Made by a program: the position numbers and the translations under genes. From a virus: a stretch of DNA of 64,000 nucleotides. Below are positions 1 through 64,000 of the stretch, one piece after another. The stretch is taken from IMG/VR virus record IMGVR_UViG_3300027608_000013, one strand, 5' to 3'. Positions within the stretch are counted from its first letter, which is position 1; each line of letters begins with the position of its first letter. A model generated the notes under the pieces. The model saw only the letters and a list, made by a program, of their open reading frames with translations, had not been told where the DNA came from and did not search any database.

Positions 1-65
1 AAAATATTATGATGTTCAATAATTTGGATATCGTAACATAATATTATATATTATAAAGGTATAGG

Positions 66-1025
66 ATGAATAAATTAAAAAAATTGTATAAAGACTTCTT
101 TGGATATACGCTTAATGAAGCTGCACATGTACCATCCAATATAATGGATTTTGCTAAAAGAAAAGGGCCATATGTAGTAGCACTTGTTAAGAAAGCGGCT
201 ACGTGGGCAGAGAAATCTGGCAAACAAATTAGTGGTGGCACTGCTATTGGTAAAAATTATAGTACCATTATTCTAGATATTAAATATCAAGGAGCTGAAA
301 TCTATATTAATCTTGATAACGAAACAATTAAATTATTTGGAGAACCGGTTACCGATGCAAAATCATTTGCTCGTGTTTTTAATGGTATTGGTATGTCTAA
401 TTCAGATAATGTAATATTTTCAATTAACGATGAAAAATTAGATGATATATTACGTGCAAATCATGATCGAGAATTAGACTATAAAAAAGATGTAACTGGC
501 GATGTATATTATATTTTACCTAAAAAAGAATTTGATCGATTTATTGATTATGCAGATTCGTCCGGATATGATGTAGATTATGAAAATTCAGAAGATTCGG
601 TAATTTATGTTAGAGAGTCTGACAATAATTTACGGGAACAAACCACTGACGGTGTGTACTTCCGGGAAAATCCAGAACTAGACGAAGCTAAACTTGTTAA
701 TGGTATTGATGAATACCAAGGCGGAGTTGTATATGCAATTAAAGATCCAGCACAAGCACAATCAGTTTCAGATGATATCAAAGCATGGGCTGAAAAAAAA
801 GGTTTTACTATAATTAAACGTACGATATCTAAAAGTGGAAAAAATGGATATTTCTATTTTAGATTAGGAGATGACCCAGAAAAAGATGCACAACGCATTC
901 AAGGTTATTTTGCACAACGTTTAGAATTAGCAGCATTCAAATTCAAAGTACGAGGAGAAGCAAATCCAGCTCGAGAATTACCTGCACCTGAAATGCAAAC
1001 TAAAAGACCAACAAGAAAAATTTAA
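66..1025 (+). CDS. Hypothetical protein, possibly head-associated
   Basis: 319 aa ORF upstream of bS21 and scaffold; contains L-x-E type motifs (TLNE, NLRE, ELDE); no recognisable family. Confidence 0.6.
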   Translation: MNKLKKLYKDFFGYTLNEAAHVPSNIMDFAKRKGPYVVALVKKAATWAEKSGKQISGGTAIGKNYSTIILDIKYQGAEIYINLDNETIKLFGEPVTDAKSFARVFNGIGMSNSDNVIFSINDEKLDDILRANHDRELDYKKDVTGDVYYILPKKEFDRFIDYADSSGYDVDYENSEDSVIYVRESDNNLREQTTDGVYFRENPELDEAKLVNGIDEYQGGVVYAIKDPAQAQSVSDDIKAWAEKKGFTIIKRTISKSGKNGYFYFRLGDDPEKDAQRIQGYFAQRLELAAFKFKVRGEANPARELPAPEMQTKRPTRKI

Positions 1026-1034
1026 AACAGTTAT

Positions 1035-1280
1035 ATGAGTAAAAAAGAAAAACAACACAAATCAATTGTACCTGGCCATGCAACAGCAGTACATGTAGTA
1101 GGAACATTTAGAGAAGATTTTGCACAAGCAATGAAAATTTTTAAACGCAAAGTAAAATCATCCGGAGTTTTAGAAAAAATTAAAGAGAATAAAACTTTTA
1201 CAAAACCAAGTGCTAAACGTAGACAACAATTAAGCGCTGCACGTTTTATTCAATATGTACGAGATTTACACCGCGATTAA
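1035..1280 (+). CDS. rpsU: Phage-encoded ribosomal protein bS21
   Basis: AMKIFKRKVKSSGVLEKIKENKTFTKPSAKRR matches the bS21 pattern (ALxRFKR...F/YxKPS..RR); about 15 aa N-terminal extension. Confidence 0.85.
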   Translation: MSKKEKQHKSIVPGHATAVHVVGTFREDFAQAMKIFKRKVKSSGVLEKIKENKTFTKPSAKRRQQLSAARFIQYVRDLHRD

Positions 1281-1299
1281 TCAATTCTAATTAAAGTTT

Positions 1300-1330
1300 A
1301 AGCCCTAGCCTAAAAAGTTAGGGCTTTTTT
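1300..1330 (+). terminator. Rho-independent terminator after bS21
   Basis: aagccctagc-loop-gttagggctt followed by T run. Confidence 0.8.
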
Positions 1331-1467
1331 ACTGGTTTTTTATTTTTGCTTATATTTATTTGTAGAATACGCTATCCTATCTTATATAGCGTTACACAAT
1401 TTTTATATTCTTATTAAGATTTACAAATAATCTTATTTCCAAAAAACAAAATTTAAGGAGAACTAGT

Positions 1468-2460
1468 ATGGCAAAATCAGATTTGCTAAAACAAGCAATC
1501 GCCGATGCAAAAGCAGTTAAAGAAACAGCATTAGCAAACGCAAAAATTGCATTACAAGAAGCATTTGCTCCAAGACTTGAAAACATTCTATCTAAAAATC
1601 TAATGAAAGAATTAGAAGATGACGAAATGGACATTAACATGGACATGGATGCTGAACCAGAAGCAGGAATGGAAGGTGAAGATGCAGGAATGGGTGACTT
1701 TCCAGAAGAAGTTAACGTTGGATTAGATTTCAACAATGATGGCGATTATGACATAACAGGAATGTTAGGCGGCGCAGAAGAAGAAATGGAAGCTGGAATG
1801 GAAGCTGGTGCCGAAGCAGGAATGGAAGCAGGAATGGAAGCCGAAGAAGATGATCTTAATCTTGAAGAAATTTTAAGAGAATTAGAAGAACCGGTTGATG
1901 CCATGGAAACGGAAGGTATGTATGAACAAGATATGCCAGAAGATGAAATGCCAGTCGAAGGTATGTATAACGAAGAAGAAGATGACATTAATGGAATCAT
2001 TGAAGCAATTTTACGTGAAACTGAAATGACAGATGAACCGGACATGGCAGGAGCAGCTCAAGTAGACGCATTACAACAAGAAAATGCAGAAATGGAAAAA
2101 GACTTGCAAGAAGCATACCGTACGGTTAAACATCTTAAGTCTGTTATCAATGAAGTTAATCTTTTAAATGCAAAACTTCTTTACACAAACAAATTGTTCC
2201 GTAACTTTGACTTGAACGAAGGTCAAAAAATGAAAGTTATTGAAAACTTTGATAGAGCATTTTCAACTAGAGAAGCAAAATTAGTATTTGCTACATTAGC
2301 AGAAAGCTTTAACAAGCCACAACAAAAACGCAAGATGGTAAAAGAATCAGCAGCCTCTAGAGCAATTTCTACGACTGCACCATCTCGACAAACAACGCAA
2401 ATTCTATCTGAAGGTTTCGAAATGGCAAACCGTTGGAAAAAATTGGCAGGATTAATTTAA
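1468..2460 (+). CDS. Prohead core scaffolding protein (gp22-like)
   Basis: Very acidic, coiled-coil, many LxE sites, C-terminal RWKKLAGL; directly upstream of major capsid gene; AAGGAG SD. Confidence 0.75.
   Translation: MAKSDLLKQAIADAKAVKETALANAKIALQEAFAPRLENILSKNLMKELEDDEMDINMDMDAEPEAGMEGEDAGMGDFPEEVNVGLDFNNDGDYDITGMLGGAEEEMEAGMEAGAEAGMEAGMEAEEDDLNLEEILRELEEPVDAMETEGMYEQDMPEDEMPVEGMYNEEEDDINGIIEAILRETEMTDEPDMAGAAQVDALQQENAEMEKDLQEAYRTVKHLKSVINEVNLLNAKLLYTNKLFRNFDLNEGQKMKVIENFDRAFSTREAKLVFATLAESFNKPQQKRKMVKESAASRAISTTAPSRQTTQILSEGFEMANRWKKLAGLI
1786..1842 (+). repeat. 12-nt tandem repeat encoding (M/A)EAG units in scaffold
   Basis: atggaagctgga atggaagctggt gccgaagcagga atggaagcagga atggaagcc. 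Confidence 0.7.
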
Positions 2461-2489
2461 TTTAAAAAAAACAAACAAGGAGAAAAAAA

Positions 2490-4154
2490 ATGAGTTTAAA
2501 TTCATTATTACAAAGTCCTGATAATTCTCAGAGAGCAGCTGCATTAGCAACTGTAAGCAAATGGGAAAGAACAGGATTGTTAGAAGGTCTTAGAAATGAG
2601 ACAGAAAGGGCAGGAATGTCTCAGTTGCTTGAAAACCAAGCAAGACAATTAGTAAAAGAAGCATCACAAACAGGTACCGCAAATGGATCTGAAGAGTGGG
2701 CTGGTGTTGCACTTCCATTGGTACGTCGTATCTTTGCTGAATTTGCAGCTAAAGAATTTGTATCAGTTCAACCAATGAACTTGCCATCAGGTCTAGTATT
2801 TTACTTAGATTTTAAATATGGTACAGCTCAACCAGGATTTGATAATGATAATGATTCTAGAACAGGTGATCCATTTGGTAATCCTAATGCATTAGATTCA
2901 TTGTTCGGTGTTACAACTACTGGTTCAGACGCAGCAGGTGGTCTTTATGGTGCAGGTCGTTTTGGTTATTCAATCAACAACGTAACTACAACTAACTTGT
3001 CAGCAGTTGCAACTACAGCGTCAATCACTGATGCTGGAGATGTAAATTTCGAAAGTGTTTATTCAGCTTCATTGGGTAACTACAAAAAAATTACTATTGC
3101 AATGCCAACTAACAGTGATTTATTTGCAGTTAGAGCATTTACATTGTTATCTGGATCAACTGAAATTATTCCAGTACAAGCATTTTCTAAAATGACATCT
3201 GATTACACAGCATCATTTGTATTAACAACCGCTCAAGCAACTGCAGCTCAAACAGCAAAAGCAGCTTCTGCATTATTTGTACAATACAGTTTACAACCAA
3301 ATGACATAACTAGAGGTGACTTTGAAGATAAAGATCCATTTAAAGGGTCAGGTACTTCAGGTATTAACGTTGGTACGGATATTGATATTCCAGAAATTAA
3401 CTTGGAACTTCAATCAGAACCAATCGTTGCAAAAACACGTAAATTGAAAGCAGTTTGGACACCTGAGTTTGCTCAAGATTTAAACGCTTACCATTCAATT
3501 GATGCTGAAGCTGAATTGACTTCAATGTTATCTGAGTATGTATCAATGGAAATTGATTTAGAGATCTTAGATATGTTGATTTCAGCAGCTCCAACAACTG
3601 AGTATTGGTCAGCATTGAACAACAACATCTGGAATGGTTCAGGATTTACTCAAGCAGCTGCTGGTGCTGTTGGTGCGGCGGGTGATGGATTCTACAACAC
3701 TCAAGGTGGTTGGTTCCAAACTTTAGGTACTAAACTTCAAAAAGTATCTAATAAAATTCACCAAAAAACATTACGTGGCGGTGCTAATTTCTTAGTTACA
3801 TCTCCTGCAGTAGCAACTATTCTTGAGTCTATCCCAGGATTTGCTGCAGACACAGATGGTACTAAAATGGAATTTGCTGCTGGTGTTCAAAAAATTGGTG
3901 CAATCAATAGCCGATACACAGTATACAAAAACCCATACATGTTAGAGAATGTAATCCTTATGGGCTTCAGAGGTAGTCAGTTCCTTGAAACGGGTGCTGT
4001 TTATTCTCCATATATTCCACTTATCATGACTCCATTAGTTTATGATCCAGTTAACTTCACTCCACGTAAAGGTGTTATGACACGTTACGCGAAGAAAGTG
4101 GTTCGTCCTGAGTTCTACGGTAAAGTGTATGTACATGGACTTAACTCTCTATAA
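2490..4154 (+). CDS. Major capsid protein (T4 gp23 family)
   Basis: VSVQPMNLPSGLVF, AKTRKLKAVWTPEFAQDLNAYHSIDAEAEL, YSPYIPL, PRKGVMTRYA motifs. Confidence 0.95.
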   Translation: MSLNSLLQSPDNSQRAAALATVSKWERTGLLEGLRNETERAGMSQLLENQARQLVKEASQTGTANGSEEWAGVALPLVRRIFAEFAAKEFVSVQPMNLPSGLVFYLDFKYGTAQPGFDNDNDSRTGDPFGNPNALDSLFGVTTTGSDAAGGLYGAGRFGYSINNVTTTNLSAVATTASITDAGDVNFESVYSASLGNYKKITIAMPTNSDLFAVRAFTLLSGSTEIIPVQAFSKMTSDYTASFVLTTAQATAAQTAKAASALFVQYSLQPNDITRGDFEDKDPFKGSGTSGINVGTDIDIPEINLELQSEPIVAKTRKLKAVWTPEFAQDLNAYHSIDAEAELTSMLSEYVSMEIDLEILDMLISAAPTTEYWSALNNNIWNGSGFTQAAAGAVGAAGDGFYNTQGGWFQTLGTKLQKVSNKIHQKTLRGGANFLVTSPAVATILESIPGFAADTDGTKMEFAAGVQKIGAINSRYTVYKNPYMLENVILMGFRGSQFLETGAVYSPYIPLIMTPLVYDPVNFTPRKGVMTRYAKKVVRPEFYGKVYVHGLNSL

Positions 4155-4190
4155 TAGTTAATCAATTTAATTATTTAACTAATTAAACAG

Positions 4191-4219
4191 AAAGGGATGG
4201 CTTCGGTCGTCCCTTTTTT
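4191..4219 (+). terminator. Rho-independent terminator after capsid gene
   Basis: aaagggatggc-TTCG-gtcgtcccttt plus T run (cUUCGg loop). Confidence 0.9.
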
Positions 4220-4228
4220 ACTGTACAA

Positions 4229-4237
4229 ATATTTATA
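4229..4237 (+). promoter_or_regulatory. Putative late promoter ATATTTAT(A), representative copy
   Basis: Same motif upstream of genes at 1352, 4229, 5201, 10129, 16724, 19264, 19954, 29097, 30755, 36544, 53611. Confidence 0.6.
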
Positions 4238-4247
4238 TAAAAAGAAT

Positions 4248-4523
4248 ATGGCAGTAGAAAGAACTAAATATTCCATGGAAGTGATTATTCGCTATGATGG
4301 CCGATTAATTGACGTATTAGATAGAATACGTGCAGTGCGTTTAGTATTGATGGTTCATATTGAACAAGACTTAGGTCCAGATAAAGAACGCATTACACTA
4401 AAAATTATGACTCCATATGCTCCCCGAGAAACATTCTTTGCAATTAGAAAAATGTGTTTAGGAAAGATTGAAACACTTAAAGATATGACTTTGCAAGAAT
4501 CGACACTTACAAAATTACACTAA
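4248..4523 (+). CDS. Hypothetical protein
   Basis: ORF-track start 4197 lies inside the terminator; in-frame ATG at 4248 follows the promoter motif. Confidence 0.65.
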   Translation: MAVERTKYSMEVIIRYDGRLIDVLDRIRAVRLVLMVHIEQDLGPDKERITLKIMTPYAPRETFFAIRKMCLGKIETLKDMTLQESTLTKLH

Positions 4524-4538
4524 TTTAAGGATAACACC

Positions 4539-5201
4539 ATGGCAACCAACAAGGAGAAAACTCCACCAAAGACTGATATTAAATATTCAATAACATTATC
4601 AGAAGAACAAAAACAAGCCAAAGCAAAAATTATAGAAACACCATTTAATTTTTTGCTAGGTCAAGCTGGTTCCGGAAAAACATTGTTAGCAGTACAAATT
4701 GCGTTGGACATGTTTTTTAAACGAAAAGTAGATAGAATTATCATAACACGTCCAACTGTTTCAAATGAAGACAACGGATTTTTACCGGGGTCATTGGCAG
4801 AAAAAATGGATCCGTGGTTGGTTCCACTTCGTAGCAATATGCGTAAAGTTTACAGTAAGCCGGAGATATTAGATAAAATGGAAAAGGAAGAAAATATTGA
4901 ATTAGTTTCATTAGCACACTTCCGCGGCCGTACATTTGATAATGCAATTTGTATTGTCGATGAATTTCAAAATTTAACTAAACAACAATTACAAATGGTT
5001 TTATCTCGGTTAGGAAAAGACAGTTTAATGATATTAACGGGAGATCAACACCAAATTGATTTAAAATTTAAAAATGATTCTGCTATACACGATGTACCTA
5101 AAATTAAAGGTTCTAAATTTGTTAATGAAATTATTTTAAAAGATAATCATCGCCATGAATCATTAACAGAAATTTTACGTCTCTTAAATGAATCATATTG
5201 A
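4539..5201 (+). CDS. phoH: PhoH-family ATPase
   Basis: GQAGSGKT, GFLPG, RGRTF, DEFQN, GDQHQID motifs. Confidence 0.92.
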   Translation: MATNKEKTPPKTDIKYSITLSEEQKQAKAKIIETPFNFLLGQAGSGKTLLAVQIALDMFFKRKVDRIIITRPTVSNEDNGFLPGSLAEKMDPWLVPLRSNMRKVYSKPEILDKMEKEENIELVSLAHFRGRTFDNAICIVDEFQNLTKQQLQMVLSRLGKDSLMILTGDQHQIDLKFKNDSAIHDVPKIKGSKFVNEIILKDNHRHESLTEILRLLNESY

Positions 5202-5224
5202 TATTTATATAAAAAGGAATTAAC

Positions 5225-6448
5225 ATGGATTATTCACAAAGTTCACCAATATGGCCTGGCAGTTCGTCATTTACAACTGGCTCAACTCCGTTTGGGTATT
5301 TTGATGCAGATCCAGTATTCCAATCACATGCAGATAAATTTGCAAAATTTTCAGCAAATACAGTTGGTTATCCTATTATGGATGTTGAACTTCAAGCTGT
5401 AAATTTTTATACAGCATTTGAAGCTGCAGTAATTGAATATTCAAATCAAGTTAATCAAGTAAACATTGTTAATAACTTGTCCAATACAGTAGGTATGCAG
5501 ACTGCATCATCACTTATAGGTGCGTCTGGATTAACAGGTAAAGCCGTAGGAACATCATTATCATACATTGTTAAATTAAGCAAGGCATATGGCACTGAAG
5601 CTGAATCGGGTGGAACAGTTCGTTGGCATTCTGCATCCATCGATGTAATTGATGGTATTCAAACATATAGTATTCGTAATGCAGTTTCTTCATCATTAGG
5701 ATTTACATTAAGCAATACTAGTTCAATTGAAGTACGTAGAGTATTGCATCAACCACCACCAGCAATAGTTAGATATTTTGATCCATTTGTCGGAACTGGT
5801 TTAGGATCTCAAGGCTTATTAGATGCATTTGATTTTGGAGGATTTTCTCCTTCTGTTAATTTTATGATGATGCCAATACATGCAGATTTACTTCGAATTC
5901 AAGGAATCGAATTCAATGATATGATTCGCAAGTCGCATTTTTCATTTGATATTCATGGAGATGATATACGTATTTACCCAGTACCAGGAACACAAGGAAC
6001 CAATGCAACTCCGTACTACGGCAAAGTTTGGTTTGAATATTTGTTTGAAGAGCAAAAAAATCAGGAAGCACTTTTATTTGGTAATACAGCCGTTTTAAAC
6101 GGTGTTATAAGTGACGCATCAAATATACCATACACTTATCAACAATATGGGACAATTAATGATATGGGGCGTGCGTGGATATTACGTTACGGCGTTGCGC
6201 TCGTAAAAGAAATGTTAGGCTATGTCCGCAATAAATATTCATCAGTTCCTATACCAAATGGCGAAGTAACACTTAACGGGTCTGATTTAGTATCACAAGG
6301 TCAAACAGAGAAAGGTGAATTGATAACTCAATTACGAGAATTTTTAGATAAAATGACAAAAGAAGCCATGTTGACACGTCAAAATGCAGAAGCAACACAA
6401 ATGAATGAATTGTTAGCAAAAGCACCATTACGTATATACGTTGGATAA
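5225..6448 (+). CDS. Neck protein (gp13-like head-tail adaptor)
   Basis: GYPIMDVEL and WILRYGVALVKEMLG..R.KY..VPIP.GEVTLNG..L motifs; position. Confidence 0.75.
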   Translation: MDYSQSSPIWPGSSSFTTGSTPFGYFDADPVFQSHADKFAKFSANTVGYPIMDVELQAVNFYTAFEAAVIEYSNQVNQVNIVNNLSNTVGMQTASSLIGASGLTGKAVGTSLSYIVKLSKAYGTEAESGGTVRWHSASIDVIDGIQTYSIRNAVSSSLGFTLSNTSSIEVRRVLHQPPPAIVRYFDPFVGTGLGSQGLLDAFDFGGFSPSVNFMMMPIHADLLRIQGIEFNDMIRKSHFSFDIHGDDIRIYPVPGTQGTNATPYYGKVWFEYLFEEQKNQEALLFGNTAVLNGVISDASNIPYTYQQYGTINDMGRAWILRYGVALVKEMLGYVRNKYSSVPIPNGEVTLNGSDLVSQGQTEKGELITQLREFLDKMTKEAMLTRQNAEATQMNELLAKAPLRIYVG

Positions 6449-6459
6449 GGAGAAAAATT

Positions 6460-6981
6460 ATGGCACTATTTGGAGGAATGCGAGATGCAAAATTTTTAGC
6501 TGCCATCAATTCGGAATTAATTAATGCAATTGTAGATACAGAAATTGAATATTTTAAAATTCAAATTGAACAATCAGACTCAAATTTATATGGCGAATCG
6601 GAACGAAAAGCATATTATAATTCTATATTGATTCCATGTTTAATAACAAAAGATGAAAAATCTTCCGCAATGGATGATTATGGTCACACATATACTAGAA
6701 CGGCTAAATTTGCGTTGTCTAGAGATTTGCTAGAAACTATAACATTGTATCCGGAAGTTGGAGATATTATACTTTGGGATAATGAATATTTTGAAATTGA
6801 TAATGTAGATGCAAATCAGTATTTTACCGGCAAAAATCCAGAAACGTGGCCAAATGGAAACAGTCACGGATATAGCGTATCAATTGTAGTTGATGCACAT
6901 GTTACACGACAAACGCCAATGGGAATCAAAGATATCAGACGTGGCGGTGATAACAATTTACCTGCATATAAAGGATTATAA
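6460..6981 (+). CDS. Neck / head-closure protein (gp14-like)
   Basis: SNLYGE, PEVGDIILWDNEYFEI; synteny. Confidence 0.7.
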   Translation: MALFGGMRDAKFLAAINSELINAIVDTEIEYFKIQIEQSDSNLYGESERKAYYNSILIPCLITKDEKSSAMDDYGHTYTRTAKFALSRDLLETITLYPEVGDIILWDNEYFEIDNVDANQYFTGKNPETWPNGNSHGYSVSIVVDAHVTRQTPMGIKDIRRGGDNNLPAYKGL

Positions 6982-8210
6982 TGCCTAAAACAAATAGAAA
7001 TAATATTGATCGTAAAACGAATAAACCAAATCCTTTAAATTCAGAAGGCGGCATATTTAATGACCCTTTAATAAATAGAGCTGATAATGTACGTAGAGAT
7101 GATGATGTAATTCGATCTAAACAGCGAACACTATATGATATTGATTATGCAATAAAATGGTTTATTGACAATGAAATACAACCACAAATTAAAACAGATC
7201 AAACCTTAATTAATGTCCCGGTAATTTTTGCAAATGGAGAAAAAGCTGATAATGTACGTAGATTAGGATATTTACGTGATGAAAAAGGCAAATTGCAATC
7301 TCCATTAATAATGTTAAAACGCAATTCAGTACAAGAACGAGATAACAATAAAACATTGGATGTTAATAGACAACAATCAGGAAATCATTTTATTCATAAA
7401 CAACGTTACAATAAACGCAATAGATATGAAGACGTATTATTTCCAATACCACAAAGTCAGCCAGTAAATTCACAAGAATTATTTGTAATTGATATTCCAA
7501 AATATGTGACATTGGAATACGAAATGTTGTTGTGGTGTGATTTTTCAACACAAATGAATGATTTAGTTGATCAACTATTACCATATAATCGGTACGGTTG
7601 GGGAAATGAAGGAAATAAATATCATGTTTCTATGGGAAGTACTTCGTTCGAAACCGTAAATACAGTTGGCGAAGATCGTTTAGTACGAGCAACAATTCCA
7701 CTTACTGTATTAGGAACATTGTTGGCTGCACAAGAAACTCGAGTTGATACAATTCGCAAAATGTATTCATTAAAAAAAGTATCATTTGATGTTACGATTG
7801 ATGTTGGCGAATTAAATATATTTTCTACAACACAATTACCACAAGCTATTTTACAATATCAAAGCAATTTGTTAAGTGGCGGAACTATAGTTGTAAACGG
7901 TGGCGGCAGCTCATCTACAATTGATGCAAATGCATTTACGTATTTAATTGCAATAACAGAAAAAACAGGCGTATATGTATCATCCACAACTGTAACTATT
8001 ACAGCTTACGCAAAAGCAAATCCAGTAACATTTGCAGTTGCAACCGTAAATGAATTTGATATATACATTAACGGCCAATACATTGATAAAGCTATATATA
8101 CATGGACTCCTAGTGATGTAGCAACCCAAACCATCACGTTTAATATTGCCTTGTTAGGATATGGTATAGATCCTACCGACATGGTAATTATTAAAGGGAG
8201 ATGGCAATAA
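6981..8210 (+). CDS. Tail terminator / sheath stabiliser (gp15-like) with C-terminal extension
   Basis: VPVIFANGE, PLIMLKR, P.YVTLEYEMLLW...QMNDLVDQ; synteny after gp13/14. Confidence 0.65.
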   Translation: MPKTNRNNIDRKTNKPNPLNSEGGIFNDPLINRADNVRRDDDVIRSKQRTLYDIDYAIKWFIDNEIQPQIKTDQTLINVPVIFANGEKADNVRRLGYLRDEKGKLQSPLIMLKRNSVQERDNNKTLDVNRQQSGNHFIHKQRYNKRNRYEDVLFPIPQSQPVNSQELFVIDIPKYVTLEYEMLLWCDFSTQMNDLVDQLLPYNRYGWGNEGNKYHVSMGSTSFETVNTVGEDRLVRATIPLTVLGTLLAAQETRVDTIRKMYSLKKVSFDVTIDVGELNIFSTTQLPQAILQYQSNLLSGGTIVVNGGGSSSTIDANAFTYLIAITEKTGVYVSSTTVTITAYAKANPVTFAVATVNEFDIYINGQYIDKAIYTWTPSDVATQTITFNIALLGYGIDPTDMVIIKGRWQ

Positions 8211-10138
8211 TGAGACAGTTTAAACCTGGTCAATTACAAACAGGATCACTATATCCAATATCAGCAAGTTATGCACTTACAGCATCATATGCGTTAGCAG
8301 CTGGGATTGATACTGGCTCTCTAGTAACGACTGCATCATTTAATGCATTCACTGCATCATATACAACCGGATCATTTACAGGTTCATTTCGAGGTGATGG
8401 TTCTCAATTAACTGGAATTGTTTCTTCAAAATGGACTGGTTCAAATCCTATTTCCCGTCAAAGTGATGTTGAGATTACCGGGTCACTGCGAGTACAAGGA
8501 AGCATCACCGGATCTTTATTTGGAACCGCAAGTTGGGCTACAAACGCAATAACTGCTAGTTATGTTAATCCACTCAATCAAAATGTCATTATAACCGGCT
8601 CAGTATACTTATCAACGCCGGGAGTAGCATCTGTATATTTTTCAGGATCGGCTGCAGCAAGTCGATTGGTGTGGAATGACACTGACGGAACACTAGACTT
8701 AGGTTTAAAGGGTGGTAACGTAACTTTACAAGTAGGTCAAGAACAAGTATTAAGAGTAGTAAATAAAACAGCTACAAACATAAATTTATTAGAAGCTAAT
8801 TACCAAGCGGTAAGGGTAACGGGTGCGCAAGGTCAAAGATTAAAAGTAGATTTGGCACAAGCGACAGATGACGCATTAAGTGCTGAAACTATTGGACTTG
8901 TAACTGAAACAATAAACAACAACCAAGAGGGATTTATAACAACAAGCGGTTTAGTTAGGGGTATTAATACTACCGGGACATTGCAAGGTGAAACGTGGGC
9001 AGATGGTGATGTTGTTTATTTAAGTCCAACAACGGCTGGTAATATTACTAATATTAAACCGGTTGCACCCAATCATTTAATTATAATTGGATTTGTTATA
9101 TCAGCACACATAACACAAGGCTCTATATTTGTTAAAGTAGATAATGGCTATGAAATAGATGAGTTACACAATGTACTAATAACAACCGGATCACTTACAG
9201 CAGGACAGCTATTAGTTAGAAGCGGGAGTAATGCAACCGGTGTTTGGGTTAACACAAATCAACTAACCGGATCATATGGCTTAACTGGCTCATTAACTGC
9301 AACATCGTTTACTGGGTCTTACACGGGAGATGGTTCCGGAATATATAATATACCAGCATCGGGAATAATAGGCTTAAATCTATCTCAAATAGTATCGGGT
9401 AGTGCAACTGCATCTATATCTCCTAATACCGGGTTGCAAGTCAATACAAACGTTACAGCTACGTCATTCACAGGTAGTTTATTAGGTACGGCATCATATT
9501 ACGTGGAAACAGATCCAGTATTCACTGCAATATCCGGGTCATTTGTTACTACATCGTCATTTAATACATTTACTAGTTCAATACAAGGACAAGTTAATTC
9601 ATTAACCGCAGCAACATCAAGTTACACGTTAAATAGTGTTACCGCATCAATGTTAGCACCTTATGTATTAACTTCACAAACCGCATCAATGACGGTGTTA
9701 AGTGCATCATATGCGGCAACAGCTTCATTTGTAACATCAAGTAACGTTGTAGGAACAGTAACATCAGCTTCATATGCATTAACGGCATCTTACCTAGAAG
9801 GTGGTGTAACAATTGACACTGGTTCTCTAGTTACCACTGCATCATTTAATGCATTTACCTCATCCTACGCCACCGGATCTTTTACTGGAAGTTTCACCGG
9901 CGATGGATCAGGCCTGACAGGAGTTGGAGCAGCAGAATACATTCGCAGAAGCGATTATACCGGATCTGCAGATCCAAATGTCAATTTACTATATTTAGGA
10001 CAAGCACCTGCAGGTTCTTCAGAAGCAGCAACGGTTTGGAATATCGCAAGGCTGTCCATATCATCATCAGGTGATACTTTAACACAATCAACCGCAAGTG
10101 CTGCGTGGACCAATAGATACTCATATACATATTTATAA
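8210..10138 (+). CDS. Tail/collar fibre-like structural protein with TGSF/TASY repeats
   Basis: S/T/G-rich, repeated TGSFTGSF.GDGS and ASYA motifs; start at 8210 (TAATG overlap) preferred over 8201. Confidence 0.65.
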   Translation: MRQFKPGQLQTGSLYPISASYALTASYALAAGIDTGSLVTTASFNAFTASYTTGSFTGSFRGDGSQLTGIVSSKWTGSNPISRQSDVEITGSLRVQGSITGSLFGTASWATNAITASYVNPLNQNVIITGSVYLSTPGVASVYFSGSAAASRLVWNDTDGTLDLGLKGGNVTLQVGQEQVLRVVNKTATNINLLEANYQAVRVTGAQGQRLKVDLAQATDDALSAETIGLVTETINNNQEGFITTSGLVRGINTTGTLQGETWADGDVVYLSPTTAGNITNIKPVAPNHLIIIGFVISAHITQGSIFVKVDNGYEIDELHNVLITTGSLTAGQLLVRSGSNATGVWVNTNQLTGSYGLTGSLTATSFTGSYTGDGSGIYNIPASGIIGLNLSQIVSGSATASISPNTGLQVNTNVTATSFTGSLLGTASYYVETDPVFTAISGSFVTTSSFNTFTSSIQGQVNSLTAATSSYTLNSVTASMLAPYVLTSQTASMTVLSASYAATASFVTSSNVVGTVTSASYALTASYLEGGVTIDTGSLVTTASFNAFTSSYATGSFTGSFTGDGSGLTGVGAAEYIRRSDYTGSADPNVNLLYLGQAPAGSSEAATVWNIARLSISSSGDTLTQSTASAAWTNRYSYTYL

Positions 10139-10152
10139 TAAAGGAATATGTT

Positions 10153-10443
10153 ATGCCAATTCAATCCACTAACCCAATTGTAGTAGACGGTGTTGAATAC
10201 CCATACTATACTGTAAACCTAGCAATTTCTCCTATAGTTCGAGAAACCGAAGTAGGAGCAAGTGTTGCAATGCGATTAACTCCGTACCGTGAAACACCGG
10301 AAGGTGTTACTGATGTATTGCAAGGACATGATCGTCCCGTAGTGTATTTGGATGTATTTGAATCTGAAGATATGCCGGCTGAAACGGCCGCATATAATAT
10401 ACTTGGAACCATACAACAATTCATCATAGAAAAAGGATTGTAA
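10153..10443 (+). CDS. Hypothetical protein (possible fibre chaperone)
   Basis: 96 aa ORF with AAGGA SD and ATATTTATA motif upstream. Confidence 0.55.
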   Translation: MPIQSTNPIVVDGVEYPYYTVNLAISPIVRETEVGASVAMRLTPYRETPEGVTDVLQGHDRPVVYLDVFESEDMPAETAAYNILGTIQQFIIEKGL

Positions 10444-11916
10444 ATGGCAAATCGTTGGCCTATAGCATCAGGTAATTGGAGTGATACTGCAATATGGTCG
10501 GGTTCAATAAAACCTACAGCCGCTGATGATGTGTACGCTAACAATCAAACTGTTTACGTTAATGAAAATATAACAGTATTAACATTACGTAATGCTTCAA
10601 TTTCCGGAGTAACATTGGGTGGTGCATTTTATATCAATAATGCAATTACAGCATCAACAACTGCAGCAAATGGTTTAATAAGCCAAATTGCAAGTACTCC
10701 TTTAGTTTACGTTACCGGTTCCGCTAATGCTAGAATCAATTCAACCATGAATAACACTACTGGTATAAAAATTAGAATGCAAGATTCTGCAACATTAACC
10801 GTAAGCGGAACATTATATGGAGGAGACACTACAAATGCATATAGTGTATTACATGTTTCAACGGGTAATTTATTTATCACAGGCAATTTAACTTGTGGAT
10901 CTAGCACCAACATGCCAGCTGTATATATGTCCGGGGCAGGGGGTACTTATATTTTAGGTAATGTTACTGGAAATGTAGGACATTGTTTTGAAAATATAGG
11001 TAGTGGTGAAATTGTTGTAAATGGGAATGTAACAGCTGGAGGGTTTAGTAATGGCACAGGTATAAGAAATTCAGGAACAGGAAATGTAAGTATATATGGT
11101 ATCCTTTTGGCATCTGCTACAAATTCACCCTTACAAAATTCAGGAACAGGTAACATATTTGTTTCTGGTACTATATTTGGGGGTGGTAATAACGGGCCCG
11201 GTATATCTAATACATCAACCGGTAATATTACTATAATAGGTATTGTTAGTGGTAGTACTACAGTTTCAAACCCAAATCCGGGAATTTCAAATGCAACAGG
11301 AACAATTCAAGTAACCGGCAGCATAGTTGGTGCAAGAGCTGCAGGTATATCAACTACAGGGGATTTATATGTAACTGGCTCGGTATATGGAGGCGTAGCT
11401 GCCGCAGGTATATCTACAACCTCTGCTAGAACTTACATAATTAAAGGTCCTATACATGCTGGATCTGGTTCAAACGGCGTATCATCAACATCAACAACAG
11501 CAACCAACTTCTTTACTGGACCATTCTACAATACCGGTTCATTTAACGCAGTATATGCATATCGTATGCAAATGTTAAGTACTTCATCACAATGGAGGTT
11601 CGATACAGAAACAGCAGGTGTATCAAAAACACTTTACACTTCAAATCAATTACCTGGAGTACCTCAACAAACTAATGTGCGACAAGGAACAACATATAAT
11701 TTTGGATTAACTGGCTCACTTGCAATGCCTGATCCAACCACAGTAAAACAAGGAGTTGCTGTCGACAATACAACAGGTTCTGCTATTTTAACCCCACAAG
11801 ATATGTTTAATGTAGCAACACAAACGTTAACTGCTTCGGGTAGTATAGGAACATTATTAACCGGGGCCTCCACTGTGCAAACAGTAGGAGCTACCATATC
11901 ATCATTTAAAGTATAA
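10444..11916 (+). CDS. Fibre/spike-like G/S/T-rich repeat protein, paralog 1
   Basis: N-term NRWPIASGNWS..IWSGS..PT..DDV; C-term NVR.G...TGS..P...V..GV.VDN.TGSA; central G-x-I/V repeats. Confidence 0.65.
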   Translation: MANRWPIASGNWSDTAIWSGSIKPTAADDVYANNQTVYVNENITVLTLRNASISGVTLGGAFYINNAITASTTAANGLISQIASTPLVYVTGSANARINSTMNNTTGIKIRMQDSATLTVSGTLYGGDTTNAYSVLHVSTGNLFITGNLTCGSSTNMPAVYMSGAGGTYILGNVTGNVGHCFENIGSGEIVVNGNVTAGGFSNGTGIRNSGTGNVSIYGILLASATNSPLQNSGTGNIFVSGTIFGGGNNGPGISNTSTGNITIIGIVSGSTTVSNPNPGISNATGTIQVTGSIVGARAAGISTTGDLYVTGSVYGGVAAAGISTTSARTYIIKGPIHAGSGSNGVSSTSTTATNFFTGPFYNTGSFNAVYAYRMQMLSTSSQWRFDTETAGVSKTLYTSNQLPGVPQQTNVRQGTTYNFGLTGSLAMPDPTTVKQGVAVDNTTGSAILTPQDMFNVATQTLTASGSIGTLLTGASTVQTVGATISSFKV

Positions 11917-11918
11917 TT

Positions 11919-13313
11919 ATGCCAAATAGATGGCCCATATCATCAGGAAATTGGAGTAATGCTGCCATATGGTCTGGGTCATTGATACCCACTGCTTCAG
12001 ATGATGTGTTTACAAACAACCAAATTGTGTTTGTTGATACAGACGTAACTATTAGAAGCGTACGAAACTCAGCAACAGGAAGTGCCATAGCAAGTGCAGC
12101 ACAAGCCAATTGTTTTTATTTAAACAACGGAATAACTTTAACAGCTAACGCTGGAGGTGTAATTGGTGCAGTTACTAATGCTTCATTCTTCCCAACAATT
12201 ATAGTTTCTGGATCCGCTTCTGCTACGATCATAGGGAACATAACATCGCAAAATGCTATATCAACCGCAAATGCAATATTGCTACTTAATGGGGCTTCAT
12301 TGACTATAACAGGAAGTGTTACGCCGGGAACAAATGATACGCAGCCTCAACAACGAACTATCAGATCAACATCCACGGGATCACTACGCATATCCGGATC
12401 GATTAATAACGGTGGCGGTACATATTTTGGATCTACCATATGGTTACAAGCTGCAACTCAGGTTAATATTGTTGGAACTGTATCTGGAAGCATTAATGCG
12501 TCTGGTTTTTATACAATTGAAAGTAGTGCGGCTGCTGTAGTTACAATAACTGGAAGTATTGTAGGATCGCCCGTACAGGCTGTTGCTGTCCTAGGAAATT
12601 TATCCACCGGTACATTCATCATATCAGGTAGTGTAACATCAGGAGCTGGGGGTCTAGGAATACTTAATAATTCTACTGGTACTATTATTGTTACAGGAAG
12701 CGTAACTGCAGTTAGTGGATATGCAATTAATAATGCCTCAACAGGAACAGTAAGTGTACTAGGTAACGTAAAAGCTGGAACTACTAATTCTGGAATCATA
12801 TCAACAACAGCTGGAAGAATAACAGTTATAGGCTCAATATCATCTAGCATAGCATTCCCAGGTGTACAATCAACATCAGCAACAGCAACAAACCTATTCA
12901 CAGGTCCATTCTATAACGTCAACAACCGAAACGCAGTATTTGCCCCAAACATACAACTTATATCAGGTTCAACTCCAACATGGACCTTTGACACAGAAAC
13001 ATATGGAGAACAAAGAACACTTTACACAGCAAATTATCCCGGGAATTTTCCTGCTACCTCAAACGTAAGACAAGGAACCACGTTTGGAGATACCAACCAA
13101 TATACGGGCGTTGTAGCTATTCCATCTACCGGTTCTGTGCTTCGAGGAGTACCCGTAGATAACGTAACCGGTTCTGCTTCATTTACAACACAAAATGTTT
13201 GGAGCACACCAACAAGCAGTTTAACTGATTCAAATAGTTTAGGATCACGTTTACGCAACACAGCAACAGTTGCAACAGACGGAATATTAATTGCATTAAC
13301 AGGAAGTTTATAA
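11919..13313 (+). CDS. Fibre/spike-like repeat protein, paralog 2
   Basis: Same conserved N- and C-terminal blocks as 10444. Confidence 0.65.
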   Translation: MPNRWPISSGNWSNAAIWSGSLIPTASDDVFTNNQIVFVDTDVTIRSVRNSATGSAIASAAQANCFYLNNGITLTANAGGVIGAVTNASFFPTIIVSGSASATIIGNITSQNAISTANAILLLNGASLTITGSVTPGTNDTQPQQRTIRSTSTGSLRISGSINNGGGTYFGSTIWLQAATQVNIVGTVSGSINASGFYTIESSAAAVVTITGSIVGSPVQAVAVLGNLSTGTFIISGSVTSGAGGLGILNNSTGTIIVTGSVTAVSGYAINNASTGTVSVLGNVKAGTTNSGIISTTAGRITVIGSISSSIAFPGVQSTSATATNLFTGPFYNVNNRNAVFAPNIQLISGSTPTWTFDTETYGEQRTLYTANYPGNFPATSNVRQGTTFGDTNQYTGVVAIPSTGSVLRGVPVDNVTGSASFTTQNVWSTPTSSLTDSNSLGSRLRNTATVATDGILIALTGSL

Positions 13314-13314
13314 T

Positions 13315-15141
13315 ATGTCAGTAAGATACGCGGTAGCAAGTAGTGTATGGAGTAGCGGATCTACTTGGGATAATGAGGCAGTACCAACTTCTGTAGATAA
13401 CGTATATGCAAATGGATTTAATATAACGTTAGACCAAAATATCAATGTATCGCAGCTTACTAATATACTAAGCCCAGCACGTGTTCCTGCATTAGCAACA
13501 CCAGCAATGACTTCAAATACTACTCCTTCTGGAGTTGCTTTTGCTAGTGCTGGGGCAAATGCAACCATTGCATTTCAATCTTTTGACCAAAATCAGGGTA
13601 CATTTTGGCAAAGCAATACTACAGTTACAGGAATAATAGGTTATCAATTTCCTACCGGTAAAATTATAAAACAATATGGATTTTTTACTTGGAGCTCAGC
13701 AGCATTTAATCCTACAGCATGGACATTTCAGGGAAGTAATGATGGAATATCTTATACTACAATAGAAACAGTAACAGGTTTTGTATCCACTATAAATACT
13801 TGGTACATTAGAAATGTAACAGCAAACACAACATCATATACTTATTATCGCATGAATATAACTGCCTGTGGATCAACACCAGTTATAGCAGAACTTCAAA
13901 TGACTGAAAGTACAGGAAGTGTGTATGGAACTATTGGTAGTGGTTCATTTATATCAACTGATGGTATTCAAGTAGCTGTCTCAACAGGTTCTACTGCAGC
14001 AACATATGGTATTTATGCTGGTACTGGAGGCGTTGCTGGAACACATACGGGATGTCTTGTTATAACAGGTTCACATTTTGTAGGTATAACCGGAAGTATA
14101 GTAGGTGGGAGTGGTACGGGTGTAGCAGGGCAAAATAAACATGGTCTTTTAATTACAAATGGTGGTACCGGGAGTATCATAGGAAAAAGTTACGGTGGTC
14201 AAGTACAAAACTTAGTTACATCCGCAAATAATTATGGTATTTTTGTAATATCCGGCAGTGTTACTGTAACAGGAAGTTTAATTGGTGGTACATCAAATGA
14301 ATGTGTTGCATTAAGTATATTAAATGGTACATCAAGTATTTCTGGAACTTTGCAACTTAATGGATTTGCTTCACCGTTGATTGTTGGAGCAGGAAATGCA
14401 CAAGTTAATTTTACCGGAATACCAGTACCAATTGCGGCCGGCGGAATTTATGCAAATGTAACAGCAATAAAAGTTTCTGGAAATAACACCGGTGTAATAA
14501 ATTACAATGGACCAGTAATAGCAGCACAAGTACCAGGAATTCGATTAACTGCAGGAACAATGACTGTAAATATTACTGGAAGTGTTTCATCTCAAGGTTT
14601 AGGTAATGCAGTTGATTCTGCAATTATATCATCAGTAGCTAGTACAATTAACATAAGTGGTTCAATAACAGCGGCGCCAAATGCACCAGCGATACAATCA
14701 ACTTCCACATCCGGCTTAGTTCGAGTAACAGGACCATTAATTAACCAAAATAATTACCCAGCAATTTTTTCACCTAAAATTCAACTTGTATCCACATCAA
14801 CTCCAACCTACACTTTACAAACAGATACACTTTTTAAAAATATAATACTTTACGATACATCATTCACCTCAAGTTTGCCCGCTCAAAACAATGTACGAAG
14901 TGGAAGTCTATATGGCGGATCAAATGAATTTTCTGGTTCAATGTCTGTACCATCCGCATCCAATGTACGATATGGAGTACCGATAGATAATGTAACGGGA
15001 TCAGCTACATTAACCCCACAAGATATTTTAACGTATGCAGTATCAAGTTTAACCGGATCAAATACAATTGGAGCTCGTTTACAAAATATAGCAACAGTAC
15101 AAACCACAGCAGCAACCATTGCTGCATTTAAAGGAAAATAA
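13315..15141 (+). CDS. Fibre/spike-like repeat protein, paralog 3, with inserted discoidin/F5-8-like domain
   Basis: Shared termini; insert PAMTSNTTPSG...FD....TFW...PTAWTFQGSNDG...YTYYRMNIT...IAELQM resembles an F5/8 type C domain. Confidence 0.6.
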   Translation: MSVRYAVASSVWSSGSTWDNEAVPTSVDNVYANGFNITLDQNINVSQLTNILSPARVPALATPAMTSNTTPSGVAFASAGANATIAFQSFDQNQGTFWQSNTTVTGIIGYQFPTGKIIKQYGFFTWSSAAFNPTAWTFQGSNDGISYTTIETVTGFVSTINTWYIRNVTANTTSYTYYRMNITACGSTPVIAELQMTESTGSVYGTIGSGSFISTDGIQVAVSTGSTAATYGIYAGTGGVAGTHTGCLVITGSHFVGITGSIVGGSGTGVAGQNKHGLLITNGGTGSIIGKSYGGQVQNLVTSANNYGIFVISGSVTVTGSLIGGTSNECVALSILNGTSSISGTLQLNGFASPLIVGAGNAQVNFTGIPVPIAAGGIYANVTAIKVSGNNTGVINYNGPVIAAQVPGIRLTAGTMTVNITGSVSSQGLGNAVDSAIISSVASTINISGSITAAPNAPAIQSTSTSGLVRVTGPLINQNNYPAIFSPKIQLVSTSTPTYTLQTDTLFKNIILYDTSFTSSLPAQNNVRSGSLYGGSNEFSGSMSVPSASNVRYGVPIDNVTGSATLTPQDILTYAVSSLTGSNTIGARLQNIATVQTTAATIAAFKGK

Positions 15142-15142
15142 T

Positions 15143-16387
15143 ATGCCAAATAGATGGCCCATAAATTCGGGAAGTTGGAGTGATGCTACAATTTGGAGTG
15201 GTAGTTTGATACCTACGGCTTCAGATGATGTATTCATGAACAACCAAATTGTTATATTGGATCAAAACGTAACAGTAACTAGTATTAGAAATATAGCAAC
15301 AGGTAGTGCCATAGCGGGTGGTAGAATTGAAATATATGGGAATTTTAACATATCCGCATCATTTATTCGTTCCGGAGCAAATACTTCTACTTCTCCAACT
15401 GGTACAGGTCCTGGTTTAATATCATTTTACGGAACCGGATCTTCTACAATTACATCACGATTAAATAGTGGGAGTGGTGAGACTGGACCTACTATATTTA
15501 ACGGATCAACTGGTATACTTAACATAGTAGGCAACATTTTTAATCCATTAGGAGGTGGTCAATCAACAGCTGTACTAAATGATACGACCGGAATAATTAA
15601 CATAATTGGAAACATAACAGGTTTAAGCAACTTTGCATCTGTCGCAGTAGTTAACAATTATGGTACTATTAATGTAACAGGAAATATTACTGCAGGTAGT
15701 AATAATATAGGTTACTCAGTAATCATGAATCAAAATACAGGAATTGTTAATGTAACAGGAAATTTATTTGGTACACCGGATGGGTTTGTAAATACCGCTT
15801 TTGCTGCCATCGCTCACAACAGTGTTAATACAGTCAATATTACCGGAAATGTTCAAGGAGTAACATCAGTAGGTATTCAATCAGGAAATGCCAACACCAT
15901 TTCCATTGTAGGCCAATGTCTTGCATCTTTAACCGCAAACGCAGTCCAATCAACTAACACAACATCAACCAACGTATTCTCCGGCCCATTCATTAATTCC
16001 GGATCTAAAAACGCAATATATTGCTATAACGTACGAATGTATGATGATGTAACAACACGTTACACAATTGGCGTATCTGGTTCAACCAATACAATTTCAC
16101 TTTTATCACCAGATCAAGTTACGGGAGTACCTTCGGGTTCCGATGTTAGAGTAGGCGTAATTTATGGACCTGGAAACGAATTAACCGGTTCAATGGCAGT
16201 ACCAAACCAAAATTCGGTAGCATATGGCGTACCTGTAGATAATACCGTTGGTTCTGCTCTAGTTAATCCGGAAGATTTATGGAATTTTGCTTTAACTTCC
16301 CTAACAGCATCCAATTCAATAGGACAACGTTTAGCAAACACTGCAACATCTGCTTCTAATGCTGCTATTGTAACGGCATTTACATGA
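15143..16387 (+). CDS. Fibre/spike-like repeat protein, paralog 4
   Basis: Start set at MPNRWP (15143) by homology to paralogs 1 and 2; shared C-terminal block. Confidence 0.65.
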   Translation: MPNRWPINSGSWSDATIWSGSLIPTASDDVFMNNQIVILDQNVTVTSIRNIATGSAIAGGRIEIYGNFNISASFIRSGANTSTSPTGTGPGLISFYGTGSSTITSRLNSGSGETGPTIFNGSTGILNIVGNIFNPLGGGQSTAVLNDTTGIINIIGNITGLSNFASVAVVNNYGTINVTGNITAGSNNIGYSVIMNQNTGIVNVTGNLFGTPDGFVNTAFAAIAHNSVNTVNITGNVQGVTSVGIQSGNANTISIVGQCLASLTANAVQSTNTTSTNVFSGPFINSGSKNAIYCYNVRMYDDVTTRYTIGVSGSTNTISLLSPDQVTGVPSGSDVRVGVIYGPGNELTGSMAVPNQNSVAYGVPVDNTVGSALVNPEDLWNFALTSLTASNSIGQRLANTATSASNAAIVTAFT

Positions 16388-16388
16388 T

Positions 16389-16417
16389 TTGGATAATTGA
16401 AATAATTTTCTTATAAT
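16389..16417 (+). promoter_or_regulatory. Sigma70-like promoter TTGGAT-N17-TATAAT
   Basis: TTGGAT 16389-16394, TATAAT 16412-16417. Confidence 0.6.
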
Positions 16418-16437
16418 AAATAAAAAAGGAACAAGTT

Positions 16438-16719
16438 ATGACCAGAAAACTGGATAAAGAACATTTAGAAGAAATACAAGCGCTTCGAGAACAATTTGCT
16501 AGAAATGCAAACATACTTGGAAACATTGCAATCGAAATGTATGCAACTCGCAAACAATTAGAACAACTAGAAACCGAACAAGAAACATATTTGCAAGAAT
16601 TTGAACGACTTCAACAAGAAGAAACTGCATTAATTCAAACAATGCGAGACCGTTACGGCGAAGGCCAAATCAACGTTGCAGATGGTACATTCACACCTGA
16701 TACAGGTTTGCCCCAATAA
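16438..16719 (+). CDS. Hypothetical coiled-coil protein
   Basis: 93 aa, heptad-rich, ends RYGEGQINVADGTF. Confidence 0.6.
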   Translation: MTRKLDKEHLEEIQALREQFARNANILGNIAIEMYATRKQLEQLETEQETYLQEFERLQQEETALIQTMRDRYGEGQINVADGTFTPDTGLPQ

Positions 16720-16755
16720 CGGCATATTTATTAAAAAAAATCATAGGAGTTTAAA

Positions 16756-19212
16756 ATGGCAGAAAGAATAGTTTCTCCCGGTGTATATACGAATGAAATA
16801 GATCAATCGTTTTTACCAGGAGCAATTGCACAAATCGGCGCAGCAATAGTAGGACCAACAGTTAAAGGACCTGCATATACGCCAATTCAAATTACAAGCA
16901 TCGGAGATTATCAAAGTGTATTTGGTGGATTTACTGATGATTCATATGTACCTGTAGCAGTAAATGAGTATTTACAAGCAGGCAACGTAATTACCGTAAC
17001 ACGATTAATGTATGAAGATGGTTATTCATTAACCAACGGTGCATTAGCAATCGTTGCACAATCTGGATCACAAAAATTTGTAACACACGTATTACATCCA
17101 ACAGTCCCAGTAAGTGCAACTACATACGGATTAGCAGATTCAGTATTGAATACAGATGTAAATGGTAAATTTGAATTGAAATTATCTGGATCGTACACAC
17201 CACAAACAATTCCAGGATTTACGGCATTTTCATACACGAAAGGTGCATCTATTTCCGGATCAATTGTTTTGTCTGATTCAAATTACATTACCACGATATT
17301 TGGTAAATCACCGAAAGGACAACAATATCCAGTATATGTTCAATATGAAAATCCATATACCACAACATTGTTTCCGAACTTGGCAAATGTATCAATGTCT
17401 TTAGAACAGATATCAACATATGCATTCGTACAAGATTACCAAGCATCATCAACACCATTTATAACATCACAAAAAATTGGTTCTGTTGCAACCAATTTAT
17501 TTAAACTTTATTCATTATCTCACGGTAATGCAACAAATTATGAATTAAAAGTTGGTATTGCGAATATTAAAACATCAACGGAAGTATCCGATCCGGATGG
17601 TTATGCTCGTTTTGATGTTGTAGTTCGTAGAGTTGATACAACTAATATTACAAATCCAGTAACCGGACAAGTAACTGATTCAGATGTTAATACAACTAAT
17701 TCACAGGTAATTACATTTACCAATTGTTGTTTGAATCCAGATTCTGCAGATTACATTGTTCAAAAAATTGGCGATAGATATCAAACAATAGATGACAACA
17801 ACGTAATTACAATTTATGGTGATTATGCAAATACACAACCATATGTTCGAATAGAAGTAGATCCATCAGTAACAAGCAAATCAATTGATAAAACATTGTT
17901 TCCATTTGGATTCCGTGCATTGAATTCACCAATACCAATGGTTTCTAGTAGTGTTAATATACCTGCAGCAACATACAAAACTAATCAAACCGACGGCGGA
18001 TCATTTAGTCCATTGGTTTTTCATGGATTTGATTTTACTACTGCACCAAATATGAATTATTTGGCACCATTACCAACCACAGGCGTTACTACTGCTAGCA
18101 ATACAGATTTTTATTTAGGAGATGTATTACAATCTGCTAATTACAATTATCCAACAGCAGCAACAGCATATTCAGGTTCATTGACAGCAGCAATTACATC
18201 GGGTTCATTTGCAACTAACATATCACTTAACACAAGAAAGTTCATAGTTCCGATGCAAGGTGGATTTGATGGGGCTCGTCCTAACTTACCTAAGTTTTCC
18301 GGAGCAAATATTACGGCAGCAAATACATTTGGATTTGATTGTAGCGGAAACAGTCAAACTGGTACTAAAGCATATACTAAAGCATTTACATTGTTAAGCA
18401 ATACAGATTATTATGATATGAATGTATTATTAACTCCGGGCGTAATTGATAGTATACATAGTTCAGTAACATCTCAAGCAAGAAATTTATGTAGATCGCG
18501 TCAGGATGTATTTTATGTAATGGATTCAAATGCTAAACTAGATTCATTGCAAGATGTAGTATCACAAGTAAGAACCATTGATAATAATTATACAGCAGCA
18601 TATTGGCCATGGGTATCAATTCAAAATCCAATTGGCAATGGCGGATTGCTTTTTGTACCACCGTCAGTAGTTGTAGGCGGTGCACTTGCAAATAATGATA
18701 GACTTGCAGCACAATGGTATGCACCAGCTGGATTAAATCGAGGTGGAATTAGAGCAGTAGGAACGGCAGTTAATTTGTCACAGACACAACGAGATACATT
18801 GTATGAAGCGCGCGTTAATCCTATCGCATCTTTCCCTAACAACACAATTGTTATTTGGGGGCAAAAGACACTACAAGCTCGTCCAAGTGCATTAGACCGA
18901 GTAAATGTTCGTCGTATGCTTATTGAAGTTAAGAAGTTTATTGCATCAGCAACACGTTTTTTAGTATTCGATCAAAATACAGAAATAACACGCCAGAAAT
19001 TTCTTAATATTGTTAATCCTTATTTGGCAGGCGTAAAACAAAATCAAGGTTTATCAGCATTTAAAGTTGTAATGGATTCTACAAATAACACACCGGATAT
19101 GATTGATAGAAATATATTGTACGGACAATTATTTTTACAACCAACCCGTACGGCTGAATTTATTATTTTAGATTTCAATATTCAAGCAACAGGTGCAGCT
19201 TTCCCTGAATAG
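16756..19212 (+). CDS. Contractile tail sheath protein (gp18)
   Basis: SPGVYTNEID N-terminus; WYAPAGLNRG, WGQKTL, LDRVNVRR, PTRTAEFI. Confidence 0.95.
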   Translation: MAERIVSPGVYTNEIDQSFLPGAIAQIGAAIVGPTVKGPAYTPIQITSIGDYQSVFGGFTDDSYVPVAVNEYLQAGNVITVTRLMYEDGYSLTNGALAIVAQSGSQKFVTHVLHPTVPVSATTYGLADSVLNTDVNGKFELKLSGSYTPQTIPGFTAFSYTKGASISGSIVLSDSNYITTIFGKSPKGQQYPVYVQYENPYTTTLFPNLANVSMSLEQISTYAFVQDYQASSTPFITSQKIGSVATNLFKLYSLSHGNATNYELKVGIANIKTSTEVSDPDGYARFDVVVRRVDTTNITNPVTGQVTDSDVNTTNSQVITFTNCCLNPDSADYIVQKIGDRYQTIDDNNVITIYGDYANTQPYVRIEVDPSVTSKSIDKTLFPFGFRALNSPIPMVSSSVNIPAATYKTNQTDGGSFSPLVFHGFDFTTAPNMNYLAPLPTTGVTTASNTDFYLGDVLQSANYNYPTAATAYSGSLTAAITSGSFATNISLNTRKFIVPMQGGFDGARPNLPKFSGANITAANTFGFDCSGNSQTGTKAYTKAFTLLSNTDYYDMNVLLTPGVIDSIHSSVTSQARNLCRSRQDVFYVMDSNAKLDSLQDVVSQVRTIDNNYTAAYWPWVSIQNPIGNGGLLFVPPSVVVGGALANNDRLAAQWYAPAGLNRGGIRAVGTAVNLSQTQRDTLYEARVNPIASFPNNTIVIWGQKTLQARPSALDRVNVRRMLIEVKKFIASATRFLVFDQNTEITRQKFLNIVNPYLAGVKQNQGLSAFKVVMDSTNNTPDMIDRNILYGQLFLQPTRTAEFIILDFNIQATGAAFPE

Positions 19213-19226
19213 TTAAAAGTTTAATT

Positions 19227-19254
19227 AAGGCAGTACTTAGGTGCTGCCTTTTTT
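19227..19254 (+). terminator. Rho-independent terminator
   Basis: aaggcagtac-ttag-gtgctgcctt plus T run. Confidence 0.85.
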
Positions 19255-19295
19255 ACTGTACATATATTTATAATAAAAATATTGAGGATAAAAAT

Positions 19296-19904
19296 ATGCC
19301 GTACGATGGAACACAATCAAATTTAGAAAGTTTTATAAACAGTGCACCGACCAATGGAAACGGCGCGGGATCGCCAGATGGTACTGGTGATTATCCAAGT
19401 ACATTAACTGACTTTGGAGCTGATGCATCTGGAAATTTTTATGATAAAGCATTTTCATGGGAACCAAAATATCAACACAAGTTTATTTTATCAATAGATG
19501 ATATCCCAGGATTTTTAATTAAAACAGCTGCTAAACCTAGTTTAACAAATGGTGAGGTTGTTTTGGATCATATCAATGTAAAAAGAAAACTTAAGGGTAA
19601 AAGTTCATGGAATAGTATTGCAATTACAATGTATGATGCAATTATGCCATCAGGAGCACAAGCAGTAATGCAATGGGTTCGTTTACATCACGAATCTGCA
19701 ACGGGTAGAGATGGTTATGCATCAATGTATAAAAAAGATATCAAATTACTTTCACTATCTCCATTGGGAGAAATTATTGAAGAATGGCAAATTAAAGGTG
19801 CTTATTTATCAGAAGTAAATTTCGGTAGTTTAGATTGGTCAGCAGAAGATGTAGTAATGATTGATGCAACATTGAATTATGATTGGGCATTGTTAAGCTT
19901 TTAA
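19296..19904 (+). CDS. Tail tube protein (gp19)
   Basis: WEPK...KF, W..I.ITMYD, YKKDI.L..L.P.G.IIEEW.IKGA, F.SLDW; follows sheath. Confidence 0.88.
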   Translation: MPYDGTQSNLESFINSAPTNGNGAGSPDGTGDYPSTLTDFGADASGNFYDKAFSWEPKYQHKFILSIDDIPGFLIKTAAKPSLTNGEVVLDHINVKRKLKGKSSWNSIAITMYDAIMPSGAQAVMQWVRLHHESATGRDGYASMYKKDIKLLSLSPLGEIIEEWQIKGAYLSEVNFGSLDWSAEDVVMIDATLNYDWALLSF

Positions 19905-19915
19905 GATTTTATACG

Positions 19916-19942
19916 TGGGTGGAAGAAATTTCACCCATTTTT
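19916..19942 (+). terminator. Rho-independent terminator
   Basis: tgggtggaa-gaaa-tttcaccca plus T run. Confidence 0.8.
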
Positions 19943-19989
19943 CTTGTTCTTACATATTTATAATAAAGTTATAAAAAGGAAAAAAGTTT

Positions 19990-20757
19990 ATGCCAGTAAC
20001 AGATCGCGGATCCGATAAAAATTTAATTGAATTAGCAAAACAACAATATGAGAACAAACAAAAAAGTACGGTACCCTCTGTATTAGTTCCATTACCAAGT
20101 AAAGGACAAGTATATCCAGAATCAAGTCCATTACGTAAAGGTGTTGTAGAAATGCGGTATATGACTGCATATGATGAAGATATTCTAACTAATTCCACAT
20201 ATATTAAACAAGGCATAGTTCTAGATAAACTAGTATCTGCATTAATATTAGATGCCGTTAATATTGATGATTTAATTGTTGCAGATAAAGAAGCAATGAT
20301 TATTTCAGCTCGTGTACATGGATATGGGGCTGAATATGGAGTTACTGTCATGGATCCTAACACAGGAAAAGCATTGCAGCGCCAAATGGATTTGTCTAAA
20401 TTAGAAGTCAATCCAATTCAATTACAATCAAATAGCAATGGCGAGTTTGATTATACAGACATCGGAATTGCAATTAAATTCAAATACATATCCAGAAAAG
20501 AAATTGATTCAATATCAGATGACCATGCAGTTTCAGATTTTTTACAGGCATCTATTAAAGAAGTTAATGGTTCTAGAGCAGAACATGATATTAATAATTT
20601 TATACGTTATCAGATGACACCCATTGAATCTAAAACATTTAGAAAATTCATTGCAGATAATATGCCTAGTATAAAACTTGAATCGCAATTTATGGGTGAA
20701 GATGGAGGCACCTTTACTGCCGGGTTTCAAATTAAAGCCGACTTTTTTTGGGTTTGA
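19990..20757 (+). CDS. Tail assembly chaperone / baseplate hub assembly protein (gp26-like)
   Basis: VPLPSKG..YP, MTAYDEDILT, DK.A..I.AR..GYG; ends DFFWV; lies between tube and tape measure. Confidence 0.7.
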   Translation: MPVTDRGSDKNLIELAKQQYENKQKSTVPSVLVPLPSKGQVYPESSPLRKGVVEMRYMTAYDEDILTNSTYIKQGIVLDKLVSALILDAVNIDDLIVADKEAMIISARVHGYGAEYGVTVMDPNTGKALQRQMDLSKLEVNPIQLQSNSNGEFDYTDIGIAIKFKYISRKEIDSISDDHAVSDFLQASIKEVNGSRAEHDINNFIRYQMTPIESKTFRKFIADNMPSIKLESQFMGEDGGTFTAGFQIKADFFWV

Positions 20758-20986
20758 TGCAAAAGATAAAATAGCATTACACGAAAATATATTCAATCTA
20801 ATTTGGTTTGGTGAAGGTCGTTGGGACTGGAATACTATATATAATATGCCGGTGCATATTCGAGCTTTATGGACTCGCAAAGTCAATCAAATAATTGCAA
20901 TGCGAAATGCCCCAAAAGAATCGGCTACTACAACACCTAAACATCCTAAACAAGCAAAATTTGCTAGACCCTCAAAATCCACCTAA
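20741..20986 (+). CDS. C-terminal chaperone extension (gp51/GT-like), probably reached by frameshift
   Basis: Overlapping +1-frame ORF with LHENIFNLIW...WNTIYNMP..IR motif that begins upstream of its first ATG; T7 run at 20743-20749. Confidence 0.55.
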   Translation, partial: TFFGFDAKDKIALHENIFNLIWFGEGRWDWNTIYNMPVHIRALWTRKVNQIIAMRNAPKESATTTPKHPKQAKFARPSKST

Positions 20987-21003
20987 CCTATATATATAAG
21001 TAT

Positions 21004-22959
21004 ATGATATCTACTACCAATATAGCATTAATTCAGCATTTGAAACGGAATCCTAAACAAGGCAAGGAAACTGATCCGGTAAAAAATACAAAATATGTAA
21101 AGCTTGCAGAAAAGACTACAGCAGCACTGAATGCAAAAGCCCAAGAGTTAAAAAAAGATATAGAAAATCTAATAGAACTTGCTGAAAATTATGCACTCGT
21201 TGCAGATGCATTAGATCAAGAAAACTTAAGTTTGGGAATGGGCATCGGTAAACTAGCAAAAGTTTTCGATGACTATGAAACTGCATTAGTTTCAACAATA
21301 AAAGCACAAACATTCCTAGAACAAAGAAATAAAGAATTAAATAAAAGTTTCGGCATATCATCAGCAAAGGCAGCAAAATTAGGTGAATCATATGATGCCA
21401 TGACAACTGCATTAAACACCGGCGGTGAGAATATTCGAAAGTATGCGCAAAATGTTAATGATATGCTTCCGGGTATGGCAAACATAATTGCTGGTAATGA
21501 AAAATTTGCAACTAGACTATTAGGTACTAATCAATTCTTAACAGAACATATAGGATTAACAAAAGAAGTTTCAAATGGATATGAAATGTTTGCTGCGGGA
21601 GCTGGTCAAAATAGTGTAGAACTATTAGCTGCAACAAGCGCTTGGGCAGACGCGTTCGATAAAGGAACAGGATTAACAGGAACATTTGCTGGAATAATAA
21701 GCGAAATAGGCGGGATGTCAGCTGACTTACAAACAACATATAATAAAATGCCTGGTTCATTAGAAAAATCTGTGGTTAAAGCAAAATTATTAGGAACATC
21801 ATTTGCAAAAATAGAAGCCATGGCTACTAAGATGTTGGATATTGAAACTAGTGTCGGCCAAGAATTAGAATATCAATTACTCAGCGGTAAACGTTTAGTT
21901 AATGTTAATGGAGAAAGTATTACTGAAAAACTTCGTATAGCAAAATTGTCAGGAAATGCAGAAGATCAAGTCAAAGCAATGAATGATTTATTAAGTACAC
22001 AAGGCGATGTTTTAGATGGTAATAATTATTATGCAAAAGAACAATTGGCTAACTTAACGGGCTTCACAGTAGCAGAATTAACACGACAACGCCAGACACA
22101 AAAGTTGATGGAACAAGGCGGGATGGATAAAGCTAAAATTGAAGAATTCATGAATATGGATCCAACTAGCTTTACAAAAGCATTAGCAAAAGAAAAAGAT
22201 GCAGGTACAGCTGCATTATTGAAAACACTTAAGGAAAATGAAGGCCAAAAAACTACGGATGAACTTTACGCTGATATGTTGAAGCGAGAAAGAACTGAAG
22301 GTATTAAAGTAATGTTAGGCGGCACAAGACAAACAGATGGAACAATTACAGGCGGTAAAAAACAAACAGATGTAATTGCAACCGCTAAAACAGAAGCAGA
22401 GGGGTCAGAAGGAGTTATAAAAAACTATATTAGACCATTCATGACAGAAACAAATGCTCAAATTTTCGGTCAATTACAATCATTGGGTGCAGGTGCTGCG
22501 GCTGCACAGGCACCTACAAATACTATAGTAGGAATGACACCAGGTGTCATAGGCGCTCCTGCTCAAAAAGTACTTGATGCAATGACCCAAACTAGCAATT
22601 TGCTTTTGGGCAAACCAGGTGTGACTGGAAATACAGGAACAGGTACCACTACCACTACAGAACAACAGGAAGAAGATGCTATACTTGTTAATGATGCAAT
22701 GATCCAATTTCATCCCGCAGATAAATTTGCAACAGTTTCGGATGGTGCAGCATTACTTGCTAGCACGGAACGAGGAAAATTAGATTCAGCAGTAAATACA
22801 TTAACCGGTGGTAATTCTAATACAGCAGTAGTTGATCCAGCACCGATTGCTTCTGCAATAATGGCTGCAATACAAACAGCATTAGGTGGAATAAATTTAG
22901 TAATGGATGGCGAAAAACTAAATAAAGCAATGGAATTTGGTACTCGAACTGTAAATTAA
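21004..22959 (+). CDS. Tape measure protein
   Basis: 651 aa, A/L/K/E-rich helical; follows the chaperone pair. Confidence 0.7.
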   Translation: MISTTNIALIQHLKRNPKQGKETDPVKNTKYVKLAEKTTAALNAKAQELKKDIENLIELAENYALVADALDQENLSLGMGIGKLAKVFDDYETALVSTIKAQTFLEQRNKELNKSFGISSAKAAKLGESYDAMTTALNTGGENIRKYAQNVNDMLPGMANIIAGNEKFATRLLGTNQFLTEHIGLTKEVSNGYEMFAAGAGQNSVELLAATSAWADAFDKGTGLTGTFAGIISEIGGMSADLQTTYNKMPGSLEKSVVKAKLLGTSFAKIEAMATKMLDIETSVGQELEYQLLSGKRLVNVNGESITEKLRIAKLSGNAEDQVKAMNDLLSTQGDVLDGNNYYAKEQLANLTGFTVAELTRQRQTQKLMEQGGMDKAKIEEFMNMDPTSFTKALAKEKDAGTAALLKTLKENEGQKTTDELYADMLKRERTEGIKVMLGGTRQTDGTITGGKKQTDVIATAKTEAEGSEGVIKNYIRPFMTETNAQIFGQLQSLGAGAAAAQAPTNTIVGMTPGVIGAPAQKVLDAMTQTSNLLLGKPGVTGNTGTGTTTTTEQQEEDAILVNDAMIQFHPADKFATVSDGAALLASTERGKLDSAVNTLTGGNSNTAVVDPAPIASAIMAAIQTALGGINLVMDGEKLNKAMEFGTRTVN

Positions 22960-22974
22960 ACGGAATAACTAACA

Positions 22975-24534
22975 ATGGCAATAACCCCAAACATAGCATC
23001 TTCATTTAAAATAGTTGATCCATTTGGCCGGGCAGCACGTGAACAACAACATGCAGCTGCTGTAGAAAAATTTAGAACACAACGCAAAGATGATTCCATT
23101 CATTCTAATCGATTTGATTCTGCAGACAATCTAAAAAATGCAGCAATTGGATATGCTGCAAACGTAGTAGGATCTTTCACCGGAATACCACAAGTATCAA
23201 CCGTTGCACAAAACCTATTAAGTTTAGGTTCAAGCAATGTTCCGTTATATTCTACATCACCAATCAATCAACTATATAATATACCAGGTTTAGCATACAA
23301 CGATTTTAGATCTAGAAAATCAAAAATAGGATTAGGAACTTCAGCTGATATACGTTTAGATGGCGCAACTACTGCATTAAGTTTAACTGAATTGAAACGC
23401 AACGGTGGCGTAATTAGTTGGAAAGCTGCAATGTATGCAGGAGCATCAGCCGCACCTGGAGGTGTATATAATCTATTTAATCGAGATGGTGCTGGTACAT
23501 TTGGTTATGGTTGGGGAGATCACGGAAATCCAGCAGCTTTGCGTAGAGATTTCACAATGCGAAGTCACATATCATCCCGATGGTCATTTACTGCAAATGA
23601 ATGGAAAACAACGGTTAATCCATTACAATTAGCAACACCATTCCGCGGAGATAAGGTAAATGTTATTGATTATCGAAGTGATGCAAATTTAAAACATGTA
23701 TATCAGTGGAGAACAGCGGATTCAATATTTGGAATTAAAGGAACTGAAAATTTAGCAAAATCATTAGGGGAGACTCGAGATTTTATTAAATTTTATTTTA
23801 CTGGACCTAAACTTGCTCCGCATACAATTAATGATGCTAAAGTAACAGATGATGTTATTGTATTTCGTGCAACAATTGGACAAATAACCGATTCATTTCA
23901 GCCAACATGGACGCCAGTAACAATGATTGGTCGAGCTGATCCTAATTATCATTATACGTCTTTTTCTCGAGATTTAAGTATGGATTTTGTAATTTATGCA
24001 ACGGATCGAGATGAAATGAAACCAATTTACCGAAAATTAAATGCACTTGCTGGATATACAACGCCTGATTATGGAGGGAATACAATTGGGTTAACAGGTC
24101 CATGGATGCGTATTACGGTTGGCGATTTATTCAATCAAGTGCCAGTTGTTATTTCTAGTTTATCATATACATTTGGTGATAATGAATCTCCATGGGAAAT
24201 TAACATAGAAGATGATCCTGAAAATATGCAAGTACCATTTAAAATTCAAGTATCAATTTCATTCTCAGTTATTACAGATTCATTACCTCAAAAAGGCGGA
24301 CAATTTTATTCATTGGCAAAACGATTTGACAAATACGGTTCTTTAGTTGGAAGTGATAATTGGTTAAGTGATTCTATACAACAACAAACTAATTTTAATT
24401 CGCGGGGTGGCAAGTCAACAGAAGAACTCAAAGCTAAACAATATGAAGAATCAAAAGATACGAAAACAGTAAAAGGTATCACTAAATTATATAAAGATTT
24501 TACAAATCGGTTAGCGGGAAATACGAGAGAATAA
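22975..24534 (+). CDS. Baseplate / tube-initiator protein
   Basis: FRATI..ITDSF.P.W....MIGRADP.Y.Y..F.R motif of tube-initiator/baseplate proteins. Confidence 0.6.
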   Translation: MAITPNIASSFKIVDPFGRAAREQQHAAAVEKFRTQRKDDSIHSNRFDSADNLKNAAIGYAANVVGSFTGIPQVSTVAQNLLSLGSSNVPLYSTSPINQLYNIPGLAYNDFRSRKSKIGLGTSADIRLDGATTALSLTELKRNGGVISWKAAMYAGASAAPGGVYNLFNRDGAGTFGYGWGDHGNPAALRRDFTMRSHISSRWSFTANEWKTTVNPLQLATPFRGDKVNVIDYRSDANLKHVYQWRTADSIFGIKGTENLAKSLGETRDFIKFYFTGPKLAPHTINDAKVTDDVIVFRATIGQITDSFQPTWTPVTMIGRADPNYHYTSFSRDLSMDFVIYATDRDEMKPIYRKLNALAGYTTPDYGGNTIGLTGPWMRITVGDLFNQVPVVISSLSYTFGDNESPWEINIEDDPENMQVPFKIQVSISFSVITDSLPQKGGQFYSLAKRFDKYGSLVGSDNWLSDSIQQQTNFNSRGGKSTEELKAKQYEESKDTKTVKGITKLYKDFTNRLAGNTRE

Positions 24535-24535
24535 T

Positions 24536-24829
24536 ATGGCACGATATCTAAATAAAACAATGAAAACTAGTTCGGATAAAACTAGATTACAAACAACCAT
24601 ACTTCCCAATATTGTTGGAATCAATGATACATACATAGAAACTATTACGCCAGAGCGTTTAGATACATTAGCAAATCAATTTTATAATGATGCATCCCTA
24701 TGGTGGGTAATTGCAGCTGCTAATGGTATAGGAAAAGGAACAATTAGAGTTCCAATTGGAGCAATTTTAAGAATCCCAAATGTTACAGACGTTATGTCAT
24801 TTGTTACACGTAAAAATGCAGTAAGATGA
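24536..24829 (+). CDS. LysM-like baseplate wedge protein (gp53/tail X-like)
   Basis: ERLDTLANQFYNDASLWWVIAAAN...G.ILRIP. Confidence 0.8.
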   Translation: MARYLNKTMKTSSDKTRLQTTILPNIVGINDTYIETITPERLDTLANQFYNDASLWWVIAAANGIGKGTIRVPIGAILRIPNVTDVMSFVTRKNAVR

Positions 24830-27165
24830 GCCAAATATTTTATTCAGAACTAGACAAAAATTTACAACTAGAGTTAGATGCTCGAGCACGTGCCGGCAAA
24901 AGCGATCGTAGCGAAACTGCATTGCGATACATGACAGAAAAAGTTGCAAATGTATCAGTAACAGCGTATGAAGGCAATAAACGAGATAAAACTAAAATAG
25001 TTCATGAATTAGGAGGAAAAACCGTTTTATCTGGAGAATATTTACCAGGTGGCGATAATGGATATTTAACAGAAAGAACTTATACATTAGGTGAAAGTAG
25101 ATGGGTTGCTCAATCTAGAGGTGCTAACTTTTCAAACGTTCCCGTTATAGATAGTATTTCCACTACTACAGATACTTATTCATCAATACAAAAAAAATCT
25201 ATTGTCGATTCTGCAGTTTTAACATCTACAGCTGAAACAAAAACAAATACATCATATAGAATACCGCCTTTTATAACACAAGCATCATTGCAAATCAATG
25301 ATAATTCTAAAGGTACAACAAATAAAGCAACTATTAACATAACAATACCAAATCCAGACCGCGACTTAAATTTCATGGAATCGGTATATGCTCGTCCTGG
25401 ACGATATTGTATGGTTCGTATAGAACACCCAGATTCTGCATTAATGACACGAGATGTCGATGGAGTTAATGGACAGTTATTGCCGTCAACATTACCAGCC
25501 CGACATCTTATTAAAGAGCGATATCCAGAAGCTGATTCTGAATATGACGAATTGCGAAAAATGAATAAGATTCAATTTGAAGGCCTAATTACTGCATTTG
25601 AATATTCATATAATCAAGATGGCACTGTAACTATGACAATCTATATACTAGGAACAAGTCAAACATATACTGATTTATCTATGATTATGCAGACTGATGC
25701 AACTGGATCTGCAACTGGCAGTAATTCTGAGACAGTCGATAAAGCATCAACATTTTATACGGAAATATATAATGAGGTGATATCATTATATAATATTCAG
25801 AAAAAAGAAAATGCCGGGGTTCCGGAAGAAAAATTACCAGATCCAGATTATGCATTTGGTATAACTAATGATGATGCTAAAAATCAACCAGCATGGTGGG
25901 CTGTAAATACTACCTTAAGTGGATTACGTTCCGGATATATTAACTTAAATTATCTTATCAATTCAATCAATAAAAAGATTTTAAGTAAATTAAAAAATGT
26001 AGTTAATTTACCTGTAATACATTCTGATACAAACTCCGATTGCTATAGCAATTTTTATTATCCAAATATCGTATCGTCAAATCCGGACAAAATATTGTTA
26101 GTATCATTCGGAAATGATGCATATTGTAGCGATGGATATGGATTTTTATCAAGTACTAATTTAGTTGAACAACCTAAACCTAGGCGGTGGACACCTTCAT
26201 TTAAACAAAACAACGACATTAATCGTAACTTTGCATTTTATAATGATTCAGATCCAAATATCCCCGATGATAGAAAAACTTTCGGTAACACCGGAAATAT
26301 TTTTATTAATTTAGAATTAATCAATGAAATTTCAACTAAATTAACAAATGCAAAAGATGAATTTACTGTGAAAAAATTTTTAGCGGAATTAAGTACTCAA
26401 ATTAATACAGATACCGGCGGTGCAATTTCATTAAAATTAATTACCGATCCTGAAGATTTTACAATAATGTATTATAGAGATATAAATCGGGTGAAAGACG
26501 GCTCAAAACCAAAACCATATTTATTACCAATGTTTGCTAACGATCCGCGCGGGTCAATAGTTAGAGATTTTAAACTTGCTGCAAAACTTCCTAGCAGCGT
26601 ACAAAGTTTAATGTATTCTATTAATAGTACAGACAAAGTTACCGAAAGCCAATTAGGGCCATATATTAGTTTTATGTATAATAATGGTACATCAACCCGC
26701 GTACCCCAAACAGTAACCATAGACGGAAAGCAAGTGGTAGTTGATGAATTAACTACATATGGCGGCGGAAAAGAATTAACGGAAAAATTAGCAAAAGACT
26801 ATGCTGCAACACATGATAAATATTATAATGAATTTATTGCAGCCCGGGCAAAATATGGTTCAGAACCAAATTCAGAAACAAAACGTTTAGCATTACAATC
26901 TGCATTGACAAAATATTTACAATATCCATATCCTAATATACAACAAACAAATCAAGTTGCAGCGCCAACAATTCCAATTGAAGCTGAATTTACAATCGAT
27001 GGGGTCAACGGACTACGATATGGCGATATACTAGATTTTCCAGGATTGCCAGCAAAATACCGTACCAATAGTACATTTACTATTAAAGGCATGACACATA
27101 CCGTTTCAACTACGGGAGAATGGACTACGAGTGTATCATGTTTAATGCGTCCAAAATTTGATTGA
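24826..27165 (+). CDS. Baseplate hub protein
   Basis: C-terminal AEFTIDGVNGLRYGD...F.I.G.THTV...GEWTT; follows LysM gene. Confidence 0.6.
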   Translation: MSQIFYSELDKNLQLELDARARAGKSDRSETALRYMTEKVANVSVTAYEGNKRDKTKIVHELGGKTVLSGEYLPGGDNGYLTERTYTLGESRWVAQSRGANFSNVPVIDSISTTTDTYSSIQKKSIVDSAVLTSTAETKTNTSYRIPPFITQASLQINDNSKGTTNKATINITIPNPDRDLNFMESVYARPGRYCMVRIEHPDSALMTRDVDGVNGQLLPSTLPARHLIKERYPEADSEYDELRKMNKIQFEGLITAFEYSYNQDGTVTMTIYILGTSQTYTDLSMIMQTDATGSATGSNSETVDKASTFYTEIYNEVISLYNIQKKENAGVPEEKLPDPDYAFGITNDDAKNQPAWWAVNTTLSGLRSGYINLNYLINSINKKILSKLKNVVNLPVIHSDTNSDCYSNFYYPNIVSSNPDKILLVSFGNDAYCSDGYGFLSSTNLVEQPKPRRWTPSFKQNNDINRNFAFYNDSDPNIPDDRKTFGNTGNIFINLELINEISTKLTNAKDEFTVKKFLAELSTQINTDTGGAISLKLITDPEDFTIMYYRDINRVKDGSKPKPYLLPMFANDPRGSIVRDFKLAAKLPSSVQSLMYSINSTDKVTESQLGPYISFMYNNGTSTRVPQTVTIDGKQVVVDELTTYGGGKELTEKLAKDYAATHDKYYNEFIAARAKYGSEPNSETKRLALQSALTKYLQYPYPNIQQTNQVAAPTIPIEAEFTIDGVNGLRYGDILDFPGLPAKYRTNSTFTIKGMTHTVSTTGEWTTSVSCLMRPKFD

Positions 27166-27166
27166 T

Positions 27167-27781
27167 ATGAGTAGAATAAAATTAAAATACAGTGAATCAG
27201 AAATTTCGAATAATTTATATACATTCGGCGATGAATTCATGACATCTGATAAACAAGAGTATAAAGGTTTATATCATCAATACAACATAACAAATGAAAC
27301 ATATACTGGTGCAACGTGGAATGAATCTACATCTAAACGCTTATGGCCATTAATAAAAGAATCGGAACTAGTTGCTGCATATAATACAATTAAAAAACAA
27401 TCAACAACTAAATTCGATGCAATCGTACCGGTGCAAATTACCATAACGCCGCAAGATGCAACCAACGGATATATTTATAGATACTTTTTAAAAAAATCAA
27501 ACGAACTAGTATATATTGAAATAGATCAAAAACAATATAATGCATATCAACGCAGTTTAGATACAAATTTATATATTGCAAGTGCAGTTAAATGGTACAT
27601 TGCCGGTCCAAAAGAAACACAATCACAACCCGTACAAATTCCTGGTGTTGTAGAATTAAATACAAAAGCTATTACTGAACTACAAACCAAATTACCAGGT
27701 ATTTCGCAAAAATTAACAAATCCATTAGAATTCTATACAGATACAGATTTTGTTGTTCCGCGCGACATTAATCTTGGATAA
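27167..27781 (+). CDS. Hypothetical protein (tail module)
   Basis: NLYTFGDEF..., YIYRYFLKK; ATG at 27167 preferred over TTG at 27158. Confidence 0.6.
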   Translation: MSRIKLKYSESEISNNLYTFGDEFMTSDKQEYKGLYHQYNITNETYTGATWNESTSKRLWPLIKESELVAAYNTIKKQSTTKFDAIVPVQITITPQDATNGYIYRYFLKKSNELVYIEIDQKQYNAYQRSLDTNLYIASAVKWYIAGPKETQSQPVQIPGVVELNTKAITELQTKLPGISQKLTNPLEFYTDTDFVVPRDINLG

Positions 27782-27802
27782 TTCTATTTTTTTTCATATT
27801 AT
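27774..27802 (+). promoter_or_regulatory. Sigma70-like promoter with -10 six nt upstream of ATG
   Basis: TTGGAT 27774-27779, N17, TATTAT 27797-27802, ATG 27809. Confidence 0.55.
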
Positions 27803-27808
27803 TCTAGT

Positions 27809-29131
27809 ATGATACTAGACCATGAACAAGATGTACTAAACTTATTAGATCGATGTGTCGATACTAAAATGTTGCTTGTTCCAATATTTGCTAGTCCTAC
27901 AATACATGTTTCACAGAATCCATTAATTGCAATATACATATATACTGCCGAGGGAGAAGAATGTATTATACCGATACGACATACTGAACAACTAAGGGGC
28001 TTTACTGAACTTGTCCCGAAGTTTTTACAATTACGCAATATCTTTATCCATGACAAGAAGCAATGGATTCAAACGGGAGGAAACTGCGATGTATGGGATG
28101 TTAAAACTTTGTGGTGGTATACATATGGAGAAGCTTATGACGAAGCCCATTATCCAACCCCAGCACATCAATTTTATTGGAGGAGACATTCGGCTTTGCC
28201 CCATGTAAATGCTATTGTACCTTTGCAAAAACATTTAGAAATGTGTCAAAAAATACGGCACTATGCTTGGCCAATGTGTATGAATGTAGAATTGACAGAA
28301 TCTTATAAGCATTTCAATGACATATATCCACAAGTATTTGCTACAATTGAATCCGCTGGGTTGCAAATCAATGAAACATTTCGTATGCCCGAAATAGTAA
28401 AAGATGGGTTTGTATATTCACAATACAATTATCATACAATGACAGGTCGACCTAGTAATGCATATCGAGGATTCAATTATGCTGCAATGAATAAAGAAGA
28501 TGGTACTCGTTCAGCATTTTGTAGTCGCTTTGAAAATGGTGCATTAGTTGAAATGGACTTTGATTCATACCATGTTAGATTGATTGCTAAGCTTATAAGA
28601 TATGAATTGCCAGTATCATCAATACATGATTATCTAGGACAATTTTATTTTGATGTAACGGAATTAACCGAAGAACAAAGGGCAGAAAGCAAACAAATAA
28701 CATTTAGATTGTTGTATGGAGGAATTGATTCTGAATTTTTAGCAATACCATTTTTCAGGCAAGTAAACGCATTTATATATGATTTATGGAGTAAATGGAA
28801 ATCAAAGCATTATGTAGAAACTCCGGTGCTTAAACGACGCCTAACTGCGGATGCATTAAAGAATATGACTGCAAACAAATTGTTTAATTACTATTTACAA
28901 GCAACCGAAACCGAAGTATCTGTGCAAAAGTTGCACCAAGTACAAGAATTAATTAAAGACTATGAAACTGCAATGATTTTGTATACATATGATTCTGTGC
29001 TATTTGATGTTCCTTTATCGGAAGCAAAAGACCTGTTACCGGAAATCAAAACTATTTTAGAACAAGGAAACTTCCCGGTTAAATGTAAAGTTGGCAATAT
29101 TTATGATAAAATAAAAACTATCTCGTTATGA
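27809..29131 (+). CDS. Compact family A DNA polymerase-like protein
   Basis: TGRPS; motif A EMDFDSYHVRL; motif B SKQITFRLLYGG; motif C LYTYDSVLFDV. Confidence 0.8.
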   Translation: MILDHEQDVLNLLDRCVDTKMLLVPIFASPTIHVSQNPLIAIYIYTAEGEECIIPIRHTEQLRGFTELVPKFLQLRNIFIHDKKQWIQTGGNCDVWDVKTLWWYTYGEAYDEAHYPTPAHQFYWRRHSALPHVNAIVPLQKHLEMCQKIRHYAWPMCMNVELTESYKHFNDIYPQVFATIESAGLQINETFRMPEIVKDGFVYSQYNYHTMTGRPSNAYRGFNYAAMNKEDGTRSAFCSRFENGALVEMDFDSYHVRLIAKLIRYELPVSSIHDYLGQFYFDVTELTEEQRAESKQITFRLLYGGIDSEFLAIPFFRQVNAFIYDLWSKWKSKHYVETPVLKRRLTADALKNMTANKLFNYYLQATETEVSVQKLHQVQELIKDYETAMILYTYDSVLFDVPLSEAKDLLPEIKTILEQGNFPVKCKVGNIYDKIKTISL

Positions 29132-30372
29132 ACATAGATTTAATACTCACTGAATGGTGTTATCGATTACCAAAAGGATATCCTACGACTCCTAAAGATT
29201 ACGAGGTATTATATCAAGTAATCATAGAATTTGCAAATGTTACTCCAGATTATGCTCGTCAAATTGTTGAGCGCGCAAAAGGTAACGTAAAACAAATTAT
29301 TGCAGAATCAATTCAATTTGATTCTATAGAAAATCAACTATTAGTAGATGCTATAACATCAGTTGGTAAATCTGAACAATTTCAAACGTTTTTAAGTTTA
29401 CTTCCAACAGAAGCAAATACTGCTACATTACAATTTTTAAATAATTTACAACAAGAACAGTGCAATGAATTTGCCAATATATTGTATTCACAAAACAATG
29501 TTAATGAAGATCAATTAAATCGAACTAATTTCCAAACAGGCGTAAGCTTAGATTTATTTAGATTGGAACCAAAAGGTTTAGGTAAAGGTGAAATATTTTT
29601 ATCTGCATTAATTGAAAATGCAAAAATCAACGGTGGCGGTGAAAGCTTTGATATGACAGTAAACGGACTGCCATATGAAATTAAAGATTACACCGGAGGA
29701 AAAGGTAACGCAAAATCAATACGATTAGGAACTAAAGGTAGTGTTACTCGATTCAAATTTTGGGATGAAATTGTAACCACATTGAAACGAATTGATCAAT
29801 TGCGCGGTCCAATGGAAAATCGAAAATTTGATTTCCGCAAATATTTTGATCAACCTTTTCTAGAAGCAATTGCTTATTTAGATAATCGACGTCAATTCAT
29901 AATGGCAGGTAATCTAAACATGAAAGACAAACAATATTTAGATCAATTTTATCAAGAAGCTAATGCATTGAATTCTGACATAGCAGGATATACCAATGTT
30001 ATATTGCGCGGACCAAACGCAACGCCTATCGAAATGTCAATTGAACCTATCACAAAAACACCAGACGGATCAATTATTATAAAACCAATTGACGATGGCA
30101 GCCAAGATATAACATATATCAACGCAGAATTACGACGTTTAAAATATGTACGAGACCCATCTCAATTAAATGTTGATCTGCAACAAGCAGTAGACGAAAT
30201 AATAGGATCAGATTTACAATTCATAGTTTTTAGAAAAGATAGAATTCGTGTTACAAGTGATTTCCGCTATGTAGTAATTGACGCCGGGAAGATAAGAATA
30301 ATTGAAAAGGCTATCGGCGCAGATAAAATTGATTTAACAGATACTGAAATAACCGAGGAATATGAATTTTGA
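29128..30372 (+). CDS. Putative PD-(D/E)xK nuclease-like protein with head-targeting-like N-terminus
   Basis: GLGKGEI...FDMTVNGLPYEIKD pattern; N-term ILTEWCYRLPKGYP. Confidence 0.5.
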   Translation: MNIDLILTEWCYRLPKGYPTTPKDYEVLYQVIIEFANVTPDYARQIVERAKGNVKQIIAESIQFDSIENQLLVDAITSVGKSEQFQTFLSLLPTEANTATLQFLNNLQQEQCNEFANILYSQNNVNEDQLNRTNFQTGVSLDLFRLEPKGLGKGEIFLSALIENAKINGGGESFDMTVNGLPYEIKDYTGGKGNAKSIRLGTKGSVTRFKFWDEIVTTLKRIDQLRGPMENRKFDFRKYFDQPFLEAIAYLDNRRQFIMAGNLNMKDKQYLDQFYQEANALNSDIAGYTNVILRGPNATPIEMSIEPITKTPDGSIIIKPIDDGSQDITYINAELRRLKYVRDPSQLNVDLQQAVDEIIGSDLQFIVFRKDRIRVTSDFRYVVIDAGKIRIIEKAIGADKIDLTDTEITEEYEF

Positions 30373-30755
30373 AAACCCAACTACTTTGCACATTTGCACA
30401 TAGATCAGACTTAAACATTGTTATAGATTACATACAGCAAAGTTATATTATTCCGGAACAGCGAATATTTGTATTTGCAAATGCAGAAGCTGCAGAAAAT
30501 TTATATTGTACATACAATGCAGATGCAACTACACAACGGGGTCAAAACACAATAAGCATACATCGTAAAAAGGAAACAAATACATTATATACCGTAAATG
30601 CATTGAATGAGATAATTCGATCGGTAAACAACGGCGTATTAGACAAAACTTATCAATTGGATTGGACGATATATAAAAATTCCTTTATCCTTACCGATGA
30701 AGCCGGATACCGGGTAATTGACCTTGTTTTCTTCAAGAAAATTGGATGGCGTTAA
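30369..30755 (+). CDS. Hypothetical protein
   Basis: TTG start overlapping the previous stop; KTQLLCTF...ISIHRKKETNTLYTVNALN. Confidence 0.65.
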   Translation: MKTQLLCTFAHRSDLNIVIDYIQQSYIIPEQRIFVFANAEAAENLYCTYNADATTQRGQNTISIHRKKETNTLYTVNALNEIIRSVNNGVLDKTYQLDWTIYKNSFILTDEAGYRVIDLVFFKKIGWR

Positions 30756-30774
30756 TATTTATATATAGGATATA

Positions 30775-31125
30775 ATGATGATAAAATTAAAAAATTTACT
30801 TAACGAACAAGGCTCAAATAATGTTAGTCTGAAACGTATACGATCTAACAAATTGGGCAAAGGCAACAAATTGGGCATAGGCCAACGAGAAGACACGTTT
30901 ATCGTTACTATTTCATATAATGGCAACCCAGACAAACAATACAAAATTGAGGTATATAGATTCATTGAAAATGAAGAATCGGGAACAACGGTATATTTTC
31001 AAGATGAAGACATAATGGATAATGAAGATTCGATTGATGAATTCAATGGCATTGAAAATCAAGATGTATATCAAGCAGTATTAGATTTTTATGAGTCAAC
31101 GGAACAAAAACCAGAATATAATTAA
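30775..31125 (+). CDS. Hypothetical acidic protein, putative internal head protein
   Basis: N-term IKLKNLLNE; ATATTTATA and AGGA upstream; 18-nt tandem duplication at 30847-30882. Confidence 0.55.
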   Translation: MMIKLKNLLNEQGSNNVSLKRIRSNKLGKGNKLGIGQREDTFIVTISYNGNPDKQYKIEVYRFIENEESGTTVYFQDEDIMDNEDSIDEFNGIENQDVYQAVLDFYESTEQKPEYN

Positions 31126-31149
31126 TTTATAAATTAAAAAAGTAATATT

Positions 31150-31425
31150 ATGAAAAAAAATATTTTAGCTGAAAATATGCGCCGGTTTGGCACTAAAAAT
31201 ATAAATGAAGTAGAAACTTCTACGCTTACAGGGGATGATTTAAAAACATATGATTATATAATCAAAGCAATTGCAGATAAACTTGTAATTACTACTGATG
31301 AAATTGATGATTTTACTGATCAGGTAGATAAACAATATTATTTACGAGAATTTAAAAAAATCATAACATCTATAAATGAACTAACAAATGATATCCAACA
31401 AGAAATGGGAAATCAAGCTGGATAG
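31150..31425 (+). CDS. Hypothetical protein, putative internal head protein
   Basis: N-term KKNILAENMRRFGTKNINE. Confidence 0.55.
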   Translation: MKKNILAENMRRFGTKNINEVETSTLTGDDLKTYDYIIKAIADKLVITTDEIDDFTDQVDKQYYLREFKKIITSINELTNDIQQEMGNQAG

Positions 31426-31523
31426 TATTTAAAAAATTAACCAATTAACTTTGATTTACCCCATTAATTATCTATATTATAATTAATATTTTATTTTATT
31501 AACCAATTAACAAAAGGCAAAAA

Positions 31524-32300
31524 ATGGCTTTAAATTTAGACGCTATCAAGGCGAAGCTCAATCAGTTAAACAAATCTGATGACAAAAAACAAAATTTGTG
31601 GAAACCTGAAGCAGGTAAAACGCGAGTAAGAATTGTACCGTATGTACATCGCAAAGACAATCCATTCTTAGAATTATATTTTCATTATGACATCGGAAAA
31701 AGATCTATGTTATCACCAATCACATTTGGTAATGCAGATCCAATTGTAGAATTTGCAGACAAACTTAAAAAGACTGGCGATAAAGATGAATGGTTGATGG
31801 GTCGTAAGATTGAACCAAAAATGAGAACTTATGTTCCTGTTATTGTTCGTGGAAAAGAATCGGAAGGGGTTAAATTCTGGGGATTTGGTAAGACAATTTA
31901 CACAGAACTTCTTTCTATTATTTCAGATGCAGATTATGGTGACATTACGGATTTGATGAATGGTCGTGATATTGATGTAGAATTTACTCCAGCAGAAGGC
32001 GGAGCATATCCTAAAACAGCTATTCGTGTTAAACCTAATACACAACCAGCAACAGATGACAAATCGATTGCTGAGAAAATTATGAATCAGCCTCAAATCA
32101 CTGATTTATTTCCTGAGCCAACATATGAAGAATTAGAAAAAGCATTAGCAGAATGGATGAATCCAGAAAATGCAGATTCAGATGTTGCAGAATCAGATGA
32201 AGAAGAAACAACTACTGCTGCTCCCGCTAAGGCATCAACTAAGCCTGCAGCAACAAAAGTAGACGATGTTTCAACGGCATTCAATGATCTATTTAATTAA
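31524..32300 (+). CDS. Single-stranded DNA-binding protein (gp32-like)
   Basis: LWKP..GK..VRIVP, PF.E..FHY, GDITD..NGRDI; acidic tail ending AFNDLFN. Confidence 0.85.
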   Translation: MALNLDAIKAKLNQLNKSDDKKQNLWKPEAGKTRVRIVPYVHRKDNPFLELYFHYDIGKRSMLSPITFGNADPIVEFADKLKKTGDKDEWLMGRKIEPKMRTYVPVIVRGKESEGVKFWGFGKTIYTELLSIISDADYGDITDLMNGRDIDVEFTPAEGGAYPKTAIRVKPNTQPATDDKSIAEKIMNQPQITDLFPEPTYEELEKALAEWMNPENADSDVAESDEEETTTAAPAKASTKPAATKVDDVSTAFNDLFN

Positions 32301-32308
32301 GGAGTTAC

Positions 32309-33472
32309 ATGGCTAAAAGCAAAAGTAAGTCAGAACTGGAAGATGCACTAGCAAACACCCTGGCAGACAGTATTAACAAACAATTTAAAGGTCAAGCACT
32401 TAAAACTGCATTCTTTTTAGATGGTGATGATGATTCGCCAAGCAATGTTAAAGAATGGGTTTCATCCGGGTGTGACTCACTTGATTTAGCAATATCAAAC
32501 CGCCCTAATGGAGGATTTCCTGTCGGCCGGATTACTGAAATTACTGGTTTAGAAGCATCTGGGAAATCATTATTAGCATCACATACTTTAGCAGAAACAC
32601 AGAAAAAAGGTGGCTTAGCAGTTTATATTGATACCGAATCAGCAACAAGTAGTGAATTTTTACAAGCAATTGGCGTTGATTTAAAAACCATGTTGTATGT
32701 ACCGTTAGAAACAATTGAAGAAATATTTGAAACTATTGAAACAATTGTTGAAGGGGTTAGAAAATCAAATAAAGATCGACTAGTTACAATCGTAGTAGAT
32801 TCAATAATGGGGGCATCAACTAAAATTGAAATGGCTGCTGAATATGATAAAGATGGATATGCAACAAGTAAATCTATCATTTTATCAAAAGCAATGCGTA
32901 AAGTTACCAATTGGATTGCTAGAGAAAATATTTGTTTGATATTTACCAATCAGCTTCGTACAAAACTAGGTGTGTCATTTGGTGACCAATGGACAACATC
33001 TGGTGGTAAAGCAATTCCATTCCATGCATCTGTCAGATTGCGTATTAAAAACACCGGAATGATTAAAGCAAAAATTAATGGTATTGAACAAGTGGTAGGA
33101 AGTAAAACTGAAGTTCAAGTTGTTAAGAATCGTATGGGACCGCCACATCGCAAAGTAAACTATGAAATCTACTATGACAGTGGTATTGACAATTACGGTG
33201 GTTGGTTAGAAACTATGAAGAAATTTGATCTAGTTAAACAATCCGGAGCACATTACACATTGGAAGATGTTGATACAGAAACTGGCGAAGTATTTAGCGA
33301 AATTAAATTTCAATCAAAGAACTTTATTGATAAAGTAATTTCCAAACCAGAAATCAAAGCAAGGTTATATCAAAGAATTTGCGATGCTTATATATTCAAA
33401 TATCAAGCCGGAATCGATGGCGGAATTGATGATGTAATTATCACCGATGAAGTTTACGACGAAGAAGGGTAG
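32309..33472 (+). CDS. recA: RecA/UvsX recombinase
   Basis: GRITEITGLEASGKS, YIDTE, VVDS, FTNQLR, TSGGKAIPFHASVR, VVKNR. Confidence 0.93.
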   Translation: MAKSKSKSELEDALANTLADSINKQFKGQALKTAFFLDGDDDSPSNVKEWVSSGCDSLDLAISNRPNGGFPVGRITEITGLEASGKSLLASHTLAETQKKGGLAVYIDTESATSSEFLQAIGVDLKTMLYVPLETIEEIFETIETIVEGVRKSNKDRLVTIVVDSIMGASTKIEMAAEYDKDGYATSKSIILSKAMRKVTNWIARENICLIFTNQLRTKLGVSFGDQWTTSGGKAIPFHASVRLRIKNTGMIKAKINGIEQVVGSKTEVQVVKNRMGPPHRKVNYEIYYDSGIDNYGGWLETMKKFDLVKQSGAHYTLEDVDTETGEVFSEIKFQSKNFIDKVISKPEIKARLYQRICDAYIFKYQAGIDGGIDDVIITDEVYDEEG

Positions 33473-33491
33473 CATTCCAAATTAACAAGTT

Positions 33492-34091
33492 ATGAATTAC
33501 CAAAGAATACATGATGCCATTATTGATAGAGCTCGCACAAGAATGTTGCTAGGCTACTGCGAACGGCATCATGTTATTCCTAGGTGTTTAGGTGGAAATG
33601 ATGCAATTGGAAATATAGTCAAATTAACAGCTCGAGAACATTTTATAGTTCATAAACTGTTGTGTGAAATTTATCCTAATGAAACTAAATTAGTTTATGC
33701 ATATTGGATGATGTCTAGAAATGTTTCAAATTCTAAATATAAACGAGAGTATCGGGTATCAAATAGAGATTATGAACGATCGAAACAGTTATTCAGTGAA
33801 GTATCTAGTTTTAGACAAAAAGGTAAAACATTATCTGATGCACACAAACAAAAACTTCAAATCGCAGCAAAAACAAGAAAAACTAGAATTCCAATAAAAC
33901 ATTCAGAAAAAACAAAAGAAAAATTAAGTGCCATATGGAAAGGAACAACTAGATCAATTGAAGATAGACAGAAAATATCTGCAGGTCAACGTGGCAAAAA
34001 ACATAAAATAATAAAATGCCCATATTGTAACATTGAAGGTGGAAATCGAACGATGAAACGATGGCATTTTGATAAATGTAAAAATAAATAA
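33492..34091 (+). mobile_element. Free-standing HNH homing endonuclease (Mob-like) with NUMOD3-type repeats
   Basis: ERHHVIPRCLGG.D...NIVKLTAREHFIVHKLL; KHSEKTKEKLS repeats; C-terminal CPYC...RWHFDKC. Confidence 0.88.
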
Positions 34092-34094
34092 ATT

Positions 34095-35147
34095 ATGAAT
34101 AAATATCAAGAATTGTTTAACAAATTAAAAGAAGACCGTGCCGTCAACACCGATGTGAATGATCATATCATGGTGTTTGACGGCCTTTAGCTTAACACAT
34201 TCATACGTAGCTTTGGCGCTTCCCCATCATATAATGAAGATGGCGACCATGTAGGCGGCATAACTGGATTTTTATATTCAGTTGGAAAAACGATTAGAGA
34301 TTTTAAACCTAGTCGTTGCGTTATTGTTTTTGATGGTAGAGGAGGCTCTGCAAAAAGAAAACGCATTTACAGTGATTATAAAGGCAATAGGGCCAATAAA
34401 ACAAAGCTTCGGCGTCACGACCACCATGAATCTACTATAGAAGAAGAACAAGAATCAATGCGTCATCAATTTTCTCGATTGATTTCATATCTAGATAATT
34501 TGCCTATTACGTTTATTTCAATGGATGGTATTGAAGCAGATGATACAATTGCATACATAACTAATATGTATCAAGATATCAGTAAAAAGATGACTGTGGT
34601 ATCTACGGATAGAGATTTTTATCAATTGATTTGTCCTACATTGCAAGTATGGTCTCCAATCAAAAAGAAAATGTATGATGAAGCTGCATTAATTGAAGAA
34701 TTTGGAGTTCATCCTGCAAATTATGTAGTATATCGTACTTTTACGGGCGATGCTTCTGATAATATTCCAGGTGTTGACGGATTTGGACCAAAGACTATCT
34801 TAAAGACATTTCCAGAACTTGTTAGCAGCAAAGAATTTACGTTGCAAGATTTACAAAATAAATGTAAATTGTTAACTGAATCAAAAAATCATCAAAAAGT
34901 TCTTGCTAACTATGACACTATTGATAAAAATTATCGATTAATGAACATAAAACTTTTAGATATTCCAGCTCAAACCTCAACTAAAATACGAGGAATATTA
35001 AATGAACCAATTCCGTCACTTAATCGAGCAGAATTCCAACGCTTATTTTATGAAGATAAGATGTGGTCTATAATGAAGAATTTGCCAGATTGGCTAAACA
35101 ATACTTGGCTTTCTTTGAATGCATTTGCAAAACAAACACAACATTAA
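34095..35147 (+). CDS. 5'-3' exonuclease / flap endonuclease (T4 RNase H, Pol I N-terminal family) interrupted by in-frame TAG at 34188-34190
   Basis: Reading from ATG 34095: ...HIMVFDGL*LNTFIRSF...VIVFDGRGGSAKRKRIYSDYKGNR...EADDTIAY...STDRDF...GDASDNIPGV.GFGPKT. The ORF track shows only the 3' part (34458). Confidence 0.85.
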
Positions 35148-35149
35148 TT

Positions 35150-35177
35150 TTGGATATGTTAATAATTTTTATATTAT
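35150..35177 (+). promoter_or_regulatory. Sigma70-like promoter with -10 six nt upstream of ATG
   Basis: TTGGAT 35150-35155, N16, TATTAT 35172-35177, ATG 35184. Confidence 0.5.
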
Positions 35178-35183
35178 AGTTAT

Positions 35184-36539
35184 ATGACAGACAAATTATC
35201 CGAGTATGGCTATGGCTTTCAAGTAAAAGTTATAGCTGCAATGTTTACGGATAGAGCATTTTTACAACAAATTGCAGATATCATTCAACCAGAATATTTT
35301 GACTCAGACTCAAATATTTGGTTATTAGAAATTATAATAGCCCACTTCCGCGAATATAAAACGCCACCTTCTAAAGATGTACTTAAAGTAAAAGTAACAG
35401 AAATTAGTGATGACGTTTTAAAAACTGCAATATTAGAGCAATTAAAAGAAGTATTCAGATTTATGGAATCTGATGATCTTTCCTTTGTTAAAGATGAAAT
35501 ACTTAAGTTTTGCAAAAATCAAGAAATTAAACAAGCAATTATGGATTCGGTAGGATTACTTAAAATGGGTAATTACGATGAAATAAAAACTAAGATTGAT
35601 AGTGCAATGAAAGCCGGTGCTGATACCAATATTGGATTAGATTATAAAGCAAATATTTCAGCTCGATATGCAGAATCGTCTAGACATACAATTACTACCG
35701 GGTGGGATGTTGTTGATGATTTAATGGATGGCGGATTAGCTCGAGGAGAATTAGGTGTTGTAATGGCACCTGCAGGTATTGGCAAATCTTGGATGCTTAT
35801 CAATATTGGAGCAAATGCAATGAGGGCTGGACATACCGTTATACATTATACATTGGAGCTCAATGAAAATTATGTAGGCCAACGCTATGATTCCGTATTA
35901 ACAGGTATTAACGCCCAAACATTGAAACATCATCAGGATACGGTTCAAGAAAAAATGAATTCATTGCGAGGTGATTTGATTGTAAAATATTTTCCAACCA
36001 AGTCAGTTGGTATAATGGGATTAAAGGCCCATCTAGAAAAAACAATCATGTTAGGTAAAAATCCAACATTAGTAATTGTAGATTACGGTGACTTGTTGAA
36101 GATCAATACTAAAAAGGACAAGCACGAAGCCTTAGAAGAACTATACGAGGAGTTACGTGGTATGGCAGGGGAATATGATATCCCGGTATGGACTGCATCA
36201 CAAGCAGGTAGATCTGCATTAGAAGAGGATGTTATTGAAGCTGATAAAATTGCATCATCATATGGAAAAGTAATGGTTGCCGATTTTTTAATGTCACTTT
36301 CTAGAAAGGTTGAAGATAAGATGTCAGGTACGGGTAGAGGCCATGTTATTAAAAATAGATTCGGCCCCGATGGTATTACATTACCTAGTAAAATTAATAC
36401 AAACAATGGTCAATTTCAATTCTTTGAGCCACAGACAACTCAAGGTAAACAAACTACTCAGGTAATGAAAACCGGTGAAAATTTAATTAAGAAAAATTTA
36501 GCTCAAAAGTTTAAAGATCTGGGTGGAACATTAGGATAA
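35184..36539 (+). CDS. Replicative DnaB-like helicase (gp41)
   Basis: APAGIGKS, HYTLEL, IVDYGDLL, WTASQ, KNRFGPDG. Confidence 0.92.
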   Translation: MTDKLSEYGYGFQVKVIAAMFTDRAFLQQIADIIQPEYFDSDSNIWLLEIIIAHFREYKTPPSKDVLKVKVTEISDDVLKTAILEQLKEVFRFMESDDLSFVKDEILKFCKNQEIKQAIMDSVGLLKMGNYDEIKTKIDSAMKAGADTNIGLDYKANISARYAESSRHTITTGWDVVDDLMDGGLARGELGVVMAPAGIGKSWMLINIGANAMRAGHTVIHYTLELNENYVGQRYDSVLTGINAQTLKHHQDTVQEKMNSLRGDLIVKYFPTKSVGIMGLKAHLEKTIMLGKNPTLVIVDYGDLLKINTKKDKHEALEELYEELRGMAGEYDIPVWTASQAGRSALEEDVIEADKIASSYGKVMVADFLMSLSRKVEDKMSGTGRGHVIKNRFGPDGITLPSKINTNNGQFQFFEPQTTQGKQTTQVMKTGENLIKKNLAQKFKDLGGTLG

Positions 36540-36559
36540 AAACATATTTATATAAAATT

Positions 36560-36588
36560 AGGCACGGATTCACATCCGGCCTTTTTTT
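36560..36588 (+). terminator. Rho-independent terminator-like hairpin
   Basis: aggc(a)cggat-tcac-atccggcct plus T run. Confidence 0.7.
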
Positions 36589-36634
36589 GTCTAAAAACAT
36601 ATTAAGTTAACATTAAACAAAAAGATTACAAACA

Positions 36635-37303
36635 ATGGGAAGGCCTAAAAAAAATTTACCGGAAGGAGTTACTACTAAAATAATTAAAAATATAGAATGT
36701 TTAATCCGACAATGTCCATCATGTGACAAAGAAATTATATATTCAAGCCAATCATCGCGATGGAACGTACGATTAGCAATACAAGAAAATAGATTATGTT
36801 CTAGTTGTAGAATTCTACCCGATCCATGGAATAAAGGATTACCTCTTTCTGAACAACATAAATCAAATATTAGTAATTCTAATATCGGAAAAAGTAGACA
36901 TAGCGATGAATACAAACAATGGTTGAAAACAAATAGTATGTTTTGTAAAACAGGTAAAGATAGCGTAAGTTTAAACGCATATTTGAAAAAGAATAATATA
37001 ACATATGATGAATATCTAGAAAGATTGCCTAAATTTAAAAAATATCATCGAGATGTAATGAATATTACCAAAAAACAAGATATATCAAATTTGTCAAATT
37101 TAAACTTACGAGGACTTGCTGGAGTAACTGGTGCATATCATTTAGACCATATAATTTCTATAAAAGAAGGGTTTGATAAAAACATTTCTGCAGATATTAT
37201 TGGACATATAACAAATTTACAGTTTATTACATGGGAAGCCAATATTAAAAAATCAATTGAATATAAAAATAAAATAAAGGTAAATGAAAATGGAAACATC
37301 TAA
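36635..37303 (+). mobile_element. Free-standing HNH homing endonuclease
   Basis: CPSC...CSSC zinc motif, PWNKG and SEQHKSNIS NUMOD-like repeats, C-terminal YHLDHIISI..GF...NLQFI.W..N..K. Confidence 0.75.
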
Positions 37304-39146
37304 TGAAATACTAAGTTCGATAACCGTATACATGAAATATGCCAAATATCTTCCGGAACTCAATCGTCGAGAAACGTGGGAAGAATTAGTTACAAGAAAC
37401 AAACAAATGCATCAAAAAACTTATCCACAATTAACGGATGAAATTGAAACTGCATACAAGTTTGTATATGCAAAAAAAGTATTGCCATCAATGCGTAGTT
37501 TGCAATTTGGTGGAAAACCAATTGAAATTTCTCCTAATCGAATTTATAACTGTGCATATTTACCAATTGATGATCACCGAGCATTTGGTGAAGCAATGTT
37601 TCTTTTATTAGGTGGCACAGGAGTTGGGTATTCAGTTCAAAAACATCATGTAGAATTATTACCAGAAATACACAAACCAAACCCAAAACGTAATCGTCGC
37701 TACCTAATTGCTGATTCAATCGAAGGATGGGCTGATGCTGTAAAAGTACTAGTTAAATCATATTTTGTAGGCGGATCAAACTTTGTATTTGATTTTTCTG
37801 ACATTCGGCAAAAAGGAGCAAGATTAGTAACATCAGGAGGAAAAGCTCCAGGACCACAACCACTTAAAGAATGTTTGATCAAACTTCAAGGAATTTTAGA
37901 TGCAAAAGAAGATGGAGATAAATTATCACCAATCGAAGTGCATGATATGGTTTGTCACGTTGCAGATGCGGTGTTAGCAGGTGGTATTCGTAGAGCAGCA
38001 CTTATATCTTTATTTTCAGCAGATGACGAAGATATGATTGCGTGTAAGTCAGGTAACTGGTGGGAAACTAATCCACAACGAGGCCGTGCTAACAATTCAG
38101 CAACATTAATGCGTCATAAACTTACCAAAGAATTCTTTATGGATTTATGGAAACGTGTTGAATTGTCAGGTGCGGGAGAACCAGGAATTTATCTAACAAA
38201 TGATAAAGATTGGGGAACTAATCCATGTTGCGAAATTGCACTACGTCCATTTCAATTCTGTAACCTATGTGAAGTTAATGCATCAGATATTGAATCACAA
38301 GAAGATTTAGAAGAACGAGTTAAGGCAGCTGCATTTATCGGAACACTTCAAGCTGGATATACTAGTTTTCATTATCTTCGTCCTGTTTGGCAACGCACAA
38401 CTGAGAAAGATGCATTGATTGGAGTATCAATGACAGGAATTGGTTCTGGTACTGTATTGGGTTATGATATGAAAGCGGCAGCAAAAGCAGTTAAAATAGA
38501 AAATGAAAGGGTTGCAAACATAATTGGAATTAATCGTTCAGCTCGTACAACCACAGTTAAACCAGCAGGAACAACATCATTGACATTAGGTACATCATCA
38601 GGTATTCACGCTTGGCACAATGATTATTATATAAGAAGAATCCGAGTAGGAAAAAATGAAGCAATTTATTCATACCTAGCAACCAATCATCCAGAATTAA
38701 TTGAAGATGAATATTTTCGTCCACACGATACCGCAGTAATTTCTATTCCACAAAAAGCACCAGAAGGCGCAATTATGAGAACAGAATCGCCTTTCCAATT
38801 ATTAGACCGTATTAAGAAAGTGCATTTGGAATGGGTTAAACCAGGACACCGTTCAGGAAACAATACACACAATGTATCAGCAACGGTATCATTGCAGGAT
38901 GATGAATGGGATTTAGCAGGTGAATGGATGTGGACAAACCGAGATCATTATAATGGATTATCAGTTTTACCATATAATGGCGGAACCTATATTCAAGCTC
39001 CGTTTGAGGATTGTACCGTTGAAACATATGAAACAATGATGCAATCACTTCATAATATAGATTTAAGCAACGTAATTGAATTAGATGATAATACCGACCT
39101 GTCAGGAGAATTAGCTTGTGCTGGATCGTCATGTGAGATTAAATAA
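37284..39146 (+). CDS. nrdJ: Class II (B12-dependent) ribonucleotide reductase
   Basis: LPSMRSLQFGG, YNCA, GGIRRAALI, TNPCCEI, TTVKPAGT, C-terminal CAGSSC; no beta subunit adjacent. Confidence 0.85.
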   Translation: MKMETSNEILSSITVYMKYAKYLPELNRRETWEELVTRNKQMHQKTYPQLTDEIETAYKFVYAKKVLPSMRSLQFGGKPIEISPNRIYNCAYLPIDDHRAFGEAMFLLLGGTGVGYSVQKHHVELLPEIHKPNPKRNRRYLIADSIEGWADAVKVLVKSYFVGGSNFVFDFSDIRQKGARLVTSGGKAPGPQPLKECLIKLQGILDAKEDGDKLSPIEVHDMVCHVADAVLAGGIRRAALISLFSADDEDMIACKSGNWWETNPQRGRANNSATLMRHKLTKEFFMDLWKRVELSGAGEPGIYLTNDKDWGTNPCCEIALRPFQFCNLCEVNASDIESQEDLEERVKAAAFIGTLQAGYTSFHYLRPVWQRTTEKDALIGVSMTGIGSGTVLGYDMKAAAKAVKIENERVANIIGINRSARTTTVKPAGTTSLTLGTSSGIHAWHNDYYIRRIRVGKNEAIYSYLATNHPELIEDEYFRPHDTAVISIPQKAPEGAIMRTESPFQLLDRIKKVHLEWVKPGHRSGNNTHNVSATVSLQDDEWDLAGEWMWTNRDHYNGLSVLPYNGGTYIQAPFEDCTVETYETMMQSLHNIDLSNVIELDDNTDLSGELACAGSSCEIK

Positions 39147-39358
39147 TGATACAACCAGCATCAAAAGATTGGATACAACAAGCCTTTGTTAGGGAGTTTG
39201 GAAACAAGCTCCTTCCATCGGACTTTTACTATGAAAATGGATATCGAGTTTTTACAGAATCATTTCACGTAAACCGAGGTACATGTTGTGGCAACGGGTG
39301 TCGACATTGTCCCTATGAGCCTATACATAAAAAAGGCACAAAAACTTTGAAAAAATAA
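39146..39358 (+). CDS. Small Cys-rich protein (DUF5522-like)
   Basis: RGTCCGNGCRHCPY. Confidence 0.7.
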   Translation: MIQPASKDWIQQAFVREFGNKLLPSDFYYENGYRVFTESFHVNRGTCCGNGCRHCPYEPIHKKGTKTLKK

Positions 39359-39392
39359 TATTTTTCATTATATTATAAATAAGAAATAAGTT

Positions 39393-40091
39393 ATGACAGA
39401 TAAGAAAACGAAAAATCTAGAACTAGTTGAATCTGGATTTGCTAATGGTATATCAATACAGTTAGCAATTAAACAATCAATGCTCGGCTCAGATGCTGAA
39501 TTAACTAAAGAAGAAAAACAAACAATTATTGATAATGCTGCTTATCATTATGGAGAATTCCTTAGAGCATTAGGAGTTGCGTGGGAATTAGATCCTAATA
39601 GTGCAGATACACCTAGACGCGTAGCAAAAGCATATGTAAATGATTTATGGGCTGGTAGATATAATCCAATGTCAGGAATCACAGCATTTCCTAGTGATGG
39701 ATATGATGGCATTGTATTTGAAGGAGGTATTCCATTAACTTCAATGTGTTCACATCATCATCAAACCATTTCCGGACTTGTTCACGTTGCATATATACCA
39801 GGCGACAATAGCAATGTTATTGGTTTAAGTAAATTAAATCGTGTTGTAGAGCATTTTGGTAGACGAGGTGCTATTCAAGAACAATTAACAGTAGCAATTC
39901 ATCACGCAATAGATGAGCTTATTGAAAACAATAAAGGTGTAGCAGTTATGATTGAAGCAACTCATAATTGTGTGCAATGCAGAGGTGTTAAGCACGGCGG
40001 TGCTTCAATGAAGACTGCAAAATTAGCCGGAGCATTCCTAGAAGACGGTAATGCAAGAGCAGAATTTTATCAATTTGTAAAAGGTTATTAA
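39393..40091 (+). CDS. folE: GTP cyclohydrolase I
   Basis: DTPRRVAK, SMCSHH, GLSKLNR, IQEQLT, HNCVQCRGV. Confidence 0.93.
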   Translation: MTDKKTKNLELVESGFANGISIQLAIKQSMLGSDAELTKEEKQTIIDNAAYHYGEFLRALGVAWELDPNSADTPRRVAKAYVNDLWAGRYNPMSGITAFPSDGYDGIVFEGGIPLTSMCSHHHQTISGLVHVAYIPGDNSNVIGLSKLNRVVEHFGRRGAIQEQLTVAIHHAIDELIENNKGVAVMIEATHNCVQCRGVKHGGASMKTAKLAGAFLEDGNARAEFYQFVKGY

Positions 40092-40092
40092 A

Positions 40093-40557
40093 ATGGCAAA
40101 ATTTAACTCAACAAAATTATTTGACGGATATTCAACATGTTTCCGACAATGGCGAGCAGAAGATACACATTGCAAATTCTTACATGGATATGCAGTATCA
40201 TTCCGAGTATGGTTTGAAGGTGAATTAGATCATCGTAATTGGGTATGGGACTTTGGCGGTATGAAACGATCTAAAACAGAGATTAATCATATGTCACCTA
40301 AAGAATTCTTCAATTGGCTACTCGATCACACCACTATTATAGCTCAAGACGATCCGTATCTAGAAACTTTCAGACAAATGAACAAAGATGGTATTATACA
40401 ACTTAGAGTGTTACCAGCTACAGGATGTGAAAGATTTGCAGAATTCTTATACGACACAATCAACACTTTCTTAGCAAAAGAAACTGAAGGTAGAGTAAAA
40501 GCAACAAAAGTAGAAGTATATGAACACGAAAGAAACTCAGCAAGTTATGGAGAATGA
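40093..40557 (+). CDS. queD: 6-carboxytetrahydropterin synthase
   Basis: HCKFLHGY, WVWDFG, LDH, GCERFAE, VEVYE. Confidence 0.88.
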   Translation: MAKFNSTKLFDGYSTCFRQWRAEDTHCKFLHGYAVSFRVWFEGELDHRNWVWDFGGMKRSKTEINHMSPKEFFNWLLDHTTIIAQDDPYLETFRQMNKDGIIQLRVLPATGCERFAEFLYDTINTFLAKETEGRVKATKVEVYEHERNSASYGE

Positions 40558-40912
40558 TGAAACCTATGTATCGCTGTTTGAGTATTTAGGTAAAAGCTCT
40601 GGTGGTACAAATATTGGTAGAGAAGTAACAGCAGAAGCTGTTAAACGAGGCATTGATATTAAATGGAGAACACTTCCTAAAGAAGTTCAAAAGCCAGAAT
40701 ATACGCAAGTACAACTATATCCGATATCATTCTTGGATTCATATTTTAGCAATAATTCTAACCCGGAACTAGATCGAACACCATTAGTAAGGCGTTCTGA
40801 ATTAATTAAATTGCAACAACAATTTGAAGCACTCGAATCAATGTTTCAAGACGTAATTAAAAAATTAGATGTACCAATTAAATTAGATGATGACTATGAC
40901 CTCCCATTCTAA
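40547..40912 (+). CDS. Hypothetical protein
   Basis: YVSLFEYLGK...G.EV..., ends DDDYDLPF; ATG at 40547 after aagtt. Confidence 0.55.
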   Translation: MENDETYVSLFEYLGKSSGGTNIGREVTAEAVKRGIDIKWRTLPKEVQKPEYTQVQLYPISFLDSYFSNNSNPELDRTPLVRRSELIKLQQQFEALESMFQDVIKKLDVPIKLDDDYDLPF

Positions 40913-41678
40913 AAGAATTACAGACTATGACAAGGTCTTACCAATTGTCGAATTATATAGATGCGTTCAAAGTGAAGGATCTCGATTTGGTAGACCAACG
41001 ATTGCCGTAAGAACTACGGGTTGCACACATAGATGTTTCTTTGGCGAGGGTGGATGGTGTGATAGCTGGTACACTTCAATACATCCTGAGAAAGGTACAT
41101 TTACATTTAACGATATCATAAAGATATATGATGCCAATCCACATATTACAGAAATGATGTTGACGGGAGGTTCTCCGACAATGCATCCAGCATTAGTAAA
41201 TGAATTAACACACTTTGCACATGAAAGAAACATTATTATTACTATCGAAACTGAAGGATCTCATTTTGTTGCTACTGATTTTCCAATTGATGTCATTAGC
41301 CTCAGTCCTAAGTTTAATAATAGTATTCCCGTTTTGGGGACTGAGACGCCTCAGAAAGCTATTGTGGATGAAAAAATGATTACGCAACACAATAAATTTA
41401 GATTAAATAAAACGGCCATGGCTGAAATGATAATGTATCATAAAGATTATCATTACAAACCAGTATGGGATGGCACTCCTGAAAATTTAGCTGAAATTGA
41501 GGAATTACGTATAGAATTGCTTATTCCGAAAGAAAAGACATATATTATGCCAGCAGGTGATACTAGGGAAGAATTAATTCGTATGTATCCTATAGTGTTT
41601 GAAATGTGTGCCGAACATGGATACAACATGACAGGAAGAGACCATATTATAGCGTGGGATACGCAGCGCGGCGTGTAA
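40896..41678 (+). CDS. queE: 7-carboxy-7-deazaguanine synthase (radical SAM)
   Basis: VQSEGSRFGRPT..VRTTGCTHRC......WCDS, LTGGSP, IETEGS, SLSPK. Confidence 0.88.
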   Translation: MTSHSKRITDYDKVLPIVELYRCVQSEGSRFGRPTIAVRTTGCTHRCFFGEGGWCDSWYTSIHPEKGTFTFNDIIKIYDANPHITEMMLTGGSPTMHPALVNELTHFAHERNIIITIETEGSHFVATDFPIDVISLSPKFNNSIPVLGTETPQKAIVDEKMITQHNKFRLNKTAMAEMIMYHKDYHYKPVWDGTPENLAEIEELRIELLIPKEKTYIMPAGDTREELIRMYPIVFEMCAEHGYNMTGRDHIIAWDTQRGV

Positions 41679-41738
41679 ACTGCATATGATACTGAAAAAA
41701 GAATATAATAGTAGAAAGTATAATAAACAAAGGTAAAT

Positions 41739-41933
41739 ATGGCACGATTACAAGATCAAAATCTTAAAATAAAAATTCAAATTTTAGATGCAGAAGATAA
41801 TATTCTAGTATCAGGCGTAACTAGTTATACCATGGTACATGGTCTCGAAGTATATCAAGGCATCAGTGGTGTAGAAGAAATATATCGTATGTTATTAGAT
41901 GAACTAGAACAAAAACAACAAGCAGAAAAATGA
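41739..41933 (+). CDS. Hypothetical protein
   Basis: 64 aa ORF with AAGG upstream. Confidence 0.5.
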   Translation: MARLQDQNLKIKIQILDAEDNILVSGVTSYTMVHGLEVYQGISGVEEIYRMLLDELEQKQQAEK

Positions 41934-41989
41934 ATTGGACAACAACCACAACGTTTGGCGACGTTAAAATAAATTATGAAATACGATGA
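41930..41989 (+). CDS. 19-aa micro-ORF MNWTTTTTFGDVKINYEIR
   Basis: ATGA overlaps with both the upstream stop and the downstream thioredoxin start. Confidence 0.45.
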   Translation: MNWTTTTTFGDVKINYEIR

Positions 41990-42237
41990 AAAGAATCTTA
42001 TATTTCACAGCAACATGGTGCGGTCCATGTTCATATGTAAAACCGCAATTACAAGAAGCTTCTAATCAAATATCAATATCATTTGTTGATGTTGATTCTA
42101 GCAAAGACACTGTTGCAAAATACAATGTTAAAAATATTCCATGTGCCGTTTTAATAGATAGTAACGGAACAGAATTAGGAAGAGTAGTCGGCAGCAATGT
42201 AACAAAACAGTCAGTTATAAATTTATATAATCGTTAA
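41986..42237 (+). CDS. Thioredoxin
   Basis: FTATWCGPC, VDVD, NIP. Confidence 0.9.
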   Translation: MKRILYFTATWCGPCSYVKPQLQEASNQISISFVDVDSSKDTVAKYNVKNIPCAVLIDSNGTELGRVVGSNVTKQSVINLYNR

Positions 42238-42253
42238 AATAAAAGAACAAGTT

Positions 42254-42553
42254 ATGGAATGGAATCCAATTGGAGATCAGTTACTTTTAAAAGTAGCAAA
42301 GATTTCAGAAAAAACAAAAAGTGGAATTATCTTGGTAGATAGAGATATGCAATTCACACCAGCAGAAGTAGTAAAAGTAGGACCAGGTATATTCACAATG
42401 ACCGGTGATCGTATTCCTATGACAGTTAAAGAAGGCGATTCTGTATTAATTTACAAGTCTAATTTAGGCGAAAATAAAAGTGTAATGATTGATGATTCGG
42501 AATATTATTTAATTCGAGAATCAGAAGTAGGATTAGTAAAATCTACAAAATGA
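42254..42553 (+). CDS. groES: GroES-like co-chaperonin
   Basis: PIGDQLL, KTKSGIIL, VVKVGPG, VKEGD.V, Y.LIRESE. Confidence 0.88.
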   Translation: MEWNPIGDQLLLKVAKISEKTKSGIILVDRDMQFTPAEVVKVGPGIFTMTGDRIPMTVKEGDSVLIYKSNLGENKSVMIDDSEYYLIRESEVGLVKSTK

Positions 42554-42783
42554 TAGAAACATTAGGATGGATTAGTACAGCATTGGTATTAGCCGGTTAT
42601 ATTTTAAATGCACGTCAATTTTCAAAATTAGCAATGGTTGCTTGGATTGTAGGAGATATTGGTTGGATTACATATGATTTTTATATTGATAATTTCAGCC
42701 ACTTAGTACTTAGTTCAGTTATCATTGCAATAAATTTATACGGAATATGGAACTTATTATCAAAAAAGAAGACATCCAACTAA
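42550..42783 (+). CDS. Small three-helix membrane protein (PnuC/SemiSWEET-like)
   Basis: Hydrophobic; LGWISTALVLAGY.LNA...WIVGD.GW..Y...INLYGIWN. Confidence 0.55.
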   Translation: MIETLGWISTALVLAGYILNARQFSKLAMVAWIVGDIGWITYDFYIDNFSHLVLSSVIIAINLYGIWNLLSKKKTSN

Positions 42784-43253
42784 GGATAAAACGATTAGCA
42801 TTAGATATTGCTGATGATCACATAAAAACAGGCAACTTATTACCACCTGTAATGATATGCATACTTAATGGAGCATACATGTTTTATACGGATTTACTTA
42901 GAAATATGCCAATAGATGTTCAATCAGATTTTATCCGATTAAAGTCATATCAAGGGCAAGACAATTCCGGCGGTATTGAAATATTAAAAGGTTTAGAAGT
43001 AGATCTTAAAGGTCGCAATGTTTATGTGATTGATGATATTTGTGATACTGGTACAACCATATTACAAGCATTACTTATGGTAAATGGACATCTCCCACAC
43101 CAAGTAAAAGTGATTACTTTGACTCGAAGAGGTGGTGGAGTTGATCTAACTGATTTCTGCGGTTTTATTATTGGAGATGAATTTATTGCAGGATATGGGC
43201 TTGACAACGACGGAGTAGGAAGAAATTTAGAAGATTTATATAAGGTTAATTAA
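42747..43253 (+). CDS. hpt: Hypoxanthine/guanine phosphoribosyltransferase
   Basis: ILNGA.MF..DL, KSY.G, PRPP-binding VIDDICDTGTT, FIAGYGLD. Confidence 0.85.
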   Translation: MELIIKKEDIQLRIKRLALDIADDHIKTGNLLPPVMICILNGAYMFYTDLLRNMPIDVQSDFIRLKSYQGQDNSGGIEILKGLEVDLKGRNVYVIDDICDTGTTILQALLMVNGHLPHQVKVITLTRRGGGVDLTDFCGFIIGDEFIAGYGLDNDGVGRNLEDLYKVN

Positions 43254-45769
43254 TGGCATATCAAGCAATAGCATATGATAAAAAATCCGGCGTGATGCAC
43301 GTTTGGGATGATGAGTTAGGACATCAAAAGTTTCCTTTCAAACCATACGCATATTTACCTGACGACGCTGGCAAATATAAATCATTAGACGGAACACGAT
43401 TAAAACGTGTAGACGGCAATCATAAAGATAATCCGACAGCATACGAATCAGATATCAATGAAGAAATGCGAACATTGATTGATTTATATTATGAATCAGA
43501 TTTAGCATCAAAAGGTCACCGAGATTTCTTTTTTGACATTGAAACAGAACGCGATGAAGATGGATATTCAACTCCAGAAGAAGCTCGAGCTAGAATTACA
43601 TCTATTGCATATTATGACAAAGCAGGACAAGATCGTCGAGTATTAGTATTAGATGAAGAACGCCGATTGAAAGAAACAGGATTCAAAGGTGATGGGTATG
43701 TAGTTGAAATATTTGATTCTGAAGCAGGAATGCTAACCCGTTTTATTAATGCATTTGCAGAAATACAACCCACTGTAATTTCCGGTTGGAACACTGATAA
43801 TTATGATATCCCGTATCTTATTAACAGAATCAAAAAAATATTAGGTGCTCAAGCAATTAAGAAATTATCTCCGGCTGGAATTGTTGAATGGAGCCGAAGC
43901 AGAGAAAGATACAAAATATTTGGAGTATCTAGTTTAGATTACTTAACGCTTTACAAGAAATTTACATATACAGAACTTCCTAATTACCGATTAGATACGG
44001 TTGCTAAATTTGAATTAGGTCGAGGTAAGATTGAATATGATGGCGATTTGAATCATTTGTTTGCAACAGACATCAATAAGTTTGTTGAATATAATATGGT
44101 CGATGTTAATTTGGTTTATGATTTAGATGATAAATTGCAATTAATACCATTAGCTCGTACAATTTGCCATAAAGGTCACGTTCCATATGAAGATGTATAT
44201 TATGCATCAAAATATTTAGATGGTGCTGCTGTTGTTGATTTGAAACGCAACGGATTAGTTGCCCCAAACAAACGATTCCGATTTATTGAAGACGAAACTC
44301 AAGATACATTAGCAGGTGCGTATGTGATGCCACCGATACCTGGATTATACAAATGGATATATGACTTAGATTTAACATCACTGTATCCTAGTATCATTAT
44401 GAGTTTGAATATTTCACCAGAAACTAAAATTGGTGTAATTAAAAATTGGGAGGAAGAATGCCTATTAACTAATAGTGCTACGCAAGTAACATTTATGGAT
44501 GGGACATTTGTGCAAGATATAAAAACATGGTTACAAGATAATGCATATACAGTTGCAAGTAACGGAGCAGTATATCGCACCGATATCAGAGGATTCTTAC
44601 CTACCATTCTAGAAAAATGGTTTGATGAACGAGTTGAATTTAAAGATAAGCGAGATGAATATGAAGTAGGTTCTGAAAATTATAAATTTTATGATGCATT
44701 GCAGTTAACACAAAAAGTATTGCTTAATTCATTTTATGGAGTATTAGGACTTAAAACATTCCGTTTCCATGATATGGATAATGCGGGTGCCATTACAGCA
44801 ACAGGCCAAAGCGTAATTAAATTTTCAGCAAAGGTTATTAACAATCATTATGCAAAAGAAATCGGCAAAGATCATTTTATTAATGCAACGGGTATGAAAG
44901 CAGAGTTTGCATTCTATACAGATACAGATTCAACCTTTTGTAGTAGTTTGCCATTGATACAAGCTCGGTATCCGGATTATGATGAAACTGATGAACAATT
45001 TATGATTGCTAGAACCAATGAGATTGCATCAGAAGTTCAAACAAAAGTTAATGCAATGTATGATCGTTATGCAGTTGTATTTCATAATACAGAAACACAT
45101 CGTTGGCAAATTAAACAAGAATATATTGCAAAATCTGGTTTATGGATTGCAAAGAAACGATATACACAATGGGTTATTTTCAAAGAAGGGAAACCTACCG
45201 ATAAACTTGATGTTAAAGGTTTAGATGTTGTTAGATCTAGTTTTCCAGAAGATTTCAAAAAAATAATGAAAGAGACACTTTGGCATATTCTTAAAGAACG
45301 CAATAAAACAGATACCACTGATATGATTCATAAATTCAAATCCGGATTGAAAAATTCTGAAGTATTGAATGTAATGAAGAACTCCGGAGTAAAAGAAATA
45401 TCAAAGTATACAAAGAAAAGAAAACCATTTACAGGATATTTAACAGGTACGCCAGCTCACGTAAAAGCAGCAATCAATTTCAATGATTTATTGTCAATGC
45501 ACGGAATACGAGATACAACTCTTATTCAAAATGGAGAAAAAGTAAAATGGGCTTATTTAGCAGATAATCCATTTGGGTTTGATACAATGGCATTGCGAGG
45601 ATATCAAGATCCACCTCAAATTGTAGAATTTGTCGCTCAATACATTGATAGGAATAAAATCTTTCAAAGAGAACTTCAAAATAAACTTGATGATTTTTAT
45701 GCAGCAATGAATTGGGGCAAGTTCCCGGAAAATAATAATGCAAATAAATTTTTTACATTTGGAAAATAA
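43253..45769 (+). CDS. Family B DNA polymerase (gp43-like)
   Basis: FDIET, GWN...YDIPY, DLTSLYPSII, KVLLNSFYG, YTDTDS, KKRY. Confidence 0.95.
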   Translation: MAYQAIAYDKKSGVMHVWDDELGHQKFPFKPYAYLPDDAGKYKSLDGTRLKRVDGNHKDNPTAYESDINEEMRTLIDLYYESDLASKGHRDFFFDIETERDEDGYSTPEEARARITSIAYYDKAGQDRRVLVLDEERRLKETGFKGDGYVVEIFDSEAGMLTRFINAFAEIQPTVISGWNTDNYDIPYLINRIKKILGAQAIKKLSPAGIVEWSRSRERYKIFGVSSLDYLTLYKKFTYTELPNYRLDTVAKFELGRGKIEYDGDLNHLFATDINKFVEYNMVDVNLVYDLDDKLQLIPLARTICHKGHVPYEDVYYASKYLDGAAVVDLKRNGLVAPNKRFRFIEDETQDTLAGAYVMPPIPGLYKWIYDLDLTSLYPSIIMSLNISPETKIGVIKNWEEECLLTNSATQVTFMDGTFVQDIKTWLQDNAYTVASNGAVYRTDIRGFLPTILEKWFDERVEFKDKRDEYEVGSENYKFYDALQLTQKVLLNSFYGVLGLKTFRFHDMDNAGAITATGQSVIKFSAKVINNHYAKEIGKDHFINATGMKAEFAFYTDTDSTFCSSLPLIQARYPDYDETDEQFMIARTNEIASEVQTKVNAMYDRYAVVFHNTETHRWQIKQEYIAKSGLWIAKKRYTQWVIFKEGKPTDKLDVKGLDVVRSSFPEDFKKIMKETLWHILKERNKTDTTDMIHKFKSGLKNSEVLNVMKNSGVKEISKYTKKRKPFTGYLTGTPAHVKAAINFNDLLSMHGIRDTTLIQNGEKVKWAYLADNPFGFDTMALRGYQDPPQIVEFVAQYIDRNKIFQRELQNKLDDFYAAMNWGKFPENNNANKFFTFGK

Positions 45770-45787
45770 GAATAAATTTTATATAAT
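45759..45787 (+). promoter_or_regulatory. Sigma70-like promoter with -10 five nt upstream of ATG
   Basis: TTGGAA 45759-45764, N17, TATAAT 45782-45787, ATG 45793. Confidence 0.6.
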
Positions 45788-45792
45788 AAGTT

Positions 45793-46215
45793 ATGATTGG
45801 TTATAGAACACATTGGTATGGTAAAGAGGTTGAAGGTCGATTTACGGATATCGAAACCCTATTTATTTCGGATATAAAATCATTACAGGAAAAGTTAGAA
45901 GTTCCCGCACATGTTTATTTTTGTAGTCCAGCAACAGCACAATTGATTAAACAAGATGATTGGAAAAGTATGTTTGATTTAATTTCAGACAATACATTTG
46001 TTACAATTGAAGCAACACCTGGAATGGTAGAACAAATACCACCCATGATTAGAATTCGAACACACATCTTGTTAATGTTGAATTGTACGGATGCTGCCTT
46101 GTTAAAAAAGACAGATAGTATTAAAGTTGTATATGCAGATTATTCTTTATATTGTACCACAGTACATAATATGCAACAAGTTACCCCAGATGATTATAAA
46201 TTTGATAGACAATGA
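45793..46215 (+). CDS. Hypothetical protein heading the DpdA operon
   Basis: WYGKEVEGRF...TLF; ATGA overlap with next gene. Confidence 0.6.
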   Translation: MIGYRTHWYGKEVEGRFTDIETLFISDIKSLQEKLEVPAHVYFCSPATAQLIKQDDWKSMFDLISDNTFVTIEATPGMVEQIPPMIRIRTHILLMLNCTDAALLKKTDSIKVVYADYSLYCTTVHNMQQVTPDDYKFDRQ

Positions 46216-46562
46216 AATATAGCGTAGTAGTAACATTTAGCATTGAAGGATTCCATTGTTGGCCTGATGCTAAAGAAATATTTCCAGAAATGGCATTCTT
46301 ATCAGATAGGCATCGTCATATGTTTGGATTTCGATGTTATGCAACAGTAACACATACAGATAGAGATGAAGAATTTATTTTGTTAAACAGAAAGATACAA
46401 AAAGCTCTTCGTATAGCATTCATTAAGGCACAACCAAATATTTTAGAATTTGGATCAATGTCCTGTGAAATGATTGGCGAATGGTTATTAAATGAATTTT
46501 CTGCTTTATATAAAGTAGAAGTTTGGGAAGATTGGGAAAATGGTGCATGCATAGAAAGATAA
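46212..46562 (+). CDS. Second QueD-like T-fold protein
   Basis: EGFHCW, HRH, SCEMI, VEVWED.ENGA resemble the PTPS/QueD fold pattern. Confidence 0.6.
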   Translation: MKYSVVVTFSIEGFHCWPDAKEIFPEMAFLSDRHRHMFGFRCYATVTHTDRDEEFILLNRKIQKALRIAFIKAQPNILEFGSMSCEMIGEWLLNEFSALYKVEVWEDWENGACIER

Positions 46563-46563
46563 T

Positions 46564-47595
46564 ATGAAGATATTTTTAGTAGATTTAGAATCAGTTCCAA
46601 CACGATATACTTGTGAATGGAAATGGCACGTTCCGGCATTGCTTCGAGATAATGGATTTGACGTAGAAGTAATTGAAGGTGATTTAAGTATTCCAACAGC
46701 AACAACACCAGGTGCCTTTTTGAACTTTGGCGGTACTAACATGTACAAGGCTACTCAAACACATCGTTTGGCAGAATTATTCACACGCGGTGAAATTAAA
46801 GAAGGAGACCAGATTGTATTTACCGATGCTTGGCACCCGGGTATTATCAATGTTAAATACATGAGTGAACTCCTAAATATTTCCATTGTAACGCACGGAC
46901 TTTGGCACGCGGGTTCATATGATCCAAATGATTTTTTAGGTCGACTCGTAGGAGATAAACCATGGGTAAGACACGCTGAGCAAGCCTTTATTGGAGCATT
47001 TACACACAATTGGTTAGCAACTCAAGCACATTTTCAATTAATGAAAGAAACTTATGACATTATGCATGACAGTTCTTTTGATAGAACAGGTTGGCCTATG
47101 GAATATACCGAATCAATGATTGCTCCGAAGCTTTGGGCTAAGAAAGAAAATATCATTGTATTTCCACATCGAATAGCTCCAGAAAAGCGGTTAGATTTGT
47201 TTCAAGAATTAGCTTCTAGGCCGGAGTTAAAACATTATCAATTTTGTGTTGCAATGGAAATGAATTTGACTAAAATAGAATATCACGAATTGCTTCAACG
47301 AGCTAAATTTGCCGTCTCATTTGCAGATCAAGAAACATTGGGAATATCAATGTATGAATCAGCTTGTGCAGGAGCATGTCCAATTGTACCAAATAGATTA
47401 TCATATACGGAGATGTATGAACCAATGTTTAAACGAGCTGATTCAGTTGATTCAGCAGTAACGGCAATATTAGAATACGAACACGAAGAATTATCTGAAA
47501 ATATAGCACAATTGGTTGCAAAATTGCACAATAACTTTTTTTCAGCAACAAGATTAATTAATAAACTAAAGGAATACAATGAGCGAACAAAATAA
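46564..47595 (+). CDS. GT-B glycosyltransferase
   Basis: FPHRIAPEKR, QETLGISMYE, PNRLSY.EM. Confidence 0.75.
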   Translation: MKIFLVDLESVPTRYTCEWKWHVPALLRDNGFDVEVIEGDLSIPTATTPGAFLNFGGTNMYKATQTHRLAELFTRGEIKEGDQIVFTDAWHPGIINVKYMSELLNISIVTHGLWHAGSYDPNDFLGRLVGDKPWVRHAEQAFIGAFTHNWLATQAHFQLMKETYDIMHDSSFDRTGWPMEYTESMIAPKLWAKKENIIVFPHRIAPEKRLDLFQELASRPELKHYQFCVAMEMNLTKIEYHELLQRAKFAVSFADQETLGISMYESACAGACPIVPNRLSYTEMYEPMFKRADSVDSAVTAILEYEHEELSENIAQLVAKLHNNFFSATRLINKLKEYNERTK

Positions 47596-48841
47596 AAGAT
47601 TCATATACTTTCCATCTTTATCTGCGGGATCAATGGTCTCTGCATTTAAAAAGGATATGAAGTTTGATAATGGCGATCCAGTAAAATTCTATGATTCACG
47701 CTATCCTAAAGATTGGAGACATCCATACTTTTTGATTACAGCAGGACATCATTACAAGAAAATGGATTTTCGAGATCAAATAGGATTAGAAAAAGATGTG
47801 TTAGTATTTGGAGATTCAGGCGGATACCAAATTGCAACAGGAGCATTGCCATATAGCAATGAATTGCGAGAAAAAATATTTCATTGGTTAGAAGCTAATA
47901 GTGATGTTGCAGCAAATTTAGATATTCCACCTAAAACAAAATATAAAAATAAATTTGCTGAATGTGCAGACATTAGTTATGACAATTTTGCTTATTTTGA
48001 AAAACATCAAAGTGGCAAGACAAAATATCTTAACATGTTGCAAGGATCTAACACTGATGAATATACATGGTGGTATCACAAATTTAAGCATTTTGATTTT
48101 CAAGGATGGGCAATCGGAGGTCCGCAAAAATTAGTAGACTTTATGTTTGCTGTTTCATTAATGCTTAAAGAAAAAACATTTGAAAATCCTAAATTAGAAT
48201 ATTTGCATTTATTGGGTATTAGTAAAATATCTGACTTTTTTATTCTAGCAACTCTACAAAAGTTAATGAATAAAAATTATGGCAATAGAATCTATGTAAC
48301 AACGGATTCATCTTCTCCGGGACAATATCCAGTATATGGAACATATCTTCATTCTGCAAATTACAAAACACAAACCTTTTCGGAATTGTATTTTCCTAAA
48401 AATGCTGAATATAGAAGACAAGCACATATCCGACAAGGAAAAACCGGAGATGTTGGTGTAGATTTAACAAAACATGTACCATGTGCATTACATTGCCCCG
48501 GATGCGCTGATTTTACATATGAATTATTAGGCGGTAAAACGGCAGCTGGATTAGATAGATATTCACAAGAAGCTATGCCAAGAATGGTTGTTCACAATGT
48601 GCATTTGTATGTGCAATGTGCAGACGAAATCAATCAATTAGTAGACAGCCATGTAGAATTGTTAGAAACAGTTGTTCCTCGCGATTTATATGATGTTATC
48701 TTGTCATTGCATGAAATGTTTGCAGATCCAGATGCAGCACCTCAAGTATATGAAAAATATATTAAAACATACAAAAAGTTTGGCGGAAGTAGCATATCAA
48801 CTACTGATGCTGAAAATTTCAATAGATTCTTTAAATTTTAA
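47579..48841 (+). CDS. DpdA-like tRNA-guanine-transglycosylase-fold DNA base-exchange enzyme
   Basis: DSGGYQ, NLDIPP, LQG, HLLG, DSSS, CxxxCxxC followed by HN zinc-site pattern; folE/queD/queE nearby. Confidence 0.75.
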   Translation: MSEQNKRFIYFPSLSAGSMVSAFKKDMKFDNGDPVKFYDSRYPKDWRHPYFLITAGHHYKKMDFRDQIGLEKDVLVFGDSGGYQIATGALPYSNELREKIFHWLEANSDVAANLDIPPKTKYKNKFAECADISYDNFAYFEKHQSGKTKYLNMLQGSNTDEYTWWYHKFKHFDFQGWAIGGPQKLVDFMFAVSLMLKEKTFENPKLEYLHLLGISKISDFFILATLQKLMNKNYGNRIYVTTDSSSPGQYPVYGTYLHSANYKTQTFSELYFPKNAEYRRQAHIRQGKTGDVGVDLTKHVPCALHCPGCADFTYELLGGKTAAGLDRYSQEAMPRMVVHNVHLYVQCADEINQLVDSHVELLETVVPRDLYDVILSLHEMFADPDAAPQVYEKYIKTYKKFGGSSISTTDAENFNRFFKF

Positions 48842-48855
48842 AAAACAGGTTATAA

Positions 48856-49566
48856 ATGGAAAAAAGTAAATTACAATCATTTATCAGTAGATATTATCTG
48901 GCTGGTAATTGTGAAGCAGTTAAATTAAACGAAAACGACAAAGGTGTTAGTTGCGAATTAATTGATATGGATCAAACAGTAGTAGGAAAGATTCAATGGA
49001 ATACTACCCCGTTCATGAAAGGTGAATTAGGAATCAACCATACGGGCGCATTGATAAAAATGCTAGGAGCTGTAGGTGAAAATATCAATATTGATGTAAA
49101 AGATGCAGCGGGAAAGAATTATGCAATGACAATTTCCGAAGGAAGCACAAAGGCAACTTTTATGTTAGCAGATACCACAGTTATTCCGGCAGTGCCAACA
49201 ATTAATGCAGAACCTGATTATCTAATACAAATTCCAGTAAATGATGAATTCATTAGCAAATTTATCAAAGCAAAGAATGCATTGCCAGATGCAAAGAACT
49301 TTGCGGTGCAAGTACAAGGTGGAATTATTAAATTTATTATTAACTATACCACAGTTAATTCAGATAATATTTCTTTTGAAGTAGGTAAAACATCAAATGC
49401 AGATATGGAACCGGTTTGTTTCTCGGCAGATAAATTACGAGAAGTACTTATTTCAAATAAAGGCGATGCGGGTCAATTACATATTTCACCAGATGGTTTA
49501 GCTCGTATTGATTTTGTTGGTAGTGATTTTGAATCTAGCTATTGGTTGGTAATGTTACAGAATTAA
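48856..49566 (+). CDS. Sliding clamp (gp45-like)
   Basis: 236 aa, next to clamp loader, ends YWLVMLQ; based on synteny. Confidence 0.6.
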   Translation: MEKSKLQSFISRYYLAGNCEAVKLNENDKGVSCELIDMDQTVVGKIQWNTTPFMKGELGINHTGALIKMLGAVGENINIDVKDAAGKNYAMTISEGSTKATFMLADTTVIPAVPTINAEPDYLIQIPVNDEFISKFIKAKNALPDAKNFAVQVQGGIIKFIINYTTVNSDNISFEVGKTSNADMEPVCFSADKLREVLISNKGDAGQLHISPDGLARIDFVGSDFESSYWLVMLQN

Positions 49567-49569
49567 GAT

Positions 49570-49998
49570 ATGCAAGTAAAAATAAAAAAATTACATGTAG
49601 ATGCAGTTATCCCGGCATATGGTAAGCCGGGAGATGCTGGAATGGATTTAACAGCAGTATCCGCAATCCTAGATGAATATGGAAATGTTGTTTATGGTAT
49701 TGGATTGGCAATTGAAATTCCCGAAGGTCATGTAGGATTACTTTTTCCTAGATCATCAAATAGCAAAACAGACTTATACCTAACAAATCATGTAGGTGTT
49801 GTTGATTCTGGATATCGAGGTGAAATTATGTTTAAGTTTCGCCCCATTGATGGATTATTGAATGCTAAAGTTTTTCACAAAGGCGATCGAGTAGGACAAT
49901 TAATAATAATACCATATCCGCAAGTAACGTTAATAGAATCTGAAGAATTATCTGATTCAGAAAGAGGTGAAGGCGGATTTGGATCAACCGGAAAATAA
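49570..49998 (+). CDS. dut: dUTPase
   Basis: AGMDL, PRSS, GVVDSGYRGEI, RGEGGFGSTG. Confidence 0.95.
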   Translation: MQVKIKKLHVDAVIPAYGKPGDAGMDLTAVSAILDEYGNVVYGIGLAIEIPEGHVGLLFPRSSNSKTDLYLTNHVGVVDSGYRGEIMFKFRPIDGLLNAKVFHKGDRVGQLIIIPYPQVTLIESEELSDSERGEGGFGSTGK

Positions 49999-50004
49999 TA
50001 AAAT

Positions 50005-50931
50005 ATGTTTGGAAAACAAGAAAATACACTTTGGGTTGAATCATTTCGACCTGACACATTAGAAGGATACATAGGAAATGAACACATTATTGAAAAAGTT
50101 AAAATATTCATTGCTAATGGTGATGTTCCACATCTATTATTTTATGGATCAGCTGGGACAGGTAAAACGACGTTGGCGAAAATAATTGCAAATAGCGTTG
50201 ATGCCGATTTAATGTATATTAATGCATCTGATGAAAACTCCGTTGATGCAGTTCGAGATAAGATTAAGCGTTATGCATCAACTGTTGGATTTAAGCGTTG
50301 GAAAATTATCATTTTAGATGAAGCTGATTATTTAACGCCAAATGCCCAAGCAGCACTTCGCAATTTAATGGAAACATATAGCAAAACAACCAGATTCATA
50401 TTAACATGTAATTATGTTGAAAAGATTATAGATCCAATTCAATCACGTTGTCAGACATTTGCAATAACTCCTCCAAATAAAACGGATGTGGCAAAGAGAT
50501 TGGTAGCAGTACTTGAAGAAAAGGATGTTCAATATGATATCAAAGATATTGCTGCAATTATCAATGCATCATATCCAGATATCCGTAGAGCACTCAATGC
50601 AGCACAAGCATCTGTAGTTAATGGTAAATTGCAACTAGACAAAGCAAGTGCAATTCAAGCAAATTACATGTCCGAAGTGTTAGAAATGTTAAAATCGGCA
50701 AAAGATAAAAAATCTGCATTTACAAAGATTAGACAATGTATTGCTGATAGTAAAGTAAAAGATTTTACGCCATTGTATACATTCTTATATGACAATTTAG
50801 ATGAATTTGCACATGGCCACATTGCACCATGCATTTTAATCATAGCAGAATCACAATTTAAAGATGCAAGTGTAGTAGATAAAGAAATCAACATAATGGC
50901 AATGTTTGTCAATTTATTAGGAGAAATATGA
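50005..50931 (+). CDS. Clamp loader ATPase subunit (gp44/RFC-like)
   Basis: WVESFRP, GSAGTGKTT, NASDE, LDEAD, SRC. Confidence 0.92.
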   Translation: MFGKQENTLWVESFRPDTLEGYIGNEHIIEKVKIFIANGDVPHLLFYGSAGTGKTTLAKIIANSVDADLMYINASDENSVDAVRDKIKRYASTVGFKRWKIIILDEADYLTPNAQAALRNLMETYSKTTRFILTCNYVEKIIDPIQSRCQTFAITPPNKTDVAKRLVAVLEEKDVQYDIKDIAAIINASYPDIRRALNAAQASVVNGKLQLDKASAIQANYMSEVLEMLKSAKDKKSAFTKIRQCIADSKVKDFTPLYTFLYDNLDEFAHGHIAPCILIIAESQFKDASVVDKEINIMAMFVNLLGEI

Positions 50932-51143
50932 GTAAACCACAAATCAAACCAACAGATATGCAACCTATCATTTGTACAGAATGCGATGGGATGTATTTTC
51001 GTCAAGTAATGGCAATTAACAAAGTATCAAAATTTTTAACGGGTGCAGACAAAGACACAATGGTACCAATTCCGGTATTTCGTTGTGATGATTGCGGAGC
51101 AATACCAGCAGAGTTCCAACCAGTTAAAGTGAAAACTAAATAA
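50928..51143 (+). CDS. Small zinc-ribbon protein
   Basis: CTEC...CDDC. Confidence 0.65.
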   Translation: MSKPQIKPTDMQPIICTECDGMYFRQVMAINKVSKFLTGADKDTMVPIPVFRCDDCGAIPAEFQPVKVKTK

Positions 51144-51358
51144 TGTCAATACCATATCATAAAGATACGATTAGCATTGTGTTCAAGACATCAAATCGAA
51201 GCAATGCAAAGACAAAAATAAAAACGTTTCGCAATAAATCAATTGATGATATTGTTGATGCTAAGCGTATCATAGGTATTCCGGATAATGCAGTGATATT
51301 AGAAATAGGAATGGGTAAACAGTTAGAGGAACAATATCGTAAAAAATATAAATTATAA
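51143..51358 (+). CDS. Hypothetical protein
   Basis: 71 aa, TAATG-coupled. Confidence 0.55.
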   Translation: MSIPYHKDTISIVFKTSNRSNAKTKIKTFRNKSIDDIVDAKRIIGIPDNAVILEIGMGKQLEEQYRKKYKL

Positions 51359-51361
51359 TAA

Positions 51362-51811
51362 ATGGCAGACGAAAAGAAAGGTGCAACAATTTTTGATTTC
51401 ATTGACGGATTAACACACAAAAAGAAAGAATGGTCGAAATGGTCTGAAACGGATCAAAAGAAATTTTCAGTGTTCATTGTTAATCGTTGGTTGAGTATGA
51501 GAATGGAGTTTACGGAACTAGTTAATGAATTTCAAACATACACAATAGGATTACTTCGACCGCAAGAAACATATAGATTGTATCATGAATTTTTACCTGC
51601 ATCCAAAGGATTTGCAAAATACATAAAAGGTAAATCTGAGGATAAGTATGAAAAGGAGTTAGTCGCACAAATTGCAGAACATTATCAAGTTGCCAAATCA
51701 GAAGCTGCCGATTACATAGATTTAATGGATAAGATGCAATGTGAACGCATATTGACCATGTATGGATATAGTGAAGGCGACAAAAAGAAACTATTGAAAG
51801 GAATACGATGA
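51362..51811 (+). CDS. Clamp loader small subunit (gp62-like)
   Basis: IFDFI..LT..K, F.VNRWLSM, FAKYIK. Confidence 0.65.
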   Translation: MADEKKGATIFDFIDGLTHKKKEWSKWSETDQKKFSVFIVNRWLSMRMEFTELVNEFQTYTIGLLRPQETYRLYHEFLPASKGFAKYIKGKSEDKYEKELVAQIAEHYQVAKSEAADYIDLMDKMQCERILTMYGYSEGDKKKLLKGIR

Positions 51812-52023
51812 GTGTACATACCCAATCACATTACAAAGGCAAAGACAGTCTTTATAAATTTGCAGAAGAGTGGAACTTGAATAGCTATGAATTTGATATC
51901 ATTAAACGCATTGTAAGATGCCGGCATAAAGGTTCATTTCACCAAGATTTAGTTAAGACCAAAGATTTAATTGATATTTATCTTCGCGAACAAGAACATA
52001 AATATTTGGATATTACTGAGTAA
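51808..52023 (+). CDS. DUF3310-like small protein
   Basis: SHY....IKRIVRCRHKG...QDLVK. Confidence 0.55.
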   Translation: MSVHTQSHYKGKDSLYKFAEEWNLNSYEFDIIKRIVRCRHKGSFHQDLVKTKDLIDIYLREQEHKYLDITE

Positions 52024-52034
52024 TTTCATATAAT
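52006..52034 (+). promoter_or_regulatory. Sigma70-like promoter with -10 five nt upstream of ATG
   Basis: TTGGAT 52006-52011, N17, TATAAT 52029-52034, ATG 52040. Confidence 0.62.
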
Positions 52035-52039
52035 AAGTT

Positions 52040-52996
52040 ATGAAATCAGGAAATTATCTAAGTCCAATATATAAACTGTCAATGCCAGATGCAACGACGG
52101 TACCACGCAAAATATCTTATTCGCAATGGTCAATGTATGAACGATGTCCATTAAATTGGAAATTAGCATATATTGATGGCCTGTCTGCATTCACATCAAG
52201 CATTGATACCGTGTTCGGTACAGCATTTCACGAAACATTGCAATACTATTTAACGGTATTATATACAGAGTCAGTTAAGAAAGCTGATTCATTGAATTTA
52301 CCGGAAATATTGAAAAATAAATTGCGTGAAGAATATTTACGATGTGTTGCTGAAAATAACAATGAACATTTTTCAAATCCATTACAATTGGCTGAATATC
52401 ACGGTGATGGTGTTGCTATACTGGATTGGTTCAAGAAAAAAAGATCTGCATATTTTTCTACTAAGAATTATGAGTTAGTTGCAATAGAAATGGAACTATG
52501 TGTTCCTGCATCAGAAAAAAATAATTCAGTATATTGGTATGGATTCATTGATGTTGTTATTCGAAATACCGAAACCAACACAATACTTATATATGATATA
52601 AAAACATCTCGTAGTGGATGGAATGCAACCGCTAAATCAGATTCAATAAAAATGGCTCAATTGATTGCATATAAAAATTATTATAGCAAACAATTCGGAA
52701 TGCCAATAGATAACATTACAGTTGAATTCTTCATTGTTAAAAGAAAGATAATAGAAGAATCAATGTTTCCTCAAAAACGCATTCAAATTGTAAGGCCAGC
52801 AGCAGGATCAGTTACTAGAAAAAAAGTACAAAAACAAATTGATGCTTTTGTTGAAAATTGTTTTGATGCAGAAGGCACAAAGAATGCTGAAGGCATCTAC
52901 CATGCAGTTGCAGGTAAAGGTGCAAAGAATTGTAACTATTGTCCATTTAAAACAGATTACGAAAGATGTCCGAAAGAGAACAGGATCAAGGAATAA
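52040..52996 (+). CDS. PD-(D/E)xK exonuclease (RecB/Cas4-like)
   Basis: ISYSQ...CP, FGTAFHE, GFIDVV, YDIKTS, QL..Y, CNYCPF....CP. Confidence 0.85.
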   Translation: MKSGNYLSPIYKLSMPDATTVPRKISYSQWSMYERCPLNWKLAYIDGLSAFTSSIDTVFGTAFHETLQYYLTVLYTESVKKADSLNLPEILKNKLREEYLRCVAENNNEHFSNPLQLAEYHGDGVAILDWFKKKRSAYFSTKNYELVAIEMELCVPASEKNNSVYWYGFIDVVIRNTETNTILIYDIKTSRSGWNATAKSDSIKMAQLIAYKNYYSKQFGMPIDNITVEFFIVKRKIIEESMFPQKRIQIVRPAAGSVTRKKVQKQIDAFVENCFDAEGTKNAEGIYHAVAGKGAKNCNYCPFKTDYERCPKENRIKE

Positions 52997-53208
52997 AGTA
53001 TAAGCACGAGCACGTGTTTGTATATCGATTTGAAATGGAAACCCATGTAAGTTGGCCAGGTAAGCGAGTAGGCACACAAGAATATACTTTGTGTACCAAT
53101 TATCCAGATCCAAACGGCAAAGCAAACAGAACATTGTTAGAATCGATGCTTCGTATGGTATATGGGCATATGCCTAAGAGTGTTAAATTTTTACATGAAA
53201 AAGTATGA
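52966..53208 (+). CDS. Hypothetical protein
   Basis: Fills gap; ATGA overlap with next gene; start uncertain. Confidence 0.45.
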   Translation: MSEREQDQGIKYKHEHVFVYRFEMETHVSWPGKRVGTQEYTLCTNYPDPNGKANRTLLESMLRMVYGHMPKSVKFLHEKV

Positions 53209-53609
53209 ATCGAGTAGCAGTAATTGGCAATACGGGTTGGCAAAATAGACGCAAAGTACAAGAAACGTTGCAACAATTAAAACAACGATTTGGCGATGAA
53301 TTAATAGTTATTGGTGCCGGCGGACAAGAAGGGGCTAATAGCATGGTTAGAAAATATACATTAGAATTTGGAATTACGTATGAAGAATATAATCCTAGTT
53401 TTTCAGGACATAACATGTACTCCGCTATGCCTGAGTCTTATTATGGAAAATCTTATCATTTTAGTCAGTTGCACCACCGTATGAAATTGATTGCAGAACG
53501 TTGTGATTATATGATGATAATGACTAATGAAGATGCATTAGATCCAGTATTAAAAACTGCATACACAAACATAAATAAATTGAAAAAACCGGTTGTAATA
53601 TTGGGCTAG
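53205..53609 (+). CDS. SLOG/YspA-like protein
   Basis: VAVIGN..W, GAGG.EGA, R.KLIAE.CD. Confidence 0.6.
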   Translation: MNRVAVIGNTGWQNRRKVQETLQQLKQRFGDELIVIGAGGQEGANSMVRKYTLEFGITYEEYNPSFSGHNMYSAMPESYYGKSYHFSQLHHRMKLIAERCDYMMIMTNEDALDPVLKTAYTNINKLKKPVVILG

Positions 53610-53642
53610 TATATTTATAATAAAGTTATATAAAAGGAATAA

Positions 53643-55133
53643 ATGGAGTTACCAAAGTTACAAAAATTCGACCCTAACAAGCCGAAGAAAAAGAAAATTT
53701 TATTGTTATCAGATGATTTTCGATTACCGTCGGGAATTGGAACAATAAGCAAAGAAATCATTTTTAATACCGTTAAGCAGTATGATTGGATACAATTAGG
53801 TGCCGCACTACATCATCCAGATGCTGGTAAGGCATTTGATTTGTCAGCTGACATTGTACGGGAAACGGGTGTAGAAGATGCCTCAGTTAAATTGATTGCA
53901 TGGAACGGATATGGAGATCGAAATATTTTATTTTCAATTCTTCAACAAGAAAAGCCAGATGCAATATTTCATTTCACGGATCCTAGATATTGGACTTGGT
54001 TGTATGCATTGGAACATGAAATCAAAACAACATATGGAGTTCCATTAGTTTATTATTCAATTTGGGATGATTTACCATATCCAATGTGGAACGCGCCATT
54101 TTATGGTAGTTGTGATTTGATTATGGGAATTAGTAAGCAATCTGATAATATCCATAGAGAAGTGCTTAAACAGAACGGATTCAAAGTTTTAGATTATGAT
54201 GAATTTATCAATCCTCGAGTAACCGTTGGATCTGATGAAATTATCACAGGTTTTGTTCCACACGGTTTAAATCATAACACATTCAAACCATTAGCCGCAA
54301 CAGATCCACAATATGTTGATATGTATACAAAAATTAAACAAGCTAATGATGTTGATTTTTTAGTATTTTGGAATAACAGAAATATTAGAAGAAAACAGCC
54401 AGGCGATGTTATTTTAGCATTCAAACACTTTGTTGATGGTTTACCTGAAGCAAATCGTGCACGAGTTGCACTTTTAATGCATACTCAAGTAGTAGATGAT
54501 AATGGAACTGATTTACGTGCCATATGGAAAACATTAGCACCGGCGTGCAAAGTATTATTTTCAGAAGCAAAGGTTAATGCACAAGAACTTAATGCAATGT
54601 ACAATGTAGCAGATGTAGTAGTTAATATTGCTAGCAATGAAGGTTGGGGACTTAGTTCAACTGAAGCAATATTGGCAGGTACCCCAATCATTAACAATGT
54701 TACTGGAGGATTACAAGACCAATGTGGGTTTACGGATGAAAATGGAGAATGGATTAGATTTAACAATGAATTTGCAACAAATCACACCGGTAAATATAAA
54801 AATCATGGAGTTTGGGTAAAACCAGTATTTCCAAGTAATAGATCGTTACAAGGATCACCAGCAACTCCATATATCTTTGACGACCGAGTAAATTTCGAAG
54901 ATGTTGCAACAGCAATTCGATATTGGTATGATATGCATCCAATTGTGCGTCAAAATGCTGGAGAAGCGGGCAGATCATGGGCAATGCAAAACGGTCTTAC
55001 GGCAGAACAAATGGGCAACAAAATGATTCATATGATGGATTACTTATTTGAATGTAAACCAATTACAAGAAAGCGTTATACATTAACACAAGTTACAGAA
55101 ACAAAATACGAAAAAACAGGAATAGTAGAATGA
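53643..55133 (+). CDS. Glycosyltransferase (GT-B, GT4-like)
   Basis: NRNIRRK, YNVADV...ASNEGWGLSSTEA..AGTPII. Confidence 0.85.
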   Translation: MELPKLQKFDPNKPKKKKILLLSDDFRLPSGIGTISKEIIFNTVKQYDWIQLGAALHHPDAGKAFDLSADIVRETGVEDASVKLIAWNGYGDRNILFSILQQEKPDAIFHFTDPRYWTWLYALEHEIKTTYGVPLVYYSIWDDLPYPMWNAPFYGSCDLIMGISKQSDNIHREVLKQNGFKVLDYDEFINPRVTVGSDEIITGFVPHGLNHNTFKPLAATDPQYVDMYTKIKQANDVDFLVFWNNRNIRRKQPGDVILAFKHFVDGLPEANRARVALLMHTQVVDDNGTDLRAIWKTLAPACKVLFSEAKVNAQELNAMYNVADVVVNIASNEGWGLSSTEAILAGTPIINNVTGGLQDQCGFTDENGEWIRFNNEFATNHTGKYKNHGVWVKPVFPSNRSLQGSPATPYIFDDRVNFEDVATAIRYWYDMHPIVRQNAGEAGRSWAMQNGLTAEQMGNKMIHMMDYLFECKPITRKRYTLTQVTETKYEKTGIVE

Positions 55134-56389
55134 GATCAGTAGTTATATCTAGTCCAGTAGCAACACAATCAGGCTACGGACATCATGCTCGAGAAGTAAT
55201 CAAACAATTCATAGATAAGCGAGGCGAAGAATGGGACATCAAGTTGCTTTCAATGCCATGGGGTCATACTCCTTTTACATTTCCAATTCCATTAGATTGG
55301 CAACGTAGAATAATTCCACTTCCATTAACGGAACAACCCGATGTTTGGGTGCAAATAACAGTGCCAAATGAATTTCAACCTATAGGTAAATATAATATTG
55401 GCGTAACGGCAGGAACTGAAGGAGATGTATGTCCTGCAGATTGGATCAATAAGATCAATCAAATGCAAGTTACAATTGTCCCTAGTGAATTTACCAAATC
55501 GGTATTTACAGAAACAGCAAAACGCAATAATTTATCAATAACAACAAATATTCAAGTGATTCCGGAATATTTTGATGAAACACAATACAATAACAAATCA
55601 GTAACTACTACCGTTGCTGGATTAGATGCAATTTCCGAATCGGAAACATTTTTAAGTGTTGGACATTGGCTTCAAGGTCAAGTAGGTGAAGATCGTAAAA
55701 ATATTGGCGGAATGCTTCATTGTTTCTTTAATACATTTAAAACAAAAAAAGATGCACCTGCATTAATACTTAAAACAAGTGGCGCTACATATTCAGTTAC
55801 AGATCGTTTTGAAATAGAAAATAGAATCAATCAAATTGCTTCATTGTTCCCGGGAGAAAAGTTACCTGCAGTATACATATTACATGGAGACTTAACAACG
55901 GCTGAAATGAATGCAATGTATAATCATCCCAAAGTAAAGGCAATGGTATCATTTACAAAAGCAGAAGGATTTGGTAGACCATTACTTGAATTTGCAACAA
56001 CGGGTAAACCTATAATTGCACCACATTATTCTGGCCAAGCTGATTTCTTAAAGAAAGATTTTATATGTGCATTGCCGGGGCAATTGACTCCAATTCATCA
56101 ATCATCACAAAATGATTTTTTAATTGCAGATGCAAAATGGTTCACACCTGATTATAGTTATGCAGGATCCATGTTGAAAGATGTTTTAAAGAATTATAAG
56201 AAATGGTCAGAACTAGCAAAACGCCAAAGATACTTTGTTAACTCAACATTTACTGAAACGGCAGTGGCTAACATATATGATCAAGTATTAGCAATTATTG
56301 ACTCTGGTGTTAATAAAATACCAAAAGCTGTTGAATTAAAATTGCCGGCATTGCAAAAACTACAATTACCAAAACTGCAAAAGGTTTGA
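55130..56389 (+). CDS. Glycosyltransferase (GT-B, GT4-like)
   Basis: SGYG.HAR, DRKN, KAEGFGRPLLEF...GKPII. Confidence 0.85.
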   Translation: MRSVVISSPVATQSGYGHHAREVIKQFIDKRGEEWDIKLLSMPWGHTPFTFPIPLDWQRRIIPLPLTEQPDVWVQITVPNEFQPIGKYNIGVTAGTEGDVCPADWINKINQMQVTIVPSEFTKSVFTETAKRNNLSITTNIQVIPEYFDETQYNNKSVTTTVAGLDAISESETFLSVGHWLQGQVGEDRKNIGGMLHCFFNTFKTKKDAPALILKTSGATYSVTDRFEIENRINQIASLFPGEKLPAVYILHGDLTTAEMNAMYNHPKVKAMVSFTKAEGFGRPLLEFATTGKPIIAPHYSGQADFLKKDFICALPGQLTPIHQSSQNDFLIADAKWFTPDYSYAGSMLKDVLKNYKKWSELAKRQRYFVNSTFTETAVANIYDQVLAIIDSGVNKIPKAVELKLPALQKLQLPKLQKV

Positions 56390-56413
56390 TAACAATAATA
56401 ATTTTAATATAAT
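56385..56413 (+). promoter_or_regulatory. Sigma70-like promoter with -10 five nt upstream of ATG
   Basis: TTTGAT 56385-56390, N17, TATAAT 56408-56413, ATG 56419. Confidence 0.5.
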
Positions 56414-56418
56414 ATAGT

Positions 56419-57039
56419 ATGAAAATAACATATGCTGTTACCGTTTGTAACGAATTTTTAGAAATACAACGCTTATTGAATTTTTTATTAAAGAATAAAA
56501 GATCAGAAGATGGTGTCGTTGTATTATATGATTCAAAGAATGGCGATCCAGAAATAGAATCATTTTTACGGGCTAAATCAGTTAATAAATCATTTGCTTG
56601 GCATAAAGCTGAATTTAAAGGCCATTTTGCTGATTGGAAAAATCATTTAACATCCTTATGTGATGGAGATTATATCTTTCAAATCGATGCCGATGAAATG
56701 ATTGACGAATATGTTTGTCGATTGTTACCGCAAATATTAGAAGCCAATCAAGTAGATGTAATTCGAGTTCCGAGAATCAACACAGTTAACGGTATGGATC
56801 AAGATCATATGCAACAATGGGGATGGGCTGTTAATGAACATGGATGGATTAATTTTCCAGATTATCAATGGCGAGTTTATAGAAATACCCCAGAGATACG
56901 TTGGGAGAATAAAGTACATGAACAATTAACCGGATACAAAACTATAGCACATTTACCAACAGAAAAGGAATGGTGTTTATTGCATCCTAAAACGCTTGCA
57001 CGGCAAATAAAACAAAATGCATATTATGATACACTCTAG
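56419..57039 (+). CDS. Glycosyltransferase family 2
   Basis: ITYAVTVCNE, FQIDADE, PDYQ.R, W..KVHE. Confidence 0.85.
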   Translation: MKITYAVTVCNEFLEIQRLLNFLLKNKRSEDGVVVLYDSKNGDPEIESFLRAKSVNKSFAWHKAEFKGHFADWKNHLTSLCDGDYIFQIDADEMIDEYVCRLLPQILEANQVDVIRVPRINTVNGMDQDHMQQWGWAVNEHGWINFPDYQWRVYRNTPEIRWENKVHEQLTGYKTIAHLPTEKEWCLLHPKTLARQIKQNAYYDTL

Positions 57040-57889
57040 TCCAATTACATTTTGTATATCAACTTATAATAATTTACCTTATTTAAAGTTAGCAATAAAA
57101 TCTGTACGAAAGAATAGCTTTTACAAAGATGCTCCATTTATTATTCACGCAGAAAATTGTACGGACGGTACTAATGAATGGCTATCTCAAGTTAAAGACG
57201 AATATAATTTAACTACGATTATTGAACCAAATAATGAAATAGTTAAAGGAATTGGCGGTGGCATGAATGTATGTGCTGAACATGTAGACACGGAATATAT
57301 CATGTTTTTACACTCTGATTTTTATGTATCCAAAAATTGGGATTCAAGTTTATTAAAAATATTCGAAAAATACCCAAATGAAAAGATTTGGACTAGTTCA
57401 CATCGTATAGAGCCTAGAATGTTTGAAAATTCAGATTCTCGTCCGGGTACTATTATAATTAATAAAGATATATGGGGTGCATATCATACTGATTTTAATC
57501 CTACAGGATTTGAACAATTTGCAAAAGAGTTTACGGAACAAAATTCAGAATATGAAATTTCTAAGGGAGAAGGAGTATCAGGCTTGATTCGAAAATGCGA
57601 TTGGGATGAAATAGGAGGCAATGATCCTTTATTTGCACCTGCAAGTTGGGATGATATGGATTTATTTTTAAGGATGACCAATTCTGGATTCAAATTTATT
57701 TTAACTGCATCGTCTTTAGTTTGGCATTTTGGTGCACGCGGTAGTCATAGATTAGAAGAGAATAACGGAAAAACGGCAGACCGGCAAAAACGAGCTGAAG
57801 AAAAAAATATACATATATGGCTAAATAAATGGCATGGTTTGCCTAAATATAACGATGTAGGTATGATAACAGGAATATTAATCAATTAA
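57017..57889 (+). CDS. Glycosyltransferase family 2
   Basis: ISTYNN, DGT.EWL, FLHSD, IGGND..F....WDD.DL..R. Confidence 0.8.
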   Translation: MHIMIHSSPITFCISTYNNLPYLKLAIKSVRKNSFYKDAPFIIHAENCTDGTNEWLSQVKDEYNLTTIIEPNNEIVKGIGGGMNVCAEHVDTEYIMFLHSDFYVSKNWDSSLLKIFEKYPNEKIWTSSHRIEPRMFENSDSRPGTIIINKDIWGAYHTDFNPTGFEQFAKEFTEQNSEYEISKGEGVSGLIRKCDWDEIGGNDPLFAPASWDDMDLFLRMTNSGFKFILTASSLVWHFGARGSHRLEENNGKTADRQKRAEEKNIHIWLNKWHGLPKYNDVGMITGILIN

Positions 57890-57903
57890 AAACAAAATAA
57901 CAC

Positions 57904-58872
57904 ATGAAGAAACGAGCATTAATTACAGGAATCGGCGGAATGGATGGATCGCATCTAGCTGAATTCTTATTATCTAAAGATTATGAAGTATTTGGATTAG
58001 AACGAAGAAAATCTACTCCATATTCACCGAATTTAAAAAATGTTAGTAATAACATTAATTTATTGAAAGGAGATTTATCCGATCAAAACTCATTGCTTCG
58101 AGCAGTTAAAGAAAGTGAGCCACATGAAGTTTATAATTTAGGTGCACAATCATTTGCAGGAGAAAGTTGGGGAACTCCAGAACAAACATCTGATATTACA
58201 GGTTTAGGTGCATTACGGGTACTTGAAGCAATTCGAGAGTATGGAAATAAAAATACTAAATTTTATCAAGCATCGACATCAGAAATGTTTGGAAAAAAAG
58301 GTGGAACTGCAAATGAATTAACAGATTTTCATCCTTGTTCGCCATATGGTGTATCAAAATTATATGCACATTGGATAACGCGTAATTATCGAGAAAGTTA
58401 CGGTATTTTTGCAGTAAATGGAATTTTATTTAATCATGAATCTGAAAGACGCGGTGTCGAATTTGTAACAAGAAAAATTACAGATGGCGTTGCAAAAATT
58501 CATTTAGGTTTAGCTGATCACATTACCTTAGGTAATTTAGATTCAAAAAGAGATTGGGGTTACGCTCCAGATTACGTAGAAGGTATGTGGATGATGTTGC
58601 AACAAGATCAACCAGAAGATTATGTGTTAGCAACTGGCGAAACTCATTCAATTAAAGAATTTTTAGATGAAGCATTTAGATGTATCGGTGTTGATAATTG
58701 GACTAAATTTGTTAAATTTGATAGCAAATTTCTTAGACCAGTTGATCCAATGTATTTATTAGGAGATTCTACAAAAGCAAGAGAAAAATTAGGATGGGCT
58801 CCAAAAACATCGTTTACGGAAATGGTTTCTAAAATGGTAACTAATGATATATCATTACTTCGAGGTATTTAA
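57904..58872 (+). CDS. gmd: GDP-mannose 4,6-dehydratase
   Basis: ALITGI.G.DGS.LAE.LL, YNLGAQS, YQASTSE, SPYGVSK, LFNHES, RDWGYA.DYV. Confidence 0.92.
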   Translation: MKKRALITGIGGMDGSHLAEFLLSKDYEVFGLERRKSTPYSPNLKNVSNNINLLKGDLSDQNSLLRAVKESEPHEVYNLGAQSFAGESWGTPEQTSDITGLGALRVLEAIREYGNKNTKFYQASTSEMFGKKGGTANELTDFHPCSPYGVSKLYAHWITRNYRESYGIFAVNGILFNHESERRGVEFVTRKITDGVAKIHLGLADHITLGNLDSKRDWGYAPDYVEGMWMMLQQDQPEDYVLATGETHSIKEFLDEAFRCIGVDNWTKFVKFDSKFLRPVDPMYLLGDSTKAREKLGWAPKTSFTEMVSKMVTNDISLLRGI

Positions 58873-59813
58873 TGAAAAAAATATTGTTTATAAGTAGAAA
58901 AGCTGAAAGATGTGGCGTTGCTGATTATGGCCGCCGCATCAATTCGGTATTGCAAACATCTACATTATTTATAACTAATTGGGTTGAAATTGAAACAGCT
59001 GAAGAATTTACACTAGCTTTCAACGAAACGCAACCAGATCTGGTTCTATACAATTATTATCCTATAATATTACCGTTTATAACAGATGAATTTTTAAGTG
59101 ATAAACGTCATGTTCCCCATGTTGCATTGTATCATGAAGTTGGATTAGCATTTACTCCTACTGCAATAATTGATGTTGATTCTACATTACCGGATAATTT
59201 AGAAAATTTACATTTTTCTGTTCCTAGACCATTATTCGATAATTTTAAAAATGATGATACACTGACACATAATGATATCATTACAATTGGAACATTTGGA
59301 TTCGGATTTAGAGACAAAAATTTTCCAAAATTAGCACAATTGGTTTGTGAGCAGTTTGATACCGCAAAAATAAGAATAAATACGCCATTTGCTACATTTG
59401 GAGATGTTGATGGTCAATCAGCTCGTAACGAAATTGAAAAAATGAAATATGTAATTGCGAATAGCGGCAAGAATATTATTTTAGATGTCAATCATGATTT
59501 TTTAGAACATGAAGATTTATTAAATTTTCTACGAGGAAATGATATCAATATTTTCATGTATGAACCATTTAATGATAGAAGTTTGAGCGGAAGTATTGAT
59601 TATGCGTTATCAGCTAGAAGACCGATCGGTATTTCTAGAAGCTGGATGTTTAGGCATATCAATTGGGTCAAACCATCTATATTTGTAGATGAAATGCCTA
59701 TACTGGATATAATAAAAAATGGAATAGCACCGTTGCAACCTATATATGAAATTCATTCAACCACGCAACTACTACTAAAATATGAATACATATTAAATAC
59801 GATTTTAAAATAA
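58872..59813 (+). CDS. Glycosyltransferase-like protein (paralog of 61059)
   Basis: CGVADYG, IGTFGFG..DK.F, SGSIDYALSARRP. Confidence 0.55.
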   Translation: MKKILFISRKAERCGVADYGRRINSVLQTSTLFITNWVEIETAEEFTLAFNETQPDLVLYNYYPIILPFITDEFLSDKRHVPHVALYHEVGLAFTPTAIIDVDSTLPDNLENLHFSVPRPLFDNFKNDDTLTHNDIITIGTFGFGFRDKNFPKLAQLVCEQFDTAKIRINTPFATFGDVDGQSARNEIEKMKYVIANSGKNIILDVNHDFLEHEDLLNFLRGNDINIFMYEPFNDRSLSGSIDYALSARRPIGISRSWMFRHINWVKPSIFVDEMPILDIIKNGIAPLQPIYEIHSTTQLLLKYEYILNTILK

Positions 59814-59827
59814 AAAAAAAGGAATAC

Positions 59828-61057
59828 ATGAAAAACACAACAAAACTATTTAGTTTAGGCGACTTATATGTATCTGATTTCATTAATGTTGATTCAGATG
59901 CGAGAGCTGGTAAACACGATATGACATTAGTTATCGATGAAAGATATGGTGCAGCTCGATTAGATAAATGTACTCCGATACATTCAATGTTTGGAAAATA
60001 TTGGTATCGAAGTGGAACTAACTTAACTATGACAAACGAATTGAATTCAATCGTTAATAGCGTAACATCAGTTCATAAATTAAAAGATAATGATTTATGG
60101 TTAGATATTGCATGCAATGATGGCACATTATTAAAAGCAGTTCCTAATAACATCTTAAAATTAGGTATTGACCCTGCAGAAGATTCATTTGTAGAAGAAT
60201 CATCTAAAGTAGCAGACGAAATTGTACAAGACTTTTTTACAGCTGAAAGTTATAGTAGATCAAAATTCAAAAATAAAAAGGCATCAGTTGTAACATGCAT
60301 TGCGATGTTTTATGATTTAGATGAGCCAATTGATTTTTTAAATGATGTTCATTCAGTATTAGATGATGACGGATTATTTGTATTACAAATGAGTTATACT
60401 CCATTAATGATTGAACAATTAGCATTTGATAATATCTGTCATGAACATGTTTATTATTGGTCGTTATTTTCAATTAAAAAATTATTAGAAGCAGCTAACT
60501 TTCAAATTGTCGATTGTCAATTGAATGATGTAAATGGCGGTAGTTTTAGAATATACATAAAAAAATCCATAGCTAATTTAAGTACATTTGCATCTAGACC
60601 ATATCGGGATGTATGCAATGTTCGAATTAATTCTTTGTTAGAATGGGAATCTAATTTAAAACTTGATCAAGTAAATACATGGGTTGATTTTTACAATAGA
60701 ATAAAACAATTAAAAGAACAAACAGTTAATTTTATTAAAGAAGAAAAAGCTAAAGGTAAAGTTATTTGCGGTTACGGCGCGTCTACTAAAGGAAATACCT
60801 TATTGCAATATTTTGGATTAGATAATACATTAATTGATGCAATTGCAGAACGTTCTCATTACAAATTTGGATTGAAAACAATTGGAACAAATATTCCAAT
60901 TATTTCTGAAGAACAAATGCGCGAACTAAACCCAGATTACATGTTAGTATTACCATGGCATTTTATTTCTGAATTTATTATAAGAGAAGACGAATATTTA
61001 ACAAACGGCGGTAAATTTATTGTTCCGTGTCCTAGATTTGAAATAATTGGAAAATAA
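59828..61057 (+). CDS. NDP-sugar C-methyltransferase
   Basis: YWYRSG, LDIACNDGTLL, FDNICHEH..Y, GGS.R, GYGASTKGNTLL, LPWHF. Confidence 0.85.
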   Translation: MKNTTKLFSLGDLYVSDFINVDSDARAGKHDMTLVIDERYGAARLDKCTPIHSMFGKYWYRSGTNLTMTNELNSIVNSVTSVHKLKDNDLWLDIACNDGTLLKAVPNNILKLGIDPAEDSFVEESSKVADEIVQDFFTAESYSRSKFKNKKASVVTCIAMFYDLDEPIDFLNDVHSVLDDDGLFVLQMSYTPLMIEQLAFDNICHEHVYYWSLFSIKKLLEAANFQIVDCQLNDVNGGSFRIYIKKSIANLSTFASRPYRDVCNVRINSLLEWESNLKLDQVNTWVDFYNRIKQLKEQTVNFIKEEKAKGKVICGYGASTKGNTLLQYFGLDNTLIDAIAERSHYKFGLKTIGTNIPIISEEQMRELNPDYMLVLPWHFISEFIIREDEYLTNGGKFIVPCPRFEIIGK

Positions 61058-61058
61058 A

Positions 61059-62066
61059 ATGAAAATACTTTATGTTAATCCATCTAATCGCGAATGTGGT
61101 ATATATCAATACGGATTGCGTGTATATAATGCATTAAAAACATATTTACCTGATTGGTGTAATTGTGAATTGCATTATACTGAAAATTATGATAATGTCT
61201 ATCAACATGTTGAATTGTTAAATCAACTTAAGCCAAACGTAGTTTTATATTCATTTAATGATACCGCAATGCCATTTGTTAAACATTATATGAGTAATCC
61301 AGATAGGGCAATTCACCATATTGCAATATCACATGAACAAGAACAAGTCGTAATAGATAATCCGGGTATGTTCCCGGATGAATGGATTGGAGGAAAATTA
61401 TTTGATAATTGGATTGGACATGATCCAACATTAAACATTTCTAGACCCAATATATTCAATGCAACGCGACCAATAATACGAAGTGAAAATAGACTTACTA
61501 ACAAAACAGACGATCGAATAGTATTTGGAAATTCTGGATTCGGACATCGCAGAAAAATGCATTATGAAATCGTAACTGCAATTCAACAAGAATATGATGA
61601 AGCTGTAATTAGATTCAATATGCCACCATCCCATTTTGGCGATAAACATTGCGTAGAATCTAGAGCGATTGCTGAGCATTGTAGTACATTAATTCATAAA
61701 CCAGGTATTGAATTGCAAGTTACTTATGATTTATTAGAAACTGAACAAGATTTAGTTGAATGGATGTATGGAAATGATGTTAATATTTACTTTTCTCAAC
61801 AATGGGATGTACCACATCAGATGCGGGGCGTTAACTCATCGCCAGATACAGCATTATCTACTAGAAGGCCGTTAATTGTAAATCATTCATCTATGACTCG
61901 ACACTTAACACCATACTTTGGTGCTTATGGTGCAGATGGTTCAATTCGACAATTGATTAATATGCAATTAAGAAATAAAACACCAGAACTAATATACAAC
62001 GAATGGAATCCATCTAGAATGGCAGGAGAATATTATAAAATGATAAAAAAGGTATGTAACGTATGA
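61059..62066 (+). CDS. Glycosyltransferase-like protein (paralog of 58872)
   Basis: CGIYQYG, FGNSGFG..RK, SSPDTALSTRRP; ATG at 61059. Confidence 0.55.
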   Translation: MKILYVNPSNRECGIYQYGLRVYNALKTYLPDWCNCELHYTENYDNVYQHVELLNQLKPNVVLYSFNDTAMPFVKHYMSNPDRAIHHIAISHEQEQVVIDNPGMFPDEWIGGKLFDNWIGHDPTLNISRPNIFNATRPIIRSENRLTNKTDDRIVFGNSGFGHRRKMHYEIVTAIQQEYDEAVIRFNMPPSHFGDKHCVESRAIAEHCSTLIHKPGIELQVTYDLLETEQDLVEWMYGNDVNIYFSQQWDVPHQMRGVNSSPDTALSTRRPLIVNHSSMTRHLTPYFGAYGADGSIRQLINMQLRNKTPELIYNEWNPSRMAGEYYKMIKKVCNV

Positions 62067-63031
62067 AAACAATATTAATAACGGGTGCTGGCGGATTTAT
62101 TGGATCTCATCTAGCAGAACGACTAAAACGAGAAGGCAATTATATAATCGGAGTAGATATTAAATATCCTGAATTCAAACAATATTTGGAAATATGTAAT
62201 GAATTTCATATTATTGATTTAAGAGTTCAATCTAATGTCGACCGGTTTATACCATCTCATAAAATTGATCAAATATTTCATTTAGCAGCTGATATGGGCG
62301 GTATGGGATATGTTGTTGGAAAAGATGCACAAATTTTACAAAATAGCGGAAGAATTGATTTGAATATATTTGATTGGGCACATAAATATGGTGTTAATGA
62401 TATTCTATTTACATCTTCTGCATGCAGATATCCAGATGAATTACAAAATGGAGATGATATCATGTTACGAGAAGATATGGCATATCCAGCAAATCCGCAA
62501 GATGGTTACGGGTGGGAAAAGATTTTTGGAGAATTGTTATGTAGATTTTATCATGAAAATCATAATATGAATACTCACGTTGTTGCATTTCATAATATAT
62601 ACGGCGAAAATGGAACATGGTGTGGCGGAAAAGAAAAATCTCCAGCTGCAATATGTAGAAAAGTAGCAGAAGCGCCCGACGGAGGATTTATAGAAATTTG
62701 GGGAGATGGAACGCAGTTACGTAGTTTTTGTCACGTATCTGATGCAATTGAAGGTATGATTCGAACAATGAATACTAATTTTCATTCTGCAATTAATATT
62801 GGCACTGATCGTTGCATTTCAATTAAAGATTTTACTCAAATGATTATAGACATCAGTGGTAAAAATTTAACTATTAAATACGTAGATGGAGCAATTGGGG
62901 TAAAAAGTAGAAATTCAGATAACACGTTAAGCAAACAACTTTTAAATTGGGAACCTACAATTGATTTAGAACAAGGAATGGCTGCATTATATACGTGGAT
63001 ATTAGAACAAGTTAATTTGGCAAAGAAATGA
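62063..63031 (+). CDS. NAD-dependent epimerase, GDP-mannose 3,5-epimerase-like
   Basis: GAGGFIG, LAADMGGMG, SSAC.YP, YGWEK, GGKEKSPAAICRK. Confidence 0.88.
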   Translation: MKTILITGAGGFIGSHLAERLKREGNYIIGVDIKYPEFKQYLEICNEFHIIDLRVQSNVDRFIPSHKIDQIFHLAADMGGMGYVVGKDAQILQNSGRIDLNIFDWAHKYGVNDILFTSSACRYPDELQNGDDIMLREDMAYPANPQDGYGWEKIFGELLCRFYHENHNMNTHVVAFHNIYGENGTWCGGKEKSPAAICRKVAEAPDGGFIEIWGDGTQLRSFCHVSDAIEGMIRTMNTNFHSAINIGTDRCISIKDFTQMIIDISGKNLTIKYVDGAIGVKSRNSDNTLSKQLLNWEPTIDLEQGMAALYTWILEQVNLAKK

Positions 63032-63381
63032 TTAAAATAAGTTTAGACGAATCATATGTATTTGATTTATTATCAATATATGAAGTTAAAATAGAATCTG
63101 CTACCGATCTAGAAAAAAAAAATAAATTACAATGGTCATATAATTTTCTAGAACTTGAGATTATAGAATCTATAGGAAAATTTTTATTTAATTCTATAAT
63201 CTCAAGCAAAGAATACTCAGATTTAAAATCTGCTAATAAAATTGTATTCGATTTGGTAGATCGAGCACATGAATCTGAATTATCAAAATTAACATCAGAT
63301 GCAAACTATACTAGATATTTGTATAAAATAGAATTACAACAAAAGTTTTTTGAAAATTTAGTAACAGAAGTTAAGATATGA
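63028..63381 (+). CDS. Hypothetical protein (DUF6165-like)
   Basis: ISL.....D.LSI.EVK, N..R...K, ends EVK. Confidence 0.5.
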   Translation: MIKISLDESYVFDLLSIYEVKIESATDLEKKNKLQWSYNFLELEIIESIGKFLFNSIISSKEYSDLKSANKIVFDLVDRAHESELSKLTSDANYTRYLYKIELQQKFFENLVTEVKI

Positions 63382-64000
63382 ATTATTTAGCCGGCGGGAA
63401 AATGGGAGATTTTATCCATAGTTTACTTGTATGCAAATACAAGTTCGACCAAACTGGAGAAAAATCAAATATATTTTTATCAAATAATGGACATGCATTT
63501 GAATATGATTTAGAATTTACATTTAATGAATTAAAAACATTAATGATGTGTCAACCATGGGTAGATATATTTAGTATACATGAATCTGAATCAATTGATA
63601 TTGATTTAACCGAATGGCGACATTCTCCATTATTATATCAAACCAATTGGTTGGAAATATATTCAAACATGTATCTAAATAATATTAAAATTCCTAATGA
63701 ATATAATTGGATAACGGTTGAAAAAGACGATCGTTATTCAAATTCATTAATGATTAATAGATCTTTAAAAACTATTGATAATAATAAATTACATGTATAC
63801 GATGATTTGATTTCAAAATATGACGATGTATATTTTATTTGTTTTGATGTTAAACAATATTATCAGTTCCCATTACATTATAAAACAAAGTTATTACTTG
63901 TTGATAATTTACATGATTTCTTTATTAAGATTGCTAGTTGTCATTTTTTTATAGGAAATCAATCTGGGCCGTTTGCATGGGCATCGGCTCTAAATACTCC
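63378..64000 (+). CDS. Glycosyltransferase family 9-like protein (partial, runs off window)
   Basis: ATG 63378, GKMGDFIH...; window ends in the same frame with IGNQSGPFAWASALNT. Confidence 0.7.
   Translation, partial: MNYLAGGKMGDFIHSLLVCKYKFDQTGEKSNIFLSNNGHAFEYDLEFTFNELKTLMMCQPWVDIFSIHESESIDIDLTEWRHSPLLYQTNWLEIYSNMYLNNIKIPNEYNWITVEKDDRYSNSLMINRSLKTIDNNKLHVYDDLISKYDDVYFICFDVKQYYQFPLHYKTKLLLVDNLHDFFIKIASCHFFIGNQSGPFAWASALNT

Follow-up and report, generated by a model that had tools for sequence, protein, structure and literature searches.

In the +1 frameshift of prfB (RF2), at CUU UGA C, peptidyl-tRNA-Leu slips forward at a poorly recognised stop codon followed by C. Synthetic stop-hops have been built on leucine codons as well, in the form CUU UAG CUA, and run at about 1% when no stimulators are present. 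The byps of Magnusiomyces capitatus mitochondria measure 27-55 nt. For bacteria and phages, essentially all that is known of natural programmed bypass comes from T4 gene 60 and its homologues, whose gaps span 20-50 nt. The gene 60 bypass is reportedly carried by the MobA HNH homing-endonuclease element, in accounts attributed to Huang 1988 and Bonocora 2011. For our comparisons with gene 60 and MobA we relied on Manning & Atkins (bioRxiv 2022.08.31.505936) and Wills et al. (bioRxiv 2024.12.09.627546), where HNH-linked bypass cassettes and a 5' stem-loop as the driver of forward movement are described. In the synthetic stop-hops, obtained in E. coli reporters (Weiss et al. 1987; O'Connor et al. 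1989; reviewed in PMC5009743), 9 nt encode one residue, and in the byps take-off and landing codons need to match at two of three positions (PMC5009743). According to the same recoding review, all demonstrations of in-frame stop-hopping have used synthetic constructs, and natural examples are not known (PMC5009743); a published natural stop-hop was likewise not found in our search of the literature.

We describe here a phage FEN gene in which an in-frame stop stands between two leucine codons and is likely, in our judgement, to be passed by a programmed hop of peptidyl-tRNA-Leu, a mechanism that would parallel the T4 gene 60/MobA bypass in minimal form. The window, by which we mean the whole 64,000-nt stretch of viral DNA that was analysed, comes from a freshwater phage. 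Its FEN frame belongs to a RecA-FEN-DnaB gene order that is kept in all relatives, and the features relevant to the analysis are the following:

32309..33472, + strand: RecA/UvsX-like recombinase gene, the upstream backbone gene (PF00154, E 2.4e-54)
33492..34091, + strand: free-standing HNH/NUMOD3 homing-endonuclease gene, 199 aa (phrog_655 'homing endonuclease', E 2.8e-49; NUMOD3)
34095..35147, + strand: FEN frame with one TAG inside (PF02739, E 1.5e-29; PF01367, E 5.2e-10; the Pfam match spans the stop)
34095..34187, + strand: FEN coding segment 1, 31 codons, the last being the putative take-off codon; cassette-borne replacement 5' end
34140..34184, + strand: predicted RNA hairpin of 45 nt and 19 bp with tetraloop AUGA, its 3' end abutting the take-off codon
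34185..34187, + strand: putative take-off codon CTT (Leu), CTN in 33/33 unique alleles
34188..34190, + strand: in-frame stop TAG, the proposed slow-to-decode A-site codon; a stop in 38/38 FEN-gene stretches
34191..34193, + strand: putative landing codon CTT (Leu), CTN in 33/33 unique alleles
34191..35147, + strand: FEN coding segment 2, 317 codons plus stop, with the remaining catalytic motifs; intact, dN/dS 0.04-0.09
35184..36539, + strand: DnaB-like replicative helicase gene, the downstream backbone gene (PF03796; conserved synteny)

The first-pass annotation had described a FEN ORF that starts at 34095, adjoins the HNH ORF at 33492-34091 and stays in a single frame to 35147 except for one TAG, and our analysis bears this out: the sole in-frame stop is the TAG at 34188-34190, in the context GAC GGC CTT TAG CTT AAC ACA TTC ATA CGT. 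The frame encodes PF02739 and PF01367 domains with the catalytic carboxylate motifs of the FEN family, its protein matches Taq, Pol I, Xni, T5 FEN and others in the PDB, and the motifs VFDG, YKGNR, EADD, DRD and GDASDNIPG are all intact, as had been noted. No second interrupted gene was found in the window, again in line with the earlier reading, as the five one-stop splits of long same-frame stretches are ordinary TAA gene boundaries. After 6 nt are skipped, segment 2 aligns without gaps to D18..R25 of the Taq 5' nuclease. Removal of the 6 nt yields the anticipated DGLNTFIR, which is the consensus of about 35 uninterrupted close relatives; because the deletion restores this motif, we conclude from sequence comparison that the six-base insert lies far beyond chance. 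A scan for promoters and terminators gave no internal start or terminator above shuffled expectation.

Assembly error had been named as a danger to the interpretation. About 15 distinct alleles share an identical GGC CTT TAG CTT, and they come from 13 or more metagenomes that were assembled independently, so the insert is real and can be put down to neither misassembly nor recent mutation. In total, 33 unique insert-bearing alleles were counted; they fall into at least 12 FEN lineages, the most distant at 37% FEN identity, and these counts overstate independence, as the alleles share descent and transfer. Much more divergent FENs (37-49% identity) have CTN-stop-CTN at this position too; all three stops occur among them, and most lack an HNH gene. 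Insert-bearing alleles occupy at least seven places on the FEN tree, among uninterrupted ones, which points to frequent transfer. Homologues that natively have two extra residues here were not found, and the uninterrupted relatives read FDG-LNTFIR. One apparent homologue with a native 'LQL' (P0035) was rejected, its DNA having TAG that a gene caller had read as Q. A variable-gap scan of 5-24 nt in the close family gave the 6-nt version alone. A sample of 80 diverse FEN loci contained one 5-nt gap (L161), which we did not use as evidence; it may be a plain mutation, because its sister is uninterrupted and has no hairpin. Fifteen further pattern matches were discarded as not being FEN genes (L054, L059, L062, L071, L072, L075, L078, L083, L100, L101, L105, L110 and L194-L196). 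The GenBank phage collection held no cultured phage with a FEN closer than 41% identity, and in the two top-matching isolates, Mel-JY01 and an Immutovirus, the FEN gene is uninterrupted.

The codons at the insert follow narrow rules. In the 33 unique alleles the stop is TAG (21), TGA (8) or TAA (4), and a scan that allowed any middle codon found a stop in 38/38 FEN-gene stretches and no sense codon. The take-off position is CTT in 27 alleles, CTC in 3 and CTG in 3; the landing position is CTT in 16, CTG in 7, CTC in 7 and CTA in 3, and in L069 a CTG landing codon lies within recipient-type flanks. TTR leucine codons flank the stop on neither side in the 38 stretches. Elsewhere in these genes they are common, supplying 33-74% of Leu codons (more than half in 11/12 lineages), and they stand at this site in 23/33 close uninterrupted alleles; the CTN-only flanks have P ~1e-10 over 12 lineages. 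Matching take-off and landing codons and a stop directly after take-off are features of gene 60 that recur here, in the window as in the family. Some pairs (CUU to CUG or CUA, CUG to CUC) fall outside strict one-tRNA wobble, so two-of-three re-pairing must be assumed.

These rules bear on a first alternative, in which read-through of the stop by a near-cognate or suppressor tRNA gives a 350-aa FEN with an extra L-X after the catalytic Asp-Gly, possibly limiting the nuclease level. We regard it as unlikely. The frame is unchanged across the stop, and since the gaps found are all of 6 nt, the 5-nt case of L161 aside, there is no frame-changing version with which to rule out read-through outright. 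Because termination is less efficient at stops directly followed by C, the CTN rule would in part fit read-through equally well; one gene caller also took the TAG as Q. However, all three stop codons occur at the site, no tRNA is encoded within the 64 kb of the window, and TAG normally ends 5 of its 66 ORFs, including the adjacent RecA/UvsX-like gene, whose terminator is an ordinary TAG. Had the longer protein been functional, a sense codon in place of the stop should have carried no cost or even been favoured, but 0/38 FEN-gene stretches show one. Read-through also leaves the invariable extra CTN leucine unexplained, and its two added residues would alter a D-to-R spacing that is common to Taq and all uninterrupted relatives. 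Nor does it explain a hairpin 5' of the stop; the read-through stimulators known to us all lie 3' of it.

In the window this hairpin has a predicted free energy of -25 to -27 kcal/mol (z -3.7). Every insert-bearing lineage folds a hairpin of 14-21 bp whose 3' end lies 0-9 nt before the take-off codon, and the hairpin sequences are unrelated between these lineages while their geometry is conserved. Two compensatory double changes, together with wobble changes, were found in the L009 lineage and the L053 hairpin. The hairpin contains G-U pairs and is therefore sense-strand specific. Mean free energies are -24.2 kcal/mol (z -5.2) in close and -18.7 kcal/mol (z -4.4) in distant insert-bearing alleles, against -7.4 kcal/mol (z -0.44) at the same site in 70 distant uninterrupted FENs (Mann-Whitney p 6e-9), so that the hairpin is absent from distant insert-free FENs. 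Close-family uninterrupted alleles also fold a weaker, covarying hairpin (-15 kcal/mol), and within the close family the hairpin is thus found with and without the gap. These results rest on a manual structure for the uninterrupted set and on per-sequence folds, since a one-codon indel between alleles threw the outer stem out of register when RNAalifold was run automatically on the mixed set. Bypass of the gene 60 type also involves a nascent-peptide signal that promotes take-off; in FEN the cassette-specific N-terminus (…KLKEERAVN-TDVNDHIMVFDGL) is conserved, but its conservation is inseparable from that of the hairpin it encodes.

Selection on the FEN gene was analysed across insert-bearing alleles. 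Close insert-bearing sister pairs and all-insert-bearing clades without HNH have dN/dS of 0.03-0.11. Downstream of the TAG, where relaxed selection would have counted against a working gene, insert-bearing pairs give 0.04-0.09, matching uninterrupted alleles and indicating strong purifying selection. The HNH-less insert-bearing clades L084/L090 and L091/L109 show 41 synonymous versus 6 nonsynonymous and 68 synonymous versus 40 nonsynonymous changes, respectively, and segment 2 is intact in 13/13 complete insert-bearing close alleles. Segment 1 is nearly invariant at the nucleotide level in insert-bearing alleles (pS 0.10, versus 0.49 in HNH and 0.75 after the landing codon), and synonymous sites in the 30 codons before the stop show fivefold higher conservation than those of the HNH gene that the cassette carries. 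From these substitution patterns we conclude that the FEN gene is functional.

The same data weigh on a second alternative, which we consider improbable: the insert would be tolerated as part of a selfish HNH cassette, with the gene off or nearly off, host Pol I covering for it and the frame looking healthy through recent invasion or recombination. T4 RNase H is dispensable in the laboratory, the scattering of insert-bearing among uninterrupted alleles speaks for frequent transfer, and the cassette boundary falls at the insert, the 3' part being recipient DNA, all of which would suit a knock-out. Against it, the low dN/dS extends to the HNH-less clades, and no insert-bearing allele has acquired a second lesion although HNH genes on the same contigs decay. 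The stop has been exchanged for other stops alone, the hairpin and the CTN codons are conserved at synonymous sites, and the insert persists across lineages down to 37% FEN identity.

The HNH gene, whose DNA resembles T-even mobD-type HEGs, had been taken in the first-pass annotation as the partner of the insert. This linkage stands in the close family, where 15/15 insert-bearing alleles have the HNH gene (a count that includes decayed remnants) versus 1 of about 33 insert-free alleles; it fails in many distant lineages, which have no adjacent HNH and where the insert therefore outlives the endonuclease. The single insert-free exception, L023, has the HNH gene with an LNAFIR variant, and the insert is thus not the sole possible state. 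In L029, L057 and L069 the HNH gene has decayed by scattered nonsense and frameshift mutations. The cassette 5' end of FEN is one codon shorter than in uninterrupted alleles, and a break in conservation coincides with the insert; with the cassette boundary at this point, the 3' part of FEN is recipient DNA. Endonuclease gene and insert are co-inherited and spread among divergent genomes, as in the MobA element. Linkage and boundary together suggest that the insert may give immunity to the HNH nuclease.

A reassigned code, re-initiation to a split or N-truncated FEN, excision of the 6 nt from the RNA and an assembly artefact are together very improbable: stop-codon recoding is reportedly widespread in some phage groups (bioRxiv 2021.08.26.457843), but code 11 yields a dense unbroken gene map in which TAG ends 5 genes, and the 64-kb window has neither the same stop in many genes nor a suppressor tRNA; no in-frame ATG, GTG or TTG follows the TAG for 270 nt (the first is at 34458), the codon after the stop varies (CTT, CTC, CTA, CTG) and a truncated protein would miss the first catalytic Asp; and the 6 nt show no homopolymer or intron-like feature and recur identically in the independent assemblies.

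For the hop that we favour, CTTTAG (34185-34190) would be a short coding gap that is skipped in translation. With peptidyl-tRNA-Leu on CUU in the P site and the slow-to-decode UAG in the A site, the ribosome would hop from one leucine codon to the next and restart decoding at AAC. Nine nucleotides would then specify one Leu and give a 348-aa FEN with a normal DGLNTFIR motif, and the predicted peptide across the hop junction is ...IMVFDGLNTFIR. The 19-bp hairpin at the take-off codon probably drives the forward movement, refolding as the mRNA exits the ribosome, in the manner suggested for the 5' stem-loop of T4 gene 60. A mobile cassette would have brought in the gap along with an HNH homing endonuclease and a replacement 5' end of FEN, and the gap probably breaks the target site of the nuclease. 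The insert and its conservation, the HNH linkage, the selection on FEN, the codon rules and the hairpin come from the sequence comparison; the hop, its efficiency, the driver role of the hairpin and the immunity we infer.

The locus shares with T4 gene 60/MobA an HNH homing-endonuclease gene directly upstream, a cassette that brings a slightly shorter replacement 5' segment followed by the gap, and spread of the element over divergent phages. The predicted hairpin likewise supplies a stem-loop 5' of take-off, with the loop 26 nt upstream in both, although the hairpin lies 9 nt upstream of take-off in gene 60 and abuts it in FEN. The gap is 20-50 nt in gene 60 and 6 nt in FEN, which leaves no room for an A-site/take-off stem-loop; gene 60 has such a stem-loop within its gap and an SD-like arrestor, whereas none is evident in FEN, and the preceding GACGGC is not SD-like. 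The hop codon is Gly or Asp there and Leu CUN here, the host gene is a topoisomerase II gene there and FEN here, and MobA belongs to another HNH family than the FEN-linked, mobD-like endonuclease. Unlike gene 60, the FEN gap occurs in many lineages without an endonuclease, and the FEN bypass is a candidate from sequence.

The synthetic CUU UAG CUA nearly equals the natural FEN site, yet those stop-hops are engineered, unstimulated and inefficient, whereas the FEN site is natural, is conserved throughout a large family of phages and has a conserved 5' hairpin. M. capitatus byps resemble it as short inserts in essential genes that are neutralised at translation; they differ in that they are 27-55 nt long, place a sense codon that is otherwise unused in the A site, belong to a relaxed mitochondrial system and are not linked to homing endonucleases. 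In prfB, too, a Leu-tRNA on CUU moves forward with stop plus C in the A site and an element just 5', but it moves by +1 onto an overlapping codon under SD:anti-SD stimulation, whereas the FEN move would be +6 onto a non-overlapping codon with a hairpin.

If true, natural bypass would need no more than one 5' hairpin together with take-off, stop and landing codons, and the site would offer a minimal natural system for the idea that pairing of the exiting mRNA drives forward movement. It would also mean that a homing endonuclease can disrupt its own target within an active-site motif while the gene survives. Gene callers label such genes as truncated, as pseudogenes or as alternative-code, and one public record has the TAG as Gln. 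On balance, we lean towards the view that FEN is expressed through a programmed, hairpin-driven 6-nt stop-hop in a large family of aquatic phages that share the RecA-FEN-DnaB order and are related to Flavobacterium Immutovirus and Microcystis phage Mel-JY01. The element would then rank as the first stop-hop found in nature and as the smallest bypass element on record; homing endonucleases would have seeded it, and it would have been kept long after their loss as standing immunity or as an expression throttle.

The genes around the interrupted frame lie in the order listed here; the window has a GC content of 34% and every gene is on the plus strand.

32309-33472, plus strand, recA/uvsX-like gene (PF00154)
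33492-34091, plus strand, HNH/NUMOD3 gene (phrog_655 'homing endonuclease', E 2.8e-49)
34095-35147, plus strand, 5'-3' exonuclease or flap endonuclease gene, FEN (PF02739 and PF01367)
35184-36539, plus strand, dnaB-like helicase gene (PF03796)

The first-pass annotation described FEN as one frame broken by a single TAG, and our reading of 34095-35147 bears this out. The sole in-frame stop is TAG at 34188-34190, in the context GAC GGC CTT TAG CTT AAC; all catalytic motifs 3' of it are intact, and the nearest in-frame start after it lies 270 nt downstream. We refer to CTTTAG (34185-34190) as the insert, and to its CTT and the CTT at 34191-34193 as the take-off and landing codons. TAGCTT is found at two places 20 nt from each other, 34188-34193 (stop plus landing codon) and 34208-34213 (within CGT AGC TTT); the repeat is probably a coincidence, the second copy not being kept in other insert-bearing alleles.

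Protein and DNA-pattern searches showed that CTT TAG CTT is common to about 15 distinct alleles of near relatives (the close family), with FENs 73-92% identical to that of the window 3' of the stop. The insert recurs in no fewer than 13 independent metagenome assemblies and is therefore not the assembly error considered by the first-pass annotation; it is also old. One close allele (locus L069) has CTG as landing codon and GGA as the preceding Gly codon, versus CTT and GGC in the others. In about 35 distinct uninterrupted alleles of this phage group the motif is FDG-LNTFIR, without extra residues, so that skipping the 6 nt gives the family consensus. This consensus aligns without gaps to residues 13-27 of Taq polymerase, including the catalytic metal ligand Asp18, and keeps the D-to-R spacing of seven. 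Among the homologues, none natively carries two extra residues; the single 'LQL' candidate, database protein P0035, was rejected since its DNA has TAG, translated as Gln. Public gene calls treat the site inconsistently, and databases therefore conceal or mis-annotate such interruptions: the record of locus L053 (314-1381, ENA ERZ28593909) translates TAG as Gln, and the 323-aa database proteins P0018 and P0102, judged from the proteins alone, resemble truncated calls.

The codons at the site follow two rules. Over 33 unique insert-bearing alleles, the take-off codon is CTT (27), CTC (3), or CTG (3), the stop is TAG (21), TGA (8), or TAA (4), and the landing codon is CTT (16), CTG (7), CTC (7), or CTA (3). 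No TTA or TTG was found at either flank in a scan permitting YTN on both sides, although TTR makes up 33-74% of the Leu codons in the insert-bearing genes themselves (more than half in 11 of 12 lineages) and occupies the site in 23 of the 33 uninterrupted alleles of the close family; third positions thus drift freely, yet synonymous changes from CTR to TTR are excluded. A scan permitting any middle codon found a stop in 38 of 38 matching stretches in FEN genes, and a sense codon in none. Both rules are predicted by a re-pairing tRNA; a sense codon would be decoded at normal speed, inserting two residues.

From these comparisons we consider it probable that a programmed hop over the stop, helped by refolding of a 5' hairpin, yields a 348-aa FEN. 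Peptidyl-tRNA-Leu would shift from CUU at 34185-34187 over UAG to CUU at 34191-34193. Read-through of the stop, which we regard as unlikely, would fit the observation that all gaps seen are 6 nt, but it predicts neither rule, would widen the D-to-R spacing to nine, and, if the longer protein worked, should make stop-to-sense changes common. That the phages simply tolerate a knocked-out FEN is doubtful, being at odds with the selection data. The frame after the stop is intact (954-969 nt) in 13 of 13 complete insert-bearing alleles, and dN/dS 3' of the TAG is 0.04-0.09 for insert-bearing pairs, including the close sisters L009/L055 and L061/L077, and matches that of uninterrupted pairs; the relaxed selection envisaged in the first-pass annotation is not seen. 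Distant insert-bearing alleles differ by 41 synonymous and 6 nonsynonymous changes (L084 versus L090) or by 68 and 40 (L091 versus L109), and purifying selection holds in these lineages as well. Code reassignment, re-initiation, removal of the 6 nt from the RNA, and artefact are together very improbable; reassignment or a suppressor tRNA is made less likely by the use of all three stops, by the absence of any detected tRNA gene in the 64-kb window, and by TAG being the ordinary terminator of 5 of its 66 ORFs, recA among them.

A hairpin of 19 bp with the loop AUGA is predicted at 34140-34184 (-25 to -27 kcal/mol, z -3.7); its last base directly adjoins the take-off codon. In the L009 lineage there are two double changes that compensate each other and one wobble change, and L053 has a different wobble change. 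The loop lies 26 nt from take-off, as does that of the 5' stem-loop of T4 gene 60.

Predicted folds of the 51 nt that precede take-off (group, number of alleles, mean energy, mean z)
Close, insert-bearing: n=6, -24.2 kcal/mol, z -5.2
Close, uninterrupted: n=23, -15.0 kcal/mol, z -3.1
Distant, insert-bearing: n=16, -18.7 kcal/mol, z -4.4
Distant, uninterrupted: n=70, -7.4 kcal/mol, z -0.44

The two distant groups differ (Mann-Whitney p 6e-9), and an equivalent hairpin of unrelated sequence is present in each of the distant insert-bearing lineages; its stem has 14-21 bp, its 3' end lies 0-9 nt before take-off, and its loop lies 22-32 nt upstream. Close uninterrupted alleles have a weaker covarying hairpin of 16 bp within the 38 nt that precede the Leu codon (e.g. 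L003:3158-3195), which is absent in distant uninterrupted FENs; 93.8% of cells are paired, 18 cells show a change in both partners, and none of 500 shuffles did as well. Its many G-U pairs assign it to the sense strand, and it may be left over from an earlier insert-bearing state, act as a regulatory element, or represent a pre-existing feature making the site permissive. Inside the cassette, the 30 codons that precede the stop have a synonymous divergence of 0.10, versus 0.49 in the HNH gene, which points to constraint at the RNA level.

The proposed association with the HNH gene also stood: in every close insert-bearing allele, recA and FEN are separated by an HNH gene of the window's family (66-90% identity) or by a decayed version of it, whereas recA directly adjoins FEN in uninterrupted close alleles, with three exceptions. 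L023 (2559-3260) has an intact HNH gene of the window's family (74% identity) without the insert, its FEN reading DGLNAFIR (the LNAFIR variant), and L025 (2214-2870) and L026 (3348-4000) have a different HNH gene (47% identity) without the insert; alternative immunity or other target specificities could account for them. In a tree of the FEN part 3' of the stop, insert-bearing alleles are interspersed with uninterrupted ones at seven positions or more. Insert-bearing alleles hardly differ in the 90 nt leading up to the stop, while their synonymous sites are free to vary from the second codon past the landing codon, which places the cassette boundary at the insert; in L069, CTTTAG sits within recipient-type flanks (GGA / CTG AAT ACC). 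From this linkage and boundary we infer that the insert may confer immunity to the HNH nuclease. The cassette-borne FEN 5' end lacks one codon relative to its parental counterpart, which is reminiscent of the 'HomR' segment in the MobA element. HNH genes broken by an in-frame stop for Trp (L029) or Arg (L057) or by a frameshift (L069), each beside an intact FEN, are the expected decay phase of the homing-endonuclease life cycle. Further HNH-like genes (36-50% identity) lie upstream of recA or between FEN and dnaB (L002:1021-1464, L013:93-635, L036:4997-5482), and the replication module appears to be a homing-endonuclease hotspot.

A looser pattern recovered 16 more unique insert-bearing alleles (about 26 loci) from far-off phages (FEN 37-49% and RecA 44-66% identity to the window) with conserved recA-FEN-dnaB synteny. 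All 16 have DG-CTN-stop-CTN-NTFIR at exactly the window's position, including CTT-TAA-CTC in L091 and L093. At least 12 lineages of a broad tree hold insert-bearing alleles, and one clade, containing both TAG and TAA, is purely insert-bearing as sampled. In most distant lineages recA directly adjoins FEN with no HNH gene, which shows that the insert persists after loss of the endonuclease. Among isolates the top hits are Microcystis phage Mel-JY01 and Flavobacterium Immutovirus phages; FEN is uninterrupted in Mel-JY01 and in the Immutovirus inspected. One distant FEN (L161:2440-2520, IMGVR_UViG_3300031787_000289) has a frame-changing 5-nt gap at the site (GAC GGA TTG TAG TG AAT) and no upstream hairpin, and its near-identical sister L163 is uninterrupted; a +5 hop from UUG to GUG would restore the frame, and the gap may be a plain mutation or sequencing error.

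In-frame stop-hopping has been described from synthetic constructs only, with no natural occurrence known (PMC5009743), and later gene 60 studies concern gaps of 20-50 nt (bioRxiv 2022.08.31.505936). Our literature search found no published account of a stop-hop site in FEN. Bypass during translation in association with a homing endonuclease is already known; at the FEN site, the ribosome would hop over a single stop codon.

Follow-up and report, generated by a model that had tools for sequence, protein, structure and literature searches.

The question raised by this locus is whether a phage that carries genes for a 7-deazaguanine-type DNA base also attaches a sugar to it. The locus lies within a stretch of 64,000 nucleotides (IMG/VR record IMGVR_UViG_3300027608_000013; hereafter, the window) from an uncultured T4-like water phage. 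It combines FolE, QueD, and QueE with a four-gene block located 3' of the B-family DNA polymerase (PolB), in which uX, DpdL, a glycosyltransferase (GT), and a DpdA-like enzyme follow one another (Table 1). The reading that we favor, at a probability of roughly 0.55, is that a 7-deazaguanine-type base takes the place of guanine in the phage's own DNA and is probably then decorated with a sugar.

Table 1. Features of the deazaguanine locus, with positions in the window.
Feature	Positions	Strand	Assignment
FolE	39393-40091	+	GTP cyclohydrolase I, first step to CDG (7-carboxy-7-deazaguanine)
QueD-like CPH4 (6-carboxy-tetrahydropterin) synthase	40093-40557	+	Pfam PTPS 1e-14; phrog_2389 4.1e-37
130-aa ORF	40520-40912	+	overlaps QueD and QueE alike
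QueE	40887-41678	+	radical-SAM CDG synthase; phrog_2076 4.2e-50
Hpt-type 6-oxopurine phosphoribosyltransferase	42747-43253	+	TIGR01203 HGPRTase 6.8e-37
PolB	43253-45769	+	B-family DNA polymerase; Pfam DNA_pol_B 1e-37
uX (140 aa)	45793-46215	+	DpdL-associated protein
DpdL homologue (116 aa)	46212-46562	+	T-fold, QueD paralogue, proposed CDG decarboxylase
GT (343 aa)	46564-47595	+	GT-B fold, GT4-type glycosyltransferase, from predicted structure and homology
DpdA-like enzyme (420 aa)	47579-48841	+	TGT (tRNA-guanine transglycosylase) superfamily
236-aa ORF	48856-49566	+	putative sliding clamp, by position only

Gene organization and the proposed supply of 7-deazaguanine

The product of the first gene matches Pfam PF01227 (GTP_cyclohydroI, 1.6e-43) and NCBIfam FolE (3e-43, under the equivalog cut-off), and that of the QueE gene matches NCBIfam QueE at 9.6e-16, again under the cut-off. 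QueD carries the motif CKFLHGY, the canonical form being CxxxHGH. The 130-aa ORF between them belongs to no family in Pfam, PHROG, or NCBIfam at E<=0.001; tblastn finds matches to it at the same position in the loci of seven relatives, with 40-81% identity. Neither QueC nor QueF was found in a Pfam scan of 67 window ORFs, and a complete relative of 159,586 bp, which carries direct terminal repeats, matches neither, the control search for QueC having matched in 14 of 14 genomes. The absence of queC and queF stated in an earlier note on this DNA is thus confirmed for the window and extended to the whole genome of a relative, which supports the QueC-less pathway of the 7-deazaguanine type that the note had proposed.

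Gene calls bear out the positions and the tight coupling that the same note described for the block: the uX and DpdL ORFs overlap by 4 nt, DpdL and GT are separated by 1 nt, and the GT and DpdA-like ORFs overlap by 17 nt. Its claim that the block is separately promoted is not supported: only 23 nt lie between PolB and the block, a single sigma-70-like site is found at 45759-45787, and the region shows no enrichment of sites of this kind (47 versus 55.9 +/- 7.5 in shuffles).

The second T-fold gene of the earlier note proves to encode a DpdL homologue. It is 40.7% identical to phiST gp040 DpdL over 116/116 residues (E 3e-15), matches phrog_17812 at 7.8e-23, and contains LSDRHRHMF, in agreement with the LxxxHRHxF motif of Cui et al., who also proposed that DpdL decarboxylates CDG (PMC10516641). 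Because DpdL is present, 7-deazaguanine is favored over CDG, so that only one of the two bases originally offered for insertion remains the preferred one. No match to uX exists in Pfam, PHROG, or NCBIfam; its family nevertheless comprises at least 260 clusters at E<=1e-3, is linked to the ACP17 ASD50402-type family, and adjoins DpdL in 19 loci of the first lineage, that of the window, and in 45 loci of the second. Three of the clusters are single-chain DpdL-uX fusions, as in P0217, where residues 7-115 match the window DpdL (3e-29) and residues 134-267 match uX (2e-12). On these sequences, uX is a real DpdL partner because of the fusions, and its candidacy as a pathway member is better supported than before.

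The DpdA-like enzyme and its polymerase-like tail

The last gene of the block had been described as having a TGT fold, and its assignment as a DpdA-like enzyme of the TGT superfamily stands: DSGGxQ, LDxP, HxLG, and D243 are invariant in 19 sequences, and nine of 12 family members match Pfam TGT (best 1.1e-6). The window protein itself matches this family weakly (E 0.094), and its PDB profile matches are all TGTs (36/36), at weak E values of 0.08-0.31. It is related to PA5oct QCG76197 (E 6e-20), listed as a DpdA3 by Cui et al.; the PA5oct enzyme has 540 aa and is without the window-type Cys cluster in the alignment. Pairwise comparison of the 420-aa protein with the phiST DpdA3, which has 259 aa, reveals no similarity.

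PolB ends in ...NKFFTFGK and the DpdA-like enzyme in ...NFNRFFKF, a common KFFxF-type tail; in three loci of the second lineage, both tails become ..SLFEF. The 236-aa ORF, whose position beside the DpdA-like gene is conserved in 20 loci belonging to the window's lineage, has no match in Pfam, PHROG, or PDB and is termed a putative sliding clamp because it lies upstream of an RFC-like gene (50005) and Phage_clamp_A (51362).

The glycosyltransferase and its candidate acceptors

The structure model of the GT (pLDDT 85.6) has BshA as its best Foldseek match (1.6e-9, TM 0.68) and resembles the GT of ACP17 at TM 0.90; its sequence is 39% identical to PA5oct QCG76198 (E 3e-76) and 37% identical to the ACP17 GT. 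The predicted fold is GT-B of the GT4 type, with the EX7E pair (E257-x7-E265) and the Arg/Lys pair (R203, K208) invariant in 18 sequences.

DpdL is present in 71/71 IMG/VR loci with >=700 nt upstream of the GT, and within 1.5 kb in 68, a count inflated by shared descent, as the 80 loci examined were the best-scoring GT matches and fall into two lineages. Among phage records with a GT match, 17/23 also have a DpdL match, and the pair is adjacent or no more than ~3 kb apart in PA5oct, ACP17, Phosso, BUCT-ZZ01, BUDD/X1, and BCSR5; it recurs in a third viral lineage. Of seven loci that were identified by DpdL alone, four contain the GT, and the PA5oct-like LC727697 has a GT but no DpdL that passes the threshold applied. 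Since DpdL occurs without the GT in 11/28 phage records, phiST among them, a GT step following that of DpdL is probable. The GT accompanies DpdA2-type and DpdA3-type enzymes alike (following the classes of Cui et al., Suppl. DS1); hence, the coupling to DpdA suggested in the earlier note is better described as a coupling to DpdL, which holds across lineages. That the GT and uX are both working members of the pathway is quite probable. In Cui et al. (PMC10516641), "glycosyl" does not occur in the main text, nor does the PA5oct GT protein QCG76198 in the supplement.

The alternative that survives best, while still unlikely, is that the final base is plain 2'-deoxy-7-deazaguanosine (dDG), as in phiST, and that the GT and uX help to make or deliver 7-deazaguanine, e.g., via a transient glycosylated or protein-bound intermediate, without decorating the DNA. 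The DpdL-uX fusions point to such a base-making step; the members of the GT family have acidic pI values (5.4-6.3), its nearest solved folds (BshA, MshA, and glycogen synthase) act on small molecules, and the best phage DNA glycosyltransferase among its Foldseek matches, HY126 GT, ranks 43rd (E 3e-7). Furthermore, DpdL and DpdA of ACP17 are reported by Cui et al. (PMC10516641) to have yielded no dDG in E. coli, in a construct that was without the GT, which lies between these two genes in ACP17. However, the same source describes phiST DpdL and DpdA as also giving no product in E. coli, so that the ACP17 failure says little on the GT, and phiST, which has no GT and no uX, reaches full dDG replacement, so the chemistry itself requires neither.

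It is less probable that the GT has another target, i.e., a hydroxylated or hydroxymethylated DNA pyrimidine, a virion protein, or a host glycan, and stands beside deazaguanine genes merely through the clustering of early DNA-metabolism genes. Phage GT-B enzymes are described as glycosylating 5-hydroxymethylcytosine and 5-hydroxycytosine (PMC13326640), and relatives encode a thymidylate-synthase-family protein, whose 290 bits to Thymidylat_synt, in our judgement, suit an ordinary ThyA more than a hydroxymethylase. A further large cluster of sugar and GT genes lies apart from the locus, at 53.6-64 kb of the window; in addition, distant GT homologues (25.7% identity) occur in five phage records, one of which has no deazaguanine genes in the 14.8-kb stretch examined and places the homologue beside GlmS and a deacetylase. 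Against this stands the GT-DpdL adjacency in the third viral lineage and, in differing gene orders, in unrelated phages whose hosts include Pseudomonas, Acidovorax, Sinorhizobium, Synechococcus, and Xanthomonas.

Proposed base exchange and pathway, and known systems

Less probable again is entry of the base before replication, whereby the phosphoribosyltransferase would make a 7-deazaguanine or CDG nucleotide that is reduced, phosphorylated, and incorporated by PolB, leaving the TGT-like enzyme with a secondary or different role. PRPP-dependent enzymes ribosylate 7-deazapurine bases in the toyocamycin and tubercidin pathways; class II ribonucleotide reductase, thioredoxin, and dUTPase flank the cluster, and two distinct types of 6-oxopurine phosphoribosyltransferase occur in these clusters, differing by lineage. 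The Hpt-type enzyme (126.8 bits to TIGR01203, cut-off 150) is found at the same position in only 12/24 loci of the window's lineage, and a Gpt-type enzyme in BUCT-ZZ01 and in 28/56 loci of the second lineage, many of these loci being incomplete; by annotation, none is present in the stretches examined of PA5oct, ACP17, Phosso, and BUDD. The TGT-like gene is conserved and has the polymerase-like tail, and the argument of Cui et al. is that the base is inserted once the DNA has been replicated (PMC10516641). The Hpt-type enzyme is a probable helper, which may salvage the guanine freed by base exchange or activate 7-deazaguanine. That the TGT-like enzyme acts on tRNA only and leaves the phage DNA unmodified, as membership of the TGT superfamily might suggest, is very improbable, since without QueC the tRNA substrates preQ0 and preQ1 are not made, the enzyme has a PolB-like C-terminal tail and adjoining replication genes, and PA5oct, which bears a homologue, is reported to have DNA resistant to restriction enzymes with G in their sites (PMC12191111).

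In the favored reading, a 7-deazaguanine-type base replaces guanine in the DNA, and that the phage makes a modification of this type is highly probable. Synthesis of CDG by the FolE, QueD, and QueE families is established biochemistry, and by homology these enzymes would here turn GTP into CDG, from which DpdL, probably in a complex with uX, would strip the carboxyl group to give 7-deazaguanine. The DpdA-like enzyme, probably docked on a sliding clamp via its KFFxF tail, would exchange DNA guanine for 7-deazaguanine, and the Hpt-type enzyme would clear the freed guanine. Synteny suggests that the GT glycosylates the deazapurine from a nucleotide sugar, with the base as acceptor either in its free form or once placed in DNA, and we infer a glycosylated 7-deazaguanine as the product; that the final DNA base bears a sugar falls slightly short of an even chance. 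7-Deazaguanine has no hydroxyl group; thus, the sugar would need N2, O6, or a ring carbon, and no DNA base carrying a sugar at these positions of 7-deazaguanine was found in print.

At its core, the locus has the known pathway of the phiST type, by which dDG is placed in DNA. The Cellulophaga phage phiST (FolE, QueD, QueE, DpdL, and DpdA3; Cui, Hutinet et al., NAR 2023, PMC10516641), which together with two relatives is reported to contain dDG by LC-MS, is the closest system and shares with the window FolE/QueD/QueE, the lack of QueC, a DpdL with LxxxHRHxF, a remote TGT-like enzyme, and an adjoining replicative polymerase. Unlike the window, phiST is without GT and uX and has a 165-aa P-loop protein between DpdL and DpdA3 and a MazG gene upstream. 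Among DpdL systems, it is the only one whose DNA has been measured. Pseudomonas phage PA5oct (DpdL + DpdA3) and Acidovorax phage ACP17 (DpdL + DpdA2), as listed in Suppl. DS1 of the same paper, have the same GT between or beside DpdA and DpdL, in gene orders unlike that of the window; a uX-family gene upstream of DpdA in ACP17 is common to the window, whereas none was found in the PA5oct stretch examined. Pyrimidine DNA glycosyltransferases, such as those for arabinosyl-5-hydroxycytosine in HY126, RB69, and DLP3 (PMC13326640), likewise place a GT-B gene beside genes for an unusual base. Their acceptor is a pyrimidine hydroxyl, while the candidate base of the window is a purine analogue without one, and they have no sequence-level relation to the window GT, HY126 GT being a structural match. 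The glycosyltransferase of T4, which makes glucosyl-hmC DNA, belongs to the same group.

The linkage of the GT with DpdL, uX, the two types of purine salvage enzyme, and the tail shared by PolB and the DpdA-like enzyme go beyond published work. Huimycin and dapiramicin are N-glycosylated 7-deazaguanine natural products in which a glycosyltransferase adds the sugar to the exocyclic amine; unlike the phage base, they are secondary metabolites that actinomycetes build from preQ0 and that occur free, not in DNA, but their glycosylation would give a chemical precedent for a sugar on this ring system. If the reading is true, phage DNA may carry a sugar-bearing purine.

Gene layout and the QueC-less core pathway

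The region read in the earlier note as a 7-deazaguanine modification pathway opens with genes for FolE, QueD and QueE, whose claimed identities are confirmed, and runs through thioredoxin, Cpn10, a 77-aa predicted membrane protein that may be a small transporter, and an Hpt-type phosphoribosyltransferase to a B-family DNA polymerase (PolB) and a block of four ORFs. These encode a 140-aa protein (uX), a DpdL homologue, a glycosyltransferase (GT) and a DpdA-like member of the tRNA-guanine transglycosylase (TGT) superfamily. The tight coupling claimed for this block holds, two overlaps and a single-nucleotide gap joining its members; the claim that it is separately promoted is not supported: one sigma-70-like site lies at 45759-45787, but such sites are not enriched (47 versus 55.9 +/- 7.5 in shuffles).

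Features of the deazaguanine region in the window
Feature	Coordinates	Strand	Remarks
FolE	39393-40091	+	Pfam and NCBIfam matches
QueD	40093-40557	+	Pfam and PHROG matches
130-aa ORF	40520-40912	+	overlaps QueD end and QueE start; same place in loci of 7 relatives, 40-81% identity
QueE	40887-41678	+	PHROG and NCBIfam matches
77-aa predicted membrane protein	42550-42783	+	between Cpn10 and phosphoribosyltransferase; weak Imp-YgjV match (E 0.0068); kept in lineage
Hpt-type phosphoribosyltransferase	42747-43253	+	TIGR01203 6.8e-37, under equivalog cut-off
B-family DNA polymerase PolB	43253-45769	+	
140-aa ORF (uX)	45793-46215	+	starts 23 bases past PolB
116-aa ORF (DpdL homologue)	46212-46562	+	4-nt overlap with 140-aa ORF
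343-aa ORF (GT)	46564-47595	+	1-nt gap after 116-aa ORF
420-aa ORF (DpdA-like)	47579-48841	+	17-nt overlap with 343-aa ORF

The virus is a T4-like myovirus, marked by a Gp23 capsid protein, tail sheath, gp32, a RecA/UvsX-like recombinase and an RFC-type clamp loader; its only nucleotide-level match among 50,697 phage records is a 498-nt FolE stretch in Cellulophaga phage phi13:1. Besides the full-length PolB, the window has a 440-aa ORF (27809-29131) with similarity to family A DNA polymerases in their C-terminal portion (2.7e-13). The canonical QueD motif is CxxxHGH, and the QueD-like protein has CKFLHGY at this position, in which a tyrosine would replace the last zinc-binding histidine.

The absence of queC and queF noted within the window is shared by a complete relative. 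Neither QueC nor QueF was found among the 67 scanned ORFs of the window, and neither was matched in a complete relative (159,586 bp, direct terminal repeats, rated 100% complete), in which the GT and the DpdA-like protein are 79% and 89% identical to those of the window; the same search for QueC was positive in 14 of 14 control genomes.

The second QueD-like T-fold gene of the earlier note is identified here, by sequence, as encoding a DpdL homologue. The 116-aa protein is 40.7% identical to gp040 of phiST (CGPG_00067) over 116/116 residues (E 3e-15), matches phrog_17812 (7.8e-23) and carries LSDRHRHMF at residues 30-38, in which H34, R35, H36 and F38 are invariant across 13 sequences. This stretch fits LxxxHRHxF, which, according to Cui et al. 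(NAR 2023, PMC10516641), distinguishes DpdL from QueD by standing in place of CxxxHGH. The occurrence of DpdL with FolE, QueD, QueE and a DpdA, and without QueC, holds in both the window and the complete relative.

In phages phiST, phi19:2 and phi13:1, Cui et al. (PMC10516641) report from LC-MS that dG is replaced by 2'-deoxy-7-deazaguanosine (dDG); they propose DpdL, that of phiST included, as a decarboxylase of 7-carboxy-7-deazaguanine (CDG), and DpdA3, a remote TGT homologue, as the inserting enzyme. The same authors report that DpdL and DpdA of phiST, and likewise of ACP17, yielded no dDG in E. coli (PMC10516641). The region of the window is predicted to encode this phiST-type QueC-less pathway, a part that is already known.

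The glycosyltransferase and its linkage to DpdL

The 343-aa protein is, by its confident model and its motifs, a GT-B enzyme of the retaining GT4 type, which upholds the assignment of a GT-B glycosyltransferase to the gene at 46564. The predicted structure (pLDDT 85.6, pTM 0.84) has the GT-B two-Rossmann fold, and its nearest solved structures are those of the GT4 members BshA (1.6e-9, TM 0.68), MshA and glycogen synthase (E 1.6e-9 to 7e-9, TM 0.64-0.69), with the HY126 phage DNA glycosyltransferase at rank 43 and a tetrahydrobiopterin glucosyltransferase at rank 45; neither the T4 alpha- nor the beta-glucosyltransferase is among the matches listed. E257-x7-E265, R203 and K208 are invariant in 18 GT sequences, and E265, R203 and K208 are retained across five distant phages as well; we take the EX7E motif and the Arg/Lys pair to be the features by which GT4 enzymes bind the nucleotide-sugar donor. 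The GT4 assignment relies on fold and motifs because the Pfam Glycos_transf_1 match is a near miss, scoring 26.1 bits against a gathering cut-off of 26.4 (E 7.3e-6).

The main new point is the link between this GT and DpdL. The GT is 39% identical (E 3e-76) to QCG76198 of PA5oct, which sits between DpdA3 and DpdL; a homologue lies between DpdA2 and DpdL in ACP17 and directly after DpdL in Phosso and BUCT-ZZ01, and in BUDD the gene order is GT, TGT, DpdL. Across the phage collection, a DpdL match accompanies the GT match in 17 of 23 records, the other six being one PA5oct-like phage and five Xanthomonas/Erwinia jumbo phages whose GT is 25.7% identical. Conversely, 11 of the 28 records with DpdL, the phiST group included, have no GT. 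GT relatives are encoded by at least 543 IMG/VR stretches, and in the best 80 of these DpdL is present in each of the 71 loci whose sequence reaches 700 nt or more upstream of the GT, in 68 of them within 1.5 kb, although these counts overstate independence, the 80 loci representing two lineages, the window's own (24) and one with a PA5oct-type DpdA (56). A third lineage of eight loci, reached via DpdL alone, has the GT in four of the seven with adequate flanks. This asymmetry, in which the GT is almost always accompanied by DpdL whereas DpdL often occurs without it, fits a GT step acting on the DpdL product.

Several neighbouring genes were observed in the comparison phages. In Xanthomonas phage PhiXhv-15 (4753-7987), one of the five jumbo phages, the distant GT follows a GlmS-like aminotransferase and an LmbE/BshB-type deacetylase, which hints at an N-acetylhexosamine as the possible donor for this clade of GTs; the 14.8-kb stretch around it contains no annotated deazaguanine genes. 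Synechococcus phage BUCT-ZZ01 encodes a second glycosyltransferase (3004-4347, 447 aa, Glyco_trans_1_4 3.4e-5) directly upstream of its DpdA-like gene. In Xanthomonas phage BUDD, FolE and the GT-TGT-DpdL block are separated by a 164-aa PAPS-reductase-family protein (5374-5868, 8.4e-13), perhaps a short representative of the ATP-pyrophosphatase fold, which QueC also has.

The partner protein uX, the DpdA-like enzyme and their neighbours

The 140-aa protein has no match in Pfam, PHROG or NCBIfam, nor by tblastn among cultured phages; when 1.84 billion representatives were searched with a profile built from nine sequences, 260 clusters were retrieved at E<=0.001, 105 of them at E<=1e-10. In three of the 260, the longer proteins P0174 (264 aa), P0217 (268 aa) and P0181 (371 aa), a DpdL domain stands in front of uX; residues 7-115 of P0217 share 43% identity with the DpdL of the window (E 3e-29), and its residues 134-267 share 28% with uX (E 2e-12). 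Since these fusion clusters are mutually less than 50% identical, they are good evidence that uX works with DpdL, and they strengthen the case for the protein at 45793 as a candidate pathway member. As to their contexts, P0217 was not found in viral contigs nor P0174 in genome contigs, and the search with P0181 led to one 6-kb MAG contig.

ACP17 and the second lineage encode proteins of about 170 aa in the interval from DpdA to DpdL. The uX family member P0203 matches their profile with a probability of 97.3% (E 2.2e-11), the direct comparison of the two profiles being weaker (74%, 2.9e-5), and the 140-aa and ~170-aa proteins are treated here as one putative family, uX. Where DpdL is flanked by 1.5 kb on either side, HMM searches located uX in 16/16 window-lineage and 45/45 second-lineage loci; among the loci reached via DpdL alone it is present in only one of seven. 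On one viral contig the genes run DpdL, uX, GT. No uX was found in the stretches examined from phiST, PA5oct, Phosso and BUCT-ZZ01, and the 'glycosylase' adjoining DpdL in Phosso, considered as a candidate, is not a member.

The uX model (pLDDT 77.7) has no Foldseek match at E<=0.001; its best VIA hits, to STAS domains (Z 5.8), are within the range of a common arrangement, the PDB profile search returned leucine-rich repeats only, and the protein atlas gave only unnamed viral clusters at a score within the chance range (0.81). A descent of uX from QueE as a cluster-less remnant was rejected: VIA-align gives QueE Z scores of 4.5-4.9 over 86-127 residues and the N-terminal motifs are alike, but hhalign of uX with QueE reaches a probability of only 6% over 26 columns.

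The 420-aa protein appears to belong, remotely, to the TGT superfamily and is filed as DpdA-like, in agreement with the TGT-type gene placed at 47579. Its own Pfam TGT match has an E-value of 0.094, but the same Pfam family is matched by nine of its 12 family members, at best with 1.1e-6; a profile in which 19 sequences represent three subfamilies gave 36 PDB matches, all of them to queuine tRNA-ribosyltransferase and all weak (E 0.08-0.31), in which the family DSGGxQ (D79-S-G-G-x-Q84) is aligned on TGT residues 101-107. D79, S80, G81, G82, Q84, D115, P117, H210, L212, G213 and D243 are invariant in the 19 sequences, and the DSGG(F/Y)Q motif and a second conserved Asp presumably provide the catalytic and substrate-binding Asp residues of TGT. 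Comparison with the DpdA subfamilies gave a divided result: the protein matches QCG76197 of PA5oct (E 6e-20), whereas BLASTP gave no significant match to the DpdA3 of phiST, and it differs from both in having a Cys cluster and in its length. QCG76197 is classed as DpdA3 in Suppl. DS1 of Cui et al. (PMC10516641). Single-sequence PDB searches with the GT, DpdL and the DpdA-like protein, as well as the search with a first DpdA profile, found nothing, and for the DpdA-like protein the atlas gave viral clusters, in one of which 15% of the proteins carry a TGT label. A distant relative (~21% identity over 71% of the length) occurs in vB_PpuM-Peetri and eight related Pseudomonas putida jumbo phages, records in which neither GT nor DpdL is matched.

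The C-terminal tails of the DpdA-like proteins were compared with those of the polymerases. In the window, PolB ends in ...NKFFTFGK and the DpdA-like protein in ...NFNRFFKF; an FFxF-type tail is kept by both proteins in the 15 window-lineage loci with both tails readable, the DpdA motif being followed by 4-5 further residues in four of them. In the second lineage, PolB ends in ..LFxF(E) and three DpdA proteins end, like their polymerase, in ..SLFEF, most others having an internal FNxLF before an acidic extension. Such PolB-like tails fit a clamp-docking peptide and, with it, action on DNA at the fork; together with the lack of QueC they are an indirect pointer to DNA, and not tRNA, as the substrate of the DpdA-like enzyme. 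A 236-aa neighbour is named a putative clamp by position only, with no Pfam, PHROG or PDB match.

The phosphoribosyltransferase is of the Hpt type in the window and of the Gpt type in the clusters of the second lineage and BUCT-ZZ01, and similarity between the two is confined to a local match of 74 residues; that two distinct 6-oxopurine enzymes have been recruited suggests a genuine link. The favoured role is to clear away the guanine that base exchange sets free, with a nucleotide route for the deazapurine as the alternative.

A proposed glycosylated 7-deazaguanine in phage DNA

The analysis shows the genes, their families and linkage, the DpdL-uX fusions and the lack of QueC and QueF; we infer that 7-deazaguanine is the product of DpdL and uX, that the DpdA-like enzyme places it in DNA and that the GT attaches a sugar to it. 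We tentatively propose, with a probability of about 0.4, that the DNA of the window lineage, and that of cultured phages such as PA5oct, ACP17, Phosso and BUCT-ZZ01, contains a glycosylated 7-deazaguanine made by a four-part DpdL/uX/GT4/DpdA module. In this module, DpdL would work in complex with uX, the GT4 transferase would be the third part, and DpdA would ride the replication clamp; a purine phosphoribosyltransferase would drive the exchange of bases to its end. Three points argue against a sugar on the base: 7-deazaguanine lacks a hydroxyl group, members of the GT family are acidic (pI 5.4-6.3), and the nearest solved folds of the GT act on small molecules. The DNA of PA5oct is reported to resist restriction enzymes with G-containing sites (PMC12191111).

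Near its end (53205-63998), the window encodes an SLOG (YAcAr) protein followed by a sugar cluster that comprises a 'GT4-conflict' GT, a second GT of the GT1 type, two GT2 enzymes, a GDP-mannose 4,6-dehydratase (2.6e-121), a sugar C-methyltransferase and a GDP-fucose-synthase-like reductase; relatives of the lineage keep the genes for SLOG and the first GT. The enzymes of the cluster could provide a deoxy-sugar donor or assemble a longer glycan, whether on DNA, on the virion or on the host.

Neither a glycosylated deazaguanine in DNA nor the GT itself is described in the titles and abstract openings of the literature searched; 'glycosyl' is absent from the main text of Cui et al. (PMC10516641), and QCG76198 from the supplement. 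Among the papers listed on DpdL and DpdA3, only that of Cui et al. bears on the subject. The phage DNA glycosylations described in the literature searched are on pyrimidines. If the proposal is true, this would be, as far as the literature searched extends, the first purine analogue with a sugar to be reported from DNA.

The DpdL fusions name a missing partner, which may explain why DpdL and DpdA alone gave no dDG in E. coli. The module is common, as the number of GT-encoding stretches in IMG/VR indicates, and its presence in cultured phages makes the prediction directly testable. DNA containing 7-deazaguanine serves phages as a counter-defence against restriction enzymes; a sugar on the deazapurine would constitute a new class of DNA base and would bear on restriction and glycosylase-type defences, on how phage DNA from the environment is sequenced and on the enzymatic labelling of DNA.
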